64,000 bases of DNA, from the NCBI GenBank assembly GCA_035493895.1, contig DATJHM010000048.1, positions 725 through 64,724 of the forward strand. The letters run 5' to 3'. The DNA is from Ktedonobacteraceae bacterium. GTDB lineage: Bacteria > Chloroflexota > Ktedonobacteria > Ktedonobacterales > Ktedonobacteraceae. This document shows positions 1 through 64,000 of this stretch, piece by piece. The position numbers were made by a program, and so were the translations under genes. The notes beneath the pieces were generated by a model. It searched no databases, was not told the DNA's origin, and saw only the letters and a program-made list of their open reading frames with translations. The number at the start of each line of letters is the position of its first letter. Positions within the stretch are counted from its first letter, which is position 1.

Positions 1-1
1 T

Positions 2-256
2 GGCGCTGGCGACAAAGAAGACGGTTCCGGACTTCCGGCGGGCGCGTTCCAATTGCGCAACGACGGCGGCGCGCCTCGCTTCGTTGGCGCAGCTCCGCCT
101 GTCGGCCATGGGAAACATCGCTACTTCGTCGTGGTGCACGCGGTCGATGTTGCGTCTCTCGGTATTGGCAAGGACGCCACACCCGCATTTCTCGGCTTCA
201 ATCTTTTCTTTCACACGCTCGGCCGGGCGACGATCGTTTCCTGGTATGAAAGGTAG
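2..256 (+). CDS. YbhB/YbcL (PEBP, Raf-kinase-inhibitor-like) family protein, C-terminal part; 5' end lies outside the window
   Basis: The frame is open from the window edge. The translation ...GAAPPVGHGKHRYFVVVHAVD... carries the conserved GxHRY core of bacterial PEBP proteins. A strong hairpin follows. Confidence 0.65.
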   Translation, partial: GAGDKEDGSGLPAGAFQLRNDGGAPRFVGAAPPVGHGKHRYFVVVHAVDVASLGIGKDATPAFLGFNLFFHTLGRATIVSWYER

Positions 257-281
257 TCTCTTCTCTCTCATCCTCACATGA

Positions 282-349
282 ACAGGGGCGGAACGGTGAT
301 GCTCAACATCTTGCACTTAGATGTTTGAGCATCACCGTTCCGCCCCTGT
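282..349. terminator. Bidirectional terminator candidate: roughly 30-bp near-perfect inverted repeat between convergent genes
   Basis: The arm ACAGGGGCGGAACGGTGATGCTCAACATCT (282-311) pairs with AGATGTTTGAGCATCACCGTTCCGCCCCTGT (319-349) with one bulge. It lies between the stop codons at 256 (+) and 365 (-). Confidence 0.6.
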
Positions 350-364
350 CGCAAACGCTCTCAA

Positions 365-1975
365 TTAAGAACAGCCAAGCTGCAATAATTGTTCACTGCA
401 ACAATACGTGGAGCTTGGTGCCGCAGGCGTTTGCGCGTTGACATAGTGGTGAGAAAAGATGTCTGCATACATCTTTGCAACCATCGGACCAACGTCGAGC
501 CCTCCATCGCCACCATTCTCTTTCATCGCTACGATGGTCAGATCCGGCAGCTGATTGGGATTGCTTATGGAGTAGGGGGCCTGCGTGATCATCCACGCAT
601 TGGCGGCGGGAGTTCCATTCGTGCTGACCTGACCGGTGCCGGTCTTGCCAATAATTCCCCACGGCGAGTTGTAGAGATCGGGCACAATCGAACCTGAACC
701 ACAGCGCGCTACCCCGTACATCGCCTGACGCACTTCCGTTGCCGTCTGCTGGCTCACAGGCGAGCTGAGCTCCTGAGGCGTGAAGGACTGAACAACGCTG
801 TTGCTTTTATCGGTGATTTTCGAGATCAGTGTTGGTCGCATCAGCCGTCCATTATCGGCGGCGACGTTATTAATCAGGGCCATCTGCAATGGGGTCACGT
901 TATCGTAGCCCTGACCGAAGGCATCCTCCGCCAGCGCATTGTCGGCCAGCGACTGATTATTTTTCAGCACGGTGCTGGTGGCAACAGGCAGATCAAAAGG
1001 AATTTTCTGGCTGAGATACAGACGTTTCGCGTAATTAAGCCAGGTCTGCTGCCCGATATTGACCCCGATCTGGCCATAAATCAGGTTGTCCGAGTGGGTA
1101 TAGCCATATTCGGTCGAAACCGGGAAATGGAATGTATAGCCTTGAATATTATTGCCAATAATTTGCTGACCATCAATGTAGAGGGGACCCATGGCATGCT
1201 GCTGGTCAAATCCCTGGTTCAGCGTCGTTTTGCCACTATTCAGGCCCGCCATCAACGTTACCGTTTTAAAGACTGATCCCGGGATAAAGAGCCCCTGGGT
1301 AGGACGTTCCAGGAGCGGCTGTTCTGTATCATTTGCCTCCTGATTGTAGTAGGCAAGATTATTGACGTTGAGCTGGTTCACAAGCGTATTGGGATTGAAC
1401 GTAGGACGGCTCACCATTGCCAGAATTGCCCCTGTCTGTGGGTCCATGACGATAACCGCCCCACGATCGCTTTGAAAGGTATTGTCATTATCGATCTTTA
1501 CGTAGGTATCGAAATCCTGGTTGACTATTTTCTGAATGCGCTCATCTATGGTCAGATAGAGCGAATCTCCTACTGGTGGCTGATGAAGCGTTTGATTCAC
1601 CAGGTTTTCCAGGCTGCTCGTTCCTACCTGCCCGGTGAGGTAGTTATTATACTGCTGTTCTATGCCTGTTGAACTATATTGGGTGCCAGCATAATACCCG
1701 ATGAGTCCGGCCAGGGATGGATCGGTATAGCGGCGAACATAGCCACATCCTGTCCCCGTATCTGTAGGGACCGATTCTGCCAGCAGCACGCCATTGCGGT
1801 CATAAATCTTCCCGCGCACAGGCACGTTAGCCGGAAGGCAAGAACGAAGATTGTGAATATTACTGGTCACCTGCTGTGCCACTACGACTTGCCAGTAGAC
1901 AAGACCTGCACTGGCGGCAATGAAGAAGGCAACAAATAATATGGCCAGTTTGCGTATATTTGAGGCAATATTCAT
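365..1975 (-). CDS. penicillin-binding protein 2 / FtsI-type peptidoglycan D,D-transpeptidase
   Basis: 536 aa with an N-terminal TM helix and the transpeptidase motifs SVFK (SxxK), SDN (SxN) and KTGTG (KTG). ATG start at 1975. Confidence 0.9.
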   Translation of the reverse strand: MNIASNIRKLAILFVAFFIAASAGLVYWQVVVAQQVTSNIHNLRSCLPANVPVRGKIYDRNGVLLAESVPTDTGTGCGYVRRYTDPSLAGLIGYYAGTQYSSTGIEQQYNNYLTGQVGTSSLENLVNQTLHQPPVGDSLYLTIDERIQKIVNQDFDTYVKIDNDNTFQSDRGAVIVMDPQTGAILAMVSRPTFNPNTLVNQLNVNNLAYYNQEANDTEQPLLERPTQGLFIPGSVFKTVTLMAGLNSGKTTLNQGFDQQHAMGPLYIDGQQIIGNNIQGYTFHFPVSTEYGYTHSDNLIYGQIGVNIGQQTWLNYAKRLYLSQKIPFDLPVATSTVLKNNQSLADNALAEDAFGQGYDNVTPLQMALINNVAADNGRLMRPTLISKITDKSNSVVQSFTPQELSSPVSQQTATEVRQAMYGVARCGSGSIVPDLYNSPWGIIGKTGTGQVSTNGTPAANAWMITQAPYSISNPNQLPDLTIVAMKENGGDGGLDVGPMVAKMYADIFSHHYVNAQTPAAPSSTYCCSEQLLQLGCS

Positions 1976-2249
1976 GTGACTGCTCGATTTCTATTGTCTG
2001 ATGCCAAGAAGAACCTGGAGAGATATTTGAGCTCCTTCTCAGTAGTGTGATCTTTTCTCTTGTAACTATACCATGTCTACTATTATTATTCCAATGGATG
2101 TGACTGGCATTGATCATATCAGGAAATACTACATATAATGTAAAATTATGCAATATTTTAAATATTTTACGCTTTTGGCTCTGGAGCCGCTCAAGCATAA
2201 GAAGCTTCGCCTTACGAATATTGTGCCTGAATTTGAGGCACAATGAGCA

Positions 2250-2300
2250 TTGACAACGAATCGTATCTCAACTATATTACGTGCATCGGATTTATCCGAT
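2250..2300 (+). promoter_or_regulatory. Cassette 1 promoter plus 5' leader hairpin
   Basis: TTGACA (2250-2255), a 17-nt spacer and TATATT (2273-2278). The hairpin ATCGGA-TTTA-TCCGAT (2285-2300) starts 7 nt after the -10. The same layout occurs in 5 copies. Confidence 0.7.
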
Positions 2301-2304
2301 CAGC

Positions 2305-2377
2305 TCAGGCGTAGCTCAGATGGTAGAGTGTCTGCCTGTCACGCAGAAAGTCGCAGGTTCGAATCCTGCCGCCCTGA
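2305..2377 (+). tRNA. tRNA-like module 1 of cassette 1 (Asp-type GUC anticodon arm, non-canonical acceptor)
   Basis: D arm TAGCTCAGATGGTAGAGT, anticodon arm TCTGC-CTGTCAC-GCAGA (identical to bacterial tRNA-Asp) and T arm GCAGG-TTCGAAT-CCTGC. The acceptor strands TCAGGCG / CGCCCTGA pair only with a bulged C, and the helix extends into leader and trailer. Confidence 0.55.
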
Positions 2378-2386
2378 ACTGTCGGT

Positions 2387-2460
2387 GGGGGCGTGGTGCA
2401 GCGTAAGCATTGTACCTCCAACTTGTACAGGACGCCGGGTTGAACTCCTGGCCGCCTCCA
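2387..2460 (+). ncRNA. tRNA-like module 2 of cassette 1 (Ala-type acceptor G3:U70/A73, 9-nt anticodon loop CTCCAACTT)
   Basis: Invariant GGGGGCGTGGTGCAGCG ... CGCCTCCA. T arm GCCGGG-TTGAACT-CCTGGC (6 bp) and anticodon arm TGTAC-CTCCAACTT-GTACA. Confidence 0.55.
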
Positions 2461-2525
2461 CATCCTGTCCTATCCCCTGGTCTGCGTTGAAGCGATTAGT
2501 ATCTGAGAGATAGATAGATATAAGT

Positions 2526-4487
2526 ATGCCCGATGAGATAGTATCACCGGCTCTTTTCACGGAAGCCGCCAACATGGATACGTTCCCGGCGCGGCTCACT
2601 GCTCTGGCGCGTTTTGCTGCCCTCCAACCCCTGATCGCGGCGAACCCGGCAACGCCGCCCACAACCTTAGAGCAGCTCAGTACGTCCACCGATCCTGGCA
2701 TACGGCGCGCAGTGGCTCAGAATCCCAATGCATCCGTACAGACGTTGTGCCGTCTGGCAGGCGAATTTCCCCAGGAATTTTTGCACAATCCCATTATTCC
2801 CCTCCTGAGCATGACCCGGCCTGCCTTTGTCAAAGATCTTCCTCTCCTTTCCTGGGCAAGCCTGCTCAGATTCGAAAATCTCTCTCGCTCGTGGCTGCAA
2901 CAAATCGTGACGGATAAGAGCTATGAGCGCAATCGGTCTCCTATCTTGCGGCTGGTGCAGTTGCATGTGACCCAGGCAGGCAAAAAGCCCGAAGCATGGC
3001 GATTTGAGGCGACGCACGCGTTGCGGGCATATCGACAAATAGGGAAGTTTCAGCAAACGGTGGGATATCAACCAAAAGCTACTCCCCTTGCTTCCATTCA
3101 TCAACAGGCTGAGATAGATATATTTCTCTTGTTGGCTCTGCTGTGCCCTCAATGTGCCCCGATGTTGAAAGAGCAATGGACCAATGTTGTACACACATCG
3201 CCTGATCGTATCGTGGGCGCGCTATCTTCGTCTCTGGCGATAAGCAGTAAAACGCTGTCTTTGCTCTCGTTTGAACGCAATGTGCCCGTACTCTGCCAGG
3301 TAGCTCGTCATCCGCGCACACCCGCGAATGTTCTGGTGCACCTCGCAGGTCGTCGTCTTTCATGGGAAGTGCGGTGCGCCGTCGCCAGCAATCCGCATAC
3401 TCCATTGGAGAATGTCTATCGGCTGCTGTCTGACAGCAAGCGTGTGGTGCGCCGGGCTGCTGTCTCGCATCCCGCTCTCACGCAACAGGACTACGAAATT
3501 CTTGCTCTCGATCAGGAGACCTCAGTACGTGCTGCTCTTGCCAGAGTGCCCCGGATCGGACTCGATTTGTTGAGCCAGCTGGCCCGTGACCCCGCGCCAG
3601 CCGTACGAGCCGCCGTTGCCCGCAATGTGAAAATCAACGTGGAGACTCTTACCACATTAGCACATGATCCCGAGCCAGTAGTGCGCGCTGCGGCCGCCGC
3701 CAACTCGCGTCTTCCGGGCGAGATACAGAGCATGCTGGCTACCGATCCTGAAGTTGCTGTGCGCGCCGGAGTGAGCGGGAATGCACGTTTACCTGAGTCG
3801 TGCTTTGCCGTGCTCGTGCAAGATCCCTCGCCGCTCGTGCGTAAACAGCTCGCCGCCAATTCGCGCCTGCCCGTCCAGCATCTCGAAACACTCTGGCGAA
3901 CGGGCAATGCGGAGGTCTGGCAGGGGGTCGCACGCCATCCTCAGACCGCTCCAGAACTGCTGACACAACTGGCGCAACAGGGCGATGCACGTGTGCGCGC
4001 AGCCGTTGCCGCTCACAGGCAGACGCCGCTCGAAGTGCTCTATGCCCTGGAGCAGGAAAATGTACGCGAGATCTGGCAGGGTCTGGCTATGAACCCGAAC
4101 GCGCCGCTTGACATCCTGGAACGTGCGCTTGCTACACCGTATACCGATCTCTGGTATCGCCTCTTCAACCATCCGACGATGCTGCGCAATCAGCGTCGTC
4201 CCTATCTCACGCTGCTCGCGAGCAAGCTCCAGCAACTTATGGTTGCAAACAGCTTTCCGAACTGGCTGCGAAAAGTCGTATTCCAATATTACACCTCATT
4301 TCCCGCAACCATCATGGAGCCGTTTGCTAGCTCTCCTCACTGGGAAGAGCGCTACCTTGCAGCTCGCCATCCGCAAATAGCAGAATCGCTCCTTGATACA
4401 CTTGCTCACGATGGCATCTGTTATGTCCAGGCCGGTGCACAGGACGCATTGCAACAGCGCAAACTCTCTCATAATCTGAAGCATTGA
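2526..4487 (+). CDS. leucine-rich-repeat-variant (LRV) / HEAT-like repeat protein
   Basis: 653 aa with many roughly 24-aa repeats of the form LAxDPxPxVRxAVAxNxxxP (for example LARDPAPAVRAAVARNV, LAHDPEPVVRAAAAANSRLP, LATDPEVAVRAGVSGNARLP). ATG at 2526. The TGA stop lies inside the next cassette's -35. Confidence 0.8.
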   Translation: MPDEIVSPALFTEAANMDTFPARLTALARFAALQPLIAANPATPPTTLEQLSTSTDPGIRRAVAQNPNASVQTLCRLAGEFPQEFLHNPIIPLLSMTRPAFVKDLPLLSWASLLRFENLSRSWLQQIVTDKSYERNRSPILRLVQLHVTQAGKKPEAWRFEATHALRAYRQIGKFQQTVGYQPKATPLASIHQQAEIDIFLLLALLCPQCAPMLKEQWTNVVHTSPDRIVGALSSSLAISSKTLSLLSFERNVPVLCQVARHPRTPANVLVHLAGRRLSWEVRCAVASNPHTPLENVYRLLSDSKRVVRRAAVSHPALTQQDYEILALDQETSVRAALARVPRIGLDLLSQLARDPAPAVRAAVARNVKINVETLTTLAHDPEPVVRAAAAANSRLPGEIQSMLATDPEVAVRAGVSGNARLPESCFAVLVQDPSPLVRKQLAANSRLPVQHLETLWRTGNAEVWQGVARHPQTAPELLTQLAQQGDARVRAAVAAHRQTPLEVLYALEQENVREIWQGLAMNPNAPLDILERALATPYTDLWYRLFNHPTMLRNQRRPYLTLLASKLQQLMVANSFPNWLRKVVFQYYTSFPATIMEPFASSPHWEERYLAARHPQIAESLLDTLAHDGICYVQAGAQDALQQRKLSHNLKH

Positions 4488-4534
4488 CAGCGAATGTGCT
4501 CTCGATTATAGTAATGCCATCGACTTTGTTCGAT
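4484..4534 (+). promoter_or_regulatory. Cassette 2 promoter plus 5' leader hairpin
   Basis: TTGACA (4484-4489, overlapping the stop codon at 4485-4487), a 17-nt spacer, TATAGT (4507-4512) and the hairpin ATCGA-CTTTGT-TCGAT (4519-4534). Confidence 0.65.
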
Positions 4535-4538
4535 CGGT

Positions 4539-4611
4539 GCGGGTGTAGCTCAGATGGTAGAGCATTGGTTGGCTAAACCGAAGATTGCAGGTTCGAGTCC
4601 TGCCCACTCTG
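4539..4611 (+). ncRNA. tRNA-like module 1 of cassette 2 (GCU in anticodon position, short variable loop, no U33)
   Basis: D arm TAGCTCAGATGGTAGAGC, anticodon arm TTGGT-TGGCTAA-ACCGA and T arm GCAGG-TTCGAGT-CCTGC. The acceptor region pairs only as a bulged extended helix (GGTGCGGGTG with CACTC-T-GCGC). Confidence 0.5.
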
Positions 4612-4620
4612 CGCTGTTGT

Positions 4621-4692
4621 GGGGGCGTGGTGCAGCGGCAGCATCGTGCACGCAAAGCACGGGAGGCCGGGTTCGATCCCCGGTCGCCTCCA
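4621..4692 (+). tRNA. tRNA-like module 2 of cassette 2 (Ala-type acceptor, GCA in anticodon position, 7-nt loop ACGCAAA)
   Basis: This is the only copy with a 5-bp anticodon stem (CGTGC/GCACG) and a 7-nt loop. Position 33 is C, not U. Acceptor GGGGGCG/CGCCTCC plus A73, and T arm GCCGGG-TTCGATC-CCCGGT. Confidence 0.55.
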
Positions 4693-4727
4693 CATTCTTC
4701 CTATTCTCCCCCTTTTTTTGCCCCGTT

Positions 4728-4757
4728 TTGGGATAGAGACGTTCGTTTTGGTATGAT
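4728..4757 (+). promoter_or_regulatory. Possible secondary promoter upstream of the kinase gene
   Basis: TTGGGA (4728-4733), an 18-nt spacer and TGG-TATGAT (extended -10, 4749-4757). Confidence 0.3.
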
Positions 4758-4933
4758 AGAGATGGGTCTCAGAGGGACTTTTTCGTCTCTCGCCCGTATA
4801 TCATAAAGATGACCTATCGTTGGCTCGATAGTGTGCACATTCAACCCCGCAACAATACGTATGCTCTTTCCGTTTGTTCGCTGTTGCTGAAAATGGAAAG
4901 AGGAATGGCAAAAAATCTCTGGAGAGGCTGCAT

Positions 4934-6952
4934 ATGGTTGATTACATAGGACGACAGCTTGGCAATTATCGCCTTACCCGTCTTTTAGGCAAAGGCAGTT
5001 TTGCGCAGGTCTATCTTGGGGAGCATATCTATCTTGGTACTCCGGCGGCGATGAAGGTGCTCAGCACGCAGATGGCGGACGATCTGGATGTGTTTCGCAC
5101 AGAAGCTCGTACTATCGCTCGTCTGATTCATCCCAATATTGTGCGCGTGCTGGAATTTGGCGTGGAAGGCACCATTCCGTTTCTGGTGCTGGACTATGCG
5201 CCCAATGGAACGCTTCGTCAGTACTACCCCAAAGGCGTGCCTCTCCCCTTGCCAACGGTGGTCTCCTATGTGAAACAGATCGCTGAGGCATTAGCGTATG
5301 CCCACGGTGAAAAGTTGATTCACCGGGATGTGAAGCCGGAAAATATCCTCCTGGGAAGAAATAACGAGTTGCTTCTGAGCGACTTTGGGATCGCTCTGAT
5401 GGCGCAGACGATGCACGATCAGAATATGCAGAATGTGGCGGGTACGCTGGCCTATATGGCCCCTGAACAAATCCAGGGCAATCCGCGTCAGGCCAGCGAT
5501 CAGTATTCATTGGGCATCATTGTCTATGAGTGGCTGACTGGCGAACGTCCCTTCAATGGCTCGTTCAACGAGATAATCTCGCAGCAGCTCTCTGTTCTCC
5601 CTCGTCCCTTGCGCGCAAAGGTTCCGACGATTGCCCCGGCCGTTGAACAGGTGGTGTTGATGGCCCTGGAGAAGAATCCTGATCGACGCTTTAACAACAT
5701 CCGCGCATTTGCCTTTGCCCTGGAGCTGGCGAGCCAGCTCAATGCGTCTGCCTCTGACGTCGCCGGTAAGCCTGCCGGAGTTGGCGAGATCTCCCCCTCC
5801 TTCAGCAAGCCCCAGGGCGATGAAAGAGCCGCGATTGCGCCGACGATTCTCCCATCTCCAGCGCCTGTATCGCCAGCAAACAATGCCGCGCCTCCGACGA
5901 TCCTTCCACCCCCTGAACTCCTATCGCCAGCGAAAAGTGAAGGCCCTGTTGTGCGCCCTGTCGCACCCCCGCCATCAGTACCCACGCCGCAAACAAAACC
6001 CGCGGGAACGCTCGTCTCCAGTTATCAGGGACATCCGAACGAAGTATGTTCTTTATCGTGGTTCTCCGGTGGCGTGCGCATTGTGTCGGTAAGCAATGAT
6101 AAAAGTGTGCATGTCTGGGATGCTATGACGGGCAAGCAGTTCCAGATCTACCAGGATATCGCTGATGCCGTGGGTGTCATCGCAGGCTCACCTGATGGCT
6201 CACGTATTGCCACTGCCGGATCTGATGCCCAGGTGCGGATCTGGGATTTTGCCACGAATCGTCTGGTAACCACATATCGTGGTCATGTCGGAAGCACCAT
6301 TAACGCAATCGCCTGGTCGCCAACGCAGCAGCAGCTCGCTTCCGCCGCTGCTGACGGCACCGTACACGTCTGGGATGCGACGACGGGGCAGACGCTCACC
6401 ATCTATCGTGGTCATACCGGCAGCGTCAATATGCTGGCGTGGTCGCCCGATGATCCTTCGTCGGCGCGTATCGTTTCCGGTGGCGACGATGCGTCAGTGC
6501 AGACCTGGAATGCCTCCACTGGCAGAAGTATTGCGCTCCACCGCAGCCAGGGGGCGAAGGTCATGAGTGTCGCATGGTCGCCGGAGGTATATCCCATGTC
6601 TCTCCAGACGAGCTACTCGGCAAGCATGCCCACGAAGGTTCCCAATAGTGCCCGGGTCGCGTGCGGGAGAGCAGACGGAACGGTACAGATGTGGGATACC
6701 ACCACAGATCGCGAAGTATTAAGCTACCGCTACAATGCCCCTCTCTCCGTCGTCGCATGGTCGCCGGATGGGAGGCGTTTCGCCTATGCCAGCGAAAACA
6801 AGACAGTAGAGGTGTGGGACACCATGACGAATCTCAAACTGGTAACCTTCTCCCATGCCGCTCCAACCCGCGTCATGGCCTGGTCCCCCGACGGAAAATA
6901 CATTGCCTCTGGCGGTGGCGATGCAACGATACAAGTCTGGGTTGCCCCATAA
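4934..6952 (+). CDS. Ser/Thr protein kinase with C-terminal WD40 beta-propeller
   Basis: Kinase motifs GKGSFAQV, HRDVKPENILL, DFGIA and APE. A Pro-rich linker is followed by at least 7 WD repeats (VHVWDA, VRIWDF, VQTWNA, VQMWDT, VEVWDT, IQVWV). The ATG at 4934 is preceded by GGAGAGG. The ORF track's TTG at 4874 is less likely. Confidence 0.9.
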   Translation: MVDYIGRQLGNYRLTRLLGKGSFAQVYLGEHIYLGTPAAMKVLSTQMADDLDVFRTEARTIARLIHPNIVRVLEFGVEGTIPFLVLDYAPNGTLRQYYPKGVPLPLPTVVSYVKQIAEALAYAHGEKLIHRDVKPENILLGRNNELLLSDFGIALMAQTMHDQNMQNVAGTLAYMAPEQIQGNPRQASDQYSLGIIVYEWLTGERPFNGSFNEIISQQLSVLPRPLRAKVPTIAPAVEQVVLMALEKNPDRRFNNIRAFAFALELASQLNASASDVAGKPAGVGEISPSFSKPQGDERAAIAPTILPSPAPVSPANNAAPPTILPPPELLSPAKSEGPVVRPVAPPPSVPTPQTKPAGTLVSSYQGHPNEVCSLSWFSGGVRIVSVSNDKSVHVWDAMTGKQFQIYQDIADAVGVIAGSPDGSRIATAGSDAQVRIWDFATNRLVTTYRGHVGSTINAIAWSPTQQQLASAAADGTVHVWDATTGQTLTIYRGHTGSVNMLAWSPDDPSSARIVSGGDDASVQTWNASTGRSIALHRSQGAKVMSVAWSPEVYPMSLQTSYSASMPTKVPNSARVACGRADGTVQMWDTTTDREVLSYRYNAPLSVVAWSPDGRRFAYASENKTVEVWDTMTNLKLVTFSHAAPTRVMAWSPDGKYIASGGGDATIQVWVAP

Positions 6953-6962
6953 GCGCTCATCA

Positions 6963-6996
6963 GTAGGGACGCCATGGAGGCACGGAATGGCGTCCG
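6963..6996. repeat. REP-like element, family a (GTAG head plus hairpin GGACGCCAT...ATGGCGTCC)
   Basis: The 36-mer CAGTAGGGACGCCATGGAGGCACGGAATGGCGTCCG is repeated identically at 27910-27945 and 28686-28721. This copy sits 10 nt after the kinase stop and may double as a terminator. Confidence 0.75.
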
Positions 6997-7079
6997 GGTA
7001 GCCAACGAATTCTCAGGCACCGAAGACGAGAGCAGCAACAAAAAACCAGCCGAATCGCAGCCCAGAAGCCCAATGAGCA

Positions 7080-7130
7080 TTGACAATAAATCTAAACTCA
7101 ACTATATTGCATACATCGGATTCGTTCGAT
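7080..7130 (+). promoter_or_regulatory. Cassette 3 promoter plus 5' leader hairpin
   Basis: TTGACA (7080-7085), a 17-nt spacer, TATATT (7103-7108) and the hairpin ATCGGA-TTCG-TTCGAT (7115-7130). Confidence 0.7.
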
Positions 7131-7134
7131 CGGC

Positions 7135-7208
7135 GCAGGTGTAGCGTAGTGGCCTAACGCAGCTGTATATCCCGCAGGAGATCTCAGGTTCGAATCCTGT
7201 CGCCTGTG
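7135..7208 (+). ncRNA. tRNA-like module 1 of cassette 3 (AUC in anticodon position)
   Basis: Acceptor GCAGGTG/CGCCTGT (two G-U pairs), extended to 11 bp with leader and trailer. D arm GCGT-AGTGGCCTA-ACGC, anticodon loop ATATCCC and T arm (T)CAGG-TTCGAAT-CCTG(T). Confidence 0.5.
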
Positions 7209-7217
7209 TCGCATAGT

Positions 7218-7291
7218 GGGGGCGTGGTGCAGCGTCAACACAGTACATCCAATTGGTACATGACGCCGGGTTCAACTCCCGGTCGCCTCCA
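7218..7291 (+). ncRNA. tRNA-like module 2 of cassette 3 (Ala-type acceptor, 9-nt loop ATCCAATTG)
   Basis: Invariant GGGGGCGTGGTGCAGCG ... CGCCTCCA. Anticodon stem GTAC/GTAC and T arm GCCGGG-TTCAACT-CCCGGT. Confidence 0.55.
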
Positions 7292-7344
7292 CAGTTCATC
7301 CATTGCAAAACTCTCCTCATCGCAGCCCAGAAGCACAACAAGCA

Positions 7345-7395
7345 TTGACAATAAATCTAAACTCAACTATATTGCATACATCGGATTCGTCCGAT
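7345..7395 (+). promoter_or_regulatory. Cassette 4 promoter plus 5' leader hairpin
   Basis: TTGACA (7345-7350), a 17-nt spacer, TATATT (7368-7373) and the hairpin ATCGGA-TTCG-TCCGAT (7380-7395). Confidence 0.7.
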
Positions 7396-7399
7396 CAGC

Positions 7400-7472
7400 A
7401 CAGGAGTAGCGTAGATGGTAGCGCGTCTGCTTTGCACGCAGAAGGTCGCAGGTTCGAGTCCTGTCTCTTCGT
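7400..7472 (+). tRNA. tRNA-like module 1 of cassette 4 (Ala-type UGC anticodon arm, non-canonical acceptor)
   Basis: The anticodon arm TCTGC-TTTGCAC-GCAGA is identical to bacterial tRNA-Ala(UGC). D arm GCGT-AGATGGTA-GCGC and T arm GCAGG-TTCGAGT-CCTGT. The acceptor ACAGGAG / CTCTT-C-GT pairs only with a bulged C and continues 4 more bp. Confidence 0.55.
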
Positions 7473-7481
7473 GCTGTCAGT

Positions 7482-7554
7482 GGGGGCGTGGTGCAGCGTG
7501 AGCATCGTGCAGCCAAAAGCACAGGACATCAGGTTCAACTCCTGGTCGCCTCCA
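7482..7554 (+). ncRNA. tRNA-like module 2 of cassette 4 (Ala-type acceptor, 8-nt loop AGCCAAAA)
   Basis: Invariant GGGGGCGTGGTGCAGCG ... CGCCTCCA. Anticodon stem GTGC/GCAC and T arm ATCAGG-TTCAACT-CCTGGT. Confidence 0.55.
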
Positions 7555-7607
7555 CACTTCATCCACCGCAAAACTCCCCTCGTGCCACCTCAGAAGCGCA
7601 ATGAGCA

Positions 7608-7658
7608 TTGACAACGCTTTTCCCCTCAACTATATTACATGCATCGACTTTGTTCGAT
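7608..7658 (+). promoter_or_regulatory. Cassette 5 promoter plus 5' leader hairpin
   Basis: TTGACA (7608-7613), a 17-nt spacer, TATATT (7631-7636) and the hairpin ATCGA-CTTTGT-TCGAT (7643-7658). Confidence 0.7.
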
Positions 7659-7662
7659 CGGC

Positions 7663-7736
7663 GTGGGAGTAGCTCGGGTGCTAGAGCGCCTCCTTGCCAA
7701 GGAGAGAGGTCGCAGGTTCGAGCCCTGCACACTCAA
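7663..7736 (+). tRNA. tRNA-like module 1 of cassette 5 (Gly-type GCC anticodon arm, degenerate acceptor)
   Basis: The anticodon loop TTGCCAA is identical to bacterial tRNA-Gly(GCC). D arm GCTC-GGGTGCTA-GAGC and T arm GCAGG-TTCGAGC-CCTGC. The 5' GTGGGAG pairs with the trailer only through an internal loop. Confidence 0.5.
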
Positions 7737-7745
7737 CGTCGTCGT

Positions 7746-7818
7746 GGGGGCGTGGTGCAGCGAAAGCATAGTACGCTCATTAGTACAGGACATCAGGTTC
7801 AACTCCTGGTCGCCTCCA
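7746..7818 (+). ncRNA. tRNA-like module 2 of cassette 5 (Ala-type acceptor, 8-nt loop GCTCATTA)
   Basis: Invariant GGGGGCGTGGTGCAGCG ... CGCCTCCA. Anticodon stem GTAC/GTAC and T arm ATCAGG-TTCAACT-CCTGGT. Confidence 0.55.
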
Positions 7819-7916
7819 CATTCACCCGAATATCTTATGGCCATTTATCCCCGCATTCTTGCCAGACCGATCTTGCAGAGATTTCAGCCAATAAAAAAAG
7901 AATTGAGTGGACTATC

Positions 7917-8951
7917 ATGACGCCAGAAGCTCTCTCAAGTTTTTTGCATAAGCTCGTCGAACATCGTCTGATGTTCAGTACTATGATCTGGGGCGCGCCG
8001 GGCATCGGCAAATCGAGCATTGTCGCGCAGACTGCGGCTGCCTACGAGATGGAGATGATCGATCTTCGCCTCTCACAACTGGCCCCGACGGATCTGCGCG
8101 GCTTGCCCGTGGCTGACAATGGTGTCTCGCGCTGGTATCCGCCCGAATTTTTGCCGCGTGAAGGCAAGGGCATTCTCTTTCTCGACGAATTGAATCTCGC
8201 TCCTCCCGCGATGCAGGGGATGGCGCAACAGTTGATTCTGGATCGCCGCGTCGGGAACTATACGGTTCCCCGGGATTGGTTTGTCTGGGCCGCAGGCAAT
8301 CGCAAAGAAGATCGTGCCGCCGTGTTCGACATGCCCGCGCCACTCGCCAACCGCTTCATCCATCTCACGGTCGAGGCGCACTTTGACAGCTTCAAATCCT
8401 ACGCCCTCGGACAGCACATTCACGAGCACATCCTGGCGTTTCTCTCTTTCCGTCCCGCATTGCTACATAAGCTCGATCCACAGCAGCCTGCCTGGCCTTC
8501 GCCTCGCTCGTGGATGATTGCCAATCGTCTATACAAAGTGGGCCTGGATATCTCGCATGTGGTCGGCCAGGGCGTTGCCGCAGAGTTTGCCGCTTTTCTC
8601 AAGCTCTATCAACAGTTGCCCAATGTCACTGAGATTTTGCAGGGAAACGGCGACAAGATTGGCTTCCCCGATGAGCCATCGCAGCGTTACGCCCTGACCG
8701 TTGCTCTGACTATGCGCGCCACTTCTCTGCAAGAAAGCTATCTGGCATTTCAATGGATGGCTGCGCATGCCGGACACGAATGGATACAGCTCTTTGCTAC
8801 CGATCTCTTCCGTCAGGCTCGCGCACGCAACGAACTGGGACGTCTGGCGACACTGGTGCAGCGCGATAAACGCTTACAGCAAATGTTCATTGAATACATG
8901 AAGTTGCTGGAGGAGCCCGACGCGTTGGAGGAAGCCGATGAGCAAGAATGA
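7917..8951 (+). CDS. MoxR-like AAA+ ATPase (AAA_5 type)
   Basis: Walker A GAPGIGKS, Walker B ILFLDELN, and AAGNRKEDRAAVFDMPAPLANRF. The likely start is the ATG at 7917 (MTPEALSS...). The ORF-track start at 7608 reads through cassette 5 and is rejected. Confidence 0.85.
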   Translation: MTPEALSSFLHKLVEHRLMFSTMIWGAPGIGKSSIVAQTAAAYEMEMIDLRLSQLAPTDLRGLPVADNGVSRWYPPEFLPREGKGILFLDELNLAPPAMQGMAQQLILDRRVGNYTVPRDWFVWAAGNRKEDRAAVFDMPAPLANRFIHLTVEAHFDSFKSYALGQHIHEHILAFLSFRPALLHKLDPQQPAWPSPRSWMIANRLYKVGLDISHVVGQGVAAEFAAFLKLYQQLPNVTEILQGNGDKIGFPDEPSQRYALTVALTMRATSLQESYLAFQWMAAHAGHEWIQLFATDLFRQARARNELGRLATLVQRDKRLQQMFIEYMKLLEEPDALEEADEQE

Positions 8952-10068
8952 TGCTTTTCAGCGCCAGATTTCCGCCGCGATCATTCAGTTGCGCCTGCAT
9001 TCGCCGTTCTTTGCAACGCTCGCGCTGTTCGCCAGGATTATTCCCACGCAAAACTATCCCACGGCGGCAACCGATGGACGCGATGTCTTTATCAATCCAG
9101 ATTTCTGGCGCGACCTGACGACCGCTGAGCGCCTGGGCTTGCTCGCTCACGAAGTACTGCACGCCGCGCTCCTCCACGTGCCGCGCCTGGGCCGACGCCA
9201 TCCCTTAACCTGGAATATTGCAGCCGATATTGTGGTCAATGGCATCATTCTTGCTCAGGATGGTTTTGCGCTGCCGAAGGGGCATCTGCGCTATGCGCAG
9301 CTTGAACAACTGAGTGTGGAGGAAATTTATCATCAGATCCAGGCAAATGCCGACGTACGCAAGCTTTTGCTTCCTCTGTTTGCCGATCTGCTGTTGCCCA
9401 CAGAAGGACTCTCTCCCGACCAGTATGCCGAACTTGAGCAGCACTGGAGGCAGGCCTTACGCCAGGCCGAAACGCTGGTCGAAGTGCTGGGACATGGCAC
9501 GCTGCCAGCAGGCTTGCGGCGCGAAATGACCCATCTCAGCCCCTCTCAACTGGATTGGCGAGCCTATCTCTGGCGCTTCCTGGTGCAAACTCCGACCGAT
9601 TTTGAGGGCTTCGATCGTCGCTTTGTGGGTCAGGGACTCTATCTGGACGCGCTCGCGGGGGAGAAACTGCGCGTCTTTGTGGCGGTCGATACCAGCGGCT
9701 CTATTGGCAGTAAAGAGATTGCGCAGTTTCTCGGCGAGGTGCAGGCCATCCTGGGTGCCTATCCACATCTGGAGGCCATCCTCTATTATGCAGATGCTGC
9801 CTGCTATGGTCCCTATGAGCTGACCCCTAACTCAGAGCTTCCCCCTCCGGTGGGTGGCGGCGGCACCGATTTTCGTCCGTTCTTTGCGGCCGTTGAGACG
9901 ACCCTCGATGCTTCGTCTCATGGCATCTGCATCTATCTGACCGATGGCTATGGTACCTTTCCCAGCGTACCACCCTCATTGCCCGTGCTCTGGGTCCTCT
10001 CTCCCGGCGGGATAAGCATCGAATATGTGCCATTTGGGGAAGCGGTACGCCTGATTCCCGACGTGTGA
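8938..10068 (+). CDS. vWA-like domain protein with N-terminal HExxH metallopeptidase-like domain (DUF2201-type partner of MoxR ATPases)
   Basis: HEVLH zinc-binding motif and a MIDAS-like VAVDTSGSI. The start overlaps the ATPase stop by 14 nt, which suggests an operon. Confidence 0.8.
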   Translation: MSKNDAFQRQISAAIIQLRLHSPFFATLALFARIIPTQNYPTAATDGRDVFINPDFWRDLTTAERLGLLAHEVLHAALLHVPRLGRRHPLTWNIAADIVVNGIILAQDGFALPKGHLRYAQLEQLSVEEIYHQIQANADVRKLLLPLFADLLLPTEGLSPDQYAELEQHWRQALRQAETLVEVLGHGTLPAGLRREMTHLSPSQLDWRAYLWRFLVQTPTDFEGFDRRFVGQGLYLDALAGEKLRVFVAVDTSGSIGSKEIAQFLGEVQAILGAYPHLEAILYYADAACYGPYELTPNSELPPPVGGGGTDFRPFFAAVETTLDASSHGICIYLTDGYGTFPSVPPSLPVLWVLSPGGISIEYVPFGEAVRLIPDV

Positions 10069-10101
10069 CCTGCGCGCCTCGCTTTCCCGATCTGTTTTGT
10101 A

Positions 10102-10431
10102 TTAGCGGTTCCGTTCGCTACGTACGAAGACTGTCGTCTCGATAGAGAGAAAGAGCACGAACAGAATCCCGATGACCAGCAGATTGATGAACGGATTGAG
10201 CAGGACAACCTGAGCGTATTCTGATCTGCCCATATAGAAGATACTACGGACCAGATCGACGGTGTAGCGCATCGGGACAAGCTTCGAGAGGATGTCCAGA
10301 TACCAGGGGAGATTGCGGACCGGCAGAAAGACGTCTGCCAGAAAGAATCGCGGGATGACAGTGAAGTACCCCACGGCTGAAGTTATCAAAATCCATCTAT
10401 TGAAAATCTTGATGTGCTCTTGCTCCTGCAA
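10102..10431 (-). pseudogene. ABC-2 type transporter permease, C-terminal fragment only
   Basis: The 109-aa ORF matches only the last TM segments of ABC-2 permeases (LPVRNLPWYLDILSKLVPMRYTVDLVRSIF). The upstream frame is broken by a stop, and the expected N-terminal part is occupied by repeat family X. Confidence 0.5.
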
Positions 10432-10576
10432 GTGTAGCCGGAGAAAGGATGAGAACCGGCATCATCCCCGCAGATGAGTTACCAGGAACCACATCGGATA
10501 GTAAAAAACGAAAAGATAGACAATGACGTTTGACTAAACAATCCAAATCCCTCTATGGATTGAAAGCATGTACGTC

Positions 10577-10969
10577 CACAAATTCATGCCGAAGAACCAA
10601 TTTCGCCCGAACCCTTCAGAAATTTCATTACCTGTCGAATATCTATAACAGAAGAGGAAAAATCCCTCCCACCCCGTTCTCACAACAACGATGTCGCCTG
10701 AAGAGAGACAGTGCAGCATCCAATAATGGGGGAAAGTGTAGGACTGGCGTAGGGGGCGTGTAGGCGTGAGATTCCCATCACATCGGCATTTGTGTAGGTT
10801 ATGTAGCTTTTTAGAAAAAAATCTCGTAGCGTAAAAAAATCTCGTAGCGCGTCACCAAAAGGATCCCAATTCCCTATCATCTCACCTCTCACCATCTCCT
10901 GTAGCTCTGGTGTCGAGGCGTGTAGGGTCAAGATCGCGATCACATCCACCCTGGTGTAGGATGTGTAGC
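10577..10969 (+). repeat. Repeat family X, copy A (roughly 400-bp non-coding element with multiple TGTAG motifs)
   Basis: Shares about 80-85% identity by eye with 28240-28542 (same orientation) and 53627-54067 (inverted). It contains a 17-nt tandem repeat, AAAAAAATCTCGTAGCG x2, at 10815-10849. Confidence 0.75.
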
Positions 10970-11052
10970 CCTGTAACAACTTGTCATAACGAATCCACCC
11001 ATTGGCCCGGAGAACCCATACCGGCATCGACACGCGTCGCGCCCCCGCAGAG

Positions 11053-11098
11053 GTAGGGATCGGGCTTTATGCCGATCCGCGAGCCCCCCGGCCATCGC
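11053..11098. repeat. REP-like element, family b (GTAGGGATCGGGCTTTATGCCGATCC) plus a CCCCCGGCCATC box
   Basis: A GTAG head is followed by an imperfect palindrome. The same architecture recurs at 16600-17120. Confidence 0.65.
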
Positions 11099-11205
11099 GC
11101 GCGACAAATCTGTTGAAAACGAAACAAAAATCTATATTTCACTATATTTTCTAAAACTAACTGCTAATACGTTTGATACAGAAATAGGTACATAGTATTA
11201 GTTTC

Positions 11206-11234
11206 TGTACAAAAATGAATAATATCCCTATAAT
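11206..11234 (+). promoter_or_regulatory. Possible promoter of the 1714-aa gene, inside an AT-rich leader
   Basis: TGTACA (11206-11211), a 17-nt spacer and TATAAT (11229-11234). GGAGG at 11271-11275 lies 9 nt before the ATG. Confidence 0.35.
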
Positions 11235-11284
11235 AAGTGGATATTGCCCCTGTCTATCAGTAACCCATCAGGAGGACGTCCTTT

Positions 11285-14200
11285 ATGTTATCGTGCTGGA
11301 ACTGCCACGCGGTATTACCAGAGGGAGCAAAATTTTGTGGACGCTGTGGAAATAAACAAGACACGGCAGCGTCTGTTCTACCATCTTCTCTTCTTACCGT
11401 TCCCCACTCTACTCAACTTGTAGCAACGGACCTTGTGCATCATGATCAACCTGTCGCAACGGACCTGCATCATGATCACTCTGCCGCTCCCACTTTTACC
11501 ATCTACTCGGCCGTTTTGCCGATCAAAACCTGGCTTGCAGAACATCGCGCGACCATTGCCGCAAAACTTTTGACGGTCCTTGTGTATGTCAATACCAGGC
11601 GCAATGAAAACAGAGAGCTTTTTGAAACCAATAGCGGAAGAGAAACTCCTCCGCTCGAAGATCGTTCCTGGGACAAAGTTGCCTTTATTGCCGGGCTGTA
11701 TGCTCGCTTTATGTGGCGCTATGAGTTGAACGCCGAACAGAAACGCAATCTCTGGGATGCCTTGTGCTGGTCCGTGCTCTATGAACGAGCTTTGCGCCCG
11801 AAGATGGCTGATGCCCGCTTTGCCGAACTGGTTGGCTTTTTTAATGGCTGCGCCGGGGATAGCGAATTCTTCGCCTATATGCTCCTGAGCATGCCGCTCT
11901 TACTTGAATATGTTGATACTTCCAATATCCACAAACTCCTGACCGCCAGTGAACGTCTGGGCAACTCATCGGATGTCGTGCATCTGCGCGCATTACTTCA
12001 CCAACGCCTCGTTATGCCTGCCGATGTGGATCTGGAGTCAACTCAATTGACGGTGCTGGCCGATCAGCCCGGCCCGAGACGTGAGTGGGCGCGTATCATT
12101 CTGGCTATTGAACATCTCTGGCAGTTTTTAGACAAAAAACGCGAGAGCAGTAATCAGCGCGCGCTGACCTTTGCCCGCGAAAATCCCATGGACTCGACCA
12201 CTCCTTCGCAACTGGCAACGCTGGGCGGGGTGATTTGTCGCAATGTCGTCTTTCGCTATGCTCACAATAGTACGTTACCTGGCAGCATGCTGACTGCTGA
12301 ACAATTGGCGGACGCCATCGCGCTGGCGGAATACTCGATACGCTATAGTTCAGGTGATTATATTGGTAAGGCCGAATATTATTATCTGCTCTTGAGCAGC
12401 TTACGCGATCTGCGGACACATGTACTCTCGGCCGATGTGCTCGTGAGCGCGCTGAAACGCCAGTTCGCACCCGAGGGATTGGCCCGAATATCGGAATTCT
12501 CCTGGTCCGATCTCCTCGGCATCGTGACGCGCTACCTGAGCGAGTGTCGTCTGGCGGAAACCATTGATGTGGTGGAGGTGGAGTCCTGGATACGCGCTCT
12601 GGCTGATCTTGCTCCTCAGTTTCAACTGGAGGCGCGCAAGGTGTTTGTGAGTGAGGTGCGCCAGCATGGCGTGCGCGACAGTATGGCTTTGCGTGCTTTG
12701 CAGGGCGAGTCATTGGAAATGGTCAGTGAAACACATGACAGGGGGCCACTGGCGTTTCTCGGACAGGAGCGCTACAAAGAGCTGCTGACCTGTATTCGTA
12801 CCTCTCGTCTGGATCGTCTGGGCGAAATTCTGCGTGAGGCGCGCCCGAAACTTTTCGCCGAACTGAGCCGTCTATTGACCGATCAGAAGTTTGCGGAGAT
12901 TCTCCCGCCCCGACGCTCATTGCGCATACGTGGTCGCAATGCCAATGCTCTCGATCGCTTTCAGGAGGCAAAAACGCTTATTCAGAGCGAGAATGTCGCC
13001 GAGCAACAGGAGGGACTTGCTCTCTTCGAGCGAGCTCAGGCTGATACTGCCCGCGAATATCAGCCCGTTGCACGCGAATGGCGTCTGTTCGCGATTGCCT
13101 GCGTCCGGGCGCGCTATCAGGCGGTCCCGCTGTGGGAAGAGGATCGCTGCAAGGGCGTTGCGTCCTGGGAGGAGATCTGGAATCTGGCCGTCTTCTATGT
13201 TCATGTTGGCAAGATCGATCAGGCGTTGGAATTGCTGGTGCCCGGCGTTGAGCGGCAGCGAGCCCCTTTCTCGCATCTGCGTTTTGCCCTCTATTGCAGC
13301 GTGCAGATTCTCGGACAGGGGTCACATTCGCAACACGAGAGCATCGAAGCCGCCGAAACGTTTCTTATGGAGCATCTGAAACAGTATCCCTTGCCGGAAT
13401 GCTATCTGGCATGGTCTTTATTGGTCAGTGAACGCGAGAGTGTTGATCGAGCGCAAAGTACAAACAATATGATGAAGCAACTGACGATCCTGACCAAATT
13501 TAACGAGTTGCTTGACCATCCCATCCTTATCCTGAAGCCAGAGGAGTCGGTCAGCGATTCTGCCCTGGAGACATTTGAAAAAGAACTCCGTCGCCTCGAT
13601 CTGGACGATGTCTGGCGTTTCTGGATTCACGACTATGCCCAACGCAACCGCTATAAATTCAGTGCCTGGCAGGCGCTGAGCGATGCGTACGAGCGCGCGG
13701 GCGAAAGTACCGGAGCTGAAAAGTCCCTGAAACATGTTGCAGATACGCAGCTTGATATGTATCTGAAGCAGCGCGAGAAAAGTAGTGCTGTTGTCTCTAA
13801 TCTGCTGCATCTGCGCAATCATCTATGTAAGTTGTTCGATTTTTATCAACGTCAGGGCCGTTTATTGGACGATGATGTCTTTGCCCGCTTTAAGCACTAT
13901 CGCACGACTGTCCCCGAACTATGGCATGAACGGGAGAGTGCGAATACGAAGTTGATCAAGCAGACACGTCCTCTGCTGGAGAAACTGGGGCGAACAGGCA
14001 GCACAAACGAGTCTTCTGCAACTCAAGCCCCACAGAAAGCCTGGTATGCGCTCGCTTCGGAGCTTACGACTGTCCAGGAAATCGCCACTCTGAAGAGCTT
14101 GCAGGCGCGCATACATACCCATGTCCATCTTCTGACGGATGCGCAAAAGCAGGGTCAGGACGATGTTGCGGGCGTCCTATCGCTGCTGGATGATCTCTGC

Positions 14201-16429
14201 TCACTCGAGGGTACCCGCTGGCGTCACGATGAGCTGTCGCGCGAGGTGGAGCGTTTGAATAGCGCCATCCAGGAGGTTGGTGCTCAAATAGAACAGGAAG
14301 CCGCTCTCAAGCCACTGAAAGCGTTGCTCGAAACATTTCGTCGCGTCTTCAAACGTTTTAGCGAAATGCAGCATCTGGCACCGGAGCTGGAGATCGAGCC
14401 AACTCCGCTTGGAGGTGGCCTGCCTGATGATATGCCCGAGACTGCGCTGGTGATCCGCATTCATAATCCCGGCCCTGGCAAAGTCAGCGATCTGCGCATC
14501 TCCTGTACTGAGAAGGGATTGACCGCCTCGCAGGGCGAAGTAACGCTGAACTGTCTGGAGCAGGGAGAGAATGCTGTCGTCGCTATCCCTGTGCTTGTGC
14601 AGGTGCCCGCAGAGGCAATCCAGCTCGATTTTCAGATTACGTTGACCTACCAATGGGGGATTATCAAGGATATGAGCTGTATCTGTCCGCTCAAGGTTCG
14701 GCTCTTCAATTTCCACGATTTCTTACGCCAGCATGATATTCACGATTATGAGCTGCCCAATCCGTACATTTTCAATCGTCCCATCGACTTTTCTGAGGAT
14801 GATCACCGTCTCTTCCAGGGACGTGAGAGCGAGCTTGCGCTGATCCGCACGATCTTTTTCAAGCGGCAGATGACCGGCGCTCCCCTCTATTTCCACGGGA
14901 TTCGCAGGGTGGGAAAGACGTCGCTACTCAATCGCATTGTGCTGGAATTGCGGAAAGAGGCGTTCTTTCCCTGCGTTGTCGATCTCAAAAGCGTGAAAGC
15001 CGCGCAGCACCCGTTAGAGGTCACGATCAACAGTTTTACACAGAGCATCCTGCGCGATGCGCAAAGTCAGGGCCTGGATGTAGAGGGTCTGGAGTCTGTG
15101 GGAGCGAGCCATCCAGATCCGCTTCTCGGCGTTGAGCGTTTCTTCGCGGCGCTGCGCGAACGGACCGGTCGACTCCAGCTTGTGCTGCTCCTGGACGAGT
15201 TCTATCTCCTCGTTGCCGAGCGCACGACGCCTTTGCTGGACCTGTTGCGCCATATTCATCAGAGTGGGATGATTCTCTTTATTATGTCCGGTTGGATGCG
15301 CCCGGAACCGCTACGCCGCGCCTGCCCGGAGACGCAACTCTTCCCGCTCACAGAAAGGCCGCTCGATTTTCTCTCAGTTCACGCTGTTCGTCAGGTACTG
15401 CTTGCGCCGGTTGCGGGCTATGGCATTGAAATTCCTGATCATACCGTGCAGCGTGTCTTCTGGCAGACTGCTGGCAATCCTTACCACGTTGCGCGCATGG
15501 CCTATGAAGGGGTGGATCGGCTCAATGCCCAGCATCGCACCGTGCTGGCTCCACAGGATATCGATGCGATCGCCGAGCGTCTGGCCAGCGAGCCCGCCAA
15601 CTTCACCTCATCGTTGTTCAGCCCCTTAATTCTCAGTCCGGAGGAACAGCGTGAGGCGATCCGCTTTGCCAGAGGTTTAAACGGGAAGCGTGACTATCTC
15701 GACTTTGCGGAAGCCTCGCGCACATTTGATCTGGACATTATTCGTGGGTTGGAAGAGAAATATATTCTTGAGTACCTGCGTGATGAGAAGGGAGAGCGTC
15801 TACGTGTGCGCAGCAAGATGCTGGCGACGTTCCTGGGGAGTCGTATGACCGAGCCCATCGTCCTGCCGCCGCCGCCATCCCATGAGAAACGCGTGGGATT
15901 ATTCGTCGATTACGAAAATCTCCGCCCCCTCATGCCCGCCAGCATGACGGCCAGGGAGGTCGGCGAGATGCTCGTCACCTATGCTGCTCGTTTTGGCGAA
16001 GTCGTCTGTTGTTGGGCCTGTGCTGATCCGCGCAACATTCGCGATCTCGCCAGCGTCAAACTCGAACTGGAGCAGGTCGGTTTCCAGCTTCAGACGCCGA
16101 GCGGTGAGCCTCAGACCGGGCAATCCAGCAAGAACCTGTCGGACTTCGTGCTCATCGAACGTATCATCGACGAAAGCACGCACACCGATCCCAGCATCTA
16201 TATCATCGTCAGTGGAGACAAAGATTACTACGAACGCATCAACACGCTTCTGAACGGAGGTTGTACCGTGCGTCTCTGCGCCTCCATCAGCGCTGGCAAT
16301 CTGGCCGAGAAGTATCATACCCTGGAGACAGAACGTCATCAGTATCAACTCGCCGAAGGCAAACCAGAGCGCGATTTCTTTATCGACGATCTGGATGCCG
16401 TCTTGAAACTCAAAGTGAACAACCCGTAG
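11285..16429 (+). CDS. 1714-aa multidomain protein: N-terminal zinc ribbon, long helical region, STAND/ORC-like P-loop ATPase, C-terminal NYN (LabA-like) ribonuclease domain
   Basis: CWNCHAVLPEGAKFCGRCG (zinc ribbon). FQGRESEL...YFHGIRRVGKTSLLNRI (Walker A, about 14896-14925) and LVLLLDEF (Walker B). The NYN motifs are VGLFVDYENL (about 15893) and IIVSGDKDYYERI (about 16204). Strong RBS and ATG start. Confidence 0.85.
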   Translation: MLSCWNCHAVLPEGAKFCGRCGNKQDTAASVLPSSLLTVPHSTQLVATDLVHHDQPVATDLHHDHSAAPTFTIYSAVLPIKTWLAEHRATIAAKLLTVLVYVNTRRNENRELFETNSGRETPPLEDRSWDKVAFIAGLYARFMWRYELNAEQKRNLWDALCWSVLYERALRPKMADARFAELVGFFNGCAGDSEFFAYMLLSMPLLLEYVDTSNIHKLLTASERLGNSSDVVHLRALLHQRLVMPADVDLESTQLTVLADQPGPRREWARIILAIEHLWQFLDKKRESSNQRALTFARENPMDSTTPSQLATLGGVICRNVVFRYAHNSTLPGSMLTAEQLADAIALAEYSIRYSSGDYIGKAEYYYLLLSSLRDLRTHVLSADVLVSALKRQFAPEGLARISEFSWSDLLGIVTRYLSECRLAETIDVVEVESWIRALADLAPQFQLEARKVFVSEVRQHGVRDSMALRALQGESLEMVSETHDRGPLAFLGQERYKELLTCIRTSRLDRLGEILREARPKLFAELSRLLTDQKFAEILPPRRSLRIRGRNANALDRFQEAKTLIQSENVAEQQEGLALFERAQADTAREYQPVAREWRLFAIACVRARYQAVPLWEEDRCKGVASWEEIWNLAVFYVHVGKIDQALELLVPGVERQRAPFSHLRFALYCSVQILGQGSHSQHESIEAAETFLMEHLKQYPLPECYLAWSLLVSERESVDRAQSTNNMMKQLTILTKFNELLDHPILILKPEESVSDSALETFEKELRRLDLDDVWRFWIHDYAQRNRYKFSAWQALSDAYERAGESTGAEKSLKHVADTQLDMYLKQREKSSAVVSNLLHLRNHLCKLFDFYQRQGRLLDDDVFARFKHYRTTVPELWHERESANTKLIKQTRPLLEKLGRTGSTNESSATQAPQKAWYALASELTTVQEIATLKSLQARIHTHVHLLTDAQKQGQDDVAGVLSLLDDLCSLEGTRWRHDELSREVERLNSAIQEVGAQIEQEAALKPLKALLETFRRVFKRFSEMQHLAPELEIEPTPLGGGLPDDMPETALVIRIHNPGPGKVSDLRISCTEKGLTASQGEVTLNCLEQGENAVVAIPVLVQVPAEAIQLDFQITLTYQWGIIKDMSCICPLKVRLFNFHDFLRQHDIHDYELPNPYIFNRPIDFSEDDHRLFQGRESELALIRTIFFKRQMTGAPLYFHGIRRVGKTSLLNRIVLELRKEAFFPCVVDLKSVKAAQHPLEVTINSFTQSILRDAQSQGLDVEGLESVGASHPDPLLGVERFFAALRERTGRLQLVLLLDEFYLLVAERTTPLLDLLRHIHQSGMILFIMSGWMRPEPLRRACPETQLFPLTERPLDFLSVHAVRQVLLAPVAGYGIEIPDHTVQRVFWQTAGNPYHVARMAYEGVDRLNAQHRTVLAPQDIDAIAERLASEPANFTSSLFSPLILSPEEQREAIRFARGLNGKRDYLDFAEASRTFDLDIIRGLEEKYILEYLRDEKGERLRVRSKMLATFLGSRMTEPIVLPPPPSHEKRVGLFVDYENLRPLMPASMTAREVGEMLVTYAARFGEVVCCWACADPRNIRDLASVKLELEQVGFQLQTPSGEPQTGQSSKNLSDFVLIERIIDESTHTDPSIYIIVSGDKDYYERINTLLNGGCTVRLCASISAGNLAEKYHTLETERHQYQLAEGKPERDFFIDDLDAVLKLKVNNP

Positions 16430-16500
16430 AGTCGCCGCTCGCCTGCCCTGTCACGGAAAGAAGGTGACGCTCCCATCATTTCTGACCACCATCGTGCCCA

Positions 16501-17165
16501 GTAGGGACGCCATGTCGAATGGCGTCCGCCCCCACCGGCCATCTCGCCCTTCTGCACACATCGGGATCGCGCTTCCTGCCTCTCCAATACGTATCAACCT
16601 GAGGGGCAAGATGGCCGGTGGGGGGGCGCGGACCGGCATAAAGCCCGGTCCCCTACCTCAGCCCTTCTTCGAGGAGTGGGAGCATCGGTGCCCCCTTGCC
16701 AAAGACGATACGACCCGCAAAACAGAACAGGTAGGGACCGGGCTTTATGCCGGTCCAATACGCATCAACCTAAGAATAGATGAGCCATTGGAGATGGCCG
16801 GTGGGGCACGCGGGCAGGAACAAACCCATTGTGGGCCCCGGCCACGACGTTGGTGACAGTAGAGGCACAGTTCCGCTGCGGCTCCACCGTGCCTCTACTG
16901 ATCCATTGACGAGGTGAGGGAGTGCCTGCGAACTCGCTCGATTTCCCTGGCTCCGCCGCAGGAACGCGCTAGGATCGGTGCCCTTCGCATCCAACCACGA
17001 GCGCGAAAAAGCTGGTCGCTCTCCCTTTGGCCCTCTCGCATACCTCATCCTTTCTTAGGTTGATGCGTATTGACCGGGCTTTATGCCGGTCCGCGGCCCC
17101 CACCGGCCATCTCCAATAACTCACCCTTTCTCTGGTTGATGCGTATTGGGCATAGACCCGCCGCG
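16501..17165. repeat. Mosaic of REP/BIME-like elements (families a, b, d plus GCCCCCACCGGCCATCTC boxes and CAATACGCATCAACC boxes) in both orientations
   Basis: Elements include GTAGGGACGCCATGTCGAATGGCGTCC (16501), GGACCGGCATAAAGCCCGGTCCCCTAC (about 16627), GTAGGGACCGGGCTTTATGCCGGTCC (about 16733), GTAGAGGCAC...GTGCCTCTAC (about 16861-16903), and the GGTTGATGCGTATTG / CAATACGCATCAACC boxes. Confidence 0.75.
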
Positions 17166-17230
17166 CTTCTACAAAATACTGCGCATGGTCATTTGCTGAC
17201 CTGCGTTGCGAACCCTACAACATAGCATAG

Positions 17231-17256
17231 AGGGTACCCATGCCACCGGGTACCTT
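17231..17256 (-). terminator. Hairpin just downstream of the permease stop
   Basis: AGGGTACC ... GGGTACCTT forms a stem of about 8 bp, 10 nt after the stop at 17266. Confidence 0.35.
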
Positions 17257-17265
17257 GCAAATCGT

Positions 17266-18690
17266 CTACCGCACCTCAACCTCACTTAACTCTGCCTTCG
17301 CCGTTACCGTTTTGTGTGCAAACACAAAACGCGCAAGCAGCCAGTACAGGACACCGCCGACAATGAAGCCGGTAAAAACGCTCATATCAGAGTTGTGAAA
17401 GAGCTTTGCGAGCGGCCCCACAATCAAAGTAGAGTTTAACCAGAGCGCAGAAGCAATCATACCCACAATCTGCGCAATGATCCCGGCTGGATTGATGCCG
17501 CCTTGATACCAGTAAGGGCCTCCCAAGCGCGCAAATAATCCTGGAACATCATAGATATTGTGGCGCATCCAGGCGTCCATCAGATAGATCGCACACCAGG
17601 GAGCCAGGAAAATAATGAGCAACGAAAGGAATTCGCCATACAGCGTATTAAAGCTCGAAGAGAAAATCGCAATCGCCGCCAGGACCGTACAAATCACCAT
17701 ATCGACAGTCGTGGCCTGCCAGCGTTTAAGTGGTAGCCCCAGCGCCTGCAAGGTCAAACCGGAAGAGTACAGATCAATGGCATTCACCGCCAGCATGTTC
17801 ACGCAGAGCAGCAGTAAATAGGGGACAAGAAACCAGCCAGCCAGCGCTGATGGTAGCCCGGAGATAGGATCAGAGGCCCCCGGCAGGCGTGTTGCAACGG
17901 CCGCTCCCAGGATTTCGAGCAGTACAGCAGGGATCATTCCTCCAAGAGAAGAAGCCCAGATGACTGGTCCGGAGCGCACCGTTTTCGGCAGATAGCGCGA
18001 GTAATCGCTGCCCGTATTCGCCCAGGAGATACCGCCTCCCGAGACCATCAGGGCAAATCCTACCGTCATCGCCGCAAAAGAACCGCTTTGTCCTCCCGAG
18101 AGCTGCACTTTGCCTGCAACCATCACGGCTACAATGATGAAGAACAGCAGGAAAATCCAGGCCAGCACCTTTTGAAATGCCATGATTGCCGCATGCCCTA
18201 CGGTCGGGAGATAGATCTGTACCGCCGCAACAACGAGGATCACCACAATCTTGAACCACGCTGCATCGCTAAACGTTATGCCAACCGCATGCGTCAGCGT
18301 GAGAATGGCAATCACGGCCAGCGCTAAACCAGAACCTTCAAAACCAATCAGTGTGCACCAGTTAAAAAAGGAGAGCAGGCGTCCACCATTAGGACCGAAT
18401 GAGGCGCGGTTAATGGCAAAGGTCGCAGTCCCCGTGCGTGGTCCCTGAATGCTGGTCAACCCCAGCAAAAAGAAAGCCAGGTTTCCTACAAGAATAACTC
18501 CCAGGCTCTGATAGAAAGATAATCCCAGGGAAATAAGCAACGCACCATTGATAATATAAAATACATTCGCATTGGTTCCTAGCCAGAGGAAAAAGAGGTC
18601 GCGTGGGCGTCCCCGCCGCTCATTTTCTGGTACGACTTCGATGCCGCGCTGTTCAATCGTACCGCTCTGCGCTTCTTGTTCTGTCGCCAT
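17266..18690 (-). CDS. purine-cytosine permease (NCS1 family transporter)
   Basis: 474 aa with about 12 TM helices. The N-terminus GIEVVPENERRGRPRDLFFLWLGTNANV is typical of CodB-like NCS1 permeases. Confidence 0.85.
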   Translation of the reverse strand: MATEQEAQSGTIEQRGIEVVPENERRGRPRDLFFLWLGTNANVFYIINGALLISLGLSFYQSLGVILVGNLAFFLLGLTSIQGPRTGTATFAINRASFGPNGGRLLSFFNWCTLIGFEGSGLALAVIAILTLTHAVGITFSDAAWFKIVVILVVAAVQIYLPTVGHAAIMAFQKVLAWIFLLFFIIVAVMVAGKVQLSGGQSGSFAAMTVGFALMVSGGGISWANTGSDYSRYLPKTVRSGPVIWASSLGGMIPAVLLEILGAAVATRLPGASDPISGLPSALAGWFLVPYLLLLCVNMLAVNAIDLYSSGLTLQALGLPLKRWQATTVDMVICTVLAAIAIFSSSFNTLYGEFLSLLIIFLAPWCAIYLMDAWMRHNIYDVPGLFARLGGPYWYQGGINPAGIIAQIVGMIASALWLNSTLIVGPLAKLFHNSDMSVFTGFIVGGVLYWLLARFVFAHKTVTAKAELSEVEVR

Positions 18691-19469
18691 TAGCTCTGTA
18701 ACTCCTGTAATTGTCGTAGTTCTTGTAAAACGGGGATGCGCTCCAGCATACCAGGCTCAAGGCGTTCCCAGACGACATGCCCCGGTTGATGTCCATATTC
18801 TGCGGGGACGGTAATCGTTTGTGTTGGGGTCACAATGAGATCAACGCGCGTATCGAACACGGAACCGGGCAGGGCGACTTCAACTACCTGCACATCATGT
18901 CCCGCGCAGACAACGGTCGGGTTCTCGGTCAGGCAGTGCGTCTCAGAAAACATGGCCCATTCCAGGTCGAAGTAGCCATGCCCTTTGCCAAAGCGGACAC
19001 CTGACGTGCTGATGGCCGATGCACCTGTTACCAGCAGATCGAACTTGCCAAGCGCCGCAACTTCTGCCAGTCCGAGGGGCAGCGCAAAACGATCCATGCC
19101 GTCCAATGTCGCCGCCCAACCATAATTTTGCGCTGGAATACGCGCCGGATCGATATAGAGAAACCCACGTGCGATGCCATATGTGGACATCACAAATCGC
19201 TTCCCATCCTCCATCGCTTTTCGGCGCAGCACTTCCAGATTGTTGTCCGGTGTGATAAACATCAATGTGCTATTCTGCCATGCGGGAAGTTCCTGAATAC
19301 GTCGTGCTCCATCCTCAGAACCTTCATAGTCAGTAATAAACTCTGCAAAGTTCCAATGAAAACGCGAATCCGGTCGCGCCACCTTGCGCAAGGCTTGCCA
19401 GACGTGCTCGCGTATCGCCTCCTTTGTGAGGAGATCCGCAGGATGCTGGGAGTTTCTGTCTGATGTCAT
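18690..19469 (-). CDS. 5-formyltetrahydrofolate cyclo-ligase family protein
   Basis: 259 aa. The GVRFGKGHGYFDLEW motif resembles the GxGGGYYD signature of the family. Its stop overlaps the permease start, which suggests an operon. Confidence 0.6.
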   Translation of the reverse strand: MTSDRNSQHPADLLTKEAIREHVWQALRKVARPDSRFHWNFAEFITDYEGSEDGARRIQELPAWQNSTLMFITPDNNLEVLRRKAMEDGKRFVMSTYGIARGFLYIDPARIPAQNYGWAATLDGMDRFALPLGLAEVAALGKFDLLVTGASAISTSGVRFGKGHGYFDLEWAMFSETHCLTENPTVVCAGHDVQVVEVALPGSVFDTRVDLIVTPTQTITVPAEYGHQPGHVVWERLEPGMLERIPVLQELRQLQELQS

Positions 19470-19858
19470 AGTTATTTTATGCTCCTTGATAGAGAGAAAA
19501 TAGAGGACAATTGCTCCTTCTTCAGCGTTTGTTTGTTCTTCATTTGAGCCGCCGAGATCAAAAATATCTCATGTGGGGATAGCCAAATGTTTCATCTTGC
19601 GTGGTGTACTTCAGCGGCGAAGGAGGTCGTCAGTGTGATAAGACAAGATGGTATCCTGATTTTACTCATTTGATCTTGTTGTAGAGTATAATCAATGTCT
19701 CTTTGTTCATTCTATGGATGATATGCCCAAAAAATAGGCACCGTAATTCAACAATTCACACAAACATGCCACACGACTCCTCAGCAGGAACTCATCCGCC
19801 GCTCAGACGTCTTCTTCTATGGGCTGATGCATATACCAGCCCAGGAAAGAAGAAAACG

Positions 19859-20296
19859 ATGAAAATACTACACTGGGGATGGATACTCTTGTTGGGATTC
19901 TTGCTTGTCGCATGTGGAAAAACGCCTCAGCAACCGACCGCACTGCATGTGTTGCGTCCTGCCAGTCAATTCCCCGTCTTTGGTCAACCGTTCCCTCGTC
20001 TGGAACGCACCACTCATGATACAACAACTATCCAACAACTGTATGCCGCTGCACAGGCCCTTCCGGTCGTCGATCTGGGAAAGGTCTACCATTGCCCTGC
20101 TGACTTTGGCGTGGTCTACCAGCTGGACTTTCAGGCTGGGAGCGACCTGCTCCAACACATGGATGTACAGGCCAGTGGCTGTCAGTGGGTCCATCTGAGC
20201 TCCACTGATGTTCGTCAGAGCAATGCTGCATTCAGCCGTCTCCTGGCAAGCACGATTGGTATCCCTTCGTTGCTGCCAGTAGTGAAGCATACCTGA
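19859..20296 (+). CDS. hypothetical lipoprotein
   Basis: MKILHWGWILLLGFLLVAC is a signal peptide with a lipobox (LVAC). An AGGAAAGAAG RBS lies upstream. The ORF-track start at 19703 is less likely. Confidence 0.6.
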   Translation: MKILHWGWILLLGFLLVACGKTPQQPTALHVLRPASQFPVFGQPFPRLERTTHDTTTIQQLYAAAQALPVVDLGKVYHCPADFGVVYQLDFQAGSDLLQHMDVQASGCQWVHLSSTDVRQSNAAFSRLLASTIGIPSLLPVVKHT

Positions 20297-20420
20297 TCAC
20301 AGGGAGGTGTTTTTTTGTCTCTATCCGGATCGTCCACGCTTTTCCCTGCACTGACAAAACCGTTTTCGCGATATGCAGGGAGAATATACCTGAAGCGCGT
20401 TCGCGTTTTGTGCTATTCAT

Positions 20421-20459
20421 GCCCATGGCTCTCACACATTGTGCATGAGAGCCATGGGC
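20421..20459 (-). terminator. Hairpin terminator downstream of the MscS gene
   Basis: GCCCATGGCTCTCA (20421-20434) pairs with TGAGAGCCATGGGC (20446-20459), a 14-bp perfect stem 15 nt after the stop. Confidence 0.6.
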
Positions 20460-20473
20460 GTGAATGAAGCAAA

Positions 20474-21502
20474 TTATCGATTGGGTGTAAGGTGTACGGT
20501 CTGCGTTGGATAGGCAAATTCGATGTTTTCCTCAGAGAAAGCAGTGATGAGCTGAAAATTAATGGCCTGTTGGATATCCATGTAGGTGTTATAGTTTCCC
20601 GATAGGACATAATATACAACTTCGAACAAATAGGCTGAGTTCCCAAATGAAAGCAGATGTGCGCGATCGAAGCGTGTATTTTCGGATGCGGTGATAATGT
20701 CCCGTACATGGTGCGGAATCTTTTCTAATTTCTCGAGTGGCGTTTCGTAGGCCACGTTAAAAGAAAATACGATGCGCCGCTCTTGCATCTTTTTAAAATT
20801 TTGAATGCGTGTAGAGGTCAGCTCACTATTGGGGATAACAAGCTCCTCGCCTTGCAAAGCGCGGATACGCGTGGTTTTGATCCCTACTTTTTCGACGATA
20901 CCCATCTGCGTACCGACGATAATAAAATCATCTTTGACAAAGGGCTTATCAAAGTAAATGGCGAAATAACTAAATAAATCGCCAAGAATGCTCTGCACGG
21001 CAAGAGCTACAGCGACACCGCCAATGCCAAATCCTGCAACCAGTGATGTCACATTGATTCCCAGGTTGGAAAGGATAAAAAGCAAGCCAAAGGCCCAGAG
21101 GCTCACTTTGACGATCAACTGGATCATGTCTCTGATGTGTGCGGCACTTGATCCATTTGCTGCCTTTACTCTTTGCGCCACGCTATAATCAAGGAAAATC
21201 AGCACGACGGTCACTAATTGATAGACCACGCTGATAATGAAGATCGCATCGATGATCTTGCGAATGGTCGCATGGAGAACGAGAAATTGTATCGCAATAT
21301 AGAATGCAATAACAATATAGACAGGGAGCTTTATCGATACAAACATCGAGACGATAACGTCATCAATGGTGTTTTTTGTATGTTCTGTCAGGGATTTGAG
21401 CCTGTTGAGGATAATATACTTGAAAACAAGGGAGAGACTGAGCGCTATGAGAAAGGCCACCAGCGCATACAAACAGTTGGAAAGGGTATTTCCCAGGACC
21501 AT
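20474..21502 (-). CDS. mechanosensitive ion channel (MscS family)
   Basis: 342 aa with N-terminal TM helices and the beta-domain motif IIVGTQMGIVEKVGIKTTRIRALQGEELVIPNSEL. Confidence 0.85.
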   Translation of the reverse strand: MVLGNTLSNCLYALVAFLIALSLSLVFKYIILNRLKSLTEHTKNTIDDVIVSMFVSIKLPVYIVIAFYIAIQFLVLHATIRKIIDAIFIISVVYQLVTVVLIFLDYSVAQRVKAANGSSAAHIRDMIQLIVKVSLWAFGLLFILSNLGINVTSLVAGFGIGGVAVALAVQSILGDLFSYFAIYFDKPFVKDDFIIVGTQMGIVEKVGIKTTRIRALQGEELVIPNSELTSTRIQNFKKMQERRIVFSFNVAYETPLEKLEKIPHHVRDIITASENTRFDRAHLLSFGNSAYLFEVVYYVLSGNYNTYMDIQQAINFQLITAFSEENIEFAYPTQTVHLTPNR

Positions 21503-21734
21503 AAAGATAAAGAATCCTTTCTAAAGACCTGCTTCGAGAGGAGAAAGACAGATAGTGAATCAAAACAGCGCCCTGGACAGACAAATAGGACCCGATGGTG
21601 TCTTGGCCCCAGGTAACGCATGTTCTGATTGTATAGTATGCCAAAAAGTCGTAGGAAAGGGAAGGAAGAAGCCCAGAAGTCCAGGACTGATAAGGTTTTA
21701 GTGACGATCAGCTTGCATCATCTGAGGTCCAGAC

Positions 21735-22847
21735 TCAATCCGGGATATGAGAGAGTGCCAGCAGTGTTTCCATATAGCGGGAAAAGGCCGCATAGGGACC
21801 GACAAAGGGAATTTCCTGTTGCAGGGTATGTAGTTGCTCAGGCGTGAAGCCTCGTGCGTGCAGATTGTGCAACCAGACCTGCGCTTTTTTGATACGAGCG
21901 AGATCATTTGCTGAAAGCGGTTGATCCGGTAGACCTCGCCCGTAGTTGTAGCGACGCACAAGATCTGGATCGAGAAGATAGGAGCGTAGCAATGGCAGAA
22001 GGATGAGTTGTAGCGCTTCCCCACTGACGCGAGGCTGGAGAAAAGCGCTCATATCCTGCGCATCAGGTAGCGTTGCCGTACTCATCGTGTGCAGCAGGCG
22101 GTTACGAGCTTCCAGTGCCGTACGCACAGGATGGAGCAGGTGCCCCTGCGCATCCAGCCGTATCTCGTCAAGTGCGCCAATCAGCGTTGCACCGTAGCCC
22201 AGGCGACCCACCCAGCCCGTGAGCGAAAGCTCTTGCGTTGCGTTCGCCTGCTGAAGCCAGGATTGTCCCAGCGTACGATCAATGGGCCAGCGCAGCCAGA
22301 TGCGGGGAGGCGTGACTTGCGGATCGAGAAAGAGTAGCTCGTGCGTGGTCTGCAAGATCGCTTCGAGAAATGCCTCCTGCTTCTCACGGCGATTAGTCCC
22401 GATAATCCAGATATCCAGAATCCCAGCCTGACGATAGGCGTTGTGGCGCTTGCGCCATTCCTCGATATCCAGTGGAGCGCATTGAAATTCAAGCGCCCAG
22501 CAGCGATCATCGCTCTGGCGCACGAAAATATCGGCGATGCGGTTCGGTTCTGGCAATCGTTCCTCAAGCGAGATCGTCGCCCTGGGAAATTGGGTATGGA
22601 GCCAGTGGGCCAGTACCGACTTCCCGCGCATATGGCGCAGCGATTCGCTCTCTGTGCTCCATGCGCATTCGCCTTTTTGATGGGCAAAATGCAATTGCGT
22701 ACGCTTCTCGGGTCCCCCACGGAGATGTACCACCCCTCGACAGTTGGGACAATACAACGTATGCGCGCGGGACCACTGCTGCAATTGCGTCAGTTGTGTC
22801 TCTTCGGCAACGATCGGACTGGCATCAGGACCATAGGCAACGAGCAT
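21735..22847 (-). CDS. competence protein CoiA-like family protein (putative nuclease)
   Basis: The N-terminal CPNCRGVVHLRGG...HFAHQKGEC zinc-finger-like segment is followed by DIFV...ALEFQC, resembling the CoiA family layout. Confidence 0.55.
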   Translation of the reverse strand: MLVAYGPDASPIVAEETQLTQLQQWSRAHTLYCPNCRGVVHLRGGPEKRTQLHFAHQKGECAWSTESESLRHMRGKSVLAHWLHTQFPRATISLEERLPEPNRIADIFVRQSDDRCWALEFQCAPLDIEEWRKRHNAYRQAGILDIWIIGTNRREKQEAFLEAILQTTHELLFLDPQVTPPRIWLRWPIDRTLGQSWLQQANATQELSLTGWVGRLGYGATLIGALDEIRLDAQGHLLHPVRTALEARNRLLHTMSTATLPDAQDMSAFLQPRVSGEALQLILLPLLRSYLLDPDLVRRYNYGRGLPDQPLSANDLARIKKAQVWLHNLHARGFTPEQLHTLQQEIPFVGPYAAFSRYMETLLALSHIPD

Positions 22848-23174
22848 AACGCATTCTCAAGTTCTTGAATAGAGTTGTATACTGACAAACATCAACACAA
22901 TCTCTTGATCTGGTACCAGGATATAAAAAAACTATACCATAGAAGCACTTTCTTACCAGTGCGTTGCGACAGGCCTTTATTCCATGTTATTCTGGTGCAT
23001 CTACTTCTCTCCTGTCCTGCGTACGAAAAATTGTCATCATGATCATTGTAGTAGGAATAATAGAAAGAGCCCATGATCTGGGCTTTCCGTCACATTGTTG
23101 TGTGTGTCTATGGCTCTTGTGCGTAATGCGTGATGGAGGTAGAGGTATAAACGTGGATATAAGTAGATCAGAGA

Positions 23175-23651
23175 ATGCTAGGAAGGCGCGATATGACTGA
23201 TGTTGTGAGTTCGTCGGGAAATACACGTTTGTTTCGTGTTGGCGTATACGCAGTGATTTTTGCTGGCACGAAGGTGCTGCTGGCGTTGCGCCGGGATATT
23301 GCGTGGTGGAATCTTCCTGGTGGCGGTATGGAGCCAGGAGAGACGGTGGAGGAAGCCATGCGTCGTGAGGTGAGAGAGGAGACGGGTCTGGAGGTTGAGG
23401 TCGAGAGTCTGGTTGGTGTCTACTCCAAACCACAGAAGCAGGAGGTCGTGTTGACCTTTCGTTGCCGCATCGTGGGCGGACACTTGCAAGAGACGGATGA
23501 GTCGCGAGAATGTCGCTTCTTTCTCCCAGGAGAGATGCCAATGAATACGCTTCCCAAGCATCGGCAGCGCGTCGAAGATGCATTGCAAAACCGACCTGAA
23601 GCGATCATCCGGACACAGAGTAGCACTTCGCAGGAAGATCAGCTGTTGTAG
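23175..23651 (+). CDS. NUDIX hydrolase
   Basis: Nudix box GGGMEPGETVEEAMRREVREETGL. An alternative start is at 23193. Confidence 0.85.
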   Translation: MLGRRDMTDVVSSSGNTRLFRVGVYAVIFAGTKVLLALRRDIAWWNLPGGGMEPGETVEEAMRREVREETGLEVEVESLVGVYSKPQKQEVVLTFRCRIVGGHLQETDESRECRFFLPGEMPMNTLPKHRQRVEDALQNRPEAIIRTQSSTSQEDQLL

Positions 23652-23726
23652 CGATTTTGTCCGGCATGATATTATGTTGATCAAAATCGCTTTAGACTAC
23701 AAAACTACAAGGAAAAGATCTGCCAT

Positions 23727-24830
23727 ATGCAAGACATTCGTCTCAATCGTTGGGCTCATACCCTTGTGCACTATTGTCTCTCGCTACGTGCGGGCGAAAC
23801 CGTTGCGATCTATGCCACTCCCACGGCCTCTCCCCTCGTCGAGGCAGTTTACCGCGAAGTATTGCGCGTGGGAGCTTATCCGGTCCCGGTGATTGCGCTG
23901 GAGGGTCTGGAGGAGATTCTTCTGCGCGAGGGTAACGATGACCAGCTCTCGCACATCTCGCCCGTGCAGGAATTGCTGGCCGAACGCGCCGATGCTCGCC
24001 TCTCGATTCACTCTCAGAATAGCCCCCACGCACTGAGCAACATCGATCCTGCTCGCGCTGCCAGACGCCATCGCGCCTCCCGCAGCCTTGCCGGTACCTC
24101 ACAACGCCGCGAACAGGCGGGCGCGTTCCGCTGGTGTCTGACACTCTACCCCACCAATGGCTATGCTCAGGATGCCAATATGTCGTTAAGCGAGTTCGAA
24201 GAGTTCGTCTTTGACGTTTGCTTTCTGAATGATCCAGATCCTATCGCGCGCTGGCAAGAGCTTTCTCAGCAGCAGCAGCGCCTCGTCGACTGGCTGGTGG
24301 GGCGCAAGCAGGTGCATATCGTCGGCCCGGGCACCGATCTCACGCTCTCTATTGCTGATCGGCGCTTTATTAATAGCGATGGCAAACGCAATTTCCCCAG
24401 CGGCGAGTTCTTTACGGGACCCGTTGAGAACAGCGCCAATGGCGTGGTCCAGTTTGCGATTCCCGCTGCCTACAATGGTCATGCCGTTGAGGGCGTGCGT
24501 CTCGTCTTCCAGGAAGGCAAAGTGGTGGAAGCCAGTGCAAGCCAGGGTCAGGACTTCTTGCAGCAAATGTTAGAGCTCGATGAGGGTGCGCGCTATCTGG
24601 GCGAGTTTGCCTTCGGCAACAATGTCCGCGTCACCCATGCCTCGAAAAACATTCTGTTCGACGAGAAAATGGGTGGCACTATCCATATGGCGCTTGGGAA
24701 CGGCTATCCCGAAACCGGCAGTCTCAACCATTCCGTACTGCACTGGGATATGATCTGCGATCTACGTAGTCAGGGCGAAGTCTGGATCGATGGCATTCTT
24801 TTCCTCAAAGATGGGAAATTTGTCGTTTAA
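23727..24830 (+). CDS. aminopeptidase, M29 (AmpS/PepS) family
   Basis: 367 aa. The N-terminus RLNRWAHTLVHYCLSLRAGETVAIYATPTASPLVEAVYREVLRVGAYP is typical of thermophilic M29 aminopeptidases. Confidence 0.75.
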   Translation: MQDIRLNRWAHTLVHYCLSLRAGETVAIYATPTASPLVEAVYREVLRVGAYPVPVIALEGLEEILLREGNDDQLSHISPVQELLAERADARLSIHSQNSPHALSNIDPARAARRHRASRSLAGTSQRREQAGAFRWCLTLYPTNGYAQDANMSLSEFEEFVFDVCFLNDPDPIARWQELSQQQQRLVDWLVGRKQVHIVGPGTDLTLSIADRRFINSDGKRNFPSGEFFTGPVENSANGVVQFAIPAAYNGHAVEGVRLVFQEGKVVEASASQGQDFLQQMLELDEGARYLGEFAFGNNVRVTHASKNILFDEKMGGTIHMALGNGYPETGSLNHSVLHWDMICDLRSQGEVWIDGILFLKDGKFVV

Positions 24831-24842
24831 ATAGATAGTATT

Positions 24843-24883
24843 TTTTGCAGGGGATACAATACTATCAGTATCCCCTTGCAAAA
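24843..24883 (+). terminator. Rho-independent terminator candidate after the aminopeptidase gene
   Basis: TTTTGCAGGGGATAC ... GTATCCCCTTGCAAAA forms an inverted repeat with flanking T/A runs. Confidence 0.6.
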
Positions 24884-24906
24884 CAGGAATGAGGAGGAGA
24901 GCGGAT

Positions 24907-25701
24907 ATGGATCTCGGTCTGAAAGGCAAAGTTGCGCTTGTGCTTGCCGCGAGTAAGGGATTGGGACGCGCCAGTGCGCAGACGCTTGCGTCTGAGGGTG
25001 CATCTGTCGTGATTGGCTCGCGTGATAAAGACGCGCTGGCGCAGGCAGCACAGGATATTGAGCATGCGAGTGGGAGCAAAGTTCTGCCCATTCCTGTGGA
25101 TGTGACGAAGCCAGAGGAACTGGAGGCGTTTGTTGCGGCCGCGCACCGCGCGTTTGGCCGCATCGATATCCTGGTGAACAATGCCGGTGGTCCTCCCGTC
25201 GGAACATTTGACTCTTTTAACGATGCTCAATGGCAGGCCGCATTCGAACTGACTCTCCTCAGTGTCATACGCCTGACGCGCCTTGTGCTTCCGTCTATGC
25301 GTACAACTGGCAGCGGACGTATTATCAATATCGTCAGCACATCTGTGAAGCAGCCGATTGATAATTTGTTGCTCTCGAATGCGATCCGGCCTGCTGTGAT
25401 CGGGCTGGCAAAGTCGCTCTCGAACGAACTTGCTCCCGATAATATCACCGTGAACAATGTTTGCCCTGGTCGCATCCTCACGGATCGTTTGCTGGCAGGA
25501 CATCACATGCAGGGACAATTGGCGAAGGGCGTCAGCCCGCAAGTGGTGCTCGACGCGATTGCGCAGGATATCCCTCTCAAGCGTCTGGGCAAGCCCGAAG
25601 AGTTAGCCTCTCTGGTCGCATTTCTGGCCTCGGAGCAGGCGGCGTATATTACAGGCACGACGACGCAGGTTGATGGAGGGCTCGTACGGTCACTGTTCTG
25701 A
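24907..25701 (+). CDS. SDR family oxidoreductase (FabG-like)
   Basis: LKGKVALVLAASKGLGRASA (TGxxxGxG-like), NNAG, and a YxxxK region. The ATG at 24907 lies 7 nt after GAGGAGGAG. Confidence 0.85.
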   Translation: MDLGLKGKVALVLAASKGLGRASAQTLASEGASVVIGSRDKDALAQAAQDIEHASGSKVLPIPVDVTKPEELEAFVAAAHRAFGRIDILVNNAGGPPVGTFDSFNDAQWQAAFELTLLSVIRLTRLVLPSMRTTGSGRIINIVSTSVKQPIDNLLLSNAIRPAVIGLAKSLSNELAPDNITVNNVCPGRILTDRLLAGHHMQGQLAKGVSPQVVLDAIAQDIPLKRLGKPEELASLVAFLASEQAAYITGTTTQVDGGLVRSLF

Positions 25702-25944
25702 TTGTTTCCGTTTATTCACTATACTTGACATATTTGAATATATGTTCTATATTACTCTATAGTTCGAAAAAAATCACACACTACTATCGTGCGGCGTATG
25801 TTTGCTTTCTGCTCTCCAACACGTGAGCGCGATAGTATCCGGTCGTGCCTGTTTTACCAGGATGTTTCTGTCTTTTCAATGCTTGCATGATACAATGGGC
25901 TACTTCGCGATATGGCACTATGCCAGAAAGCAGGGTTGTGATTT

Positions 25945-26265
25945 ATGTCTGATGATATGTATACTCCGTGGGGAATAGTGCGGGTAAAACAGCAGCTTGC
26001 GGAGGATGTGTTTCTGGTGCAAACGCCCGACGAGCAACATGGTGGTATTCTGATCTCTACCACCAGAGCCGAAGAGATCCTCAGTGATAAAGCGCGTACG
26101 ATCGGCCAGATCTGGCAGGAATTTCTGGCATTTGAGCAGGAATCGGCGATGATGGTGGTGTTCTATGAACATCCCGAACTCTATCCATGGGTTGAGGAGG
26201 ATTTGACGGCGCGTTTTGCGGAGGAGAGTGTGCGCGAGGGCTATCCTGGCTACTTTATCGCGTGA
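25945..26265 (+). CDS. hypothetical protein (106 aa)
   Basis: Clean ORF with acidic composition. It overlaps the 3' end of the convergent nuclease gene by 11 nt. I recognised no family. Confidence 0.45.
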   Translation: MSDDMYTPWGIVRVKQQLAEDVFLVQTPDEQHGGILISTTRAEEILSDKARTIGQIWQEFLAFEQESAMMVVFYEHPELYPWVEEDLTARFAEESVREGYPGYFIA

Positions 26266-27592
26266 TCTGTTTCCACCTGATAGTTTCTTTGAAGCGATCG
26301 AAGGCCGTTTTCGCCAGGAGATAACATTCCTGTCCGGTAATTGGCATCGATCCCACCTGTACCTGAATGGCATGTGCTGGCAGCTCTGTCAGCTGTGCGC
26401 GCCTACATTCATGCTCAGGCGATTGCCATGCGTAGCCACTTTTCATTGCCCAGTTGAGATAAAAAATGCACTCAATCAGGGCCATAAGGGCTTCCCGGTA
26501 ATCGCTGGGTTCTAACTGGTACTGGCAACCATCGTTTAAGTTGTAGAGAATCAGCTCCACAGGCTGACATAGGGACATTGGAATTTCTTGAAGTAAGCCG
26601 CGCGCCTCTTTGTACTGCGCGTTTTTGTTCCAGCGCGTCTGAAATGCGAGCCAGTAGGTCATGAGCTGCATTGCATGCGCGTGGGTAGGTTGTATGACTT
26701 CATTCGTCTCCTCCTCTTCCTCCGTGAGTTCCGCGAAGAGACCCGGGAGACTGGTCGCCGCTTTCTTTTTCCCACCCAGACCTTTTTTAAATTCGATAAT
26801 CGCCGGTATACCCTGCTGCTTGCGGGGGTCCTGTCCCTGTTCATGGCGCAGACGAATCTGGTCAAACTCTCCGATCAGGCAGACATAACCACCTCTATCT
26901 GGATGCTCTGCAAACGTGTTTTTTGTCGAGATCAGCTTGCATTGGAAGCGCTCCGAAGCGGTAAAAACGGTCGTATTGGTTTTTGCCAGCTCCTGCTGAT
27001 AACGGAGGATTGGCGCGCTTATGGTCGTCGCGAGCGTCCTTTTATCGTAGCTCAGCTCATTGAAAAATATCGCCAGATTCATCTTTCCGGCCTGCTGCAA
27101 TGCCTGAAGAAGATCCTGCTGGATAAATCGTGCAAGTGCATCAGTATTATCGAGTAGACGTATACGTAGATCTTGTGCAAGCGGACCTTTCTCGTCGTGC
27201 AGCACGTTCACGATGGTATGGAGAAGGGTGCCTACCATTCGTGGATCCGGGCACCCTTTGCCAAAAAGCGTTGTCTGTCGCGCTTGCATCATTTGTGTGG
27301 GCTCTTTTGTGCGCTTCTTTCGCTTTTGCACCAGCATACACCATGGGCATTCCAGGTAAGAAGCGAGCGAGGAATAGCTGACGGGACTGAGCACAAAAGG
27401 GTTGCGCACACGCTGAATTTTGAAGAGATTGTCGTAATTGAAGCTGACGGAGAGGGGAAGAGGCTGAGATGCCGCCTGAGCAGCAGTCAAAATGTGTGGA
27501 GTACCGATTAGCTTGCCTCTTTTCTCATTTTTGGCTGTCCTTGCATAGTGAGATCTTACAAAGCAAAACTCCGACTTCAGCCTATATTTCAA
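26255..27592 (-). CDS. PD-(D/E)XK nuclease superfamily protein (RecB/Cas4-like fold), start uncertain
   Basis: VSYSSLASYLECPWCM matches the N-terminal motif of PDDEXK_1 proteins. IGEFDQIRL...AIIEFKKG gives the D...ExK catalytic signature. The ORF-track start is a TTG. Confidence 0.6.
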   Translation of the reverse strand: MKYRLKSEFCFVRSHYARTAKNEKRGKLIGTPHILTAAQAASQPLPLSVSFNYDNLFKIQRVRNPFVLSPVSYSSLASYLECPWCMLVQKRKKRTKEPTQMMQARQTTLFGKGCPDPRMVGTLLHTIVNVLHDEKGPLAQDLRIRLLDNTDALARFIQQDLLQALQQAGKMNLAIFFNELSYDKRTLATTISAPILRYQQELAKTNTTVFTASERFQCKLISTKNTFAEHPDRGGYVCLIGEFDQIRLRHEQGQDPRKQQGIPAIIEFKKGLGGKKKAATSLPGLFAELTEEEEETNEVIQPTHAHAMQLMTYWLAFQTRWNKNAQYKEARGLLQEIPMSLCQPVELILYNLNDGCQYQLEPSDYREALMALIECIFYLNWAMKSGYAWQSPEHECRRAQLTELPAHAIQVQVGSMPITGQECYLLAKTAFDRFKETIRWKQITR

Positions 27593-27869
27593 CTATAACA
27601 TAGAAATGCATACTATGTCAAGTTATATCTTTTATGATTATGATGCTGTTGCAAAATTGCTGTTTATGTAGGTCGCGAAATGAATAAGTGGCACGAATCT
27701 ACATGAAACTCTCTGAAAATTATATCATTTATAGATGGGCTGTATGCGTAGCGGCGGGGTTGATCTCCAATGTCACGTAGATAACGTCTGTACCCGGTCA
27801 AACGTCATCGCCCCCGTTCGAACCGCTCCCCAGGCTCGCCCGGAACGCGTAGTACTCAGACAAATCTCA

Positions 27870-28225
27870 TTGCACCCGTTTGGGCAACCCTCGAAAAGGC
27901 TCCCCAGGCCAGTAGGGACGCCATGGAGGCACGGAATGGCGTCCGGGAACTCGCGCGATCCCGTTCGCTCCGCAGACGTGGCGTTGCACCCTTCCACCAT
28001 TTTGCGTGCCACAGAAAACGTGTGCCATAACGTTTGACGGCGTCCCACTGGTCTGCCAGGCGTCATGGTGTCTTTTCTCCCGCCAGGGACATGCGCTCGA
28101 GAAGCTCGTAGAAGGGCGAGATGGTCGGTGGGGGCGGACGCCATTCGCCATGGTGCCCCTACTGAGAAAAGATGCCACGACGGAAATGATGGGAGATTCT
28201 CTTTCTCTCCGTGACAGTGCGGCTT
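27870..28225. repeat. Composite repeat Y, copy 1 (REP family a head, then GAACTCGCG...GCTCCGCAGACG body, GGCGAGATGGNCGGTGGGGGCGGA box, second REP)
   Basis: About 88% identical by eye to 28648-28995. It contains REPs at 27912-27945 and 28136-28162. Confidence 0.75.
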
Positions 28226-28239
28226 GTCTCATAAACTCC

Positions 28240-28542
28240 AACACATTCATGCCCCAAAAAAAGAATCTCGCAGAGACTCTTCAGAAATCTCACCATACGC
28301 CGAATATACCTATTAGGAGGGGCAAACACTCCCTACCGCCCGGCACTCACACCCACGATGTCGCCTGAAAGAGGGACAGTGCAACATCGGCATGGGGACA
28401 CGTGCAGTGCTAATATAGGGGAGCGTGCCAGGAGAAGATCTCGCTGCAATCGGCATCAGTGTAGGTGATGTAGGATGTGTAGCATTTTAGGAAAAAGCGT
28501 GGTAGCGCATCAGTGTAGGTGATGTAGGATGTGTAGCATTTT
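28240..28542 (+). repeat. Repeat family X, copy C (partial), with a perfect 35-nt direct repeat
   Basis: Homologous to 10577-10969. CATCAGTGTAGGTGATGTAGGATGTGTAGCATTTT occurs twice, at 28454-28488 and 28508-28542. Confidence 0.7.
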
Positions 28543-28647
28543 GGAGATTCCTGTATGGATTTTGTGACATCGCTGCTTGTCTGCGACCGGGCCGATTCCA
28601 ACAAATTCACGTAGAGAAGGCGAATCTCCGATCAATTTCGTCGCATC

Positions 28648-28995
28648 CGGTCAAACGTTGCACCCGTTGGCACCGCTCCCCAGGCCAGTAGGGACGCCAT
28701 GGAGGCACGGAATGGCGTCCGCGAACTCGCGTGATCCCGTTGGCTCCGCAGACGTGGCGTTGCGCCCTTTCCACGGTTTCGTGTGCCACCGAAAATGTGT
28801 GCCATGACCTTTGACGGCGTCCCACTGGTCTCTCAAGCGTCATGGTGTCTTTTCTCCCACCAGGAACATGCGCTCGAGAAGCTTCTAGAAAGGCGAGATG
28901 GCCGGTGGGGGCGGACTGAGAAAAGATGTAACGAAGGTGGTCAGAGCACGACGGAAATGATGGGAGATTCCCCTTCTTTCCGTAACATTGCCCCA
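28648..28995. repeat. Composite repeat Y, copy 2 (lacks the second REP hairpin)
   Basis: The body matches 27870-28225, with a REP at 28688-28721. At 28916/28917 the 23-nt REP present in copy 1 (28140-28162) is precisely absent. Confidence 0.75.
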
Positions 28996-29066
28996 ATGCT
29001 ACGAATGGTGCGCGTAGGACGGATGGTCTCCGCCCTACGCTAAATGTCCATTCAGAGATGAATGTT

Positions 29067-30602
29067 CTACGGCAGGGAGTTAAGGTGCGGCTTGACCGTA
29101 TTGGCATAGTTGTAGCCGTTGGAGGCGTCCCAGTTGATGGCCCAGGTCATCGCTCCACGAAGGCCAGGGTACGTGGTCGATGGCTTAAATGAGCCACAAT
29201 TGGTGCCCAGCTCCAGACAATCAAGCGCGGCATTGACCACCGATGGCGCGATATAGCCACCGCCAGCAGCCGTCGTTGCCGGGGTCCCGATGCCAACCTG
29301 GTCCGGACGCAGTCCACCTTGCAACTGAATACATGCCAGAGCGGTCAGGAAATTCTCGGTGCCCGACGCGTAGACGTTGCCATCGCAGCCAAGCATCGTG
29401 CCTGAGTTATAGTACTGCATATTGACGATCGTGAGGATGTTCTTGATGTTCAACGCGAGCTGGAAGTAGGAGCCTGACGTCGATTGCATATCGATGGTCT
29501 GCGGGGCCAGCGTAATGATCAGGCTGGAACCGGCCTTTGCGGACAATTGCTGCAATGCGCTTGCCATATAGGTCGCGTTGACGCCATTCTCAAGATCGAT
29601 ATCGACGCCATCGAATTTGTAGGTCGTCATCAGCGAATACACGCTATTGGCGAAGTTGGCGGCGCTGGTCGAGTCGGCGACACTGATCGTCCCATTTTGA
29701 CCGCCAACCGAGATGATCACTTTCTTGCCCTGTGCATGCAGCGTGGCGATATCGCTGGTGAACTGAGCATCGCTATAGCCACCGAGTGCCGACGAGAGTG
29801 CCGGGTCGACGCTGAATGTGACTCCACCGGGTTTGGTTGGATCGGCGTTAGCGAAAGCGACGGCGATGAGATCGTAATTAGCGTTGACCGCGCTCAGACG
29901 CAAGGCCGTTGCGCCGTTCGTGAAATCTTGCCAGTAACCGGTCAGCACATGTTTGGGCAGGCTTCCACCGCAGTTCGTGCATGGCGTAGGCGTAGCTGTA
30001 GGGATTGTTGTGGGCGTTGGTGTGGGGGGCGTGGTAGTAGGCGTGGTGGTTGGCCTCGGTGTGGGTGTATTCGTTGGCACAGGCGTCGGGGTACTGGTGC
30101 CTCCCGGGCCGGTGAGTGCTACATCGTCGACGAGGACGCTGGCCTGCGCATACCAGCCATGGACATAAATAGTAACGCTGCTGGTTGAGGCCGTCGTTGT
30201 GAACGTATACGAGAGTGCGGTATAGCTGCTGCTGTTGGTCCAGGTGTTACTGTAGTTATTGACGCCGAGATAGGCATAGGGACCACTCACGTAGGCGCTC
30301 AAGGTATAGGCGGTGTTGGGCTGGACGCTGATGGTCTGGGCACACTGTCCAGTCGTGGCACTGGTCGGGTTCATTTGTAGCGCGTAAGATCCGCTGTGGA
30401 CCGGGCTGCCGACGGTCGTGTCGCCGGAATCGCAGGTCCAGCCGCTCAACGTCCCGGTCTCGAACCCTGGATTGGTGGCCAGGTTGTTGGAAGCGGCAAA
30501 CGCGGGAGATACCGAATTGAAGAACAGGATGGCACCAATGCTCCCAATGAGCAGCATGCCAGTAACGGAGATGAGCATGAGATGACGATAGGAACGCTGC
30601 AT
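29067..30602 (-). CDS. secreted GH18 chitinase with N-terminal carbohydrate-binding module and Pro/Thr linker
   Basis: Signal/TM segment, a CBM-like NLATNPGFETGTLSGW, a linker TPTPVPTNTPTPRPTTTPTTTPPTPTPT, and the GH18 catalytic motif FDGVDIDLE (DxxDxDxE). Confidence 0.9.
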   Translation of the reverse strand: MQRSYRHLMLISVTGMLLIGSIGAILFFNSVSPAFAASNNLATNPGFETGTLSGWTCDSGDTTVGSPVHSGSYALQMNPTSATTGQCAQTISVQPNTAYTLSAYVSGPYAYLGVNNYSNTWTNSSSYTALSYTFTTTASTSSVTIYVHGWYAQASVLVDDVALTGPGGTSTPTPVPTNTPTPRPTTTPTTTPPTPTPTTIPTATPTPCTNCGGSLPKHVLTGYWQDFTNGATALRLSAVNANYDLIAVAFANADPTKPGGVTFSVDPALSSALGGYSDAQFTSDIATLHAQGKKVIISVGGQNGTISVADSTSAANFANSVYSLMTTYKFDGVDIDLENGVNATYMASALQQLSAKAGSSLIITLAPQTIDMQSTSGSYFQLALNIKNILTIVNMQYYNSGTMLGCDGNVYASGTENFLTALACIQLQGGLRPDQVGIGTPATTAAGGGYIAPSVVNAALDCLELGTNCGSFKPSTTYPGLRGAMTWAINWDASNGYNYANTVKPHLNSLP

Positions 30603-30998
30603 GTTTAGCTCTCCTTGCGATCATGCGCATAGTCCTCATCCAATAGGGATGAGCTGATCCATATCAATTGCTAATGCCATACGCGATAGGGATAGGAGGG
30701 GTGCATAAAAAATAGGCTTTCAGGGGTAATAGCCGATAACGTCGACCGGTATGGCACCAGGCTCTACAAGCAAGAATAGTAGGTTATGGTTATATTGTCA
30801 AGTTATCTATACCAGTTGGGCTAGAGATTTTCGAGTGTTGAAATGCTTCTCAACAAAGAGAGATCCATACAATCTCCGTTAATGGCTTGTTAAGCCTGAG
30901 ATATACGCTTGTCAGGCTTGACGAAAGGATTCTCACGTGCATACTCTGAAAGAAAGTGCAGAAATGCAGAGTGATGTTAGCTCTGGAAAGGCGGGTCT

Positions 30999-32117
30999 AT
31001 GAGCACGAATCGTGCCACGGAGGTCATTATCATTGGGGGAGGAGTGATCGGCTCTTCTATTGCCTATTATTTGCGCAAGCGTGGTGCGGAGGTTGCGGTT
31101 GTCGAGAAAGGCGTTGTTGCGGCTGAAGCATCCAGTGCCGCAGCGGGTCTGATAGCGCCACTGGATGGGCTCTTCGAATCGGAGGCATTTGCGCGTCTGG
31201 TGCTGGAGAGCTGGTTTTCATTTCCCGATCTTATTGCAACGCTCGAAGAGATGACCGGCGTAGGGGTAGAATTCTATCACCCGGGCTCTATTCGTATCGC
31301 ACGGAAAAGTGAGCACGAACAGGTACAGACGTACATGAAGACCTGGAAGCAGCATAACTTGCCAGCGACGTGGCTCACGGGAGATGAGGCGCGAGCACAG
31401 GAACCGTTGCTCTATGCTGGAGCTGAAGCAGCCATTTTTGGACCTCAGGAGGCGAGTCTCAAGCCTGAACTGCTGACCAGAGCCTATGCTGAAGCTGCAC
31501 GCAAACTGGGGGTGCATTTCTACGAACATACCGAGGTCACGGGTATTGTGCGTAGCGCTTCTCGCGTTACTGGCGTAAAAACGGCCTCTGGCGAAACGAT
31601 TACCGGTAGTCATCTGGTGATCGCTACGGGAGCATGGGCGGCGCATTGTGGGGAGTGGTTGGATGTGCCTTTGCCCGTGAGCCCTTTGCGTGGTCAGATC
31701 CTCGCGCTCAAGCAGCCTGAAGTACCATTGCAACGTATCATCTTTGCCAACGGTATCTACCTCGTGCCGAAGCTCGATAATACCATCTACGTCGGTGCAT
31801 CACTTGAGCATGCCGGTTTCGATAAAGCGATCACCGCTGGGCGTATCGCTGAACTGCTGACCAGCGCCATTGCGGTCGTACCCTCGCTTGAGGATGCCCC
31901 CATTGCGCGCATCTGGGCTGGCCTACGCCCCTGGTCGTCGGATGGCAAGCCCATCATGGGGAAAGCGCCCAACTGGGAGAATGTCACAGTGGCGACCGGT
32001 CATGGTGCGATGGGCATTAGCTTGAGTCCGGTGACGGGTCAGGCGATGGCCGAGCTCATCACCACGGGACAGACGCCAGAAATCCTGCGTCCCTTTGGTG
32101 TCGAGCGGTTTATGTAA
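30999..32117 (+). CDS. FAD-dependent oxidoreductase, glycine oxidase (ThiO)-like
   Basis: VIIIGGGVIGSSIAYYLRKRG dinucleotide-binding motif, DAO-family length (372 aa), and a C-terminal HGAMGISLSP. Confidence 0.75.
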   Translation: MSTNRATEVIIIGGGVIGSSIAYYLRKRGAEVAVVEKGVVAAEASSAAAGLIAPLDGLFESEAFARLVLESWFSFPDLIATLEEMTGVGVEFYHPGSIRIARKSEHEQVQTYMKTWKQHNLPATWLTGDEARAQEPLLYAGAEAAIFGPQEASLKPELLTRAYAEAARKLGVHFYEHTEVTGIVRSASRVTGVKTASGETITGSHLVIATGAWAAHCGEWLDVPLPVSPLRGQILALKQPEVPLQRIIFANGIYLVPKLDNTIYVGASLEHAGFDKAITAGRIAELLTSAIAVVPSLEDAPIARIWAGLRPWSSDGKPIMGKAPNWENVTVATGHGAMGISLSPVTGQAMAELITTGQTPEILRPFGVERFM

Positions 32118-32119
32118 AT

Positions 32120-32157
32120 AAACTGGCAGGGGAAATTGCTTGTTTCCCTGCCAGTTT
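32120..32157 (+). terminator. Rho-independent terminator candidate
   Basis: AAACTGGCAGGGGAAA ... TTTCCCTGCCAGTTT lies immediately after the stop at 32117. Confidence 0.65.
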
Positions 32158-32471
32158 CGATGTTGCCGATTGCCAATCTGATAGATCGGGTAGTGGATAT
32201 GCTATGGAAAAACAAAGCGCAGGAGGAATAATCCAGCAAGAACATTTTGCTGATGGTGAGCGCAGACGTCATTACCTATCTCATCTGACAGCGATGAAAC
32301 TCGATGCGGCAACGTTCTGGGGAAACGTCTTGTGGGGGAGAGATGATCGTATTGTCGTTCCTCTTGTACGTCGCCACATCACCATGTTTTGATGATGTGG
32401 CGACGTTTGCCCTGTTACAACAGGAGCGTCCTTCTCTCAAACATATACGTCTTCTTATTCATGGAAAAACG

Positions 32472-33071
32472 CTAAGCTCGTGGACCCGTGGGCAGCAGGA
32501 AGGGTGCCTTCACCGTCGTGAGCAGACCGGCCAGGGCCGTGTACCAGGCAGCAAGGGCCGTCAGAATACCAAGCCAGCCACCAATCATCGTTAATGCGGC
32601 GCTACCTGCAAGCGCGCCAATCGCAAGGGCCAGGAACGTAAGAAAAAGAAGACCAAAGACAGTCATAAGAGCGAGGTTACTGCGCAGCGTGCCTATGAAC
32701 ATGAGCCCGGTAAAGATGGCCCAACCAAGTAAAAAGAAACCGAAGGCCGTGTCATTGGGAATCAATTTGAACCAGAGTGCGGCACCCGTGGCGAGCCAGA
32801 ATGCACCGTAAGAGCTAAATGCGGTCCCACCAAACGTATTGCCAACGCGGAATTCCCACATGCCAGCCAGTAATTGTGCGAGCCCTCCATAAAAGATGGC
32901 CAGACTAATCACAACGGTGGCACCAACAAACCAGCCTGCATTTGCCGCACTGAGGACGAACGTTGTCAGGGCAAATGCGGAGAGACCAAGTGGAGCGGGA
33001 TTGGTCGTTGCGACGACCGCTGTTCCTGTGCTTTCAGCATTGTAAGCAGCTTGAGCCATGACGTATCTCAC
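32472..33071 (-). CDS. satP: acetate/succinate uptake channel, GPR1/FUN34/YaaH (SatP) family
   Basis: NPAPLGL signature and six TM helices in 199 aa. An alternative start is at 33059. Confidence 0.8.
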
Positions 33072-33557
33072 CTTTCACAAAAAGCAATGTGCCTACATTT
33101 CCGTATTTCATTGAATATGCTCAATTTGTGCATCGACAGACCCGATTGTCTGCCTCAAATGGAAACTTGCTAACATTGACTCGAGAGATTAAAAAGGCTC
33201 ACAAGAGGACGTAGGGTTTGAAGAGAAGTCGAAAAGTACTTTTCGGTGGTAACTCCTTTCTGGCCGATAACGACAGGTATCGTACTATACATAGTATATA
33301 TTTAATCAGGCAATATTGCTAGAGAGGACGTGTATTTGCTGGATTTATCTTCGCCTTAGGCCGCATCTTTAATGCTGATGCAGAGGACATTTGAGGATTT
33401 TTTTGTTTCCCTTTTACTGTAGAGGTAAATAAGTACAATCTGGTGAGATTTAGCGGTCTTCAGTTGTCTCGTTTTACCCATTTTTATGCAACCTTCCTGA
33501 CTTCTACGGTGTCATAGCTACTAGACAATGCGTTAGGATAGGAGCACTGATGAGTCT

Positions 33558-34142
33558 ATGAGCCAACAAGAGGATCATCTTACGGCCCTTTTAATAAAAG
33601 ATGTAGATAGCTATTTCAAGCAGTTCGTCGAGACCTATCAACACCAGTTGTATCGCTTGATGTATCGCCAGGTCGGTAGCATGCAGGATACAGAAGACAT
33701 TCTTCAGGAAACCTTTGTGCGCGCCTATTATGCGTTACGTGACTATGCTGCTCAGGGCGTTTCTCTCCAATATATTCGTCCCTGGCTGTATAAGATCGCC
33801 TTCAATGTCTACTATAACAGGTTACGGGCTACAAGGCCCCTGGTACTTCCTCTGGATATGCTGGAAGAAGGGATGTTATTTGAACTGGAGTATCCAGGTC
33901 CCGGTCCAGAAGAGTTAGTAGATCGGCAGGAGAGCCTGCGCGAGGTGTCGGAGGCTATCGCTTCGCTGCCTGAGCACTATCGTGTTGTGCTGGGTCTCTA
34001 TTATGTCGAACAACTCAGCTATCAGGAAGTTGCGGACCTGCTTCACCAGCCTCTGGGTACGATCAAGTCGAAGATTCACCGTGGACTGAATCTGGTACGT
34101 GCCGTGCTCAACAATGTTCGTAGAGAGGAGAGAGCACAATGA
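33558..34142 (+). CDS. ECF-type sigma-70 family RNA polymerase sigma factor
   Basis: Region 2 (DTEDILQETFVRAYY) and region 4 (LSYQEVADLLHQPLGTIKSKIHRG). Confidence 0.9.
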   Translation: MSQQEDHLTALLIKDVDSYFKQFVETYQHQLYRLMYRQVGSMQDTEDILQETFVRAYYALRDYAAQGVSLQYIRPWLYKIAFNVYYNRLRATRPLVLPLDMLEEGMLFELEYPGPGPEELVDRQESLREVSEAIASLPEHYRVVLGLYYVEQLSYQEVADLLHQPLGTIKSKIHRGLNLVRAVLNNVRREERAQ

Positions 34143-36349
34143 ACGAGAATGAAAACCATCACTTTCATATGCAAGATGAGCAGGCACCTTCCTCGCTTAT
34201 GCCTGCGTTACTTGCTCGCCTGGGACTGGATGGTTCTGAGCAAGTGCCTGAGCCCTCTTTGGCGGCGTTGAAGATAGCTCTGAGCAGTCCCGAATGGACG
34301 GTGCGCATCGATGCAGTACAGAAGCTGGAGCATGTAAGAGACGAGGAGTCGTTTCAACTGCTTCTCGCGGCCTTGCACGACGAAGACGATTCAGTACGCG
34401 CCTGTGCGATCCGTGTGCTGGGGAGGCGCAGCGATTCAGCGAAGCACGTCGCGCTTGAGCAACTGGAAACGGCTCTGCATGATAGCGCGTGGCATGTGCG
34501 TGAAACAGCCGTTTATGCGCTGGCCGTCCTGGGCGATCAGACCTCGCTTCTGGCATTGAGAGAGGCCCTGCACGATTCCGATGATGCCGTGCGCCAGGCA
34601 GCACAAATTGCTATCCAGCGCCTTCAACACGAGGCGGACAAGCGCGAGTCAAGCAAGGAACAGCCTGTCCTGGAGCAGGCCCTCCCCTTATCCCCATCAT
34701 TTATTGGAGTGTGCTCTCAGCAGATGCGCCGCTTCGTATTGCGCCTGCAATCGCACGCATCCACCGATACAGAAGAGGGTCTGGATATGCTCGAAGAAAC
34801 ACAAGAGGTGGAGACTGAATATCCGCCTGTGGCGAGCGAAAGAACATTCGGGACAAAGCGTCCCACTCCGCCGCGACAGGTCCGGCCACAGCGTCGCCTG
34901 ATGCGCGTGCTGGAACAGGGGATGGCCGCTGTACTCATCCTGGCCCTCCTTGTTGGATGGTTCGCGCTCAGTCGCTGGTCTCATACCTCCAGCGGATCAC
35001 CATCTGACGCAGATACATCCTCGCCTGGTAAGCCTGTTGCGACAGTCCAGAGCAACTTTTATGGGTTATCCGGCTGGTCGCCCGATGGACATACGTTCAT
35101 CTATCAGCATGTGAACACGCAGAAGCACACGTTGGAAGTGGTTATGCTGGATGCAGCCACCGGGCGCTCTACTTTCTATCCTGTGCTGGATGCCTCCTGG
35201 ACACCAGATGACTACTTGATGGTTCTGGGGGGGCGCTATTTGCTGGCCTTACGCCCTCATGGGGCGAATCAGGCAACAATGGTAATCTGGGATATTATCG
35301 GGCATCGCGCTATCACGACGCAAATTGTTTCTGCCCGGCTTGCAGGAAATGGTCAGGTTGTATCGCCCCAGATTATGCCCTCGGATAATGGGCAGAAGTT
35401 TGCCGCGTATTTCCCTGATGGAACAGTGGCAATCTGGGATCTTGCCAGCGGCCAGAAACTGGTCACCTGTGAAGGGAACGTTCCGTTGCGTTATCAAGGT
35501 CCTGTGTATATCAGGTGGTATAATCACGATCAGGACTTGCTCTTGAACTCTATTGATGGAAGCCAGATTGTGGCGTGGAACGCGACTACAGGGGCTCGTT
35601 TATTCAATTTGCACGAGAACGACGCCCCTGAAACGCGCCACACTTTTCCTCAAGTTTCGCCGAATAGCAAATATCTGTTATTAACCACAGGCCATCCGCT
35701 AACAGATCCTAAAATGCCACACGCTTCATCATATTATATTTCCGACACCGTAGAAATTCTGGATGCTTCTTCTGGTCAGGTGATACATCGCTATCCTCTC
35801 AGTGCGTCATCAGAAGAATTTGTCTGGTTACCCGATAGTCAACGTTTGCTTGTGACAACTGTCCATACCAGTAGCTCCGACACTCCATCTTCTTTAACCC
35901 ACGCGACGGAGCAGGTAAGTATCTGGAATATCTTCACCAATCAGATAACACCTCTTACTTCTGCTTCTTATGATGGGGTGGACTGGCACACAGCAGATGG
36001 TCGGTATATGATCCTGGGTAGCCGCGATGGCCGCTCGCTGAAAATCTGGCAAACGAGCAATAGTCGTCTGATTGCCACGATTGAGACACCCGGAACACCT
36101 GCCAGAACAGATGCGTTTTTTTCCCTGGGCAATCAGTACCTGGTCATAGGGCAGAGGGAGAACTTTTCTATCTGGAGTATAGCCAGCGGAAAGTTACTCT
36201 ACACATATCACGGTCCTACACCTTTTTCTCTTTATGGACAGAGTGGAAGCTTAGTGACATGGTCACCCAATGAGAAGTATCTCTCCATGATCGCAGGAAG
36301 CGAGCCTTCGATCGGTTCGGGAAGCCTTGCTATCTGGCGTATACCTTGA
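34139..36349 (+). CDS. membrane protein with cytoplasmic HEAT repeats, one TM helix and extracytoplasmic beta-propeller-like domain (anti-sigma-like partner)
   Basis: ATGA start/stop overlap with the sigma gene. HEAT repeats (EWTVRIDAVQKL, DDSVRACAIRVLG, AWHVRETAVYALA, DDAVRQAAQIAI), a TM helix MAAVLILALLVGWFAL, and repeated WD-like blades (VAIWDL, VAWNAT, VSIWNI, LKIWQT, FSIWSI, LAIWRI). Confidence 0.8.
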   Translation: MNENENHHFHMQDEQAPSSLMPALLARLGLDGSEQVPEPSLAALKIALSSPEWTVRIDAVQKLEHVRDEESFQLLLAALHDEDDSVRACAIRVLGRRSDSAKHVALEQLETALHDSAWHVRETAVYALAVLGDQTSLLALREALHDSDDAVRQAAQIAIQRLQHEADKRESSKEQPVLEQALPLSPSFIGVCSQQMRRFVLRLQSHASTDTEEGLDMLEETQEVETEYPPVASERTFGTKRPTPPRQVRPQRRLMRVLEQGMAAVLILALLVGWFALSRWSHTSSGSPSDADTSSPGKPVATVQSNFYGLSGWSPDGHTFIYQHVNTQKHTLEVVMLDAATGRSTFYPVLDASWTPDDYLMVLGGRYLLALRPHGANQATMVIWDIIGHRAITTQIVSARLAGNGQVVSPQIMPSDNGQKFAAYFPDGTVAIWDLASGQKLVTCEGNVPLRYQGPVYIRWYNHDQDLLLNSIDGSQIVAWNATTGARLFNLHENDAPETRHTFPQVSPNSKYLLLTTGHPLTDPKMPHASSYYISDTVEILDASSGQVIHRYPLSASSEEFVWLPDSQRLLVTTVHTSSSDTPSSLTHATEQVSIWNIFTNQITPLTSASYDGVDWHTADGRYMILGSRDGRSLKIWQTSNSRLIATIETPGTPARTDAFFSLGNQYLVIGQRENFSIWSIASGKLLYTYHGPTPFSLYGQSGSLVTWSPNEKYLSMIAGSEPSIGSGSLAIWRIP

Positions 36350-36361
36350 GCCTGGCCTTTG

Positions 36362-36396
36362 TGCCCGTGTGGACGAATATATCATCCACACGGGCA
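36362..36396. terminator. Hairpin between convergent genes
   Basis: TGCCCGTGTGGA ... TCCACACGGGCA forms a 12-bp perfect stem. Confidence 0.55.
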
Positions 36397-36442
36397 AATA
36401 GCGACTATTCAGAACACAACGAGTTCTGAATAGTCGCTATTT
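36397..36442. terminator. Second hairpin between convergent genes
   Basis: AAATAGCGACTATTCAGAAC ... GTTCTGAATAGTCGCTATTT forms a 20-bp perfect stem that overlaps the DinB stop codon. Confidence 0.55.
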
Positions 36443-37006
36443 GCGAGCTTCTCGCGCCTGACGCATGATCTCGCGCAACTGCCCCACGTGGTCTGTATCG
36501 TGGGCGAGACCCAGGATGAAGCGACCAACGGCATTGAGTGCGCCTACTTGAGGAAATGGGATGTAGGCGACATCCAGATGGGGCTCATCGGGCCACGCGT
36601 CCAGCATCGCTTTGCGCATACGCCGACTCTCCTCGAGGCGCTGACGTACCTGGGCGATGGTCGTGACGCTTTGCCATGGTGTCTCGTAGCGTGAGCGGCC
36701 CTCAACCTCCAGACCACGTGCCAGGACCAGCGCTAATGCCGCCGACTCCTCAGATGAGGCCGTGGCGTGGACGATCACGTGGCCCAGCGTCCAGGCCAGA
36801 TTGTCTTCCTCAGGAATGCCAAAGGGATCTTTCGCATTGGGGTCCTGCGGCACAAAGGCCACGTCCTGGTCGACGGCATCCTCGACGATGGTCTTCATGG
36901 TGTCAATCATCTCATCCGTTAAGGCGTAGAGATCGGCTTTTGTCAGGCTTTCCGCAAGACCTGCGAAAGACAGGGACCCATTTCTGACTGGTGTGAAATC
37001 AAGCAT
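36437..37006 (-). CDS. DinB family (YfiT-like) metal-dependent protein
   Basis: 189 aa with His-triad spacing ([12 protein letters not shown] ... [11 protein letters not shown]) typical of the DinB superfamily. Confidence 0.75.
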
Positions 37007-37192
37007 TGCAATTCTCCAGTAAAATAATGGTTTGTGATTGGTAAAAATAGGACTATGTTAAAAGGTGAACAACTTTCCTTTTCTGAAAACATTGTACTTG
37101 ATTGGCCTATTCCAGCATTTCAGTCTGATCCTCATCTCGCATGGGCATTGCTAGATAGTGGCAGAGAGCGTCTTCTTCGTGATAGGGTAGAG

Positions 37193-37885
37193 ATGGGGAG
37201 ACTGTCCCACGAAAAAAATTGCGAGATGAAGAAAATCGGCGTGAAGAAATCTATAAATATGAGGCGTATCCTCAGCAATCTGTTTATAGCCGCGCTCATC
37301 GCCAGCCCATTTTTGTATATCGGTTCCGTCTACCCTGCTACCAGACATACTGCTCTCTTCACGATTTTGCTGGGGTATCTCTCGCTCATCCTTGTGTTTG
37401 TTAGCTTGCTCATCGGGCCGCTCAACCTCCTGCGCTCCAGACGTAACCCGGTGAATATTTTCCTGCGGCGCGATATTGGCATCTGGTCCGCCGTAACTGG
37501 TTGCTATCATGTCGCCCTGGCCGTTGAGACACGTTCTGGTAGCCAGATCCTCCGCTTTTTCCTCAGAGAAGGAAGTATCGTGCCGCTGTTCACACTCTAT
37601 GGTTTGAGCAACGATACTGGCCTGTTTGCGACAATTCTGCTTGTGTTGTTGCTGCTGCTCTCGAATACGTTGTCGCTGCGTCTCCTCAAGGGAAAGCGCT
37701 GGAAGCAAATTCAGCGCCTGAGCTATCTGCTGACGCTGCTGGCGCTGGCGCATACCTTTGGCTATCAATATATAGATGGGCAGAATGCGCTCTTTTTCGT
37801 GGCAGTGATTAGCATGATCGTGCTCGTTCTTATCGGTCAGGGGATAGGGATTGCGCTCGTTCGCGCTCGTCAGAAGCGGGGGTAG
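37193..37885 (+). CDS. ferric-reductase-like transmembrane protein (MsrQ/YedZ-like), start uncertain
   Basis: Six predicted TM helices with conserved His residues (CYHVALAV, LALAHTFGY). Possible starts are at 37193, 37226 and 37259. Confidence 0.5.
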   Translation: MGRLSHEKNCEMKKIGVKKSINMRRILSNLFIAALIASPFLYIGSVYPATRHTALFTILLGYLSLILVFVSLLIGPLNLLRSRRNPVNIFLRRDIGIWSAVTGCYHVALAVETRSGSQILRFFLREGSIVPLFTLYGLSNDTGLFATILLVLLLLLSNTLSLRLLKGKRWKQIQRLSYLLTLLALAHTFGYQYIDGQNALFFVAVISMIVLVLIGQGIGIALVRARQKRG

Positions 37886-37975
37886 GCGTAGAAAAGTGGT
37901 GGGGAGGGGGCAGGGCTCATCCATAATGGTTTCATCCCTGCCCACAATGGCTTATCAGCTCCTGCTTTGTGGAAG

Positions 37976-39037
37976 CTACTTCTTTTGCTGCTGTTCAGCT
38001 AACTCTTTGACGCGTTGCACATGGTTTTTGTGGCAGATCACCGTCGTTCCCGCCATTTCGACCACGATCACATCTTCCAGGCCAATCGTAAAGACCTGGC
38101 GCTCGGTCGTATTGTAGACGACGATATTCTGGCAGCCGAGACTTTGATGGCTTCCGATCGCACGTACGCCCAGCTCATCTGCGGGGAAGAGCGCGCCATA
38201 TTGATCCCAGTTGCCAACATCGTTCCAGCCGAGTTGTGCCGGGATCACGACGAGATTATGCGTCTTTTCGAGGATACCATAATCGATAGAGATGGATTGT
38301 ATCGTCGGCCAGAGCTCTTCGAGCACGCTTGTCTCCGCGGTCGTGCCCTGCGCATCCACAATCGCACTGATCGTTTTTGCCACGGCGGGGAGATGTTCGC
38401 GAAATTCAGCGAGAATGCTCTGCACCTTCCAGATAAAAATACCGGCATTCCAGACATAATGCCCATCCTGTAGATAGCTCTGAGCCGTAGCCAGGTTCGG
38501 CTTCTCTACAAAACGTTCTGCGTTATGGGCGTTGTGCTCAAATCCCTCGCTGACTTTATCGGCATAGCGGATATAGCCGTAACCAGTTTCAGGGGAAGTG
38601 GGAGTAATGCCGATGGTCACAAGATGGCCCTGTTCCGCGAGATCATATGCCAGATGGAGCGTCTGTCTGAGCGCGTCGACATCGAGGATCACCGCGTCGG
38701 CGCTAAAAATAGCCATGACAGCCTCCGGGTCCTGCCGTGCAATGGTCTCGGCGGCCCAGGCAATGGCGGGAGCAGAGTTACGTCCCATTGGTTCTTTCAA
38801 AATATGCGTGGAGGCAATGGATGGGAGATGTTCTTGTACCAGCCCCGCCATTGAACGACCGGTAACGACCCATGATTGTGCCGCAGACGTAAGTGGTGCC
38901 ACGCGGTTCAGCGTCTCTTGAATCATACTATTTCCGCTGGGAAGGGGCAGAAATTGTTTGGGAAAGCTAGGAGTACTGAGCGGCCATAATCTTGTACCAC
39001 TGCCACCTGCCAGGATCACAGCATTAAAATGTTTCAA
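37976..39037 (-). CDS. mannose-1-phosphate guanylyltransferase
   Basis: The AVILAGGSGTRLWPLS...FPKQFLPL signature. The likely start is the TTG at 39037, 7 nt after AAGGAG. The ORF track extends to 39070. Confidence 0.85.
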   Translation of the reverse strand: MKHFNAVILAGGSGTRLWPLSTPSFPKQFLPLPSGNSMIQETLNRVAPLTSAAQSWVVTGRSMAGLVQEHLPSIASTHILKEPMGRNSAPAIAWAAETIARQDPEAVMAIFSADAVILDVDALRQTLHLAYDLAEQGHLVTIGITPTSPETGYGYIRYADKVSEGFEHNAHNAERFVEKPNLATAQSYLQDGHYVWNAGIFIWKVQSILAEFREHLPAVAKTISAIVDAQGTTAETSVLEELWPTIQSISIDYGILEKTHNLVVIPAQLGWNDVGNWDQYGALFPADELGVRAIGSHQSLGCQNIVVYNTTERQVFTIGLEDVIVVEMAGTTVICHKNHVQRVKELAEQQQKK

Positions 39038-39305
39038 AATAGAACTCCTTAAATGGCAAACGTGTTGCAAGTGCGATTGTGCTCGTTAAAATTCCAGTTG
39101 GTCGCTTACAACCATCGTCCTGTTCTAAAGGCATTGTATAGAGGTTTTTTAATGGTGTCAATGAAACTGTACTATTATTTTAGAGAAGAAAATAGGACGA
39201 AAACAAGAGGCGTGCTACCGTTACTCTGTTCGGGCTAACGAGCACAAGTGCGGTAATGCACGCATTCTCTTTTCTCTATATGACAAAACCATGTCCAGGC
39301 CAGGG

Positions 39306-40178
39306 TTAAGCGGCTGTTGTGTCCTTGTTGAGATCTGCTGGTAACTGTGCGCGTCGTGCCATCTGTTCCGGTGAAACGCGATAGACCTCTTTCACCAGAC
39401 CCACATGCTCGAGCGTCCAGATAATATAGCCCGAAAGATCAAATTGCCACCAGCGGAGACCATGAAAGGCTGAGCGGGGGAACGCGTGGTGGTTGTTGTG
39501 CCAGCCCTCGCCCATGGCAAGTAGTCCCACAAGCCATTCGTTGCGGCTCGCATCGTTGGTCTCAAACTCGCGTTTGCCAAATGAGTGGCAGATCGAATTG
39601 ACGCTCCAGGTAATGTGATGAGCCAGGAAAATGCGCACCAGTCCGCCCCACAAGAGTCCACTCCAGCCACCAATCGCAAATGGTATCAGCAGTGAGAGCA
39701 CGACCCAGAGGAGAAATGTGCGGCTGACAAACATGACCTGCTGATCTTTGAGTAGATGGCGGCAATAGATCTCAGGTGCGGCCTGCCGATCTTTGAAAAG
39801 CCAGCCGACATGCGCGTGGAAAAAGCCTTCCATCGGGCTATGAGGATCGCCCTCTTTATCGGAATGGGCATGGTGTTTCACATGTGTGGCTGTCCACTCA
39901 ATCGCTGCGCCTTCCAGAGCCATTGAGCCGAGCACGAGGAAAATGAACTTGATGACCGGGTGGGGATTGAAGCTGCGGTGGGTTAACATCCGGTGATAGC
40001 CAATGGTAATGCCGAGCGCGGTACATATATACAGGCTGATCAATAGCGCAATATCTGTCTCATTCACTGCACGCATCCAGAGCATGCGTATCGCAAAAAC
40101 TGTCGCAACAAGGGGACCTATCACAACTACCAGAAGAATGGCCTTATACAGGGTTTTCGAATTCAATCTAACCTCCAA
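39306..40178 (-). CDS. acyl-CoA (delta-9-type) fatty acid desaturase
   Basis: Three His boxes (HRMLTH, HVKHHAHSD, HNNHHAF) and four TM helices. Confidence 0.9.
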   Translation of the reverse strand: MEVRLNSKTLYKAILLVVVIGPLVATVFAIRMLWMRAVNETDIALLISLYICTALGITIGYHRMLTHRSFNPHPVIKFIFLVLGSMALEGAAIEWTATHVKHHAHSDKEGDPHSPMEGFFHAHVGWLFKDRQAAPEIYCRHLLKDQQVMFVSRTFLLWVVLSLLIPFAIGGWSGLLWGGLVRIFLAHHITWSVNSICHSFGKREFETNDASRNEWLVGLLAMGEGWHNNHHAFPRSAFHGLRWWQFDLSGYIIWTLEHVGLVKEVYRVSPEQMARRAQLPADLNKDTTAA

Positions 40179-40527
40179 AGCTGATGTCCTGCTTTTGTAT
40201 GAGGATCATCGCATAAACCACTTTTTATTGCGTGGTAATTAGTAAGAGTGAAGTTTCCTCTTTTTTGTTTCATGAGTTTTGAAAGTCCTGATAGCTCTTC
40301 ACCTTCTCAAGAATTTTCTTGGTTGATAGTTCAGCACATGATTCGCCACGGCAATCATGTGCTCAGGGGACAATTGCGCCGCATGTATAATAAATATATA
40401 TGCTGGCCAGGGGCATATTTTGTTCACCCTCTGCTCCTGGCCATACCGTTGCAAGGACCGATCACTACCGTCTACCTGCCAATCGTCAGCCAAAAATCGC
40501 TCAAAACAGTTCTAGAAAAGGATCTCC

Positions 40528-42498
40528 GTGGAGAATTTTGATCAGCAGCAATGGAAACAACCATCGTTCTATGATACCGGGACCTCTTTAAGTTATAGAC
40601 AAAGCAGCGAATATGCGTATCTCGAGCCAACACTGCCCATTCAACGTCCGCTCAGCCTGCAAGAGCAACGGCTCCGCCAGTTGCGCGAGGGTCGCGAGCA
40701 ACGCCAGCGACGAACAGTCCCGCTCAAGAGGAGCGGCGAGCTCTCCTGCGGTCTGGTGGAACTCTCCCAGCAAGGGCCACCACGGCGGATCAGTATTGGC
40801 AAAGCGGCCTTGCTCATCTCGGCCTCACTGACCGCCAGCCGTTTTCTGGGATTGCTGCAAAAAGCCCTGTTTACCGCGGTCTTTCGTCCCTCAGCTGTAA
40901 CCGATGCCTTTAATCAGGCCAGCCTTGTGCCGGACCTGATTTTTAATATCGTCGCCGGGGGCGCGCTCATGTCGGCGTTTATCCCTGTGTTTAATGCCTA
41001 TATGCTCGAGCAAAAAGAGTCGCAGGAGGGCTGGCATGTGGCGAATGCAGCTCTGAGTCTGGTGATGAGTGGCATGGTGCTACTGGCGGGCATAGCAATG
41101 ATCTTCGCCCCGCAGATCGTATGGCCGTATAATTATAATGTTTCTCCGCAACAGCTCACTTTTATCGCAACGCTCACCCGGATTATGCTCTTACAGTCGG
41201 TGATCATGGGGAGCGGCGTGATCGTGACCAGTGTGCTCAATGCGCGTCAGCATTTCTTTTTGCCCGCGCTTGGTACCTTGCTCTATCCCGTAGGCGCGAT
41301 TATCGGCCTCTTCCCGGGATTAGTCCTGGTTCTTTTACATCACCCGAATGATGTGCTTGCCGTCTATTGTGCAACCGCAGGGGTCGTGTTAGGGGCGCTC
41401 TTCATGGTTGGCGTGCAGGTGCCGGGTTTAGTGCGTGTGGGCATGGACTTTCGTTTTACGCTCGATTGGCGTCATCCCGGTATTCGTCAGATGGTACGTC
41501 AGATGCTGCCCCGCCTTGCCAACACACTGATGCTCAATTTTTCTACTGCTATCGATCGTATTCTTCTCTCGTTTCTCGTCATTGCCGTGGGATCGGCAGG
41601 TTTCACCACCGTCTATATGCTGGCTTTTGCGGTCGTCTCCATCCCGCTCAGCCTCGTCATGGCATTGGGAACGGCGACCTTTCCTACGATGTCCGAGTAT
41701 GCCGTCACCGGGCAGATGGAGCGCTTTGTCGCGATCGTGCTGGAGGCGTTGCGCAGCATTCTTTTTGTCTCTATTCCCTGTGCAGTCGGGCTATTGATCC
41801 TCAATCTGTCTATCGTGCAGATCATGTTTGAGCACGGTTCTTTCACACTTTTGTATGCAGAATTGACTGCCGTGCCCTTGCTTGGTTTTGCACTTGGCCT
41901 GCCCGGGAACGCCGCCATAGAAATTCTCACACGTGCTTTTTACGCGCTACGCAATAGTAAAACGCCGGTTCTGATCAGCATCTGGCAATTTTTGCTCAAA
42001 ATCGTGCTGAGCCTGTTATTGCTCGACCCGATTGTCTGGTGTGCGGAGCATGGTCTGGGGAACTGGGCATCAGGCGTTCTGACGCGACCGTTGCAGGTCG
42101 GAGCCTGGGGGATGGCCGCACTCTCACTGGCGACCTCTATTGCGGTGCTGGCAGAGGCGGGAATTTTGCTCTGGCTGTTGCATCAGCAGCTTGGAGGGTT
42201 GCATTTGCGTGCGCTGGCGCTCTTTGTGGTGCGTGTGGGCATCGCGACGCTGGCCCTGGCTCTGGCGCTCCTGCTTTCACGCTGGCTGCTCGATATGCTG
42301 TTCGTGACGGCCTCTACGAATGCAGAGCAATCGCTTGGAGTATCTGGCATCGTTTTGGTGTTGCTCAAACTGGTCCTCTCAGTCTGTATCGGAGGATTCG
42401 TGTATGTACGTGCCGCACGTTTTTTGCATATTCTGAATGCAGAGCAGCTCGGACCTGTGAACAGATTGCTCGTGAGGCTGCATTTATCCCGGGTGTAG
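40528..42498 (+). CDS. murJ: lipid II flippase MurJ paralog 1 with Gln/Arg-rich N-terminal extension
   Basis: SRFLGLLQKALFTAVFRPSAVTDAFNQASLVPDLIFNIVAGGALMSAFIPVF is the MurJ N-terminal signature. About 14 TM helices. GTG start at 40528. Confidence 0.85.
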   Translation: MENFDQQQWKQPSFYDTGTSLSYRQSSEYAYLEPTLPIQRPLSLQEQRLRQLREGREQRQRRTVPLKRSGELSCGLVELSQQGPPRRISIGKAALLISASLTASRFLGLLQKALFTAVFRPSAVTDAFNQASLVPDLIFNIVAGGALMSAFIPVFNAYMLEQKESQEGWHVANAALSLVMSGMVLLAGIAMIFAPQIVWPYNYNVSPQQLTFIATLTRIMLLQSVIMGSGVIVTSVLNARQHFFLPALGTLLYPVGAIIGLFPGLVLVLLHHPNDVLAVYCATAGVVLGALFMVGVQVPGLVRVGMDFRFTLDWRHPGIRQMVRQMLPRLANTLMLNFSTAIDRILLSFLVIAVGSAGFTTVYMLAFAVVSIPLSLVMALGTATFPTMSEYAVTGQMERFVAIVLEALRSILFVSIPCAVGLLILNLSIVQIMFEHGSFTLLYAELTAVPLLGFALGLPGNAAIEILTRAFYALRNSKTPVLISIWQFLLKIVLSLLLLDPIVWCAEHGLGNWASGVLTRPLQVGAWGMAALSLATSIAVLAEAGILLWLLHQQLGGLHLRALALFVVRVGIATLALALALLLSRWLLDMLFVTASTNAEQSLGVSGIVLVLLKLVLSVCIGGFVYVRAARFLHILNAEQLGPVNRLLVRLHLSRV

Positions 42499-42512
42499 AG
42501 GCGATGATGGCC

Positions 42513-42574
42513 GTAGGGATGGGGCTTGTCTCCATCCGTTGCTCGCCGCGGATGGAGACAAGCCCCATCCCTAC
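42513..42574. repeat. REP-like palindrome, family e (GTAGGGATGGGGCTTGTCTCCATCCG ... CGGATGGAGACAAGCCCCATCCCTAC)
   Basis: A perfect 26-nt inverted repeat pair with GTAG/CTAC ends. It lies between the two murJ paralogs and probably also acts as a terminator. Confidence 0.75.
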
Positions 42575-42706
42575 TAGTCAGGAAAAGGAGAGTGTGGTAT
42601 GCTTGACGAGCGGTGCGGATAATGCACCCGGTACGTCAGAAATTTGAAATGTAATGTTTTACTACAATTTTTAATGTTTTAGAGCACTATTGTGGAAAAC
42701 GAAGGA

Positions 42707-45076
42707 ATGCAATCTCCTCAGTCGGAGCAGGGGCCGGATAAACAGTCGGAATATGGCTGGCAGTATGAGCAGAATGACGGTGGTGAGATCTCGCAACCTG
42801 TTTCTCCGTCATCTTCGGGCCCCTTACATGCACTATCATCACTGCCACCGGCTCAAACACAACTATCAGCAGATAACGATTCCAATTCTCTCGATCCTGC
42901 CAGTTCCCAGATTCAGCAGGGACGGCAGCTACCATTACCTGCCAGCTACCAGGAACCTCTCTATGATATGGGCACCTCTCTGGGATACGGGCAGGGAATG
43001 GAGTATCAATACTTCGATGCACCGCAGCCTACCCAACCTATGGCACAATTACGCCAGGAAAGGTTACAGCACGTGCGCGAGGAGCGGATGCGCCGCCAGC
43101 AACGGCGTATCAAATCAGATATTACAACGCTGATTTCAGGGAAAAAGAAGGCTGAACCGCCTTTGAACGACGACACACTCTCTGCATCCGTTCCTGTACC
43201 GCCAGCCATCAGGCAATCCACGCTCCCCCCGGAAATCCATGTGGGAACAGGTGGGGCAGAGGCAGTTGTGCAACTATCACCATCTTCTGTTCCAGAGCCT
43301 CAGCAGGCAAATGGACACGCACGAGGATATGCGCGGGAACATCTTCAACCTGCTGGTCAATCTGTACAGGATACAGGGATGATCCAGAAGGTGCGTGTTG
43401 GCAAAGCCGCGGTTATTCTGACCAGTGCGTTTGTTGCCAGTCGTATGCTGGGGCTGGTGCGTACGTCGATGTTTGCCTTTGTGTTCGGTACCAGTATGAC
43501 CTCGGATGCCTATTTACAGGCATTTTTGATTCCCGACCTGATTTTCAATATCGTGGCAGGAGGGGCACTGGCCTCGGCCTTCATTCCGGTCTTTACGCGC
43601 ACAATGGTGGCGGAAAAAGATGAGAAGACGGCATGGCATATCGCGAGTTCTGCGCTGAATATGGCCCTGGTGATTATGGTGGCGCTTGCGCTGATCGCGA
43701 TCGTGTTTGCGCCCTGGCTAGTCCCTCTCTATAATCCTGGCATTCACGACCCTGCTGAACTGGCCCTGATTGCGTCCTTAACGCGCATCATGCTCTTACA
43801 GGCGGTCGCGCTGGGTGTGGGTGTGATTATCAATGCCGTCCTCAACGCACGTCAGGACTTTCTGCTTCCGGCCATTGGCACCGTGATGTATAATGTGGGC
43901 CTGATCGTAGGATTATTGCCAGGCATTTACTTTGCCTTTCGCAGCCAACGGAATGATACGATTGCAGTATATGCTGCTACCTGGGGCGTGGTGATCGGGG
44001 CCCTGTTGCAAGTTGGCGTGCAGATTCCGGGCCTGTTCAAAGTAGGGATGCGCTATACGCCTTCCTTTGATTGGCGTCATCCAGGTGTGATTCAGATTGG
44101 CCGACAGATGGTCCCACGTATTATCAATGCGGCGATGCTCTATCTGTCGACGTTTGTTGATCGTGGCCTGATTCAGCTCATGGTTGGCGTAATAATCATC
44201 AAAGATACTGATGGTTTGATTACGCAATACTATCAGTCGATGCAGTTGATGCTCTTGCCCCTGGGCATTTTCGGGATGGCAGTTTCGACGGCGGCCTTTC
44301 CGACCCTCGCAGAAAATGTCGCCAGGGGGCGTATGGACCGCGTGCGTAGTTCTATTCTGGAGACGGTGCGCAGTATTCTGTTTATGTCCATTCCATCGGC
44401 TATCGGCCTGATTGTGCTGGGTTTCCCGATCATTCAGGTTTTGCTCCAGCATGGTCGTTATAGTTTGAGTATGGCGCAATCGACGGCGGTCCCTCTGGCA
44501 TTCTTTGCGCTGGGTCTGCCCGCGCTGGCAGCTGTAGAGATTTTGACGCGCTCATTCTATGCGATGCGTGACAGCGTGACGCCGGTTATTGTCAGCGTCG
44601 CGCAGTTCGTCTTCAAAATTGTGCTGAGCCTGTTATTGATTCATGTTGCCATCTGGGGCGCTCCGTGGGGCATGGGGGCACTGGCCTTTTCGACTTCATT
44701 AGCGGGTACGTTGGAGGCAATGGTCCTGTTTTATCTCTTGCATCAGCGTATTGGTGAACTTCAGGTCAGGGTCGTGGTGGCATTCATCAGTCGAGTCGTG
44801 GTGGCGGCATTGGCCATGGGCTTTGCGCTGCTGATTACGCGGTACGTCCTCGATTTTATCCTGGGCCTGCTGGCGAATGTCTCGTTCCTGAGTGTCCTGG
44901 ATACCACGCTCACCCCGACGTTAAAGATCGGTGGAACCTTCGTGGCGCTCGCGAAGCTGTTGCTTGAGCTCTTTGTAGGTGTGTTCGTGTATATCCGTGG
45001 GGTTCGTATGCTGGGTATTGAGGAATTGGGGCCGATCAAGCGCGTGCTGGATCGCCTGAAATTATCCTGGATCTAG
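42707..45076 (+). CDS. murJ: lipid II flippase MurJ paralog 2 with long Gln/Pro-rich N-terminal extension
   Basis: SRMLGLVRTSMFAFVFGTSMTSDAYLQAFLIPDLIFNIVAGGALASAFIPVF. The ATG at 42707 follows GAAGGA. The ORF-track GTG at 42692 is also possible. Confidence 0.85.
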   Translation: MQSPQSEQGPDKQSEYGWQYEQNDGGEISQPVSPSSSGPLHALSSLPPAQTQLSADNDSNSLDPASSQIQQGRQLPLPASYQEPLYDMGTSLGYGQGMEYQYFDAPQPTQPMAQLRQERLQHVREERMRRQQRRIKSDITTLISGKKKAEPPLNDDTLSASVPVPPAIRQSTLPPEIHVGTGGAEAVVQLSPSSVPEPQQANGHARGYAREHLQPAGQSVQDTGMIQKVRVGKAAVILTSAFVASRMLGLVRTSMFAFVFGTSMTSDAYLQAFLIPDLIFNIVAGGALASAFIPVFTRTMVAEKDEKTAWHIASSALNMALVIMVALALIAIVFAPWLVPLYNPGIHDPAELALIASLTRIMLLQAVALGVGVIINAVLNARQDFLLPAIGTVMYNVGLIVGLLPGIYFAFRSQRNDTIAVYAATWGVVIGALLQVGVQIPGLFKVGMRYTPSFDWRHPGVIQIGRQMVPRIINAAMLYLSTFVDRGLIQLMVGVIIIKDTDGLITQYYQSMQLMLLPLGIFGMAVSTAAFPTLAENVARGRMDRVRSSILETVRSILFMSIPSAIGLIVLGFPIIQVLLQHGRYSLSMAQSTAVPLAFFALGLPALAAVEILTRSFYAMRDSVTPVIVSVAQFVFKIVLSLLLIHVAIWGAPWGMGALAFSTSLAGTLEAMVLFYLLHQRIGELQVRVVVAFISRVVVAALAMGFALLITRYVLDFILGLLANVSFLSVLDTTLTPTLKIGGTFVALAKLLLELFVGVFVYIRGVRMLGIEELGPIKRVLDRLKLSWI

Positions 45077-45097
45077 CAATAGATAGGTGCTTTTTGT

Positions 45098-46144
45098 ATG
45101 AAACAGCTTCGTCTCTCTATTATTGGATTTGGTGTGGTGGGTCAGGGGCTGGCCGAATTGCTGGTGACCAAACAGGCGTTGTTGCGTGAGCATTACGGAT
45201 GTGATGTCCGGTTAGTGAGTGTGGCAAGTGGGCGTCAGGGATTTATCTATCGCGAAGAAGGCCTGGATATTCCTTTCTTGCTGCAGCAGGCGGCGAAAGG
45301 TCAGCCGTTTACGCAGCACCCCGGGGTCAAACATTGGGTCACGGCTCTGGAGGGATTGCGTGCGACTGGTGGTGATGTGCTGGCTGAGGCAACCGGCACG
45401 AATCTGCGCGATGGGGAGCCGGGGATCAGCCACATTCACGCCGCTTTAACGCAGGGCATGCATGTGATCACGGCGAATAAGGGACCGATCGCATTGGCCG
45501 CCAACGATCTGCTGGCATTAGCGCACAAACACAACGTGCAATTGCGTATGGAAGCAACGGTCATGGCGGGCACGCCTGTTCTGAGCACGATTCGCGAAGG
45601 TATGGCGGGTGCGAAGGTGCGTGCAGTGCGTGGCATTTTGAATGGCACGACAAATTATATTCTTACTGCCATGGCGAAAGGGCGCAAATATGCGGACGTG
45701 CTCGCCGAAGCGCAGGCTCAGGGCTACGCGGAGGCCGATCCCACGGCCGATGTGGAGGGATACGATGTCGTCGCCAAGACGCTGATCCTTTCGGCCGTCG
45801 TATTTGGTCATACCCTGGAGCCGAGTCAGGTCAATCGTCAGGGCATCACGGGGGTGAAGATCGAGCACATCCTCAAAGCGCAGGAGGAGGGCAAGTGCAT
45901 CAAACTGGTTGCCACGCTGCATGCCGCCTCAGATCTGAGCGCTGTGCCTATAGAGGCCCGCGTGGAGCCTCTTGCACTGCCTTTGAGTGATCCTCTGGCA
46001 AGAGTGGATGGCGTTATGAATGCGATTACGTTCCAGACGGATACGCTTTCGGAGGTAACCATTATCGGTCCAGGTGCCGGACGCTTGCAGACCGGCCAGG
46101 GGTTGCTTGCAGACCTTATTGCCGTTGCGCAACACCACTCGTAA
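45098..46144 (+). CDS. hom: homoserine dehydrogenase
   Basis: IIGFGVVGQG NAD-binding motif, ITANKGPIA, EATVMAGTPV, GILNGTTNYILT and GYAEADPTADVEGYDV. Confidence 0.9.
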   Translation: MKQLRLSIIGFGVVGQGLAELLVTKQALLREHYGCDVRLVSVASGRQGFIYREEGLDIPFLLQQAAKGQPFTQHPGVKHWVTALEGLRATGGDVLAEATGTNLRDGEPGISHIHAALTQGMHVITANKGPIALAANDLLALAHKHNVQLRMEATVMAGTPVLSTIREGMAGAKVRAVRGILNGTTNYILTAMAKGRKYADVLAEAQAQGYAEADPTADVEGYDVVAKTLILSAVVFGHTLEPSQVNRQGITGVKIEHILKAQEEGKCIKLVATLHAASDLSAVPIEARVEPLALPLSDPLARVDGVMNAITFQTDTLSEVTIIGPGAGRLQTGQGLLADLIAVAQHHS

Positions 46145-46155
46145 TCCTGCAATTA

Positions 46156-46189
46156 AAACAGGCCCGTGCTTTTCAGCGCGGGCCTGTTT
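46156..46189 (+). terminator. Rho-independent terminator after hom
   Basis: AAACAGGCCCGTGC-TTTTCA-GCGCGGGCCTGTTT. Confidence 0.7.
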
Positions 46190-46203
46190 GTCGTCCGCGG
46201 ACC

Positions 46204-46417
46204 CAGTAGTGGCACGGTGCAGTGCAACGGAACTGTGCCTGCGAACTCGTGCGATTCCTCAGGCTCCGCAGGCGGTCTCGCGCACCTGCGTTCTCATGTT
46301 ACGAGCTCGGAACGAGGGCATTCCTCTTTTTTGCTTGTTCCATCCCGACCTCCGGAGCCAGCGAAATCGTGCGAGTTCGCAGGCACAGTTCCGTTGCACT
46401 GCACCGTGCCACTACTG
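46204..46417. mobile_element. MITE-like 214-bp element with 53-bp terminal inverted repeats (REP family d heads, GTAGTGGCACGGTG...)
   Basis: The left arm (46204-46256) and right arm (46365-46417) are reverse complements at 51 of 53 positions. There is no ORF. A related partial arm lies at 46435-46468 and another at 54108-54145. Confidence 0.6.
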
Positions 46418-46464
46418 AGCTCACTTGGGAGAGAGAGTTCGCAGGCACAGTTCACCGTGCCACT

Positions 46465-46526
46465 ACTGGGTTCAAAGTGCCACTTAGGCGCGGCTACTGG
46501 ATTCAAAGTGCCACTTAGGCGCGGCT
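46465..46526 (+). repeat. Tandem 31-nt direct repeat x2
   Basis: ACTGG(G/A)TTCAAAGTGCCACTTAGGCGCGGCT occurs twice, head to tail. Confidence 0.8.
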
Positions 46527-46666
46527 TGTCTGCGTCAGGGGGCGAAAAGTAATGCTCTACAACTTTTGGCGGCAGCATACGTAACAAGTAGTGGCAATAA
46601 CAATTGAGGCAGAAAAAACAATCACGTATAGGGCACTTAACTTTCTATAAATCAGGAGGAAACGTT

Positions 46667-46906
46667 ATGTTTAGTCTCAATCCCCTGGTGATACTCTTAC
46701 GCCTATTTCCTATCGGCATTCAAGGCGTAATGGCGCTGGTAACTATCTTCTGGATCTGGGTATTGGTTGATTGTTTGACCAAGGAGCCTTCCGAGGGCAA
46801 TGACAAAGTTGCCTGGACACTCTTTATTCTGGGAGTGCCGCTGATCGGAGCGCTGATCTACTACTTTGTGAGGCGCCCGGAGCGCATCAAAACGGCTGGA
46901 CATTAG
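46667..46906 (+). CDS. PLD-nuclease N-terminal (PLDc_N) domain small membrane protein
   Basis: 79 aa with two TM helices. WIWVLVDCL...KVAWTLFILGVPLIGALIYYFV is typical of PLDc_N. The ATG follows AGGAGGA. Confidence 0.7.
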   Translation: MFSLNPLVILLRLFPIGIQGVMALVTIFWIWVLVDCLTKEPSEGNDKVAWTLFILGVPLIGALIYYFVRRPERIKTAGH

Positions 46907-47045
46907 TTCGGGGTAGGGGCGAGGGAAATGTTCAGATTGCACGCTGCATGAGAGGACATTTCCCTCTTTGATCTGTATTTTTCAATTTATCAATACAACG
47001 GACTGAAGCACATTCTCTTCTTCTGTTCTCCTTTTTTCTCCACCC

Positions 47046-48419
47046 TCAATGGCGCTCTTTAAAGACATAGAGCTGATTCATGCCGGGCACTTCAAACCTC
47101 AGGCGTACTTTGCCTACAAAGATGATATCGCCGTGCTGGAGAATCTCCGCTTTGAGAGGAAGCAGGGGGAGTTCTCCCAGTCTCGTTTTATTGCGACTTT
47201 TGAGATCTTCAATATAAAAAAAAGTCTTCTCAAAACGAATGCGGGCATGTTGACGTGAGATAGTCATTTTGGGATCGAGCTCGGTTAGATCGATATCGGG
47301 ACTGAGATTGCGTTTCGGATCGATGCGACCAAGAATGCAGACCGGTTTTGTCATTGGGAACCGTTGCAGCACTGCCCCATCTTTTTCGAAACAGAGATAG
47401 GCATAGACTTCCGATTGCGTGGACGGGTCAATGCCACTGTTGTCGACAATGCCTCCTGCGCCATTCGTGGGTACTGCCGGGTGCGTGTCGTCAATGCTCA
47501 CCTCAGGAATTTCTGCGGTCAGACCAGGTTGACGAGAATCGATTTTTTGTTGCCTGGAAGGACGAAGCGAAGCCTGTAGCTGTTCGAGCGCCTCCAGCAA
47601 TTGGGTCGCGCTGGTATAGCGCTGCTGTGGATCTTTCTGCAAGGCACGTTCAATAACATCCTGAAAGCTGGCCGGAGTTTCGTGGTTATACTGGCTCATG
47701 CGTGGAACCGGCTCGCTACTTTGCATAATGCCGGTCGCAGCAGGATTCAGGCCGACGAAGGGTGGTCGGCCGGTCACCAGCTCAAAAAAAAGGAGTCCGA
47801 GCTGATAGGTATCGCTCCAGGGACCACTCTCCTCGTGATTAATATACTCTGGTGGGGCGTAGCGAGGATCGAGATAGCTGATATCGTTGCTATGCTGGCT
47901 ATAGGTGTACCCCAGTCGTATGAGAATCGTGCGCAGGCCAATATCGTCTACCTGCGCACGATCAACCGTGCCCGGCGTATCGACTGTAAGCAAATGCGGA
48001 CGAAGATCTAACGCGTGGATCTGCTTTTCATGGAGCGATTGCACGCCTCTCGCCAGTTGCCGGACGAGCTCGAGAGAACGCTGAAGATCGATATTGTCGG
48101 TATCCAGCACGTAGCGCAAGGTGACGCCGCGTGGAGGGTCGGTCGCGATATACGCTCGTGTCCCATCGATGCCAAAATCGTGAACCTGGAGAACGTGAGA
48201 CGAATGCAGCCCTTGTCGTTGCGTGAGCGGTTGCAAGAGTTGTTGTACAAAAGGAATTTGTACAGATGTGGGTAGTCCAATCACGTAGAGACCGACGACA
48301 TCATTGGTATAGCGATGATAGGCGGTGCAGGCGGTGAGGATAGTGCTGGAACTCATCACCTGACCGATGCGATAGATGTTGCCAACAAGACGAGGATCGT
48401 TTTGTGCCATACTCCCCAC
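47046..48419 (-). CDS. FHA-domain protein with degenerate N-terminal Ser/Thr kinase-like domain (probable pseudokinase)
   Basis: C-terminal FHA domain (ILGRIDP...ISRQHARIRFEKTFFYIEDLKSRNKTRLG...GDIIFVG). The kinase-like core retains HALDLRPHLL, VDDIGL and APPEY, but lacks a Gly-rich loop and the VAIK lysine. Confidence 0.75.
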   Translation of the reverse strand: MGSMAQNDPRLVGNIYRIGQVMSSSTILTACTAYHRYTNDVVGLYVIGLPTSVQIPFVQQLLQPLTQRQGLHSSHVLQVHDFGIDGTRAYIATDPPRGVTLRYVLDTDNIDLQRSLELVRQLARGVQSLHEKQIHALDLRPHLLTVDTPGTVDRAQVDDIGLRTILIRLGYTYSQHSNDISYLDPRYAPPEYINHEESGPWSDTYQLGLLFFELVTGRPPFVGLNPAATGIMQSSEPVPRMSQYNHETPASFQDVIERALQKDPQQRYTSATQLLEALEQLQASLRPSRQQKIDSRQPGLTAEIPEVSIDDTHPAVPTNGAGGIVDNSGIDPSTQSEVYAYLCFEKDGAVLQRFPMTKPVCILGRIDPKRNLSPDIDLTELDPKMTISRQHARIRFEKTFFYIEDLKSRNKTRLGELPLLPLKAEILQHGDIIFVGKVRLRFEVPGMNQLYVFKERH

Positions 48420-48534
48420 CTTTTTAACTTTCCAGACACAATACGCATTTTATCATAGATGAATATTTAGCTACTATAAAGGAGTTGTGCAGGCGAGTCA
48501 ACGGCCTGAAGAATATATTGGTCATAGACCTCTC

Positions 48535-48633
48535 GTAGAGGCAGGGTGTATCTCCGCCCGGGCGGCAATCATCCAGGTTCGTCCCGCAAGGTGATTTTCG
48601 GCCATCATTGGCGGAGATACACCCCGCCTCTAC
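48535..48633. repeat. REP doublet, family c (GTAGAGGCAGGGTGTATCTCCGCC ... GGCGGAGATACACCCCGCCTCTAC)
   Basis: Inverted pair with GTAG/CTAC termini around a spacer of about 50 nt, located just downstream of the xdhC stop. Confidence 0.75.
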
Positions 48634-48659
48634 GGGAGAATGGATGAACAGCCAATATC

Positions 48660-49403
48660 CTATTTCCCGTGCTGCGTTGCGACAATCTCGGCCATAATCG
48701 CGAGCGCAATCTCCTCGGGCGAAGTTGCGCCAATATTGAGGCCAATGGGACCATGAATGCGTTGGAGCTGTTCAGGGGTGACTCCGTCGCGCAGCAGGCG
48801 CTCGGCTCGCTCTTCACTCGTTTTGCGGCTACCGATCGCGCCGATATAGCCGACTCGTCGTGTGAGAATCACTTTGAGCGTGGGTTCATCAAATTTGGGA
48901 TCATGCGTCAGCACCGCAATTGCCGTTGCCGGATTGAGATCGCGTTTTGCAAGCACTTCATCGGGCCATGCAACGATAATCTCATCGGCATGCGGAAAGC
49001 GCTCGCGGGTCGCAAACGCTGAGCGCGCATCGACAATGGTGACATGATATTTCAACGTTTTCGCAAAAGTCGTCAGGGGAATAGCGATATGACCGGCCCC
49101 GACAATAATCAGCGAAGGAGGAGGGGGGAATCCTTCGATAAACACAGAAAAAGTTTGCGGATCGCTGTTCGGCTCCTCAACGGTGTAGGTGCGTGTTTCG
49201 GCTTTGCCCGTCCAGATCGCCTGCTCGGCATCGGCGCGAACCAGCGTATCAAGCGCGGTCAGACCGAGAGAGCCCTGCGTGGTATTGTTCGACAACACCA
49301 GAAGTTTTGCCCCTACATGTTGTGCGCCCTGTACAACCGTCGCCAGAGCGCTTCCTTGCTCATGCTCCAGACGATCGCGCAATGTTGTATAGAGTGTGCT
49401 CAT
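48660..49403 (-). CDS. XdhC/CoxI family molybdoenzyme maturation protein (Rossmann-like domain)
   Basis: The LIIVGAGHIAIPL motif, and IGSRKT...GPIGLNIGATSPEEIALAIMAEI typical of the XdhC C-terminus. Confidence 0.8.
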   Translation of the reverse strand: MSTLYTTLRDRLEHEQGSALATVVQGAQHVGAKLLVLSNNTTQGSLGLTALDTLVRADAEQAIWTGKAETRTYTVEEPNSDPQTFSVFIEGFPPPPSLIIVGAGHIAIPLTTFAKTLKYHVTIVDARSAFATRERFPHADEIIVAWPDEVLAKRDLNPATAIAVLTHDPKFDEPTLKVILTRRVGYIGAIGSRKTSEERAERLLRDGVTPEQLQRIHGPIGLNIGATSPEEIALAIMAEIVATQHGK

Positions 49404-49433
49404 GATGAAAACCCCTCTCTTCTCCTGCTCGCT

Positions 49434-49751
49434 TTACCAATCCAGCCGCTCGACGAAGACCCGGATCGTGCCGCCACAGGCCAGCCCGATTTGTTCGATA
49501 TTTTGTTCTTCGGTAATGCCAAATTCGAGCATCTGCGGCTGACCATTTTTCAGCACCTGCATCGCCGTTTCGATGACCGCTGGTTCGACGCAACCACCGC
49601 TCACCGAACCGGCGATCTCGCCCTTTTCGCTGACGGCCAGCTTTGCGCCGGGACGACGTGGGGCAGAGCCTGCCATACTGATCACCGTGGCGAGCGCAAC
49701 CCGCTCGCCACGGGAGCGCCAGGTCTCGATATCCGTTATAACGTCACGCAT
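49434..49751 (-). CDS. XdhC/CoxI N-terminal domain protein (stand-alone)
   Basis: ALATVISMAGSAPRRPGAKLAVSEKGEIAGSVSGGCVE matches the XdhC_CoxI N-domain signature. Confidence 0.75.
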   Translation of the reverse strand: MRDVITDIETWRSRGERVALATVISMAGSAPRRPGAKLAVSEKGEIAGSVSGGCVEPAVIETAMQVLKNGQPQMLEFGITEEQNIEQIGLACGGTIRVFVERLDW

Positions 49752-49766
49752 CGTTCAAATCCTCCT

Positions 49767-49843
49767 GTAGAGGCGGGGTTTATCTTCGCCTGAGACTCCG
49801 CCTGAGACCGTTCCCCCCCGGCGGAGATAAACCCCGCCTCTAC
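49767..49843. repeat. REP doublet, family c (GTAGAGGCGGGGTTTATCTTCGCC ... GGCGGAGATAAACCCCGCCTCTAC)
   Basis: Inverted pair with GTAG/CTAC termini, between the xdhC N-domain gene and the coxE-like gene. Confidence 0.75.
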
Positions 49844-49857
49844 AAGGGAACAGGTTG

Positions 49858-51210
49858 TTAATACGTTTTTCGTTTCGTCCAGGCCTCAACGGCTTTGCGA
49901 CGAGCGGCTGGATTGCGTTCGGGTCGACTGTCATCAATGGAGGAAAGCAGATTGCCCAGTGTGATCAGACTGTCCAGATTGTGCGAGGGCAGAAAATTAT
50001 CAATAAAAGGTAATGCTGTTTTCATGCCAATAGTTAATGGACGATAGTCGGGCGAGCCGAGCAGTGGATTGAGCCAGATCAGGCGATGGCTGCTATGCTG
50101 CAACCGGTCCATCTCGGCGCTCAGCACATCGGCATCGCCGCGATCCCAGCCGTCACTGATCAGCAGCACCACCGCGCCCCGTCCAAGCACGCGGCGCGAC
50201 CATTTATTATTGAAGTAGTGCAGAGCATCGCCGATACGCGTGCCACCGGACCAGTCCTGCACCGATTTCGAGACATCGCGAACCGCATCATCGACATCGC
50301 GCTTTTTCAGTTGACGTGTGATGCGCGTCAGGCGCGTCCCGAAGACGAATGTCTCCACGTTCAGCAAGCCATTCGAAATGGTATGCACAAAATGGAGCAG
50401 GAGCCGGGAATAGAGGCTCATCGAGCCGCTGATATCGCAAATGATGACGAGTGGGCGTGGCTTATAGCGTGTTTTGCGCCAGCTCAATTCGATAAATTCG
50501 GCACCGTATTTCAGATTGCGTCGTATGATGCGGCGCATATCGGGATACGAGCCGTTGCGGGCGGGCGATTTGCGCCGTGTCGGGCGCATGCCGAGATTCC
50601 AGTGCATCTCCGCCATGAGCCTTTTGGCTTCCTGCACCTCATCCCAGGTGAAATTCTCGAAATCTTTCTTACGCAGTTGTTCGATGGCGGTAAAGGCCGT
50701 TCCCTGAGCGTCGCCATCGTCTTCGTTCGCCTTGTCATCGCGTTTCCCCTTGCGCATGAGACGATCTGTATGATGCATCTCGAGGCGAGGATCACGGCGG
50801 GACTCGTTCGAATTCATGTGCTCGGCCAGCCGCTTCCGCTCAGAAGGAGGGAGGCGTATCTGTCGTTCATCGCGGCGAGCCGGACCTGATTTGCCCTTTG
50901 TATCCTTGCCCTGGCGATCGCGCAGATACCAGTAATAGAGATACAACTGATCAAAGAGCGCTTCCTGCTCATGGCGTGTCAGCAGACTGCACTTGAGCGC
51001 ATTGTAGAAGTCCTCTTTATTCTTCGGATCGATATAGCGCAGCGTCTCCGTGAGGTCCAGCATCTGGCGTGGTCCCACGTGAACGCCAGCCTCCCAGAGA
51101 ATATGCCCAAATTCGGTTAAGCGATACAGCAGGCGTTCGCCACGTTCAATATCGATAGGGCGCATCTCAAGAGGGCCGTCGCTATTCTGTTGTGGTGAGG
51201 GCATCGTCAT
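49858..51210 (-). CDS. vWA domain protein, CoxE-like
   Basis: The N-terminus LTEFGHILWEAGVHVGPRQMLDL is CoxE-like. The MIDAS motif is VIICDISGSMS. Confidence 0.8.
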   Translation of the reverse strand: MTMPSPQQNSDGPLEMRPIDIERGERLLYRLTEFGHILWEAGVHVGPRQMLDLTETLRYIDPKNKEDFYNALKCSLLTRHEQEALFDQLYLYYWYLRDRQGKDTKGKSGPARRDERQIRLPPSERKRLAEHMNSNESRRDPRLEMHHTDRLMRKGKRDDKANEDDGDAQGTAFTAIEQLRKKDFENFTWDEVQEAKRLMAEMHWNLGMRPTRRKSPARNGSYPDMRRIIRRNLKYGAEFIELSWRKTRYKPRPLVIICDISGSMSLYSRLLLHFVHTISNGLLNVETFVFGTRLTRITRQLKKRDVDDAVRDVSKSVQDWSGGTRIGDALHYFNNKWSRRVLGRGAVVLLISDGWDRGDADVLSAEMDRLQHSSHRLIWLNPLLGSPDYRPLTIGMKTALPFIDNFLPSHNLDSLITLGNLLSSIDDSRPERNPAARRKAVEAWTKRKTY

Positions 51211-51216
51211 ACGCGT

Positions 51217-52113
51217 TTACGCTCCCCGAGCTTTTTGCAGCATCTTGTTAAAATCGTTGCCACCGGCCTTCAGCACATCATCCTGATATTTGAGCAGAGC
51301 GCCCAGGGTATCGCGCACCGGACCCTCTACCAGTTCGGTTTGACTGAGTGCCAGCAGCGAGCCAATCCAGTCCAACGTTTCGGCAACGCCCGGGGCCTTA
51401 TAGAGATCGAGCGTACGCAGTTCACGCACAAACGTACAGACCTGCCTGGCTAGCTGCTGCGGGGCCTCAGGCATGCGTGCCACCACAATCGAATATTCTT
51501 TTTCAATCGTGGGATAATCGATCCAATAATAGAGGCAGCGGCGGCGCAGGGCATCGTGAATCTCGCGAGTGCGATTAGACGTAATAATGACAAAGGGAGG
51601 CTCTTTAGCTTGGATCGTGCCCAGTTCAGGAATAGTAATCTGGAAATCGGAAAGTAATTCCAGCAGATACGCTTCAAACTCTTCATCGCTGCGATCAAGT
51701 TCATCGATAAGCAGGACCGGCGCACTGGGGTTGGCGGGATCGATTGCTTGTAGCAGTGGGCGTTGCATCAGGAACTCGGGTCCGAAGATCTCTTTGAGCT
51801 CCTCCTGGCCGCCTGCTTTGCTGGCCTCGGCCAGACGAATATGCAGCATCTGTCGTGTATAGTTCCACTCGTAGACGGCAGTGCTGATATCAATGCCTTC
51901 GTAGCATTGCAGGCGAATCAACTTCGTATTGAGCAGAGTGGCCAGAACTTTTGCAATCTCTGTTTTTCCCACTCCTGGTTCGCCCTCAAGGAGAAGGGGT
52001 TTGCGTCGTTTGAGAGCCAGGAATACCGCTGTTGCCAGGCTGCGGTCGGCAATATAGTCATGTGCGAACATTGCACGTTGTACATCTTCAATTGTATTAA
52101 GTTCCTGATCCAA
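51217..52113 (-). CDS. MoxR family AAA+ ATPase, CoxD-like
   Basis: Walker A LLEGEPGVGKT, Walker B VLLIDELDR, 298 aa. Confidence 0.85.
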   Translation of the reverse strand: MDQELNTIEDVQRAMFAHDYIADRSLATAVFLALKRRKPLLLEGEPGVGKTEIAKVLATLLNTKLIRLQCYEGIDISTAVYEWNYTRQMLHIRLAEASKAGGQEELKEIFGPEFLMQRPLLQAIDPANPSAPVLLIDELDRSDEEFEAYLLELLSDFQITIPELGTIQAKEPPFVIITSNRTREIHDALRRRCLYYWIDYPTIEKEYSIVVARMPEAPQQLARQVCTFVRELRTLDLYKAPGVAETLDWIGSLLALSQTELVEGPVRDTLGALLKYQDDVLKAGGNDFNKMLQKARGA

Positions 52114-52317
52114 CGGTAGCCTCCCCAGATGAAACTAATGCCTCAGGCATAGAACGATTGTGTGTTTCTCCTATTTTAAGCTATACAGAAGGGTGATAGC
52201 AAGGTAGCATTGGCGTGCGGCGCGATTTTGCAAGAGATCGATTGTCGTAAGGTCCTGGAAGCGAGGTTCCCTGGTTGAACTTCTTTTTCTCTTGCTCTAT
52301 GATATAAAGAAGATTAG

Positions 52318-53427
52318 ATGGGAGATATAGACGCACGTATGCCAGAACAGAATATTTCGCATGAACCGGGGCAGGAGGATGGCCTGCTCGATCTCAATGA
52401 AATTATGCATCGTTTCGGGATAGACACCTGGGAGAACCTTGGTCCCGATGAAGATGCGCCGGGTCCGAATCTAAGCGTACTGGTGGAGATTGAGGGGCGG
52501 CGCTATGTGCTGCGTGAGCGTCCTGAGGGGATGTTGGAAGAGAATCTCGCGCATCGTTATGATTTTCAGCACTATCTTCAGCAGGCGGGCATTCCTTTGC
52601 CTGCGTTCCATTTGACCCCACAGGGCGAAGCGGCCGTGGCCCTGGGCGAAGACTATTTTGAACTGCAACAATGGAGTGGGGGAGAACGCTTTAGCTCGTC
52701 TGGTCCGCGCAGTCTGGATTGGGTTGAGCATGCCGGTACCATGTTGGGACGCATTCATGTTGCATCGCAGGCATATACCGGCCATATGCATCGCTGGCCC
52801 TCAGAGGTGCATATCGGCGGGATGGTACAGAGCTGGCTTGGTTTAGCGCGTGCCAGGGCCGATGAGATTCAACCGCAGGCCGTTTCTGTCGCGCTCAACG
52901 ATTGGGTCGAGCAATGGGAGGCGGTGCTGCCCGCAGCGATGATGTCGATCGGCTCCAATCGCAATCTGCCGGAGTTTCATATTCATGGCGATTATTATCC
53001 GTTGAATCTCCGCTTCAATGCTTTTGGTGTGACGGCAGTGCTCGGTCTGGAGGCTTCTCATTGGGAGAAGCGCATTTTCGAGGTGGCATACGCCCTCTTT
53101 TCCTTTGGCGCGCTCTCCTGGCAGCCCGATGAGGCATTGACGCATCCCCTCACCAAACGTGGTTTTGAGCCGGAACGTGCTCAGCGCTTTTTGCAGGCCT
53201 ATGGGGAACTCTGTCCACCGTCTCCCGGAGAGGCCGCACTCCTGACCGATGCCTTGCTGCTCATGGCTCCCATCGCCACGATCAACGGCCCCCTGGAAGA
53301 TCTCTTTTATCAGCAGGGTCTCCCTCCCGAAACGCTGATCGATGATGTGATGGAGCGTCTCCATTGGGCAGCCTCGCTTCCCGCATGGTTGCAACGTACA
53401 CGCCGCGCCCTCACGGACATGTGGTGA
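52318..53427 (+). CDS. phosphotransferase enzyme family (APH/CotS-like kinase)
   Basis: YVLRERPEG..., a Brenner-like HIHGDYYPLNLRF (HGDxxxxN), 369 aa. Confidence 0.7.
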   Translation: MGDIDARMPEQNISHEPGQEDGLLDLNEIMHRFGIDTWENLGPDEDAPGPNLSVLVEIEGRRYVLRERPEGMLEENLAHRYDFQHYLQQAGIPLPAFHLTPQGEAAVALGEDYFELQQWSGGERFSSSGPRSLDWVEHAGTMLGRIHVASQAYTGHMHRWPSEVHIGGMVQSWLGLARARADEIQPQAVSVALNDWVEQWEAVLPAAMMSIGSNRNLPEFHIHGDYYPLNLRFNAFGVTAVLGLEASHWEKRIFEVAYALFSFGALSWQPDEALTHPLTKRGFEPERAQRFLQAYGELCPPSPGEAALLTDALLLMAPIATINGPLEDLFYQQGLPPETLIDDVMERLHWAASLPAWLQRTRRALTDMW

Positions 53428-53626
53428 TGATGCACGTAGTTGCCAGATGAACACGTAACCCATAAGTACATACAAGCAACAAACGAAGCAAAGCCCATGC
53501 TGCAAACATTCCTTTACAGGGGAGAGGCATACAGCACCGCCTACCTGTCATGTTGCTTCGATGTGATTCGAGGTTCGTACATGTTTCCCAGACGAATTGG
53601 GGATGCATGATAAAAATTGTAAAAGT

Positions 53627-54067
53627 GCTACACATCCTACACAAAGGTGGATGTGATCGGGATCTTATCCCTACACGCTCCTACACCAGAGCTACATGAG
53701 AGGGTGAGAGGTGAGATGATAGGGAACAGGGATCTTTTTGGTGACGCGCGACAAGATTTTTTTACGAAAATGCTACATATCCTACAGAAATGCCGATGTG
53801 ATGGGAATCTCGCTCCTACACTCCTCCCTACACTAGCTACACATTCCCCATATTGATGCGACACTGACCCATTAGCAGGTGACATCGTTACCATGAGAGC
53901 TAAGAGGGAGGTATTATTGCCTCTTCTGTTATAGATATTCGGCAGGTCGTGAGATTTCTGAAGAGTTGATGCGAAATCTGGCAGCGGCAAGCGAACGCAG
54001 GGCGTGCCAGCGTGGCAAGAAAACGTGTAACTCCGGGTGCGCCGCGTCTTTCTGATGGCATGAAGTG
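53627..54067 (-). repeat. Repeat family X, copy B (inverted relative to copies A and C)
   Basis: The reverse complement aligns with 10577-10969, including the GATGTGATGGGAATCTC, CGAATATCTATAACAGAAGAGG and TTCATGCC blocks. Confidence 0.75.
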
Positions 54068-54107
54068 AGCAACCAGTCCTCCAAGGGGCGAGAGGGGCAG
54101 AGTGGGT

Positions 54108-54145
54108 CGCAGGCACAGTTCCGTTCCACGTCACCGTGCCACTAC
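54108..54145. repeat. REP family d partial arm (CGCAGGCACAGTTCCGTT...CACCGTGCCACTAC)
   Basis: Matches the right arm of the MITE-like element at 46365-46417. Confidence 0.6.
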
Positions 54146-54236
54146 CGGGTTTATCTGTGCGTAAAGGAGAACCTATCTTTGGGGAAGAGTGGTGAGGAAG
54201 TGTTCGTGTGGGCGGCTGTTGGGCTAGCTCTTCCGA

Positions 54237-55865
54237 TCATCCCAGATGGCCCTGAGTAAGCAGGAAAACTCCCAGTATGATCAGCAAGAGGAGGATAGCA
54301 ATCAATAGAATGATGGTGCGGGGACCGATAGCCAGGAATGAACGGTTGGTAGACTGCCCCTGATTTTGTGTAGGGGCAGGCGAATTCTGCCTGTTAGTGC
54401 CTGAATTTGATGGTGTTTGCAGGGATGGTGGAGCCTGAGTGGCCGTAGAGCCATGCCCCGCAGGTCTCGTGCTCGTCTGTTGTGCTTGATAGTGCGCAGG
54501 CGATCCGGCATTGCCTCTCTGGGCATTGCTTTTCTGTGCATGGTTGGCAATCTGCTGTGCCATCACCTGCGGATTGACGATCATCGTCTGGTCTCCCATG
54601 TCAGCTTGAGAGCCGGTAGAGCCAGTGGAAGGGCCAGTCTGCGGCGAATTCGTTTGCGGGAAAAGCGAGCTGCCACAACGTGGGCAGTAGGTTGCCTGCG
54701 GGCTCACTGGCGTGTTACAGCGTGGGCACTGGGTCGTAGAAGGCGCGGTCGGACGCTGGGCCTTATTATCCAGGGAACCCTGTGTGTTTGCTTGCTCTTT
54801 GGCAGCTTGCAGAGCCTCGTAGAGCATTGGCAGATCTGGCTGTGTGCTGTGCGGATCAACATCGCGTGCCGCCCCGGATGGTTGTTGCGGTGCTGGGAAC
54901 GCATTGATCACCTTCTTCAGATCCTGAGACAAATCAGCCACAGACTGATAGCGATCTTTGGATTGCATGGCCATCGCCCGCTGAATGATGCGGTTCAATT
55001 GCTTGAGCAGATCTGGTGGCATTGCGCCTAACTGTGCAATATGGCGTGAATGGCGTGGTGCAGTCCTGGCGGGCCGATTGGAGCCCACGCGGAATTGACG
55101 CCCTCCAACGTCAGGTTTTTCCTCGGGAGGATTATTTGCCAGAAGCTCCTGTAGTGTTGGCAGGTCAGGTTTTTTATTCTGGATGGCTTGATTGCGTGTT
55201 GAGACACTGGGAGGCTCGTGGGTTGTGAGCGCAAAATAGAGGGTGCCTCCTAATGCATAGACATCGGAGCGGGTATCGGTGCCGCTGCCGCCCGGGTATT
55301 GTTCCTGGGGGGCATAGCCGGGGGTGCCCTGGTGGCGAATGAAAAAGAGCGTGCGAGCGCCATCAGCGGCGGCTTTCGCATTGCCCAGATCCACCAGGAT
55401 CGCGGTTCCACTCGAAGTGATGCGGATATTGTCGGGTTTAATGTCGCGGTGTATGACGGGCGGATACTGATTGTGCAGGAACGTGACAGCTTCACAAATA
55501 GAGATGAGCCATTGTAGAATGCGCTCGATAGGAACGACTTCATTGCGTTGCCGGGTCATGCGAATAAGATCGGTCAGATCGTTCCCTTCAATATAGTTCA
55601 GAACGACATAATAACGGCCGCGTTCCATGAATGCATCCTGGAATGCGGGAAGGCTTGGATGATGAAGCTGGCTCAGGACAGTGGCCTCATGCTTTAACTG
55701 TTCTTGCCCGCTGGCTCCTGTCACAAGATATTCTTTGACAGCACATTGCTGGCTGCTCGTGAGGTTAGATGCCAGATAGACATGTCCAAAACCTCCACTA
55801 CCCAGTACCCGCTCGATCCGGTAGTGTCCGTAGAGTATTGTGCCCGGTGGAACCGTTTCTATCAT
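54237..55865 (-). CDS. Ser/Thr protein kinase with zinc-ribbon, low-complexity region and C-terminal TM anchor
   Basis: GSGGFGHVYLA, HRDIKPDNIRI, DLGNA and APQE. The zinc ribbon is CPRCNTPVSPQATYCPRCG, and the C-terminal helix is TIILLIAILLLLIILGVFLL. The ATG at 55865 follows GGGAGG. The ORF track extends to 55913. Confidence 0.85.
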   Translation of the reverse strand: MIETVPPGTILYGHYRIERVLGSGGFGHVYLASNLTSSQQCAVKEYLVTGASGQEQLKHEATVLSQLHHPSLPAFQDAFMERGRYYVVLNYIEGNDLTDLIRMTRQRNEVVPIERILQWLISICEAVTFLHNQYPPVIHRDIKPDNIRITSSGTAILVDLGNAKAAADGARTLFFIRHQGTPGYAPQEQYPGGSGTDTRSDVYALGGTLYFALTTHEPPSVSTRNQAIQNKKPDLPTLQELLANNPPEEKPDVGGRQFRVGSNRPARTAPRHSRHIAQLGAMPPDLLKQLNRIIQRAMAMQSKDRYQSVADLSQDLKKVINAFPAPQQPSGAARDVDPHSTQPDLPMLYEALQAAKEQANTQGSLDNKAQRPTAPSTTQCPRCNTPVSPQATYCPRCGSSLFPQTNSPQTGPSTGSTGSQADMGDQTMIVNPQVMAQQIANHAQKSNAQRGNAGSPAHYQAQQTSTRPAGHGSTATQAPPSLQTPSNSGTNRQNSPAPTQNQGQSTNRSFLAIGPRTIILLIAILLLLIILGVFLLTQGHLG

Positions 55866-56190
55866 AAGACCTCCCTGGAGACCCATAGACTTTCTCGCTA
55901 TGGGGGGAAACAAAGAGGCCAGCTGGCACTCTCTGTTTGATCTTTCCCCTTACGGGGGAGCATTTTTGTGACGGGGAAGGCTCTAACCCCTTCATCTCAC
56001 TCAGCCCGCTTGCTGTATAGGGCTCTCAAGCGCATAGCGAGGCCAAAATGATAGCTTGCTCGGCATTCCGCGTTGCTTTGCAAGCCTGTAATCGCATTAT
56101 ACACTAGTTCAAAGAACATGTACATGTGACAAGCCAGATGTAGGATGTTTTTCCGCAGAGGATTGAAGCGATTTCTCCGACAAATACTTT

Positions 56191-56718
56191 TTAATCCTCC
56201 ACCTGCGGAATACGCTGTAATGGCTGTTTCGATGGAAGAAGACGGGCCTGTGAAAGAAAAGCCAGGTCATTCTGTTTGTAGACTCGTAGATACGTCAGCG
56301 TCTCAGCTTTCTGCACTCCAGAGACTTTATAGAGTTTTTGCGTCAGAAACTGTAAAAAATGATCGCTATCCTGGCATACCACTTCAGCCAGGGCATCAAA
56401 ACGGCCACTACAGAGTATTAAATAGATCACTTCCTCAAATTGTGCTATCTCTGCCATCGCAGCCAGGAGGTGTTCGCCCGCAATATGAATGCCGAGCATG
56501 CTGGCATGACTGAATCCCATTTTCATAGGATTGGTGACGGCTACGATCTGCATTACCTGTGTATTGATGAGATGGGCTACTCGTTGTCTCACACTGGCCT
56601 CTGAGATGCCAAGATCGGCAGCGATCTTGGTAAATGGACGACGCCCATCTAAACGGAGTGCTTCGATAATCCGTTGATCGATTTCATCTGTTACATTTTT
56701 ACTGCTATTTTGATCCAT
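56191..56718 (-). CDS. Lrp/AsnC family transcriptional regulator
   Basis: The HTH region DEIDQRIIEALRLDGRRPFTKIAADLGISEASVRQRV and a RAM-like C-terminal domain. The start at 56718 or 56733 is more likely than 56826. Confidence 0.8.
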   Translation of the reverse strand: MDQNSSKNVTDEIDQRIIEALRLDGRRPFTKIAADLGISEASVRQRVAHLINTQVMQIVAVTNPMKMGFSHASMLGIHIAGEHLLAAMAEIAQFEEVIYLILCSGRFDALAEVVCQDSDHFLQFLTQKLYKVSGVQKAETLTYLRVYKQNDLAFLSQARLLPSKQPLQRIPQVED

Positions 56719-56851
56719 AGGTACACGTATCATATCATGCCTGCCTTGAGGGTGCAATCCTTTGCCGTTTTGCTGTAATCTTGCTCTGATTCTCCTGTTT
56801 ATGCTTACATATAGAACGGAGGACATGTGTCTTTTACGAGGAAGAGAAAGG

Positions 56852-58000
56852 ATGCCCGATCAAATGCCCCCACGCACAGGCTTTGTTTTTGATGAGCGGT
56901 TCCTCAATCATGATACCGGGGTGAAAGCTTCGGTGCAGATGCGAGGTCGTACCTTTGAGGTCTCGCCGGTTGCTCATTATTCGTCGCTCTATATCACAAA
57001 ACGGATCAAAGAATTCTTTGATGGTTCTGGCTTAACGGCACACATGTTTCCTATCCCGGCACGTGCGGCAAGCGAAGATGAGCTCGCCATGTTTCACACG
57101 CGCGAGTATATTGCTGGTATCCGTGCGTACGCCGCGGGTGGCCCTGCCTCTGGACCCTGGGGAGAGACCGATGAGGATACTGTGGTCAGTCCTGGCACTT
57201 TTGAGGCGGCTCTGTATGCTGCTGGTGGTGCCCTGAACGCGGTCGATGCAGTAGTGGAGGGCAGGGTACACAATGCCTATGCCTTGCTTCGTCCTCCCTG
57301 TCATCATGCGACGCGCAATCAGGGGCTGGGCTTCTGCATTTTTAACAACACCGTGCTCGCAGTTCTCCATGCTCGGCACAAATACGGTCTGGAACGGGTA
57401 ATGATCGTCGATTGGGATGTGCATCATGGCAACGGGACGCAGGATGCTTTCTATGAAGATGGCAATGTGTTATTTGTCTCGCTGCATCAGGAAAACTGGT
57501 ATCCGAAGCTGAGCGGCGAACTGGATCAGGTAGGGAGCGGCTCCGGGGCTGGTACGACAGTGAATATTCCCCTTCCTCCCGGCACTGGTGATAGAGGGTA
57601 TCGAGCTGCCTTTGAGCAGATTGTATTGCCGGTGGGCCAGCAATTTCGTCCGCAACTGCTGATTATCACGGCTGGTCAGGATGCGAGCTGGCAGGACCCG
57701 ATTGCGCAGATGATGCTCACGATGGATGGTTATCGTGATCTCTCGCAGATGCTTGTCGATTTTGCCGATCAGGTCTGTGATGGCCGTCTGGTGATGCTTC
57801 AGGCTGGCGGTTATAGTGCCATGTATGTCCCCTATTGTACACTCGCGGCGGTAGAGCCTCTGGTAGGCGTGGATCTGGGTCTGATTGATCCAGATGTGGA
57901 TACTGCAGAGGTTGAGCGGTGCAAGACGGTATTTTCGCAGGATACGCAGCAGGCGCTACTGGCTGCGCAAGCATGGCATCAGCGTTGGTGGAATATTTAG
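56852..58000 (+). CDS. histone deacetylase family protein (acetylpolyamine/acetoin-utilisation-type deacetylase)
   Basis: RPPCHHA, GFCIFNN and DWDVHHGNGTQ motifs. The ATG at 56852 follows GAAGAGAAAGG. Confidence 0.85.
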   Translation: MPDQMPPRTGFVFDERFLNHDTGVKASVQMRGRTFEVSPVAHYSSLYITKRIKEFFDGSGLTAHMFPIPARAASEDELAMFHTREYIAGIRAYAAGGPASGPWGETDEDTVVSPGTFEAALYAAGGALNAVDAVVEGRVHNAYALLRPPCHHATRNQGLGFCIFNNTVLAVLHARHKYGLERVMIVDWDVHHGNGTQDAFYEDGNVLFVSLHQENWYPKLSGELDQVGSGSGAGTTVNIPLPPGTGDRGYRAAFEQIVLPVGQQFRPQLLIITAGQDASWQDPIAQMMLTMDGYRDLSQMLVDFADQVCDGRLVMLQAGGYSAMYVPYCTLAAVEPLVGVDLGLIDPDVDTAEVERCKTVFSQDTQQALLAAQAWHQRWWNI

Positions 58001-58016
58001 CTGCGCCTCTACATGT

Positions 58017-58910
58017 CTATGTCAGATATTCCTGATAGAGAAAGTCTTTGAACGCCTGCGCCGCTGGTGAGAGGGTGTGTCTGTGCCGAATGATGAGCTG
58101 GAAAACACGCTGTAAGGAGAAGTTTGTGACAGCAACCGCTGCGAGACGTTTCTCGGCTATTGCACGCTCAACGGTCAGTGGCGAGAGAAACGCGATGCCG
58201 AGTCCGGCCTCAACAGCCCGCGCCACGCCCTCGCCGCTTGGTAGCTCGAGTACGACATGGGGAATGATACCTGCGGCGGCAAGCGCCTGTTCTACGAGCA
58301 GGCGGGTTCCTGAGCCCGGTTCGCGCCACACCATGGGTTCGCCAATCAACTCCTGTTGCGTAATCGATTCTTGCTGCGCAAAGGCATGTTGTGGGGAGAC
58401 TACGAGGATGAGATGGTCATGCTGATAGGGGATATGCTCCAGTTGCTCATCCTGACTTGAGCCTTCTATGAGTCCCAGATTGAGCGCGCCAGTATGCACA
58501 TGATGAGCGATAGTGCTGGTATTGGCAACCTCTACATGGAGATGAACGCCTGCATGCTTCTGCGTAAAGCGAGCGAGGAGAGAGGGAAGGGCGTACGTTC
58601 CGATCGTCAATGTTGCGCCAAGCCGTAATTCCCCGGCGCGCGCCTCGGCAAATTCGGTCATATCATGCTCCAATGCCGCGACACTGGTCAGGAGATCACC
58701 AGCACGCGCCGCAAGAAAACGGCCCGCTTCGGTCAACTCCGGCTGATGACCAACGACCTCGACGAGCTGTAATTTGAAATGTCGCTCCAGGGCTCGTATC
58801 TGCTGAGTGACGGCTGGCTGTGTCAGGAAACGTTCTTCGGCAACCCGTGTAAAATTGCCCAGCGCGGCCAATCGCATGAACGTTTCCAGCTGGACCAGGG
58901 TCAGACTCAT
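58017..58910 (-). CDS. LysR family transcriptional regulator
   Basis: The N-terminal HTH LVQLETFMRLAALGNFTRVAEERFLTQPAVTQQIRALE, 297 aa. Confidence 0.9.
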   Translation of the reverse strand: MSLTLVQLETFMRLAALGNFTRVAEERFLTQPAVTQQIRALERHFKLQLVEVVGHQPELTEAGRFLAARAGDLLTSVAALEHDMTEFAEARAGELRLGATLTIGTYALPSLLARFTQKHAGVHLHVEVANTSTIAHHVHTGALNLGLIEGSSQDEQLEHIPYQHDHLILVVSPQHAFAQQESITQQELIGEPMVWREPGSGTRLLVEQALAAAGIIPHVVLELPSGEGVARAVEAGLGIAFLSPLTVERAIAEKRLAAVAVTNFSLQRVFQLIIRHRHTLSPAAQAFKDFLYQEYLT

Positions 58911-59013
58911 AGATCACTCCTCTCTATCCAAAGAAAAAATTTGGATAATACTTACAAAATCTACCTGGACTTATCATACCATATACGATACAGTTACTAC
59001 TATAAATTGGGAT

Positions 59014-59193
59014 ATGAACCTGCTGGAAGAGGAGATGATACGTCCGGACCCGTTAGCGCCTGGTCTCGACGGCACCGCTGATGGTGTATTAATGGATGGC
59101 GAAGGGCGTCCCGTACCGCATCTCTGGACGCTCGGTCCTCTGCTGAAGGGACGCCTCTGGGAAATAATTGCCGTGCCAGATATTCGTGGGTAG
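59014..59193 (+). pseudogene. C-terminal remnant of a FAD/NAD(P)-binding oxidoreductase gene
   Basis: Only about 59 codons remain. The ending ...HLWTLGPLLKGRLWEIIAVPDIRG is typical of the C-terminus of FAD-dependent pyridine-nucleotide oxidoreductase-like proteins. No upstream domain is present. Confidence 0.35.
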
Positions 59194-59392
59194 GCTGAGA
59201 AAGTTGCGTTGAGTGTGCTACGCGTGAACGAAAGAGAGTTCGCATGATGCGCTTTCATTTTATATATGAATGCAGCAGCGTTGAAACGAACTGTTTCTCT
59301 GCTGCTGCCTGGCCAATGGACAGAAAATGCCTGGTCATCCAGAGCCCTTCAGTCGACCTCCCTGCTTCTTCAATCTGTATTCTTCTCATTTT

Positions 59393-60130
59393 CTACGCGA
59401 AAAAACCGGACTCCGTGATAATCTCCTGAGATGGGAGGAAGGTGGCTTCGACGACGGATTTGCCTGTGCGTTGGAGATAGTGCTGGACAACACGATAACC
59501 GATGGCGTATCCGGCAAAATCAGGAATGCCAGCTTTGGGCTGCCCCCAGGATGTGGCAATGGTATCGCCGAAGATATAGCCGCGCACCGCATTGAAGCCG
59601 CGCACCTCAAGCGCACCGCTAATGACGCGCCGGGCTGTGGCCAGTTCCTCCTCGTTGAAATCAGTGACAAAGTAGCCGACCAGTTCCTCTCCAAAGAGCT
59701 CAGCTGCGAATGCTTCAGCCAACCCTTCGGCGATGATATAATCGGCAACGGTGACCTGCATGGGCAGGAAGGGCACGATCTTGAAACGGACGTTGTGGTT
59801 GAGCTCATGAACCGATGCTGGCCCGACGCGGGGCAGCGTATAGTCGTTGGTGAGGCTGAGCGAGACCATGAGATAGCCTGGGAGGCCACCAAATCCCGCA
59901 TAGCCTCGACCGGGAAGATTGCTATTGTGCCTGGTGAGGACCACCGCACAGTTGATGGTATCCAATCCAATGCGGGGGGCTACGGAGGCGAATGCAGCCA
60001 CACCCCGTTCAAGTGCAACTGCGAACCTCTGCCAGGCCCCATCATCGGTCAGTCGCCTGACCATGTCCTCAATGAGGGGACGCTGCTCGCCGTCGAAATT
60101 GATCGTGTCCCACTTCTGTGGAATCACCAA
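59393..60130 (-). CDS. DUF2268-type predicted Zn-dependent protease, start uncertain
   Basis: HELNH (HExxH) motif followed by ADYIIAEGLAEAFA. The longest ORF (to 60277) would overlap the divergent DUF4157 gene start, so an internal TTG/GTG near 60130/60127 or the ATG at 60064 is more plausible. Confidence 0.55.
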   Translation of the reverse strand: MVIPQKWDTINFDGEQRPLIEDMVRRLTDDGAWQRFAVALERGVAAFASVAPRIGLDTINCAVVLTRHNSNLPGRGYAGFGGLPGYLMVSLSLTNDYTLPRVGPASVHELNHNVRFKIVPFLPMQVTVADYIIAEGLAEAFAAELFGEELVGYFVTDFNEEELATARRVISGALEVRGFNAVRGYIFGDTIATSWGQPKAGIPDFAGYAIGYRVVQHYLQRTGKSVVEATFLPSQEIITESGFFA

Positions 60131-60269
60131 ACTTGGAAGAGGATGGACCAAAAAGGGAAGAAGGCAGCGGTTTCTGTATACATTGTTATGGTATGATATG
60201 TGCTGGAGGAAATATAAAAAAGATCCTCTCTGGCCTTCTTTACGATGGAGAAACGGCAAGGAGCATATC

Positions 60270-62195
60270 ATGAACACGTTTGCCCATCTTCACAAGAGGA
60301 GAGCGTTGTCCTCCTCATCTTCGTTTACCCACAAGTCGCCACCACAACACTCACTCACCACCTCGCTAAACCAGCGGAGTGCTGGATCTACGACTGCGTT
60401 ATCGGCCTCTGCTGATTCAGGAAATGCTCCTGTTGCATTTGATCTTAGCCGTCTGCCTCTTTTTGCACAGCGTGAGACCAATCCTGCGAACGCTGACGTG
60501 GACCTCCCTCGACAGAATGAGGCGGGCGCAGAGACCCCACTCGCACAGCGCATCCGTGCAGCTATTGCTACAGGTGGTCATCCCCTGGAAGGTCGTGTAC
60601 AACGTCGGTTGGAGCAGGGATTGGGCGCGAATCTCTCGGCGGTGCGTGTGCATAGCGATGTCAATGCGAGCACACTGGCGCGATCGGTGAATGCACTGGC
60701 CTTTACCACGGGTCGTGATATTTTCTTCCGGTCGGGCATGTATCATCCTGACACGCGACGGGGGATGTCCTTGCTCGCTCACGAGGCCACCCACACCTTA
60801 CAGCAAGCGGCGGGTCCTGTTTCCGGCACGCCAGGGGCAGGTGGTATCAACATCAGCCAGCCAGGTGATCGTTTCGAGCGGGCCGCATCTTCGGCTGCCA
60901 GACAGATTGCCGCCGGGCAGGTAGCGCCTATGCGAGCTGCATCTGTGTCGCGTTCGGCTACTGGTGGGGTTCCCCTGACCATTCAACGCGCCGTCGGGTT
61001 CGAGGTCGAACTCAATGTACCGATCAGCCTCTATAATCCAGGGATGAACGATAATCTTGCCGCGAATGTACGTCCCCAGAATGATGATTGGGCCAATGCG
61101 CGTGTTCCTGTACCATACAAGCAAGTTGCCTATTCGCTGAAGCGCAATAAAGAAGAGCCATCGACCATTTATACAGATGCGCATCTCGCAGTTGTGCCGG
61201 ATATCGGCAACGATTTCGTCTCCAAACAACGCATGGAAATAGTTACAACCCCCATCGATACCACCAATGCCATGAATATTACGGCGGAAATAGCGACGTT
61301 GCAGGCAGAAATGCAGACATTCTACAACCATATTCAGCCTAACAATCCTGACACTGCTCGCTTTTTGCTGCCGAACGGGGCTGGCTCTGAACAACGTGCA
61401 ATGGTCGGCATTCCCACGAGCGCCGATCCTATGGGCGTGTTCCTCCCGGCGAGCCGGGCTAAAGTCAGTTTTGCTGGCATTTTACAGGCGACGGCAGGGG
61501 TCTACACACATAAGCTTGTGAACCTGCATACCGCGGTGGCAGAGGGAAATAGTGGAGCGAATCCGGCGTACTATGCCGCGCTCCAATCCCCAAAAAATAG
61601 AAATCAAACCATTGCTACGAATGCGAAAATGATTGCTAATACCGTTTACACGGACACGAATGCAGGCACTCTGCGGAAATTCAATGCTGAGAATGCGCAG
61701 GCTGCTGAAGCCTTGATGGGGTTTCTCACACTGGTTGCAGCATACCTGCTGGGTGGGGAAGCAAGCAGGGTGGAGAGCAGCAATCCGAAAAATATCACCG
61801 GACTGTTCTCGCGTAGCGCATTTAGCCGCATACGAACGGATGGATTATCAACAAAGGGTGAGCGATGGGTCTATGGGAATGCGACATTGCTCACCAAGAA
61901 TTTTGCCACTGCGACAAAGAGAAAGCTTGATGAACCTCTCTACAACGATCCTGGCCTGGAGAATAACACCACGACCGTAAAGGCGTTCCTGCTCAGCGCC
62001 TTCACAGATACACACGGTCGCGACCCCTTTACCGAGAATGAGAGCAAAAATCTGCTCGGCCCGGAGAATCTTGGCGGACCAAAGCCGGGAGCCGTCCTCG
62101 AATTTCGTCAGATTAGCGGCGCGGGGGGCAATCCAGCAGCCTGGGCCACGAAGATGGAAGAGGTCGCTCAGGACATTCGACAGCTCAATGTTTAA
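60270..62195 (+). CDS. DUF4157 (zincin-like, eCIS/polymorphic-toxin-associated) domain protein with large uncharacterised C-terminal region
   Basis: PLEGRVQRRLEQGLGANLSAVRVHSDVNASTLARSVNALAFTTGRDIFFRSGMYHPDTRRGMSLLAHEATHTLQQ matches the DUF4157 signature. The ATG at 60270 lies 6 nt after AAGGAG. The ORF-track start at 59919 is rejected. Confidence 0.8.
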   Translation: MNTFAHLHKRRALSSSSSFTHKSPPQHSLTTSLNQRSAGSTTALSASADSGNAPVAFDLSRLPLFAQRETNPANADVDLPRQNEAGAETPLAQRIRAAIATGGHPLEGRVQRRLEQGLGANLSAVRVHSDVNASTLARSVNALAFTTGRDIFFRSGMYHPDTRRGMSLLAHEATHTLQQAAGPVSGTPGAGGINISQPGDRFERAASSAARQIAAGQVAPMRAASVSRSATGGVPLTIQRAVGFEVELNVPISLYNPGMNDNLAANVRPQNDDWANARVPVPYKQVAYSLKRNKEEPSTIYTDAHLAVVPDIGNDFVSKQRMEIVTTPIDTTNAMNITAEIATLQAEMQTFYNHIQPNNPDTARFLLPNGAGSEQRAMVGIPTSADPMGVFLPASRAKVSFAGILQATAGVYTHKLVNLHTAVAEGNSGANPAYYAALQSPKNRNQTIATNAKMIANTVYTDTNAGTLRKFNAENAQAAEALMGFLTLVAAYLLGGEASRVESSNPKNITGLFSRSAFSRIRTDGLSTKGERWVYGNATLLTKNFATATKRKLDEPLYNDPGLENNTTTVKAFLLSAFTDTHGRDPFTENESKNLLGPENLGGPKPGAVLEFRQISGAGGNPAAWATKMEEVAQDIRQLNV

Positions 62196-62304
62196 AGGCG
62201 TGCCCACTCTATCCAGGAGAGAGCGTAATCACACAGATTCGCTCTTTTCTCTTCCACGCCACTTGTATACAGGGCCACCAAACAGGCGGCTAAACAACAA
62301 TTTT

Positions 62305-62355
62305 GTGCTTCACGGTATGGGGACTACTACATCCATTCCCCATACCGTGAAGCAC
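62305..62355. terminator. 19-bp perfect hairpin between convergent genes
   Basis: GTGCTTCACGGTATGGGGA (62305-62323) pairs with TCCCCATACCGTGAAGCAC (62337-62355). Confidence 0.6.
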
Positions 62356-62430
62356 CTATAAGACACATCATTCAAACGGGATCTCTGCCCCCACACAACA
62401 GGCATTCACCTTCTCGAAGAAACAGGACAG

Positions 62431-62456
62431 GTAGGGGCAGGGCTTCATGCCTGCCC
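62431..62456. repeat. REP-like element, family f (GTAGGGGCAGGGCTTCATGCCTGCCC)
   Basis: A GTAG head plus the imperfect palindrome GGGCAGGGC / GCCTGCCC. Confidence 0.6.
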
Positions 62457-62500
62457 GGTGAGGGCGACGATTCCGTTCGAAAAAACGTTTCGTCAAGCGT

Positions 62501-63334
62501 TCAGGCGTACTCCCAATCCATCTTCTTCAGCAGACTCTGCAATGCTTGCGAGGCACTCTGGAACAGATTCGGACCGCTGAAGCCCTGGAACTGACCCGCA
62601 GCTTTCAGATGCGGCTCCAGCGCCAGGAAGCCATCATAGCCATCCTTACGTAATCGTTCCAGCAGTTCGGGCCAGTGCCCTTCCCCTTCACCAGCGGGAA
62701 CCAGCGTGCCATCTGCGCGCACATCCTTGACGTGCACATAATCCAACCAGGGCAGGGTCGCCTCGTACGCATCGGGATAGGGTACCTGCTCGCATTGGAG
62801 ATAGTTTGCTGGATCAAGCACGGAGCGGAGAGCGGGACTCTGAATCGCCTGGAAGATATCGACGTTGCGTGCAATCGTATCGCCGTAAATATCTTTCTCG
62901 TTTTCATGCACCAGCGTCACTCCGGCAGCCTGCGCACGTTCTGTCAGCACACCGAGGCGGCGTAGCACCTCTTCGCGATAGCTTGCCGGGTCAGCATCTG
63001 GCTGGCTGGCGGGTGCATAGAAGGAGAACATGCGAATATAGGCAGTGTTCAGACGTTGGGCGACCGTCAACGCACGCTCAAATTGTTTCAGATGTTCCTC
63101 GAAAGCGAAATCGACCGGCACTTTTCCGATGGGCGAGGCAATGGCCGCAACGCCAATCCCATTTGCTTTCAGCGTTTGCCCGACCTCCGCAACCTGTTCG
63201 TCGCTGAGCGAGAGCACATTGATGCCCCACACGCCGCGTAGCTCAATAAAGTGAATATGTTCGCGTTTGAGCACCTCGATCTGCTCATTCAGATCTGGCG
63301 ATATTTCGTCTGCAAAAGCAGAGAGACGAATCAT
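62501..63334 (-). CDS. sugar phosphate isomerase/epimerase (xylose-isomerase-like TIM barrel)
   Basis: 277 aa. FIELRGVWG..., LVHENEKDIYGD and HVKD motifs typical of the AP_endonuc_2 / TIM-barrel family. Confidence 0.8.
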   Translation of the reverse strand: MIRLSAFADEISPDLNEQIEVLKREHIHFIELRGVWGINVLSLSDEQVAEVGQTLKANGIGVAAIASPIGKVPVDFAFEEHLKQFERALTVAQRLNTAYIRMFSFYAPASQPDADPASYREEVLRRLGVLTERAQAAGVTLVHENEKDIYGDTIARNVDIFQAIQSPALRSVLDPANYLQCEQVPYPDAYEATLPWLDYVHVKDVRADGTLVPAGEGEGHWPELLERLRKDGYDGFLALEPHLKAAGQFQGFSGPNLFQSASQALQSLLKKMDWEYA

Positions 63335-64000
63335 GAGAGTACGATCTCCTTCCCTGTTCTAGCGGCTTCGTAGACGCCGAGAATAATCTCAACCGGATGG
63401 CGTCCCGCCTGTGCATCCACCAGCGGTGTGCCATCTTCACGGATCGCCTGGATCATATTGGTGATCTGCTGGGCATGGGTATTGGCCTGCAAAGCGGCGG
63501 GGTCTTTAGCTGTCGTGCTATCAGTGCTTGCACCACTTCCCTTCTTGGCCCCGCCGTAAGGACCAAGCTCCTCCTGATCATCGCGTGCCAGATGCAAATA
63601 GCCAAGACGGTCATTCTCGATAATGGCAGAGCCCTTGTCGCCGAAGATCTCGATACGCGTGACTGCTCCTGGATAGCCACCTGTTGTGGCTGAAATGGTT
63701 CCGAGCGCGCCATTGGCAAAGCGCAGAACGGCCACGGCCACGTCCTCGGTCTCCATCTGGTGTACCAGCGTATCGGTATAGGCCCGGATGCTTTTTACGG
63801 GTCCCATTAGCCACTGAAGTACATCAATCGAGTGGATCGATTGGTTCATCAGGATACCGCCGCCGTCCAGTTCCCACGTTCCGCGCCATGCGCCGCTATC
63901 GTAGTATTTCTGCGAGCGCCACCATGGAATAGCCGCATTTCCCAGTACCAGACGACCAAATGCTCCCTCTTGCACCAGCTTATGGACCTGGACTGCGGCA
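63331..64000 (-). CDS. Gfo/Idh/MocA family oxidoreductase, C-terminal part; 5' end lies beyond the window
   Basis: GAFGRLVLGNA...WRGTWELDGGGILMNQSIHSIDVLQWLMGPV is the C-terminal dimerisation domain. The frame stays open to the window edge, and the stop overlaps the next gene's start. Confidence 0.8.
   Translation of the reverse strand, partial: AAVQVHKLVQEGAFGRLVLGNAAIPWWRSQKYYDSGAWRGTWELDGGGILMNQSIHSIDVLQWLMGPVKSIRAYTDTLVHQMETEDVAVAVLRFANGALGTISATTGGYPGAVTRIEIFGDKGSAIIENDRLGYLHLARDDQEELGPYGGAKKGSGASTDSTTAKDPAALQANTHAQQITNMIQAIREDGTPLVDAQAGRHPVEIILGVYEAARTGKEIVLS

Follow-up and report, generated by a model that had tools for sequence, protein, structure and literature searches.

Three copies of a modular repeat in the window

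The window, by which we mean the entire 64,000-nucleotide stretch of Ktedonobacteraceae DNA analysed here, contains three copies of a repeat, designated family X and referred to as copies A, B and C. A search of the window with nhmmer, using a profile of these three sequences, gave only three matches, namely 10543-11038 on the forward strand (copy A, E = 4e-155), 54094-53560 on the reverse strand (copy B, E = 1.6e-156) and 28201-28624 on the forward strand (copy C, E = 5e-96), all far above chance. The three stretches are genuine copies of one family, as the preliminary description of this DNA had claimed, and the sequence blocks that it listed as shared were found in the copies; of its observations, the copies, the blocks, the TGTAG motifs and the lack of a conserved ORF stood, whereas the boundaries and the details of the hairpin had to be revised.

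Copy A, which had been placed at 10577-10969, extends on the forward strand from 10567 to about 11100. Its head (10567-10736), which belongs to the A-type subfamily and was delimited by alignments, blastn extents, pair counts and folds, has the long-form 5' end CATGTACGTCCACAAATTCATG and includes the best-conserved core block CCCTTCAGAAATTTCATTACCTGTCGAATAT (10611-10643), a small GAGG/CCTC hairpin (10654-10668) and the stem described previously (10690-10697 with 10713-10720). The head is followed by a first GTAG module (10737-10808), with three TGTAGG and one TGTAGC around GAGATTCCCATCACATCGGCAT; by two tandem 18-nt units AAAAAAATCTCGTAGCGY (10815-10850); by a spacer from GTCACCAAAAGGATCC to CTCACCATCTCC (10851-10899), which is common to copy B and the A-type members and is missing from the C-type; and by a second GTAG module (10900-10969) composed of TGTAGC, TGTAGG, the palindrome GATCGCGATC and then TGTAGGATGTGTAGC. 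Within these segments, 10755-10807 recurs at 10917-10969 with 74% identity. The tail (10970-11100) is homologous among many members, matching locus L025 up to 11100 and L022 up to 11089, and has a REP-like end, in which a GTAG tag (11053-11056) is followed by the hairpin GGATCGG..CCGATCC, ending at 11078.

Copy C, also on the forward strand, had been regarded as partial, but is a member of a separate C-type subfamily and is not truncated. Its head (28230-28452) starts at CATAAACTCC, directly abutting a 'Y' repeat (28176-28229), and contains its version of the stem at 28357-28364 and 28381-28388. Two identical 36-nt GTAG cores, GCATCAGTGTAGGTGATGTAGGATGTGTAGCATTTT, lie 54 nt apart and are joined by the linker AGGAAAAAGCGTGGTAGC (28453-28547); 3' of these are a second 'Y' repeat and a piece of some 40 nt from a further X head (TCCAACAAATTCACG..GCGAATCTCC), which together occupy 28548-28640 and are part of the mosaic.

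Copy B lies on the reverse strand and had been assigned to 53627-54067, whereas it is homologous to the family between about 53990 and about 53520; the TTCATGCC at 54067-54060 is thereby excluded, belonging to the tail of a different repeat, the R3 unit, as judged by comparison with locus L026. The head is of the short form (53842-53990), its homology beginning near AGATTTCGCATCAACTCTTCAGAAATC, and carries the stem at 53886-53879 and 53862-53855. Downstream on the same strand are GTAG module 1 (53841-53767), the spacer (53766-53697) and GTAG module 2 (53696-53627), the two modules being 75 nt each, 72% identical and 145 nt apart. The tail (53520-53626) contains the decayed REP-like unit ACAGGTAGGCGGTGCTGTATGCC, with homology to L024 and L025 down to 53559.

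The preliminary description had advised that further members be gathered, and one pattern scan of metagenomes indeed yielded 42 more loci, bringing the copy number of X to at least 45; additional partial modules were recovered by nhmmer. It is to be noted that all 42 loci came from one sample, which contains the same species as the window: L247 and L030 are identical at 99.94%, and L001 matches the window at 99.7%. The idea that two organisms share X was rejected, the Ga0310811 loci being those of the window's own species. Outside this species, the head pattern had no match in 185,579 species-representative genomes or in viral contigs, blastn in distant mode found none in a plasmid collection, and searches with the X profile and for TGTAG clusters returned nothing from the hom loci of 80 relatives or the DUF2201 loci of three relatives, a small DNA sample.

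The members share a common layout, in which a head of about 170-220 nt is followed by a variable number of GTAG modules, a spacer, a second module and, often, a tail; in many members the tail ends in a REP-like unit consisting of GTAG and a GC hairpin. The number of GTAG modules differs among members, which fall into A-type, C-type and other subfamilies. In the nine C-type members, 54-nt modules replace the spacer and second module, one to four copies of them lying between the head and the 3' parts. Total length is 0.3-0.6 kb or more, and both ends are ragged and modular: the 5' end comes in a long and a short form, and the 3' end takes several different forms. The best-kept block of the head is CCCTTCAGAAATCTCAC..GCCGAATAT, and the CCCTTCAGAAATCTCAC..GCCGA portion was retained also in copies recovered independently of that pattern. 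Most copies are probably old, since the median identity of the heads is 77% whereas strains differ by only 0.1-0.3%.

GTAG arrays, strain variation and gene neighborhood

The multiple TGTAG motifs mentioned in the preliminary description were borne out by counts: TGTAG(G/C) occurs 63 times in the window against an expectation of 40 +/- 6, and 24 of these occurrences fall inside the three X copies, the other 39 being equal to expectation. In 45 element segments, GTAG(G/C) was found 466 times in the forward and 20 times in the reverse orientation, and the commonest spacing was 9 nt (141 cases). The 9-nt-spaced motifs have no palindrome, and the larger modules carry just 4-5-bp mini-palindromes.

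Length variation of the arrays was directly seen between strains. The duplication in copy A, reported earlier as 17-18 nt, is real and is exactly 18 nt (10815-10832 and 10833-10850); it had been cited as an indel that is not a multiple of three, but 18 is such a multiple, and the duplication is therefore by itself no argument against coding. One 18-nt unit is missing in the 99.7% identical strain (L001), and over the 8.66 kb compared it is the sole indel, accompanied by 10 SNPs. On this sequence comparison, the unit is a copy-number polymorphism, and it offers an example of a strain-level length marker. Replication slippage or unequal recombination would account for the expansion and contraction of the arrays.

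All X copies are intergenic by crude ORF calls, in agreement with the original placement of the window copies in intergenic repeat clusters. The flanking genes occur in all four configurations (10 convergent, 8 and 6 in the two tandem arrangements, and 5 divergent), and no recurrent neighboring gene, transposases included, was found near the copies.

This setting bears on the possibility that a host protein binds the TGTAG(G/C) arrays as double-stranded DNA, X having been domesticated as a set of cis-acting sites; candidates would be a regulator, a nucleoid-associated protein or a factor linked to methylation or to GATC. A motif of 6-7 nt in tandem at a regular 9-nt spacing is what such a reading would favor, as are the GATC-containing mini-palindromes of the larger modules (copy A has GATCGCGATC, many members GGATCAAGATCC), the A/T tracts TTTTTnnAAAAAA that separate the GTAG cores, and the location of copy A between divergent genes. 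However, the position and orientation of the copies relative to gene starts are inconsistent, convergent genes flank many of them, the neighbors have no function in common, and the module number is variable and unstable among strains; moreover, a promoter-like site outside X, at 11206-11234, serves the 1714-aa gene that follows copy A. We thus consider a primary function as protein-binding sites quite unlikely. Any cellular role of X, be it protein binding or an effect on transcript 3' ends, would be secondary.

Coding and RNA potential of family X

No ORF is conserved across the X members, which agrees with the earlier view that the ORFs called in the copies share residues only through DNA similarity, and the substitutions are not codon-like, the period-3 values being 0.124, 0.175 and 0.152, with no pattern. 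The designation of X as a non-coding repeat family was upheld, the members numbering at least 45 and having no ORF in common. A profile of the antisense ORF, compared with 5.8 billion proteins, retrieved three matches, all hypothetical and all from the same samples; these three public 'hypothetical proteins' are mis-called antisense reads of X, which is thus an origin of spurious ORF calls.

Could X nevertheless be a decayed coding sequence, for example of a 9-nt-periodic, collagen-like or Pro/Thr-rich repeat protein? In favor of this, a period of 9 nt corresponds to three codons, 7 of 39 members have an antisense frame that stays open for 375 nt, and viral contigs commonly contain TGTAGG-N3-TGTAGS-N3-TGTAGC, in their case as the antisense strand of coding repeats of the collagen-like GPT/GAT type. 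These viral matches (more than 120) were examined as possible relatives of X and rejected, as nhmmer detected no X homology at the viral loci. Furthermore, the spacer bases in X are TTA, ATG, ATA and TGA, of which the antisense TAA, CAT, TAT and TCA specify stop, His, Tyr and Ser in place of Gly, and X therefore has no Gly-X-Y pattern. The open frames also vary by member and are separated by frameshifts. Together with the lack of period-3 substitution and the meager yield of the antisense profile, these features have already largely refuted a coding origin, which we regard as extremely improbable.

The preliminary description had also proposed that X may be a structured ncRNA, based on an internal stem with compensatory changes. 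The stem, GATGTCGC/GCAGCATC, is a conserved inverted repeat in which 88% of the cells are paired and T.G wobbles are frequent; however, its sixth pair carries a C.A mismatch that had gone unmentioned and that recurs in 25 of the 32 members examined, and compensatory change is confined to one pair. The change from G-U to A-U in copy C was correctly described, whereas the 'double compensatory' change in copy B amounts to one pair (G-C to A-U), a C.C mismatch and a wobble remaining; the same G-C to A-U change is seen again in L015. Across subfamilies, the stem retains seven of its eight pairs. Given that the head block is also kept, along with these pairs and the one compensatory change, the head may have some sequence- or structure-dependent function.

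Beyond this pair, covariation is lost in the larger alignment, an outcome that the preliminary description had itself named as refuting its reading: the score of 0.117 lies below the shuffle mean of 0.123, and 399 of 500 shuffles reach it. The RNAalifold consensus has an energy of -3.0 kcal/mol and lacks the stem (local RNAalifold with ribosum scoring was left out, its energies being inflated equally on both strands). The folding energies of the heads equal those of shuffled sequence, with mean MFE z-scores of -0.42 on the forward and -0.26 on the reverse strand, and the three hairpins of the window score -0.75, -1.85 and +0.12. At the gathering score, Rfam recognized only tRNAs in the window, and the three X loci had no Rfam match even at E <= 1. 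In the copy A region (10400-11300), neither a sigma-70 promoter nor an intrinsic terminator was found, inside or adjoining the copy, save the downstream gene's own promoter. Two candidate signals were considered and dismissed: the promoter reading of the head as TTCAGA-N16/17-GAATAT/AATATC, whose second hexamer matches at 3 of 6 positions only and was not called by the scan, and AGGAGG in the C-type heads as a Shine-Dalgarno sequence, which is followed by no start codon, the tiny ATGGGG... ORFs (4-8 codons) varying among copies.

These results weigh on the alternative that X is a family of small-RNA genes, producing either a structured ncRNA or a protein-sponge RNA that displays UGUAG(G/C)/AGGA motifs in the manner of CsrB/RsmY. 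The strict strand specificity of the motif is as expected for a one-strand signal; GTAGG is followed by A, creating AGGA, in about 43% of the X motifs; and most copies retain two small stems, with 84% of cells paired as opposed to 38-55% when the partners are slid, and with four pairs showing two-sided change, the recurrent compensatory change and the wobble pairs pointing the same way. CsrB and RsmY similarly have many repeats of a short purine-rich, GGA-containing motif on one strand. However, a genome encodes one or a few sponge sRNAs of that class, which have promoters and terminators and present their motifs in hairpin loops. The copies of X, by contrast, number at least 45, are diverged and vary in module number, which is atypical of a trans-acting sRNA gene; they are in mixed orientation to genes, their motifs have no hairpin context, and neither promoter nor terminator was found at copy A. 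In view also of the Rfam, consensus-folding, folding-energy and covariation results, the structured-ncRNA proposal is not supported, and we consider an sRNA gene family unlikely.

Relation to known repeats and possible dispersal

X is probably an interspersed repeat, modular, non-coding and present in high copy number, that belongs to the mosaic intergenic clusters of one uncultured soil species of Ktedonobacteraceae; in kind it is closest to REP/BIME clusters and to the pneumococcal BOX element. It is the modular mosaic organization, combined with adjoining GTAG-tagged hairpins, that indicates a REP/BIME-like or BOX-like repeat. Overall, the preliminary reading was thus partly supported, i.e., as a non-coding repeat family in intergenic clusters that is plausibly a mobile element.

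REPs consist of a 5' tetranucleotide, GT(A/G)G, followed by an imperfect palindrome of 20-50 nt with a stem of 5-13 bp; they and BIMEs are high-copy, mostly extragenic, and occur as inverted pairs (REP/iREP, REPIN) with linkers (PMC3733652, PMC8266576, PMC6006769). The cognate RAYT/TnpA(REP) gene is commonly flanked by the repeats (REPtron), GTAG is the recognition or guide tetranucleotide of TnpA(REP), and in the Chloroflexi, GTAG-tagged REPs have been reported in Thermomicrobium roseum (PMC3733652, PMC8266576, PMC6006769). X resembles these systems in being high-copy, intergenic, non-coding and mosaic with other repeats, in its tandem reiteration with flanking segments, and in having GTAG as its dominant strand-specific motif. 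In addition, true units of GTAG plus a GC hairpin lie within or adjoining X, namely R1 (11053-11078), R2 (27910-27947) and R3 (46204-46272), and these co-oriented GTAG hairpins fit the published definition of REP. An inverted R3 doublet spans 46204-46417; its arms are 69 nt long and show 91% complementarity. The R3 and R1 families form such doublets, and the tags internal to X are all co-oriented; downstream of X, a GGTAGG(R)(R) head is co-oriented in about 15 of 36 members, versus reverse in 3. The differences are nonetheless substantial: X is 0.3-0.6 kb or longer as against 20-50 nt for REP, most of its GTAG motifs lack the REP-defining 20-50-nt palindrome (the hairpin being found only in the tail unit and R1-R3), its units are arranged head-to-tail in place of the inverted pairs of BIMEs and REPINs, and its head of about 170-220 nt is unique, with no counterpart in REP.

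The BOX element of Streptococcus pneumoniae has the organization boxA-(boxB)n-boxC, about 100 copies, no ORF and predicted stable RNA folds, and no mobilizing function is known for it. X shares with BOX the fixed end modules and, between them, a tandem module of about 45-54 nt that is repeated a variable number of times, which is an architectural analogy only: the sequences and phyla are unrelated, shuffled sequence folds as well as the X head does, and the 9-nt GTAG periodicity and REP-like tails belong to X.

The MITEs of the Correia/CREE, ERIC and RUP types possess terminal inverted repeats and target-site duplications. Like them, X is non-autonomous, non-coding, dispersed between genes and divided into subfamilies, and its high copy number, lack of an ORF and length would suit a classical MITE, i.e., an internally deleted insertion sequence with both of these features that is moved by a DDE transposase. 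However, copies A, B and C have no terminal inverted repeats, and the 5' junctions share no common sequence or conserved target tetranucleotide (AAAG, AGGT, TATC, AGCC, CACC and others). When target-site duplications were sought, as had been advised, the sequences left of the 5' ends had no direct-repeat partner; the ends are ragged and modular. In relatives with a 79-90% identical DUF2201 protein, synteny stopped directly after that gene, leaving no clean empty site for copy A, and those whose flanking protein is 79-83% identical have other genes next to it. The earlier suggestion of a non-autonomous mobile element remains plausible, but X is not a MITE of the type with terminal inverted repeats and target-site duplications, given that the former and a common 5' junction are both lacking. 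With no recurrent transposase gene near the copies either, the classical MITE reading is largely refuted already and must be considered very improbable.

The PATEs, derived from IS200/IS605, provide a different precedent, as they have neither terminal inverted repeats nor target-site duplications and carry sub-terminal hairpins. X likewise lacks both, its hairpins being CATGAA..TTCATG in the long form of the 5' end and a GC hairpin close to the 3' end, and its strand-specific signals fit a single-strand mechanism; it differs in having no conserved tetranucleotide at the 5' junction, in that no related tnpA/tnpB was seen, and in its internal tandem arrays, which are not a feature of PATEs.

Dispersal of X would need a function supplied in trans. 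The likeliest candidate, which we put forward tentatively and at rather low confidence, would be an HUH Y1 enzyme of the RAYT/TnpA(REP) type acting on single-stranded DNA; GTAG as the recognition or guide tetranucleotide of such an enzyme would explain the strand asymmetry of X. A tblastn search with E. coli TnpA(REP), a query checked against PDB 4ER8, found nothing at E < 1 in about 0.95 Mb, and is uninformative since the genome is probably larger than 8 Mb. More speculatively still, and in our estimate improbable though worth stating, X and R1-R3 could constitute an undescribed REP/BIME-type system of Ktedonobacteria in which GTAG, the recognition tetranucleotide of a RAYT-like HUH enzyme, has been amplified into palindrome-free, strand-specific 9-nt arrays that serve the enzyme as multi-site landing pads, decoys or substrates for cleavage and strand transfer, the conserved head being a second recognition element. 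If true, this would make X a RAYT substrate of a new class and reveal how mosaics of the BIME type arise.

The genomes of Ktedonobacteria are very large and rich in repeats, and the literature searched contained no account of the repeats between their genes. X accounts for part of the intergenic 'clutter' of the window, and it probably breaks metagenome assemblies, since many of its copies are at contig ends. If X comprises merely neutral mosaic repeats, the finding is an ordinary one; if the GTAG arrays are indeed RAYT-type substrates, it would extend REP/RAYT to a new phylum-level lineage and to a new repeat architecture.

The X family and its limits

The three copies of X, the GTAG-rich intergenic repeat, indeed belong to one sequence family, as was borne out by reading and aligning all three places. 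A profile built from the three-copy alignment had exactly three matches in the 64-kb window, namely copy A (10543-11038, plus strand, E 4e-155), copy B (54094-53560, minus strand, E 1.6e-156) and copy C (28201-28624, plus strand, E 5e-96); in three blocks, identity between A and B reaches 85-88%. The reported presence of several TGTAG[GC] motifs was also upheld: the window contains 63, where shuffles have 40 +/- 6; the three copies account for 24, and the remaining 39 are the expected number. The preliminary description placed copies A and B correctly, but their limits had to be redrawn. Copy A, given as 10577-10969, runs from 10567 to about 11100, its homology extending to 11100 with contig L025 and to 11089 with L022. 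Copy B, given as 53627-54067, is a minus-strand copy spanning ~53990 to ~53520; the TTCATGCC at 54067-54060 was assigned instead to the tail of R3, a different, REP-like unit, and the ..GGTTCACTTCATGC.. end also occurs on the R3-type unit inserted in L026. Downstream of the corrected copy C (28230-28547, plus strand) come a further Y repeat and a 40-nt head fragment, and the copy is enclosed by a 776-nt tandem duplication of other repeats, Y and R2 (27884-28220 and 28660-28991), which aligns in three blocks of 88-90% identity with a short unaligned stretch between the second and third. The minus-strand ORFs across this duplication (27867-28250 and 28607-29107) are probably spurious.

A full X element has five parts. 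The head begins 5' with CATGAACTCCAACAAATTCATG in its long form, itself a small inverted repeat, or with CCCTTCAGAAAT in its short form, and carries a small purine/pyrimidine hairpin that depends on the subfamily (GAGG..CCTC, GGAGGAG..CTCCCTTCC or GAAGGCG..CGCTCTTC) as well as the previously proposed stem, ACGATGTCGCC..GCAACATCG. It is followed by one to four modules of ~54 nt each, composed of TGTAGGnnnTGTAG(G/C)nnnTGTAGC, then TTTTTnnAAAAAA, then cnTGGTAGCGCGTCA; by a spacer, GTCACCAAAAAGATCC..CTCAC.., in A-type and long C-type members (subfamilies named after copies A and C); by a second module, TGTAGC..TGTAGG-(GATC mini-palindrome)-CACATCCACC..TGTAGGATGTGTAGC; and by a tail, ACTTTTACAATTTTT..CACCCATTCGCCTGG..CGGCATCGATTCC.., that frequently ends in (A/C)AGGTAGGG plus a GC-rich hairpin, a unit that can be tandemly repeated (L004, L005, L025, L043). 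Across 45 element-containing segments, GTAG[GC] occurred 466 times on the element strand versus 20 on the other, most commonly at a spacing of 9 nt (141 cases); that these TGTAG arrays are protein-binding arrays is considered quite improbable. Head identity between copies ranges from 56 to 97% (median 77%) and subfamilies are present, one made up of copy A and 8 members, another of copy C and 8 different ones; copy B, at ~80%, stands apart. No terminal inverted repeats were found in the three window copies of X, and the sequences adjoining its 5' end have nothing in common between copies; an origin of X as a TIR-type MITE or a pseudogene is regarded as very unlikely.

The window is bacterial chromosomal DNA of an uncultured member of Ktedonobacteraceae (Chloroflexota). 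The homoserine dehydrogenase encoded here shares 83% identity with its counterpart in a 'Chloroflexia' MAG and 65-77% with those of many Ktedonobacteraceae, Dictyobacter and Thermogemmatispora genomes; for the DUF2201 protein, a Ktedonobacteraceae MAG supplies a match of 90% identity. L001, a JGI metagenome contig (sample 3300060805), matches 7906-16562 at 99.7% identity. The 29-nt head pattern CTTCAGAAATYTCAY-N7-CGAATAT had no match in 185,579 species-representative genomes or in viral contigs, but 42 in metagenome contigs, all in the single sample Ga0310811, which contains the window's own species: L247 (3300060805) and L030 (Ga0310811) are 99.94% identical over 6.5 kb. X as such had no match in Rfam, plasmids, viral contigs or representative genomes, and nhmmer recovered additional partial modules from the same metagenome loci. 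Copies retrieved without the exact pattern retain the block CCCTTCAGAA(A/G)T(C/T)TCACCATCTGCCGA; thus, its conservation is not merely an effect of the search.

Coding potential and RNA structure

The earlier view that X is non-coding was confirmed: the most open frame was stop-free over 375 nt in only 7 of 39 members, the longest frame varied by member, and alignment of the antisense-ORF translations required frameshifts. Variability by column modulo 3 was 0.124, 0.175 and 0.152. Against 5.8 billion protein sequences, the antisense-ORF profile retrieved 3 'hypothetical proteins', 2 of which were traced to samples with the window's species. The JGI 'hypothetical proteins' P0121, P0122 and P0123, and L247 3001-3456, are antisense translations of X copies in public databases, and such ORFs are annotation artefacts. 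A collagen-like coding repeat was also considered and rejected, as stop, His, Tyr or Ser codons occupy positions needing glycine. Viral contigs (L127-L246) often contain TGTAGG-N3-TGTAGS-N3-TGTAGC, which there is the opposite strand of phage genes with collagen-like Gly-Pro-Thr / Gly-Ala-Thr repeats; these loci have no homology to X, and are a trap for motif searches that rely on TGTAG periodicity.

It had also been suggested that X is a structured ncRNA with an internal stem kept by compensatory changes (10690-10697 with 10713-10720 in copy A, 28357-28364 with 28381-28388 in copy C, 53886-53879 with 53862-53855 in copy B). The pairing held, 87.7% of cells being paired when the stem was imposed, but the compensatory changes amount to one or two events. 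The two-sided change (G-C to A-U) was found in copy B only among the imposed-stem sequences; L015, found later, has the same A-U pair plus C-G at the fifth pair, which otherwise alternates between U-A and U.G, and 25 of 32 copies have C.A (or C.C) as the sixth pair. On these one or two events, the stem does seem retained. When both head stems were taken together, pairing was far higher than in slid controls (84% vs 38-55%), but the covariation score of 0.117 lay below the shuffle mean of 0.123. RNAalifold on 36 heads gave -3.0 kcal/mol with the stem missing from the prediction, head MFE z-scores averaged -0.42 and -0.26 on the two strands, and the three hairpins of the window copies scored -0.75, -1.85 and +0.12. 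The Rfam scan proposed in the preliminary description returned no X match at E<=1 and, across the window, tRNAs only. Neither a sigma-70-type promoter nor an intrinsic terminator was found within or beside copy A, and the downstream 1714-aa gene is preceded by a TGTACA-17-TATAAT of its own (11206-11234). Overall, consensus folding, covariation, folding energy and Rfam lend no support to a structured ncRNA, and X is unlikely to be an sRNA family.

An array of tRNAs and tRNA-like sequences was observed separately at 2235-7834, with ~264-nt units at 6993, 7258 and 7521 and related units at 2235 and 4469, interspersed among large LRV-repeat and kinase-WD40 genes. Of the tools used, ARAGORN called 6 tRNAs, including an odd Asp(atc), and Rfam a partly different set of 6; more tRNA-like GTGGGGGCGTGGTGCAGCG..CCTCCACA copies were called by one tool or neither.

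REP-like units and the neighborhood of X

REPs are palindromes of 20-50 nt that follow GTAG, are often clustered and tandemly reiterated with flanking segments, and are recognized and cleaved as single-stranded DNA by RAYT/TnpA(REP), GTAG setting the recognition and cleavage site (PMC3733652, PMC8266576, PMC6006769); GTAG REPs have already been reported in Chloroflexi (PMC3733652). The window contains at least three families of units with GTAG and a GC-rich hairpin: R1, GTAGGGATCGGGCTTTATGCCGATCC, at 11053 (hairpin unit 11053-11078), 16731 and 17067, inverted at 16620; R2, GTAGGGACGCCATGG..ATGGCGTCC, at 6961, 27910 (27910-27947) and 28686 (28686-28723), with a DNA fold z of -2.5; and R3, GTAGTGGCACGG..CTGTGCC, at 46204, inverted at 46349 and 54107. 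A 'double-foot' GTAG..CTAC palindrome, GTAGAGGCAC..GTGCCTCTAC, lies at 16859-16901, and the R3 inverted doublet (46204-46417) has 69-nt arms that are 91% complementary. Stretches with such units are 11053-11078, 16499-17150, 27910-27947, 28686-28723, 46204-46530 and 54107-54150. R1-R3 and the R3 doublet match the published definition of REPs and BIME/REPIN doublets. A REP/BIME-like system is present in a Ktedonobacteraceae genome.

All three window copies of X adjoin REP-like units in the same orientation, and a co-oriented GGTAGG(R)(R) head lies downstream in ~15 of 36 members versus 3 in reverse. Unlike REPs, X has no palindrome after its GTAG tag, and unlike BIMEs/REPINs it has no inverted pairing; therefore, it was not filed as a REP. 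X is described here as a mosaic repeat close in kind to REPs and BIMEs, its head-(module)n-tail architecture being BOX-like.

By crude ORF calls, the genes on either side of X are convergent at 10 copies, co-directional at 8 and 6, and divergent at 5; they are unrelated except for kinase/WD40 families abundant in the genome, and no recurrent transposase was found beside the copies. The stretch 10102-16429 holds a 109-aa ORF, copy A and the 1714-aa gene, which has zinc-ribbon, ATPase (STAND-like) and NYN domains. None of the three follows the DUF2201 gene in relatives with a 79-83% identical DUF2201 protein (L124, L125 and one contig of sample 3300041966), and this break in synteny is taken as a lineage-specific insertion of an NLR-like gene. 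Cumulative GC skew declines from 0 to a minimum of -0.30 at ~18000-20000 and climbs to +0.78 thereafter, which could be noise or a replication-related switch; the orientations of X are not in step with it. Elsewhere lie adjacent diverged MurJ (lipid II flippase) paralogues (40528-42498 and 42692-45076), the second with a long N-terminal extension, and a 758-aa protein (59919-62195) whose eCIS core domain (PF13699) makes it a possible component of an extracellular contractile injection system, or else of a toxin-like cargo.

Instability, spread and significance

Over 8.66 kb, the window and L001 differ by 10 SNPs and a single indel, which is one 18-nt unit (AAAAAAATCTCGTAGCGT) of a tandem pair in copy A; since most A-type members have two units, the L001 strain probably lost one. 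X is untouched by the 4 SNPs that separate L247 from L030. The copies are far more diverged from each other than the strains are, which suggests that most insertions are old.

What the analysis shows is a non-coding family whose copies are dispersed and modular, carry GTAG with a strand-specific periodicity, lie in the company of REP-like units and are unstable in the manner of slippage; its overall reading as a REP/BIME-like, BOX-like mosaic repeat appears moderately probable. It would have been spread by a function supplied in trans, for which a RAYT-type HUH enzyme would be the best candidate, since X carries GTAG motifs, shows a strand asymmetry of the single-strand kind and lacks both TIR and TSD; this assignment is tentative and somewhat doubtful, and the ~0.95 Mb searched, a small part of the genome, contained no RAYT-type gene. 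Our literature search retrieved no paper on intergenic repeats of Ktedonobacteria. Mosaic interspersed repeats are a well-known kind, and what is new here is the architecture, in which a conserved head bears GTAG arrays of 9-nt spacing that lack palindromes. On present evidence X is no surprising new system, but it is useful for annotating and assembling these genomes and is a lead for REP/RAYT biology.

Follow-up and report, generated by a model that had tools for sequence, protein, structure and literature searches.

The window, i.e. the whole stretch of 64,000 nucleotides that was analysed, carries on its forward strand, at 11285..16429 with the stop codon included, a complete open reading frame (ORF) that starts with ATG and encodes a protein of 1714 aa (Table 1). 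The source of this gene is a soil Chloroflexota bacterium and its product has the same sequence (100% identity) as P0001, which bears the name 'NYN domain-containing protein [Ktedonobacteraceae bacterium]'. The initial annotation had described a single large gene with an AT-rich leader and a ribosome-binding site, and all of these were found, the GC content of the leader being 0.41 (11150-11449) compared to 0.50-0.58 within the gene. The ATG at 11285 is supported by the conserved N-termini of the homologues (MLSCWNC / MLLCQYC / MSSCWNC). The promoter in Table 1 is no more than a candidate, as the number of such sites in this region is not above shuffle expectation. The GC and GC3 of the gene match those of its neighbours and therefore do not point to a recent acquisition from elsewhere.

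Dispersed repeats lie on both sides of the gene, as had been claimed earlier: family X and a REP-like element upstream and a REP mosaic downstream. By blastn, 10600-10982 of family X matches 53977-53614 with 79% identity over 386 nt and 10578-10806 matches 28241-28473 with 70% identity, and the segment 16445-16553 of the mosaic matches 28220-28110 at 82%. The exact REP core CGGGCTTTATGCCG occurs in 4 copies in the window, compared to 0.65 expected, and all 4 flank the 1714-aa gene. The neighbouring ORF of 109 aa aligns with positions 162-211 of the 211-position ABC2_membrane model at E 3.4e-5, its 23.9 bits falling short of the cut-off (26.9), and no continuing ORF was found upstream of it; as only the last 50 model positions are matched it fits a truncated permease, which is also how it had been annotated. 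No recognised defence system is adjacent to the 1714-aa gene within the window.

Table 1. Features of the 1714-aa gene and its flanks, in window coordinates
Feature	Coordinates	Strand	Basis or remark
ABC-2 permease C-terminal fragment, 109 aa	10102..10431	-	Pfam ABC2_membrane; 5' part missing at repeat boundary
Dispersed repeat of ~380 bp ('family X')	10578..10982		blastn; upstream of the 1714-aa gene
REP-like hairpin element, core GGGATCGGGCTTTATGCCGATCC	11028..11098		Upstream of the gene; hairpin 11047-11096
Sigma-70-like promoter candidate TGTACA-17-TATAAT	11206..11234	+	10/12 matches; top score of scanned region; within AT-rich leader
Ribosome-binding site AGGAGG	11270..11275	+	9 nt 5' of ATG; direct sequence reading
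Putative N-terminal zinc ribbon CxxC-x10-CxxC, aa 4-22	11294..11350	+	Pfam (just below cut-off) and Cys conservation in homologues
Linker, probably disordered, aa 27-78	11363..11518	+	pLDDT <50 in AF2 model
All-alpha solenoid, ~45 helices, aa 80-1030	11522..14374	+	AF2 model, mean pLDDT 71.6
Beta-sandwich, aa ~1052-1139	14438..14701	+	AF2: six or seven strands, pLDDT 60-86
Nucleotide-binding domain (NBD), aa 1177-1376	14813..15412	+	FQGRESEL, Walker A GIRRVGKTS, Walker B LLLDEF; pLDDT 85-93
Helical lid domain, aa 1385-1441	15437..15607	+	G-x-P motif TAGNPYH, G1397/P1399
Winged-helix domain, aa 1452-1519	15638..15841	+	AF2: three helices, beta-hairpin, helix (model residues 413-480)
LabA-type NYN (PIN-like) domain with C-terminal DFFIDDL strand, aa 1533-1714	15881..16426	+	Pfam, AF2
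Downstream dispersed-repeat mosaic	16445..17149		Three copies of the upstream REP core: 16634-, 16739+, 17075+

Domain organization of the 1714-aa protein

The domain order from the N- to the C-terminus is a putative zinc ribbon, a solenoid of ~950 aa, a beta-sandwich, a nucleotide-binding oligomerisation module (NOD), and a LabA-type NYN domain. Every motif that the initial annotation had quoted was located in the translation: CWNC...CGRCG (aa 4-22), FQGRESEL (1177-1184), GIRRVGKTS (1205-1213), and LLLDEF (1301-1306), and in the NYN region FVDYEN (1540-1545), SDFVLIE (1619-1625), and SGDKDY (1643-1648). Two AF2 structure models were used and both are of moderate confidence (pLDDT about 71). 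The proposed N-terminal zinc ribbon agrees with the four-Cys motif, and Zn_Ribbon_1 (PF13240) matches aa 4-24 with 24.5 bits, just under the Pfam cut-off of 25. This motif was present in 38 of the 57 N-terminally complete family sequences, and in the alignment of full-length relatives it is missing from L008 and L009. Among the long and short forms, which are described below, it was present in 10/25 and 23/23, respectively; it is thus common but not universal. The linker that follows is poorly conserved and varies in length and sequence across the alignments.

The solenoid is the family-specific region of the protein. It had been described as about 1100 aa of helical, TPR-like sequence, of which the helical nature was upheld and the length was not. 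No Pfam family matched it, and the Foldseek matches were generic TPR/HEAT scaffolds only (Ctr9, Ski3, IFT-A, mTOR) with a TM of about 0.1. With a median pI of about 6.3-6.6 the solenoid is near-neutral to acidic, which would suit the binding of a protein or a ligand more than that of RNA, and we regard it as a putative sensor or scaffold. The beta-sandwich of ~90 aa between the solenoid and the ATPase was overlooked in the initial annotation. It is acidic (pI 4.8), has no Pfam match, and contains an NPGPG motif (N1061-P-G-P-G1065) that is invariant in five aligned full-length relatives.

The NOD is STAND-type, being made up of an NBD, a helical domain, and a winged helix, and it is nearest to ATPase_2 and 2fna. 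In the family alignment G1205, G1210, K1211, and [TS]1212 of Walker A were each found in 30/30 members, and D1304 and E1305 of Walker B in 30/30 and 28/30, respectively. The window protein has LFQGRESEL at 1176-1184, ahead of the P-loop, and F1177, G1179, and R1180 of this F-x-G-R motif were each conserved in 29/30 and E1183 was kept in 20/30 family NODs, with D in 4 more. A motif of the hhGRExE type N-terminal to the P-loop is reportedly a STAND feature. G1397 and P1399 of the lid were invariant in all 30 family NODs; AAA+ initiators have a sensor-2 arginine at the lid position where the STAND G-x-P stands. The G-x-P is a conserved STAND motif of the helical domain, and STAND proteins are defined by an NBD-HD and a WHD, the G-x-P, a repeat sensor, an effector at either end, and an ADP/ATP switch with multimerisation (PMC6468293).

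The earlier call of an ORC/STAND-type P-loop NTPase is borne out by these motifs and by matches to Cdc6, 2fna, and NLRP7. Foldseek gave Cdc6 (1fnn, 2.7e-10), PAB2304 (2qen, target-normalised TMt 0.52), RuvB, and NLRP7, and with Cdc6/Orc1 and NLRs the aligned stretch of about 370-390 columns took in the winged helix. Since Cdc6/Orc1 also carry a winged helix, this domain alone cannot separate STAND from Cdc6/Orc1. When the family profile was compared with the PDB, 2fna was matched at E 2.7e-8 from Walker A through the G-x-P, which aligned to GGiP of 2fna, and Cdc6 at E 0.014 in the P-loop region only. In Pfam, ATPase_2 (PF01637), AAA_16, AAA_22, and nSTAND1 are all sub-threshold for the window protein, ATPase_2 scoring 22.0 bits with the whole protein and 25.1 bits with the isolated NOD compared to a cut-off of 33.2; the relative P0040 passes with 41.5 bits over model positions 2-219 of 225. 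The ATPase_2 structure 2fna is the closest relative by sequence and 2qen the closest by target-normalised structural score. These proteins are stand-alone chains of ~350 aa and here the module is embedded, between solenoid/beta-sandwich and nuclease, in a chain of 1714 aa. Membership of the ORC/Cdc6 initiators was considered and rejected: the fold is similar to 1fnn, but the lid has G-x-P and the ORC-CDC6 profile matches are only marginal.

The C-terminus had been read as an NYN domain with its acidic positions intact, and both Pfam and the alignment agree with this. Pfam NYN (PF01936) matches aa 1536-1667 at model positions 1-125 of 145 with 34.3 bits, compared to a gathering cut-off of 24.2, and D1542, E1544, N1545, D1620, and D1645 are invariant in 53/53 family NYN domains. 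The window protein also has a fourth Asp, D1647, which occurs in 35/53 of these domains. The family profile aligns over its full length, at a marginal E of 0.018, with the LabA-like protein 2qip (VPA0982), with which D-x-x-N, D, and G-D-x-D are aligned, and LabA-like NYN proteins include eukaryotic MARF1. In the AF2 model the domain shows alternating beta-alpha secondary structure, as for a Rossmann-like fold (pLDDT 60-88). Foldseek returned no domain-level match to an NYN fold because the whole-model search was dominated by the ATPase. The strict conservation of the acidic residues argues for the predicted metal-dependent catalysis, and by analogy with the NYN family the predicted substrate would be RNA. 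No biochemical role is established for bacterial proteins of this NYN type, no nuclease assay of a PF01936 protein had been made by the time of the review, and bacterial PF01936 genes are linked by gene neighbourhood to tRNA/rRNA processing (PMC5499597). Typical LabA-like NYN proteins are stand-alone proteins of ~160 aa or OST-HTH/LOTUS fusions (PMC5499597), unlike the window protein, a giant solenoid/STAND protein that has its NYN as the C-terminal module and with it the extra DFFIDDL strand, which is conserved. HEC-09, a MARF1-like NYN protein, is a proposed defence candidate that gave no protection against the phages tested.

Distribution of the family and its long and short forms

The protein family is very rare, patchy, and undescribed. 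With a profile of the solenoid (aa 1-1040) 99 proteins were found at E <= 0.001, of which about 75 are true family members, among 1.84 billion representatives; the family representatives were counted at 50% identity and are mostly metagenomic. In a pattern-limited scan the family was found in 4 of about 185,000 species genomes, and it was not found in the phage/viral and plasmid collections that were searched. No PADLOC family matched at E <= 1, Avs models included, and no NCBIfam defence model matched, there being just a P-loop match of 12 bits to DS8_antiphage, which has a cut-off of 790. The effector is the same throughout, as all members whose C-terminus is complete end in NYN.

The ancestral form appears to be the long one with the STAND module, from which the NOD block seems to have dropped out on at least two or three occasions, giving rise to short solenoid-NYN forms. 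These short forms keep all the catalytic residues and are in stable synteny with a gene for an alpha/beta-hydrolase or for a thiolase at 48-74% protein identity, and this synteny with metabolic genes holds down to 48-61% identity. Because the NOD appears to have been lost and the solenoid-NYN part was conserved, the predicted nuclease may be able to work and be controlled without the ATP switch. The loci of the long forms have no common neighbours even at 72-86% protein identity. Thus, this rare family with its non-syntenic long-form loci is not a conserved housekeeping family that is syntenic across the phylum. At 2 family loci the gene is immediately preceded by an integrase fragment or a transposase, and at the loci inspected there are no neighbouring RNA-processing genes. 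In locus L005 there are nSTAND genes near the family gene.

A putative ATP-switched RNase and its alternatives

The reading that we favour, and to which we give an even chance, is that the gene encodes a single-chain sensor-switch-effector protein of this rare undescribed family, working as a STAND/NLR-like RNase that is switched by ATP and activated by oligomerisation. At rest, an ADP-bound closed NOD together with the solenoid would keep the NYN domain monomeric and inactive. The binding of a macromolecule by the solenoid would open the NOD, ADP would be exchanged for ATP, the NODs would oligomerise, and the clustered NYN domains would then cleave tRNA, rRNA, or mRNA, the outcome of which may be an arrest of growth, an abortive infection, or RNA decay in response to stress. 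The behaviour of the NOD as a switch and its oligomerisation are taken over from established STAND biology. With the STAND NTPases MalT, PH0952, APAF1, and the NLRs the protein shares Walker A/B, an F-x-G-R-E-x-E-like motif, the lid G-x-P, the winged helix, and a long repeat region and an effector on the same chain; it is unlike the usual STAND proteins in that its repeats are N-terminal to the NOD and separated from it by a beta-sandwich, in that no arm domain could be recognised, and in that the NYN follows directly after the winged helix. We counted in favour of this switch the intact ORF with its ribosome-binding site and promoter candidate, the conserved NYN and NOD motifs, the Pfam NYN score and the profile match to 2qip, the fold matches of the NOD to Cdc6/Orc1, PAB2304, and NLRP7, its profile match to 2fna and the ATPase_2 score of P0040, the rarity of the family, the unshared neighbours of the long forms, the integrase or transposase at 2 loci, the nSTAND genes in L005, the near-neutral solenoid, and, in the window, the repeats that flank the gene and the truncated neighbour. 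Counted against it were the lack of PADLOC and NCBIfam matches, of an adjacent defence system, and of phage or plasmid copies, the native-like GC and GC3, the unswapped effector, the apparent repeated loss of the NOD with conserved, syntenic short forms left behind, the inverted domain order, and the moderate confidence of both structure models. For the long form, conflict or defence is plausible as the likeliest single role.

A possible but rather unlikely alternative is that the family is a cellular RNA-metabolism or regulatory factor in which the solenoid and the zinc ribbon recruit a specific RNA, an RNP, or a partner protein for cleavage by the NYN, and in which the NOD of the long form would be an accessory regulatory or remodelling module, for example in the development, dormancy, or stress of filamentous bacteria. 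It would be comparable to LabA-type regulators or to PRORP, a eukaryotic, organellar enzyme with a PPR solenoid, a zinc module, and an NYN-like nuclease. The likeness to PRORP, i.e. an alpha-solenoid, a zinc element, and a PIN/NYN-type metallonuclease whose specificity comes from the non-catalytic part, is strongest for the short forms, which retain the zinc ribbon along with the catalytic residues, and the constancy of NYN and solenoid with a dispensable NOD, the short-form synteny, the gene composition that equals that of the neighbours, and the absence of a defence-island context, a PADLOC match, or a phage or plasmid copy are all in keeping with such a role. PRORP and ZC3H12A do owe their specificity to the RNA-binding domains and zinc motifs attached to them, and the tRNA/rRNA neighbourhood links of PF01936 also fit (PMC5499597). 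However, the family NYN is LabA-type (PF01936), its zinc ribbon is at the extreme N-terminus, and its solenoid is not basic, unlike typical RNA-binding solenoids; PPR and PRORP-type (PF16953) profiles gave no Pfam match at E <= 1 and Pumilio had no Pfam match either. Moreover, core housekeeping is hard to square with so rare and patchy a family, the long-form loci are non-syntenic even among close relatives, no RNA-processing genes were seen among the neighbours, and it is the STAND-containing form that appears ancestral.

It is improbable that the protein is a bona fide member of Avs/AVAST that senses a conserved phage protein via its TPR-like region. Like Avs it has a STAND ATPase, TPR-like helices, and a predicted enzymatic death or arrest effector, here a nuclease domain, on one polypeptide, the window locus is variable and repeat-rich, and Avs is very diverse, with >90 families reported (bioRxiv 10.64898/2026.08.25.746987). 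Avs proteins have been described as having an N-terminal effector, a central STAND, and a C-terminal TPR sensor, and in this family that order is inverted, the effector is always NYN, the NOD appears to be repeatedly lost, the defence-island context is missing, no Avs structure was among the best 50 Foldseek hits, and the NOD is nearest to ATPase_2 (2fna/2qen) and Cdc6 and not to the solved Avs structures. With no PADLOC match in addition, membership of Avs was rejected. Thus, of the Avs-type architecture proposed earlier the functional analogy stands and the membership does not, and activation by oligomerisation as in Avs is a natural mechanistic analogy. Less credible still is a role on DNA, such as restriction or the maintenance of plasmids or the chromosome, with an ORC/Cdc6-like DNA-bound AAA+ module and an NYN that acts on DNA or serves as a non-catalytic binding module. 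In its favour, the top Foldseek matches are Cdc6/Orc1 proteins with a winged helix (1fnn, and 2qby and 2v1u, which are DNA complexes). In ORC/Cdc6 initiators the winged helix is origin-binding. Some PIN-like nucleases, the FEN group, do act on DNA, and the review names no nuclease-tested PF01936 member (PMC5499597). What speaks against it is the STAND G-x-P in the lid of 30/30 members, a Pfam ORC-CDC6-like match of only E 0.017 in one distant member, sequence-level relatives that are ATPase_2 proteins and not initiators, and the strictly conserved acidic residues of the NYN, which argue for catalysis.

If the ATP-switched RNase is the right reading, the NYN/LabA RNase would join the effector repertoire of the bacterial NLR-like (STAND) proteins, an NYN effector on a bacterial STAND protein not having been described in the literature searched, and STAND receptors could also have the reverse layout, in which the sensor precedes the switch. 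The natural pairs of long and short forms, which share solenoid and nuclease and differ in the ATP switch, would then be a ready comparison of the control that a STAND module exerts over a toxic effector. More tentatively, the protein may found an undescribed 'sensor-first' family of STAND immune or stress receptors that has an NYN RNase effector and has shed its ATP switch several times, each time leaving a sensor-nuclease of zinc ribbon, solenoid, and NYN that suffices by itself, and as the closest relatives of the NOD also have repeats N-terminal to it, a wider inverted STAND clade is hinted at. This would provide the first mechanistic role for bacterial PF01936 nucleases, namely that of an RNA-cleaving arrest module switched by ATP and activated by oligomerisation. 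As a regulatory RNase, on the other hand, the protein would be the bacterial counterpart of PRORP and other solenoid-guided nucleases. The family illustrates the extent of the conflict or signalling machinery that is still uncharacterised in large-genome filamentous soil bacteria such as the Ktedonobacteria.

Gene and domain architecture

The ORF described in the initial annotation was read back exactly from the window, and it was found to be a single uninterrupted gene that starts with ATG and whose product is 100% identical to the database entry 'NYN domain-containing protein [Ktedonobacteraceae bacterium]', by which the source is a Chloroflexota (Ktedonobacteria) MAG. An AGGAGG lies 9 nt before the ATG, the leader of 185 nt is AT-rich (GC 0.41 over 11150-11449 compared to 0.50-0.58 within the gene), and all of the peptide motifs that had been quoted are present in the translation, which confirms what had been observed from the sequence. 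The best sigma-70-like match in the scanned region, TGTACA-17-TATAAT (10/12), comes from a set whose total count was not above the shuffle expectation.

Features of the window around the studied gene and of the closest homologous locus, L005
Feature	Coordinates	Remarks
LRV/HEAT protein		before the studied gene
tRNA-like array	2235-7834	~260-nt unit, 5 copies, paired tRNA-like sequences (T-arm GGTTCGAnnCCTG; 5' ends GTGGGGGCGTGGTGCAGCG)
Ser/Thr kinase-WD40 propeller fusion	4874-6952	strong PADLOC matches to kinase models (PD-T4-6, mad6, PglW), lowest E 4e-67
MoxR-like AAA ATPase (AAA_5/AAA_3)	7608-8951	overlaps the DUF2201 gene
DUF2201 putative metallopeptidase + VWA-like protein	8938-10068	overlaps the MoxR-like gene
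ABC-2 permease, C-terminal fragment		last gene before the studied gene
Dispersed repeat, ~380 bp	10600-10982	79% identity over 386 nt to an inverted copy, 53977-53614
Sigma-70-like match	11206-11234
AGGAGG	11270-11275
Studied gene	11285-16429 (+)	1714 aa
Cytosine/purine permease		after the studied gene
5-FTHF-cyclo-ligase-like		after the studied gene
MscS channel		after the studied gene
Composite repeat	27884-28991	two copies (D5, D7, D15), 776 nt apart, 88-90% identical
Perfect 36-nt tandem pair	28453-28542
L005 homologue	10001-15137	GCA_963777355.1, contig CAVZQK010000022.1
L005 STAND genes	15690-23028	just 3' of the homologue; 456 aa and 1850 aa

The intact gene encodes a protein of five-part architecture. 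The domain order that had been proposed, a zinc ribbon, a helical region, an NTPase and a NYN domain, was correct as far as it went but had missed a beta-sandwich of 6-7 strands (aa ~1052-1139) which lies between the helical region and the NTPase. When the whole protein was searched against Pfam, Zn_Ribbon_1 at aa 4-24 scored 24.5 bits, just under its gathering score of 25, and aa 25-1176 gave no match beyond noise-level TPR hits. In an AlphaFold2 model of aa 1-1040 (pLDDT 71.6), a short ribbon is joined by a disordered linker (aa 27-78) to some 45 helices. For this model Foldseek found only generic TPR/HEAT scaffolds (Ctr9, IFT-A, Ski3, mTOR; TM about 0.1) and no specific fold relative for the putative sensor region, and therefore 'TPR-like solenoid' denotes here a fold class and not homology. 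The solenoid is near-neutral, with a median pI of 6.3-6.6 across the family, a value more in keeping with a sensor that binds a protein or ligand than with RNA binding of the PPR kind. In the model of aa 1040-1714, which was built from a 7-sequence alignment and has a mean pLDDT of 71 with 85-93 in the ATPase core, the beta-sandwich is followed by an alpha/beta NTPase, a helical lid, a winged helix (aa 1452-1519) and an alternating beta/alpha C-terminal domain.

The assignment of the NTPase to the ORC/STAND type held up. Matches to ATPase_2 and AAA_22 at about aa 1177-1335 were sub-threshold in Pfam, and aa 1040-1714, searched as a single sequence, had no significant match among the PDB sequences. 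With Foldseek against the PDB, the modelled NTPase-lid-winged helix module aligned with Cdc6/Orc1 (1fnn, 2.7e-10), RuvB, PAB2304 and NLRP7/NLRP14, the highest target-normalised TM, 0.52, being that of PAB2304 (2qen), and these fold matches of a predicted structure place the module at the border between AAA+ initiators and STAND proteins. The fold is like that of ORC/Cdc6 initiators, yet the lid carries a G-x-P motif at the position where AAA+ initiators have the sensor-2 arginine, and therefore the protein is not an initiator of this kind. A profile of 12 diverse family NTPase modules matched 2fna (357 aa), an archaeal ATPase_2-family protein, with an E of 2.7e-8 from Walker A through the lid motif, and the family member P0040 exceeds the ATPase_2 cut-off across the full model (41.5 compared to 33.2 bits); AAA_16 and nSTAND1 matched the family less well than ATPase_2 did. 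Among 30 family modules the GK[TS] of Walker A, the Asp of Walker B and the lid G-x-P (TAGNPYH) are invariant, the Glu next to the Walker B Asp is found in 28 and an F-x-G-R on the N-terminal side of the P-loop in 29; the nucleotide-binding and hydrolysis site is conserved. Since G-x-P and the NBD-HD-WHD arrangement, the 'NOD', are the hallmarks of STAND proteins (PMC6468293), and in view of the ATPase_2 matches, we regard the module as a NOD of STAND type that lies close to ATPase_2.

At the C-terminus, aa 1536-1667 match NYN (PF01936) at 34.3 bits, above the gathering score of 24.2, by which the protein is assigned to this family at the domain level. An 8-sequence NYN profile of the family matched the LabA-like structure 2qip over its full length, though marginally (E 0.018), and the D-x-x-N and G-D-x-D motifs align. 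The claim that the acidic positions are intact was borne out: all 53 family NYN domains, from long and short forms alike, have D1542, E1544, N1545, D1620 and D1645, and 35 of them keep D1647. The acidic site is conserved.

Long and short forms of a rare family

The family is extremely rare and patchily distributed. Word-indexed searches of 5.8 billion clusters gave only 4 close relatives, and an exhaustive HMMER search of 1.84 billion representatives with a profile of aa 1-1040 gave 99 matches, of which about 75 are true members and the remainder match by the zinc ribbon only. The clusters are all metagenomic, singletons or near-singletons. A pattern-limited scan of ~185,000 genomes, one for each species, yielded 4 loci, three of them in Chloroflexota MAGs and the fourth in a bin with the label Gammaproteobacteria, and a metagenome scan 37 more; no member was found on viral contigs in a pattern-limited scan or on plasmids by tblastn. 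One 1837-aa long-form homologue (loci L009, L010 and L016; GC 0.38-0.39), with a different N-terminus of about 235 aa and an adjacent DUF772 transposase, which in L009 is upstream, occurs in the Gammaproteobacteria-labelled bin and in activated-sludge contigs, a distribution that could be due to horizontal transfer or mis-binning.

Mapping of purpose-built domain HMMs on all family sequences distinguished two architectures. The long forms (1400-1855 aa) have the solenoid, beta-sandwich, NOD and NYN, and in the short forms (~500-1260 aa) the solenoid is cut at about aa 770 or 900, in window numbering, and continues into NYN; two representatives keep the beta-sandwich without the NOD. In all sequences whose C-terminus is complete NYN is the last domain, and none carries another effector. 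Where the N-terminus is complete, the zinc ribbon is present in 23/23 short forms and 10/25 long forms, the other long forms beginning directly at the solenoid or bearing extensions of 120-235 aa that have no Pfam match.

In a neighbour-joining tree of 65 sequences, built on the shared solenoid core and NYN, midpoint-rooted and without support values, long forms occupy all of the deep branches and short forms fall into at least 2-3 nested clades. Some short forms are 40-41% identical to the window protein and distant long forms 20-37%. From this topology and these identities it follows that the long form is probably ancestral and that loss of the NOD block probably occurred several times. The alternative of a solenoid-NYN protein into which the ATPase was optionally inserted was dropped, since the short forms nest inside the long-form diversity, which makes loss likelier. 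The closest ATPase relatives outside the family (P0005, P0010 and P0012; 26-30% identical over the NOD) likewise have a C-terminally placed NOD with WD40 or HEAT repeats on its N-terminal side, an order suggestive of a broader 'sensor-first' clade of STAND-like proteins.

Genomic surroundings

The repeats and the truncated ABC-2 permease that had been noticed beside the gene were found again: the dispersed repeat lies upstream, REP-like hairpins flank the gene on each side, and all 4 copies of the exact REP core CGGGCTTTATGCCG in the 64 kb flank it. The repeats and the permease fragment mark a rearranged intergenic region. The gene itself (GC 0.545, GC3 0.60) matches its neighbours in composition. 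The composite repeat resembles both flanks (28110-28220 is similar to 16445-16553, and 28241-28473 to 10578-10806). Insertion of the gene into such an element was considered and rejected, as near 28.1-28.5 kb a reverse-complemented downstream piece precedes the upstream piece, an order and orientation unfit for simple insertion.

No recognised defence gene is among the listed neighbours. The PD-T4-6 matches of the kinase-WD40 gene were given no weight as evidence for defence because they probably reflect generic Ser/Thr-kinase-domain similarity, and the overlapping MoxR-like/DUF2201 pair had no PADLOC match. The tRNA-like units, which interleave with the LRV/HEAT, kinase-WD40 and MoxR-like genes, were called by ARAGORN as 6 tRNAs, among them an unusual Asp(ATC), and by Rfam as 6 matches, several barely above threshold (30.9-42 bits); they resemble tRNA genes that have diverged or degenerated and form a dispersed array, and no evidence was found that links this array, ~3.5 kb upstream, to the NYN gene.

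The genomic context of the long forms is variable. No neighbour is common to the window and the other long-form loci, even L005, whose protein is the closest full-length relative (72-86% identical), and when the 628 ORFs that flank 39 loci were clustered all-vs-all, no family-wide neighbour emerged. The cytosine/purine permease, also found downstream at locus L001, was rejected as a conserved partner because the two permeases are 29% identical, lie on opposite strands and are absent from other loci. Across 48-74% protein identity, one short-form sub-clade retains an alpha/beta-hydrolase as neighbour and another a thiolase. In L005 the homologue is split by an apparent frameshift into ORFs of 1021 and 708 aa that overlap by ~55 nt, so that the gene is a frameshift pseudogene unless the assembly is in error; the shorter STAND protein that follows is of the nSTAND1/nSTAND2 type, and the longer one combines ATPase_2/AAA_16/nSTAND1 with beta-propeller repeats and has a NOD that the family ATPase HMM also matches.

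Proposed role

The initial interpretation, which likened the architecture to that of Avs-type antiviral proteins, is partly supported. A STAND-type NOD, by motifs and fold, does accompany a predicted nuclease effector, but the protein is not a member of Avs/AVAST: its domain order is inverted, PADLOC gave no match even at E <= 1, no curated defence model matches it, and no Avs structure was among the top fold matches. NCBIfam gave nothing beyond one 12-bit P-loop match. In animals, NYN effectors occur in fusion with TRADD-N proteins (PMC8195603), and HEC-09, a stand-alone NYN candidate, gave no protection against the phages tested. The literature searched, a partial set, contained no account of a STAND-NYN fusion in bacteria or of the solenoid family, an absence that is no proof of novelty.

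By analogy with STAND biology (PMC6468293) and the work on Avs, binding of a trigger would cause the NOD, acting as an ADP/ATP switch, to oligomerise, which would activate the attached NYN, expected from its superfamily to be a metal-dependent endoribonuclease (PMC5499597). We give about an even chance to this reading of the protein as an ATP-switched, oligomerisation-activated RNase that acts like a STAND/NLR sensor, and for the long form we consider a role in conflict or defence the likeliest. The main rival is a non-immune nuclease for regulation or RNA processing, which we consider rather unlikely. In its favour are a NYN that is invariant across the family, the probable repeated loss of the NOD from proteins that retain solenoid and NYN in stable synteny, and the lack of a link to defence systems; mobile elements were seen beside the gene only in L009, which has the transposase, and in L014, where an integrase fragment immediately precedes the homologue. 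The combination of solenoid, zinc and NYN, which recalls the logic of PRORP, also speaks for it; the protein is not a PRORP, since no PPR or PRORP match was found.

The diversity of bacterial STAND proteins is vast and already known, and a STAND sensor with a nuclease effector is a known sort of system. What is unusual here is an order that puts the putative sensor first, an effector that is always a NYN of LabA type, the interposed beta-sandwich and the probable recurrent loss of the switch. With its natural pairs of long and short forms and an uncharacterised bacterial NYN nuclease, this family, whose function is predicted only, makes a good experimental target.

Follow-up and report, generated by a model that had tools for sequence, protein, structure and literature searches.

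In the window, the whole stretch of 64,000 nucleotides from contig C48 that was analysed here, two copies of a composite repeat, Y, lie together in a non-coding intergenic gap of 1.47 kb (27592 to 29067). The gap is flanked on one side by a gene on the minus strand (26255-27592) with a faint PD-(D/E)XK match, and on the other side by a second minus-strand gene (29067-30602), which encodes a CBM4_9 module and a GH18 domain. The assembly is of the metagenome type, fragmented into 346 contigs that amount to 8.05 Mb, and 95% complete. A scan of positions 26000-31000 against Rfam (E<=1) returned no match, hence Y corresponds to no known RNA, and the Pfam scan of the four ORFs that overlap Y gave no match either. 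In the MAFFT alignment of the Y copies, the lengths of the indels are not multiples of three. A further palindrome (GCGTAGGACGGATGGTCTCCGCCCTACGC, 28996-29040), with GTAG on both strands, adjoins the end of copy 2, a short distance ahead of the stop of the GH18 gene.

It had been read from the sequence alone that Y occurs twice at about 88% identity, and this agrees well with our global pairwise alignment of copy 1 (27884-28225) with copy 2 (28660-28995), which gave 88.4% identity over 318 aligned pairs. The bounds proposed at that time were too short, as outer modules extend both copies (Table 1). Using Y as query in a BLAST search of the genome, we found about 23 copies that are nearly full in length, together with considerably more than a hundred fragments. 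The order of the modules is fixed across the Y copies in the MAFFT alignment: an outer module (AATGTCACG...), a linker, the REP-A module, a middle part, an inverted REP-B module that ends with ...GATGGCCGGTGGGGGC GGACGCCAT TCGCC ATGGCGTCC CTAC, and an inverted outer module. The two ends of Y are thus inverted copies of an outer module of about 45 nt, and no consistent target-site duplication was evident when we looked at the flanks of the Y copies. Because the outer module alone is present in 187 copies across many other contexts, Y appears to be one frequent arrangement in a BIME-like mosaic and not a clearly bounded MITE. Copy 1 contains about 74 extra nucleotides (27836-27909) between two diverged copies of CCGCTCCCCAGGC, and this extra DNA resembles a module on C247 and C208.

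The hairpins within Y belong to a larger family, referred to as family a, with the general structure GTAG-GGACGCCAT-loop-ATGGCGTCC. A genome-wide census with fixed patterns, by which diverged copies are missed, identified 126 copies in three loop classes, and exactly GTAG stands before the 9-bp arms GGACGCCAT/ATGGCGTCC in 120 of them. The hairpin folds to a 9-bp stem. In the short-loop class the full REP measures 27 nt, composed of GTAG, a 9-nt arm, a 5-nt loop and a second 9-nt arm. The flank in front of GTAG is variable among the copies, with CA at this position in 86/126. The hairpin is followed by the tail [G/A]CCCCCACCGGCC in 38 of the 39 short-loop copies, and by G[G/C]GAACTCGC in the long-loop classes. 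Since the flank beyond GTAG varies and the sequence after the hairpin is conserved, GTAG marks the boundary of a unit that consists of head, hairpin and tail. The box itself stands beside hairpins of many sequence families, with about 376-498 occurrences genome-wide; a generic stem-based classifier for box-linked hairpins proved too strict for families with imperfect stems and was not used as a census.

Family a has the properties of GTAG-tagged REPs, namely GTAG next to a short palindrome, a high copy number and a non-coding position in the window. The arrangement in Y is not that of a REPIN: REP-A and REP-B are inverted but lie about 190 nt apart and have unrelated tails, and no long inverted repeat joining the two was found in the window. 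In about 9 of the 126 family-a REPs (for example C34:9592, C187:27942, C312:10267, C336:18876, C316:12241 and C87:7191) the loop is reverse-complemented between unchanged arms, as in the pairs GGAGGCACGGA and TCCGTGCCTCC, GAAGCCGCAGCTGA and TCAGCTGCGGCTTC, and GGCGA and TCGCC. This suggests loop inversion, which may have taken place via template switching or by recombination between the arms. Furthermore, partial REP units, which lack the GTAG head and consist of loop, far arm and box, form tandem arrays at C76:840-990, C322:13772-13900 and C34:9801-9860, where only the last unit is complete.

Table 1. Features of the two Y copies and junctions of the family-a deletions. A slash marks the breakpoint; locations without a contig name are positions in the window.
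Feature	Location	Strand	Remarks
Composite repeat Y, copy 1	27769..28220	+	bounds approximate; one of about 23 near-full genomic copies
Module order of Y copy 1			outer AATGTCACG..., 74-nt extra segment, REP-A module, middle, box and inverted REP-B module, inverted outer module
REP-A of copy 1	27912..27944	+	GTAG GGACGCCAT GGAGGCACGGA ATGGCGTCC, then tail GGGAACTCGC; regex census; folds to 9-bp stem
Conserved box GATGGTCGGTGGGGGC (GCCCCCACCGACCATC on REP strand)	28120..28135	-	follows the hairpin throughout the REP superfamily
REP-B of copy 1, full 27-nt unit	28136..28162	-	degenerate: GGACGCCAT TCGCC ATGGTGCCC CTAC; consensus arm ATGGCGTCC
23 nt present in copy 1, missing from copy 2	28140..28162	-	pairwise alignment
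54-nt-period tandem repeat, GTAG-rich	28453..28542	+	between the Y copies; two units in the window
Composite repeat Y, copy 2	28603..28991	+	bounds approximate; subfamily with 17-nt insert
REP-A of copy 2	28688..28720	+	intact; regex census
Gene-conversion tract in Y copy 2	28722..28790	+	ten consecutive variant positions; copy 2 of L034 has copy 1 bases
REP-B stump of copy 2	28913..28916	-	GTCC (GGAC on +) directly joined to TGAGAAAAG
17-nt segment AACGAAGGTGGTCAGAG	28930-28946	+	Y-subfamily marker in copy 2, absent from copy 1 (alignments)
Deletion in copy 2		REP strand	TCTTTTCTCA/GTCC-GCCCCC; 23 nt deleted
Deletion on C342	C342:27244	REP strand	...CCGTCCT/GTCC-ACCCCC; 23 nt deleted, one substitution at the joint
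Deletion on C336	C336:18687	REP strand	TGTTCTCA/GCGTCC-GCCCCC; 21 nt deleted
Deletion on C272	C272:29079	REP strand	CCCAGGCCA/GCGTCC-GGGAAC; 27 nt deleted
Deletion on C220	C220:22569	REP strand	TGACTGAGCA/GCGTCC-GGGAAC; 27 nt deleted; both flanks align to full copy C85:17319
Deletion on C208	C208:28672	REP strand	TGACTGAGCA/GCGTCC-GGCCAGCCAA

The global alignment of the two copies bears out the 23-nt presence/absence that the sequence-only reading had pointed out. Copy 1 reads GGTGGGGGCGGAC/GCCATTCGCCATGGTGCCCCTAC/TGAGAAAAG and copy 2 reads GGTGGGGGCGGAC/TGAGAAAAG, a single gap, with the junction in copy 2 at 28916/28917. Its placement is ambiguous by 2 nt, because AC stands at both edges. The missing piece had been described as exactly the stem-loop plus CTAC of one clean REP unit. 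Neither part of this description fits the family: the consensus, GGACGCCAT-TCGCC-ATGGCGTCC-CTAC, measures 27 nt and the gap only 23 nt, therefore the GGAC bases of one arm persist in copy 2 together with the box, and no free unit of 23 or 27 nt was seen, the short-loop copies being joined to the same box tail. As four nucleotides of the far arm and the box remain, copy 2 represents a truncated unit and no empty target site. On the REP strand the loss reads CA/GTAGGGACGCCATGGCGAATGGC/GTCC-GCCCCCACC; the GTAG head, the near arm, the loop and five of the nine nucleotides of the far arm are gone, and the last four nucleotides of the far arm are kept. In copy 1, the canonical stem of REP-B is weakened in the fold.

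In a maximum-likelihood tree of 23 Y copies (IQ-TREE), calculated with the indel site left out, copy 2 forms a clade with the copies on C106, C150 and C120 at 97% support. Those on C150 and C120 have the full hairpin, and the one on C106 has a partial hairpin. Moreover, the hairpin occupies exactly the same position in at least 17 of these 23 Y copies, which come from throughout the tree. Given this frequency and the nesting of copy 2 among hairpin-bearing copies, its lack of the hairpin is a derived deletion. The sequence-only reading had left it at an insertion or excision footprint; the loss of a family REP (GTAG-GGACGCCAT-loop-ATGGCGTCC) is retained from this, whereas an insertion is at odds with the tree. 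The only other Y copy without a hairpin, on C336, is located elsewhere in the tree and has the junction GGACGC/TGAGAAC, a deletion of 21 nt. In further Y copies, this site shows a 13-nt deletion (C106, C109), a 28-nt tandem duplication (C34) or a different hairpin (C153). The deletion of 13 nt (GGGGGCGGACGCC), through which one arm and a portion of the box are lost, is identical in C106:126382-126899 and C109:967-1478, and these two Y copies are not sisters in the tree. Ragged endpoints among the genomic Y copies had been named as an outcome that would speak against a precise REP-sized indel. Such variation was in part found, as the deletions at this site measure 23, 21 or 13 nt and a duplication of 28 nt also occurs, yet the endpoints are not random, as six deletions share one geometry (see below).

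The JGI contig L034, which derives from another sample, covers the whole intergenic region at 98.85% identity and matches both sites letter for letter. It shares the junction of copy 2 as well as the degenerate hairpin of copy 1 and differs elsewhere. Because this independent contig has the identical junction, the latter is no assembly artefact, and its presence in both strains implies that the deletion predates the split of the strains. At ten consecutive variant positions in copy 2 (Table 1), L034 carries the bases of copy 1. This is gene conversion between Y copies 777 bp apart, with a tract of at least 69 bp, and provides direct evidence that the Y copies recombine. The view that the locus gives direct evidence of mobile or recombinogenic elements is thus upheld for recombination, through the tract that differs between the strains, but not through the indel, which itself is no direct evidence. 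The deletion in copy 2 is old and fixed in two strains that later diverged by gene conversion between their Y copies. The 54-nt tandem repeat between the copies is polymorphic in copy number, with three units in L034 (54 extra nt).

The stump on C220 was found to be identical in three other samples. Of the other stump loci looked up through their neighbouring genes, those on C272 and C208 gave no record, and the contig from a second sample that corresponds to C342 stops short of the site. Eleven metagenome contigs with full-hairpin Y copies all came from sample Ga0310811 and, being 99.8-100% identical to this genome, show no polymorphism. No site that is polymorphic for the presence of the hairpin was found among the assembled contigs compared (L034, the C220 site in three more samples and the 11 Ga0310811 contigs), and a unique 31-mer beside copy 2 had 0 matches in the metagenome scans.

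For the search for further deletions, all family-a tails were inspected, pairs of flanks were searched and stumps were aligned to full relatives. The flank-pair search with exact 10-mers gave mostly chance matches, and only those with support from repeated flanks were kept. At least six internal deletions of family-a REPs were identified genome-wide, in different flank contexts (Table 1). All six have lost everything from the complete GTAG head through the near arm and the loop into the far arm, of which the final 4 or 6 nt (GTCC or GCGTCC) are left. The microhomology at the breakpoints amounts to GT (2 nt) or G (1 nt). A longer direct repeat of 4 nt, GGGA, brackets the A-type hairpins (GTAGGGAACTC), and the product expected from it was absent from REP contexts genome-wide. 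Family d, a REP family with a weaker stem, has one partial copy only, in which GTAG is kept, as against six deletions in family a with its perfect stem. Judged from their differing flanks and not from a dated phylogeny, the six deletions are likely to be independent, so that the hairpin would have been lost at least six separate times. From the recurrence of the same lopsided loss it follows that the hairpins are removed in a repeatable way.

Three matches to Y1 transposases were obtained in the genome. One of them, outside the window, is a single-copy RAYT gene of 160 aa at about 11478-11960 of C286 (L003:1423-1905), which scored 82.1 bits for NF047646 at a cut-off of 80. Both of its flanks consist of arrays of CAGTAG-[A/T]GGCACGGT...ACTGTGCC-T-GGGAACTCGC. 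These are the family-d REPs, of which there are about 110 copies; they have the head (CAGTAG) and the tail (GGGAACTCGC) in common with the family-a REP-A, and a different hairpin. The RAYT gene and its flanking family-d REPs can be considered a putative REPtron. A RAYT flanked by family a was not found in the 95%-complete assembly. The other two matches belong to IS200/IS605-type pairs of tnpA (129-133 aa) and tnpB (459 aa) at C300:1500-3950 and C179:8430-10200 (L001, L002), and neither pair carries family-a or box sequences. An IS200/IS605 element as the identity of the locus was rejected, as these pairs lie elsewhere and are unrelated to the REP families.

Several explanations may be considered for the junction in copy 2. 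The assembly is fragmented and contains many near-identical repeats, which might give rise to an assembly or sequencing artefact at a palindrome within a repeat. This is hardly credible, considering that L034 from a different sample has both the identical junction and the identical degenerate hairpin of copy 1, and that the C220 stump is reproduced in three other samples. Very improbable, too, is the alternative offered by the sequence-only reading, according to which copy 1 gained the hairpin by insertion and copy 2 shows the target site in its empty state. It would be in line with GTAG as a unit boundary in front of which the flank varies, and the 5' tail of the piece that would have been excised is complementary to the stump, hence a refilling might be conceivable. 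However, an insertion would need many parallel gains, because the Y copies that have the hairpin are spread across the tree with copy 2 nested among them; in addition, copy 2 still has parts of the unit (the box together with 4 nt of the arm), and the hairpin was never seen free of its tail. A somewhat better, although still improbable, proposal is that the deletion originated at another site and that copy 2 received it by gene conversion from a different copy without the hairpin. Conversion from Y to Y is directly seen at this locus, but the observed tract ends about 125 nt short of the indel site. Moreover, the junction sequence of copy 2, TCTTTTCTCA/GTCCGCCCCC, is without a donor of the same junction and flanks in the assembly, since C336 has a 21-nt deletion and C342 another flank past the junction.

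We favour a bypass of the folded hairpin by the polymerase, that is, slipped mispairing, which in our estimation stands about an even chance of being correct. During replication, the single-stranded REP strand would fold into the 9-bp GC-rich hairpin. The polymerase would enter the base of the stem for a few nucleotides and then stall, and the nascent end might re-pair just past the structure, at the GT (or G) that opens GTAG, so that the folded part would be skipped. With the same hairpin sequence at all loci, one misalignment would be preferred every time. Weston-Hafer and Berg reportedly described in 1989 that one deletion endpoint falls slightly within the stem, the other beyond its opposite side. 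A passage in PMC3733652, which cites Sinden 1991 and Bzymek & Lovett 2001, states that hairpins stall replication and that the frequency of deletion is governed by stem stability. Polymerase bypass is consistent with the GT/GT microhomology at the 23-nt deletion and with slippage-type errors at the same hairpins, such as the tandem duplication on C34, the partial-REP arrays on C76 and C322 and the loop inversions. The perfect-stem family a is far more affected than the weaker-stem family d, and this bias fits a structure-driven process. Other observations are less easily explained by bypass: four of the six events (those with GCGTCC left) have only 1 nt of microhomology and yet identical positions recur, the unpaired GTAG head is wholly removed each time, and the better 4-nt repeat GGGA has left no product in REP contexts. 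In addition, with 6 bp of the stem melted, only 3 bp would be left to block the polymerase. The geometry also equals that of the REPIN excisions of P. fluorescens, which were read by the authors as a possible transposition intermediate (PMC3116915). In the main rival reading, which we consider possible but clearly less probable than bypass, the six fixed losses are donor-site footprints of the excision of single REPs by the RAYT or by another nuclease specific for GTAG and the hairpin. The folded single-stranded REP would be cut after the CA before GTAG and a second time inside the far arm; the hairpin with its 5' tail would be released and the donor sealed, with a stump of 4 or 6 nt. It is the one asymmetric geometry of six deletions that keeps the excision reading alive, as the independent losses begin precisely with the initial G of GTAG and spare the final 4-6 nt. 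The genome does contain a RAYT gene, flanked by GTAG REPs with the head and the tail of family a, and the near breakpoint follows CA, which is found before GTAG in most copies and is a documented cleavage dinucleotide of one TnpA-REP (PMC8266576). The minimal microhomology and the missing 4-nt-repeat product also point in this direction, as does the agreement with the REPIN excisions of P. fluorescens SBW25 (PMC3116915). On the other hand, the far breakpoints (ATG/GCGTCC and ATGGC/GTCC) do not lie at CT or CA, the sole cleavage dinucleotides shown for TnpA-REP (PMC8266576), and the far endpoint is not the same in all events but takes two forms. The fold-back onto the guide tetranucleotide that the IS608-type model demands would presumably be impossible for a cleavage site directly adjacent to it. 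Excisions of singlet REPs were not found by Bertels & Rainey (PMC3116915), family d, which flanks the RAYT, is nearly without such footprints, and the assembled contigs compared here revealed no polymorphic site.

With regard to their distribution, the exact REP and Y were not found outside this population in our searches of DNA databases. An exact search for the short-loop REP in 185,579 species genomes gave 0 matches; a loose REP pattern gave 13 sporadic single matches in unrelated taxa of the same set, which were taken as chance. In a DNA search of 30 related genomes with the locus, Y was not found and only the flanking genes matched, at 70-74%, and no synteny of the locus was present in a genome of the same genus. 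We found no paper that links REPs with Ktedonobacter or Ktedonobacteria.

The spread and the disappearance of REPs are still poorly understood. To our knowledge, direct observations of REP loss are limited to a handful of sequencing reads from one Pseudomonas strain. The same asymmetric loss, fixed at six loci in a distant phylum, offers a set of natural donor-site junctions, and excision can be tested against the six junctions in vitro, with one candidate transposase on a substrate that is defined (27-33 nt). If excision is true, the hairpin that is lost, with GTAG as its 5' tail, would be a mobile or degraded intermediate, which was proposed but never proven for REPINs. If plain replication slippage is responsible, the deletions would be ordinary repeat decay, yet the geometry taken for excision would be shown to be possible without a transposase. 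The indel itself is ordinary repeat decay unless enzyme-mediated excision holds, and the part worth following up is the recurrent geometry.

GTAG-tagged REPs and RAYTs are well known, also from Chloroflexi (PMC3733652). The system described here resembles the known REPtrons (PMC3733652, PMC8266576) in the GTAG head next to a short palindrome, in more than 100 extragenic copies, in several families per genome, in the single-copy Y1 transposase gene flanked by REPs and in the variable flank beyond GTAG. It differs from them in that a conserved tail (either the box CCCCCACCGGCCATC or GGGAACTCGC) is attached to each hairpin, that the REPs are built into composite repeats of about 390 nt, and that the RAYT is flanked by family d and not by family a, which carries the indel. 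The REPIN excisions in SBW25 take away the invariant sequence from its beginning onwards and spare roughly the final 6 bp, and the excised piece is a hairpin with a 5' tail (PMC3116915). The geometry in our genome is the same (Bertels & Rainey 2011, PMC3116915), and the lost piece likewise folds as a hairpin with a 5' single-stranded tail. The events in SBW25 concern doublets (REPINs) that were detected in rare reads from a population, in which no singlet losses were found, whereas here single hairpins are lost and the footprints are fixed.

Palindrome-stimulated slipped-strand deletion in E. coli is reported to have one endpoint within the first bases of the stem and the other immediately beyond its far side, to use short microhomology and to be accompanied by duplications and loop inversions at the same hairpins, as in our genome. 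The events described here differ in that the microhomology does not exceed 1-2 nt, that the better repeat of 4 nt goes unused and that the endpoints are reproducible at six loci. Finally, the locus is similar to BIMEs in being an intergenic mosaic in which REPs in alternating orientation are interleaved with other conserved short modules. Unlike in BIMEs, these modules differ in sequence, and Y, a single arrangement of fixed order, is repeated as a whole about 23 times.
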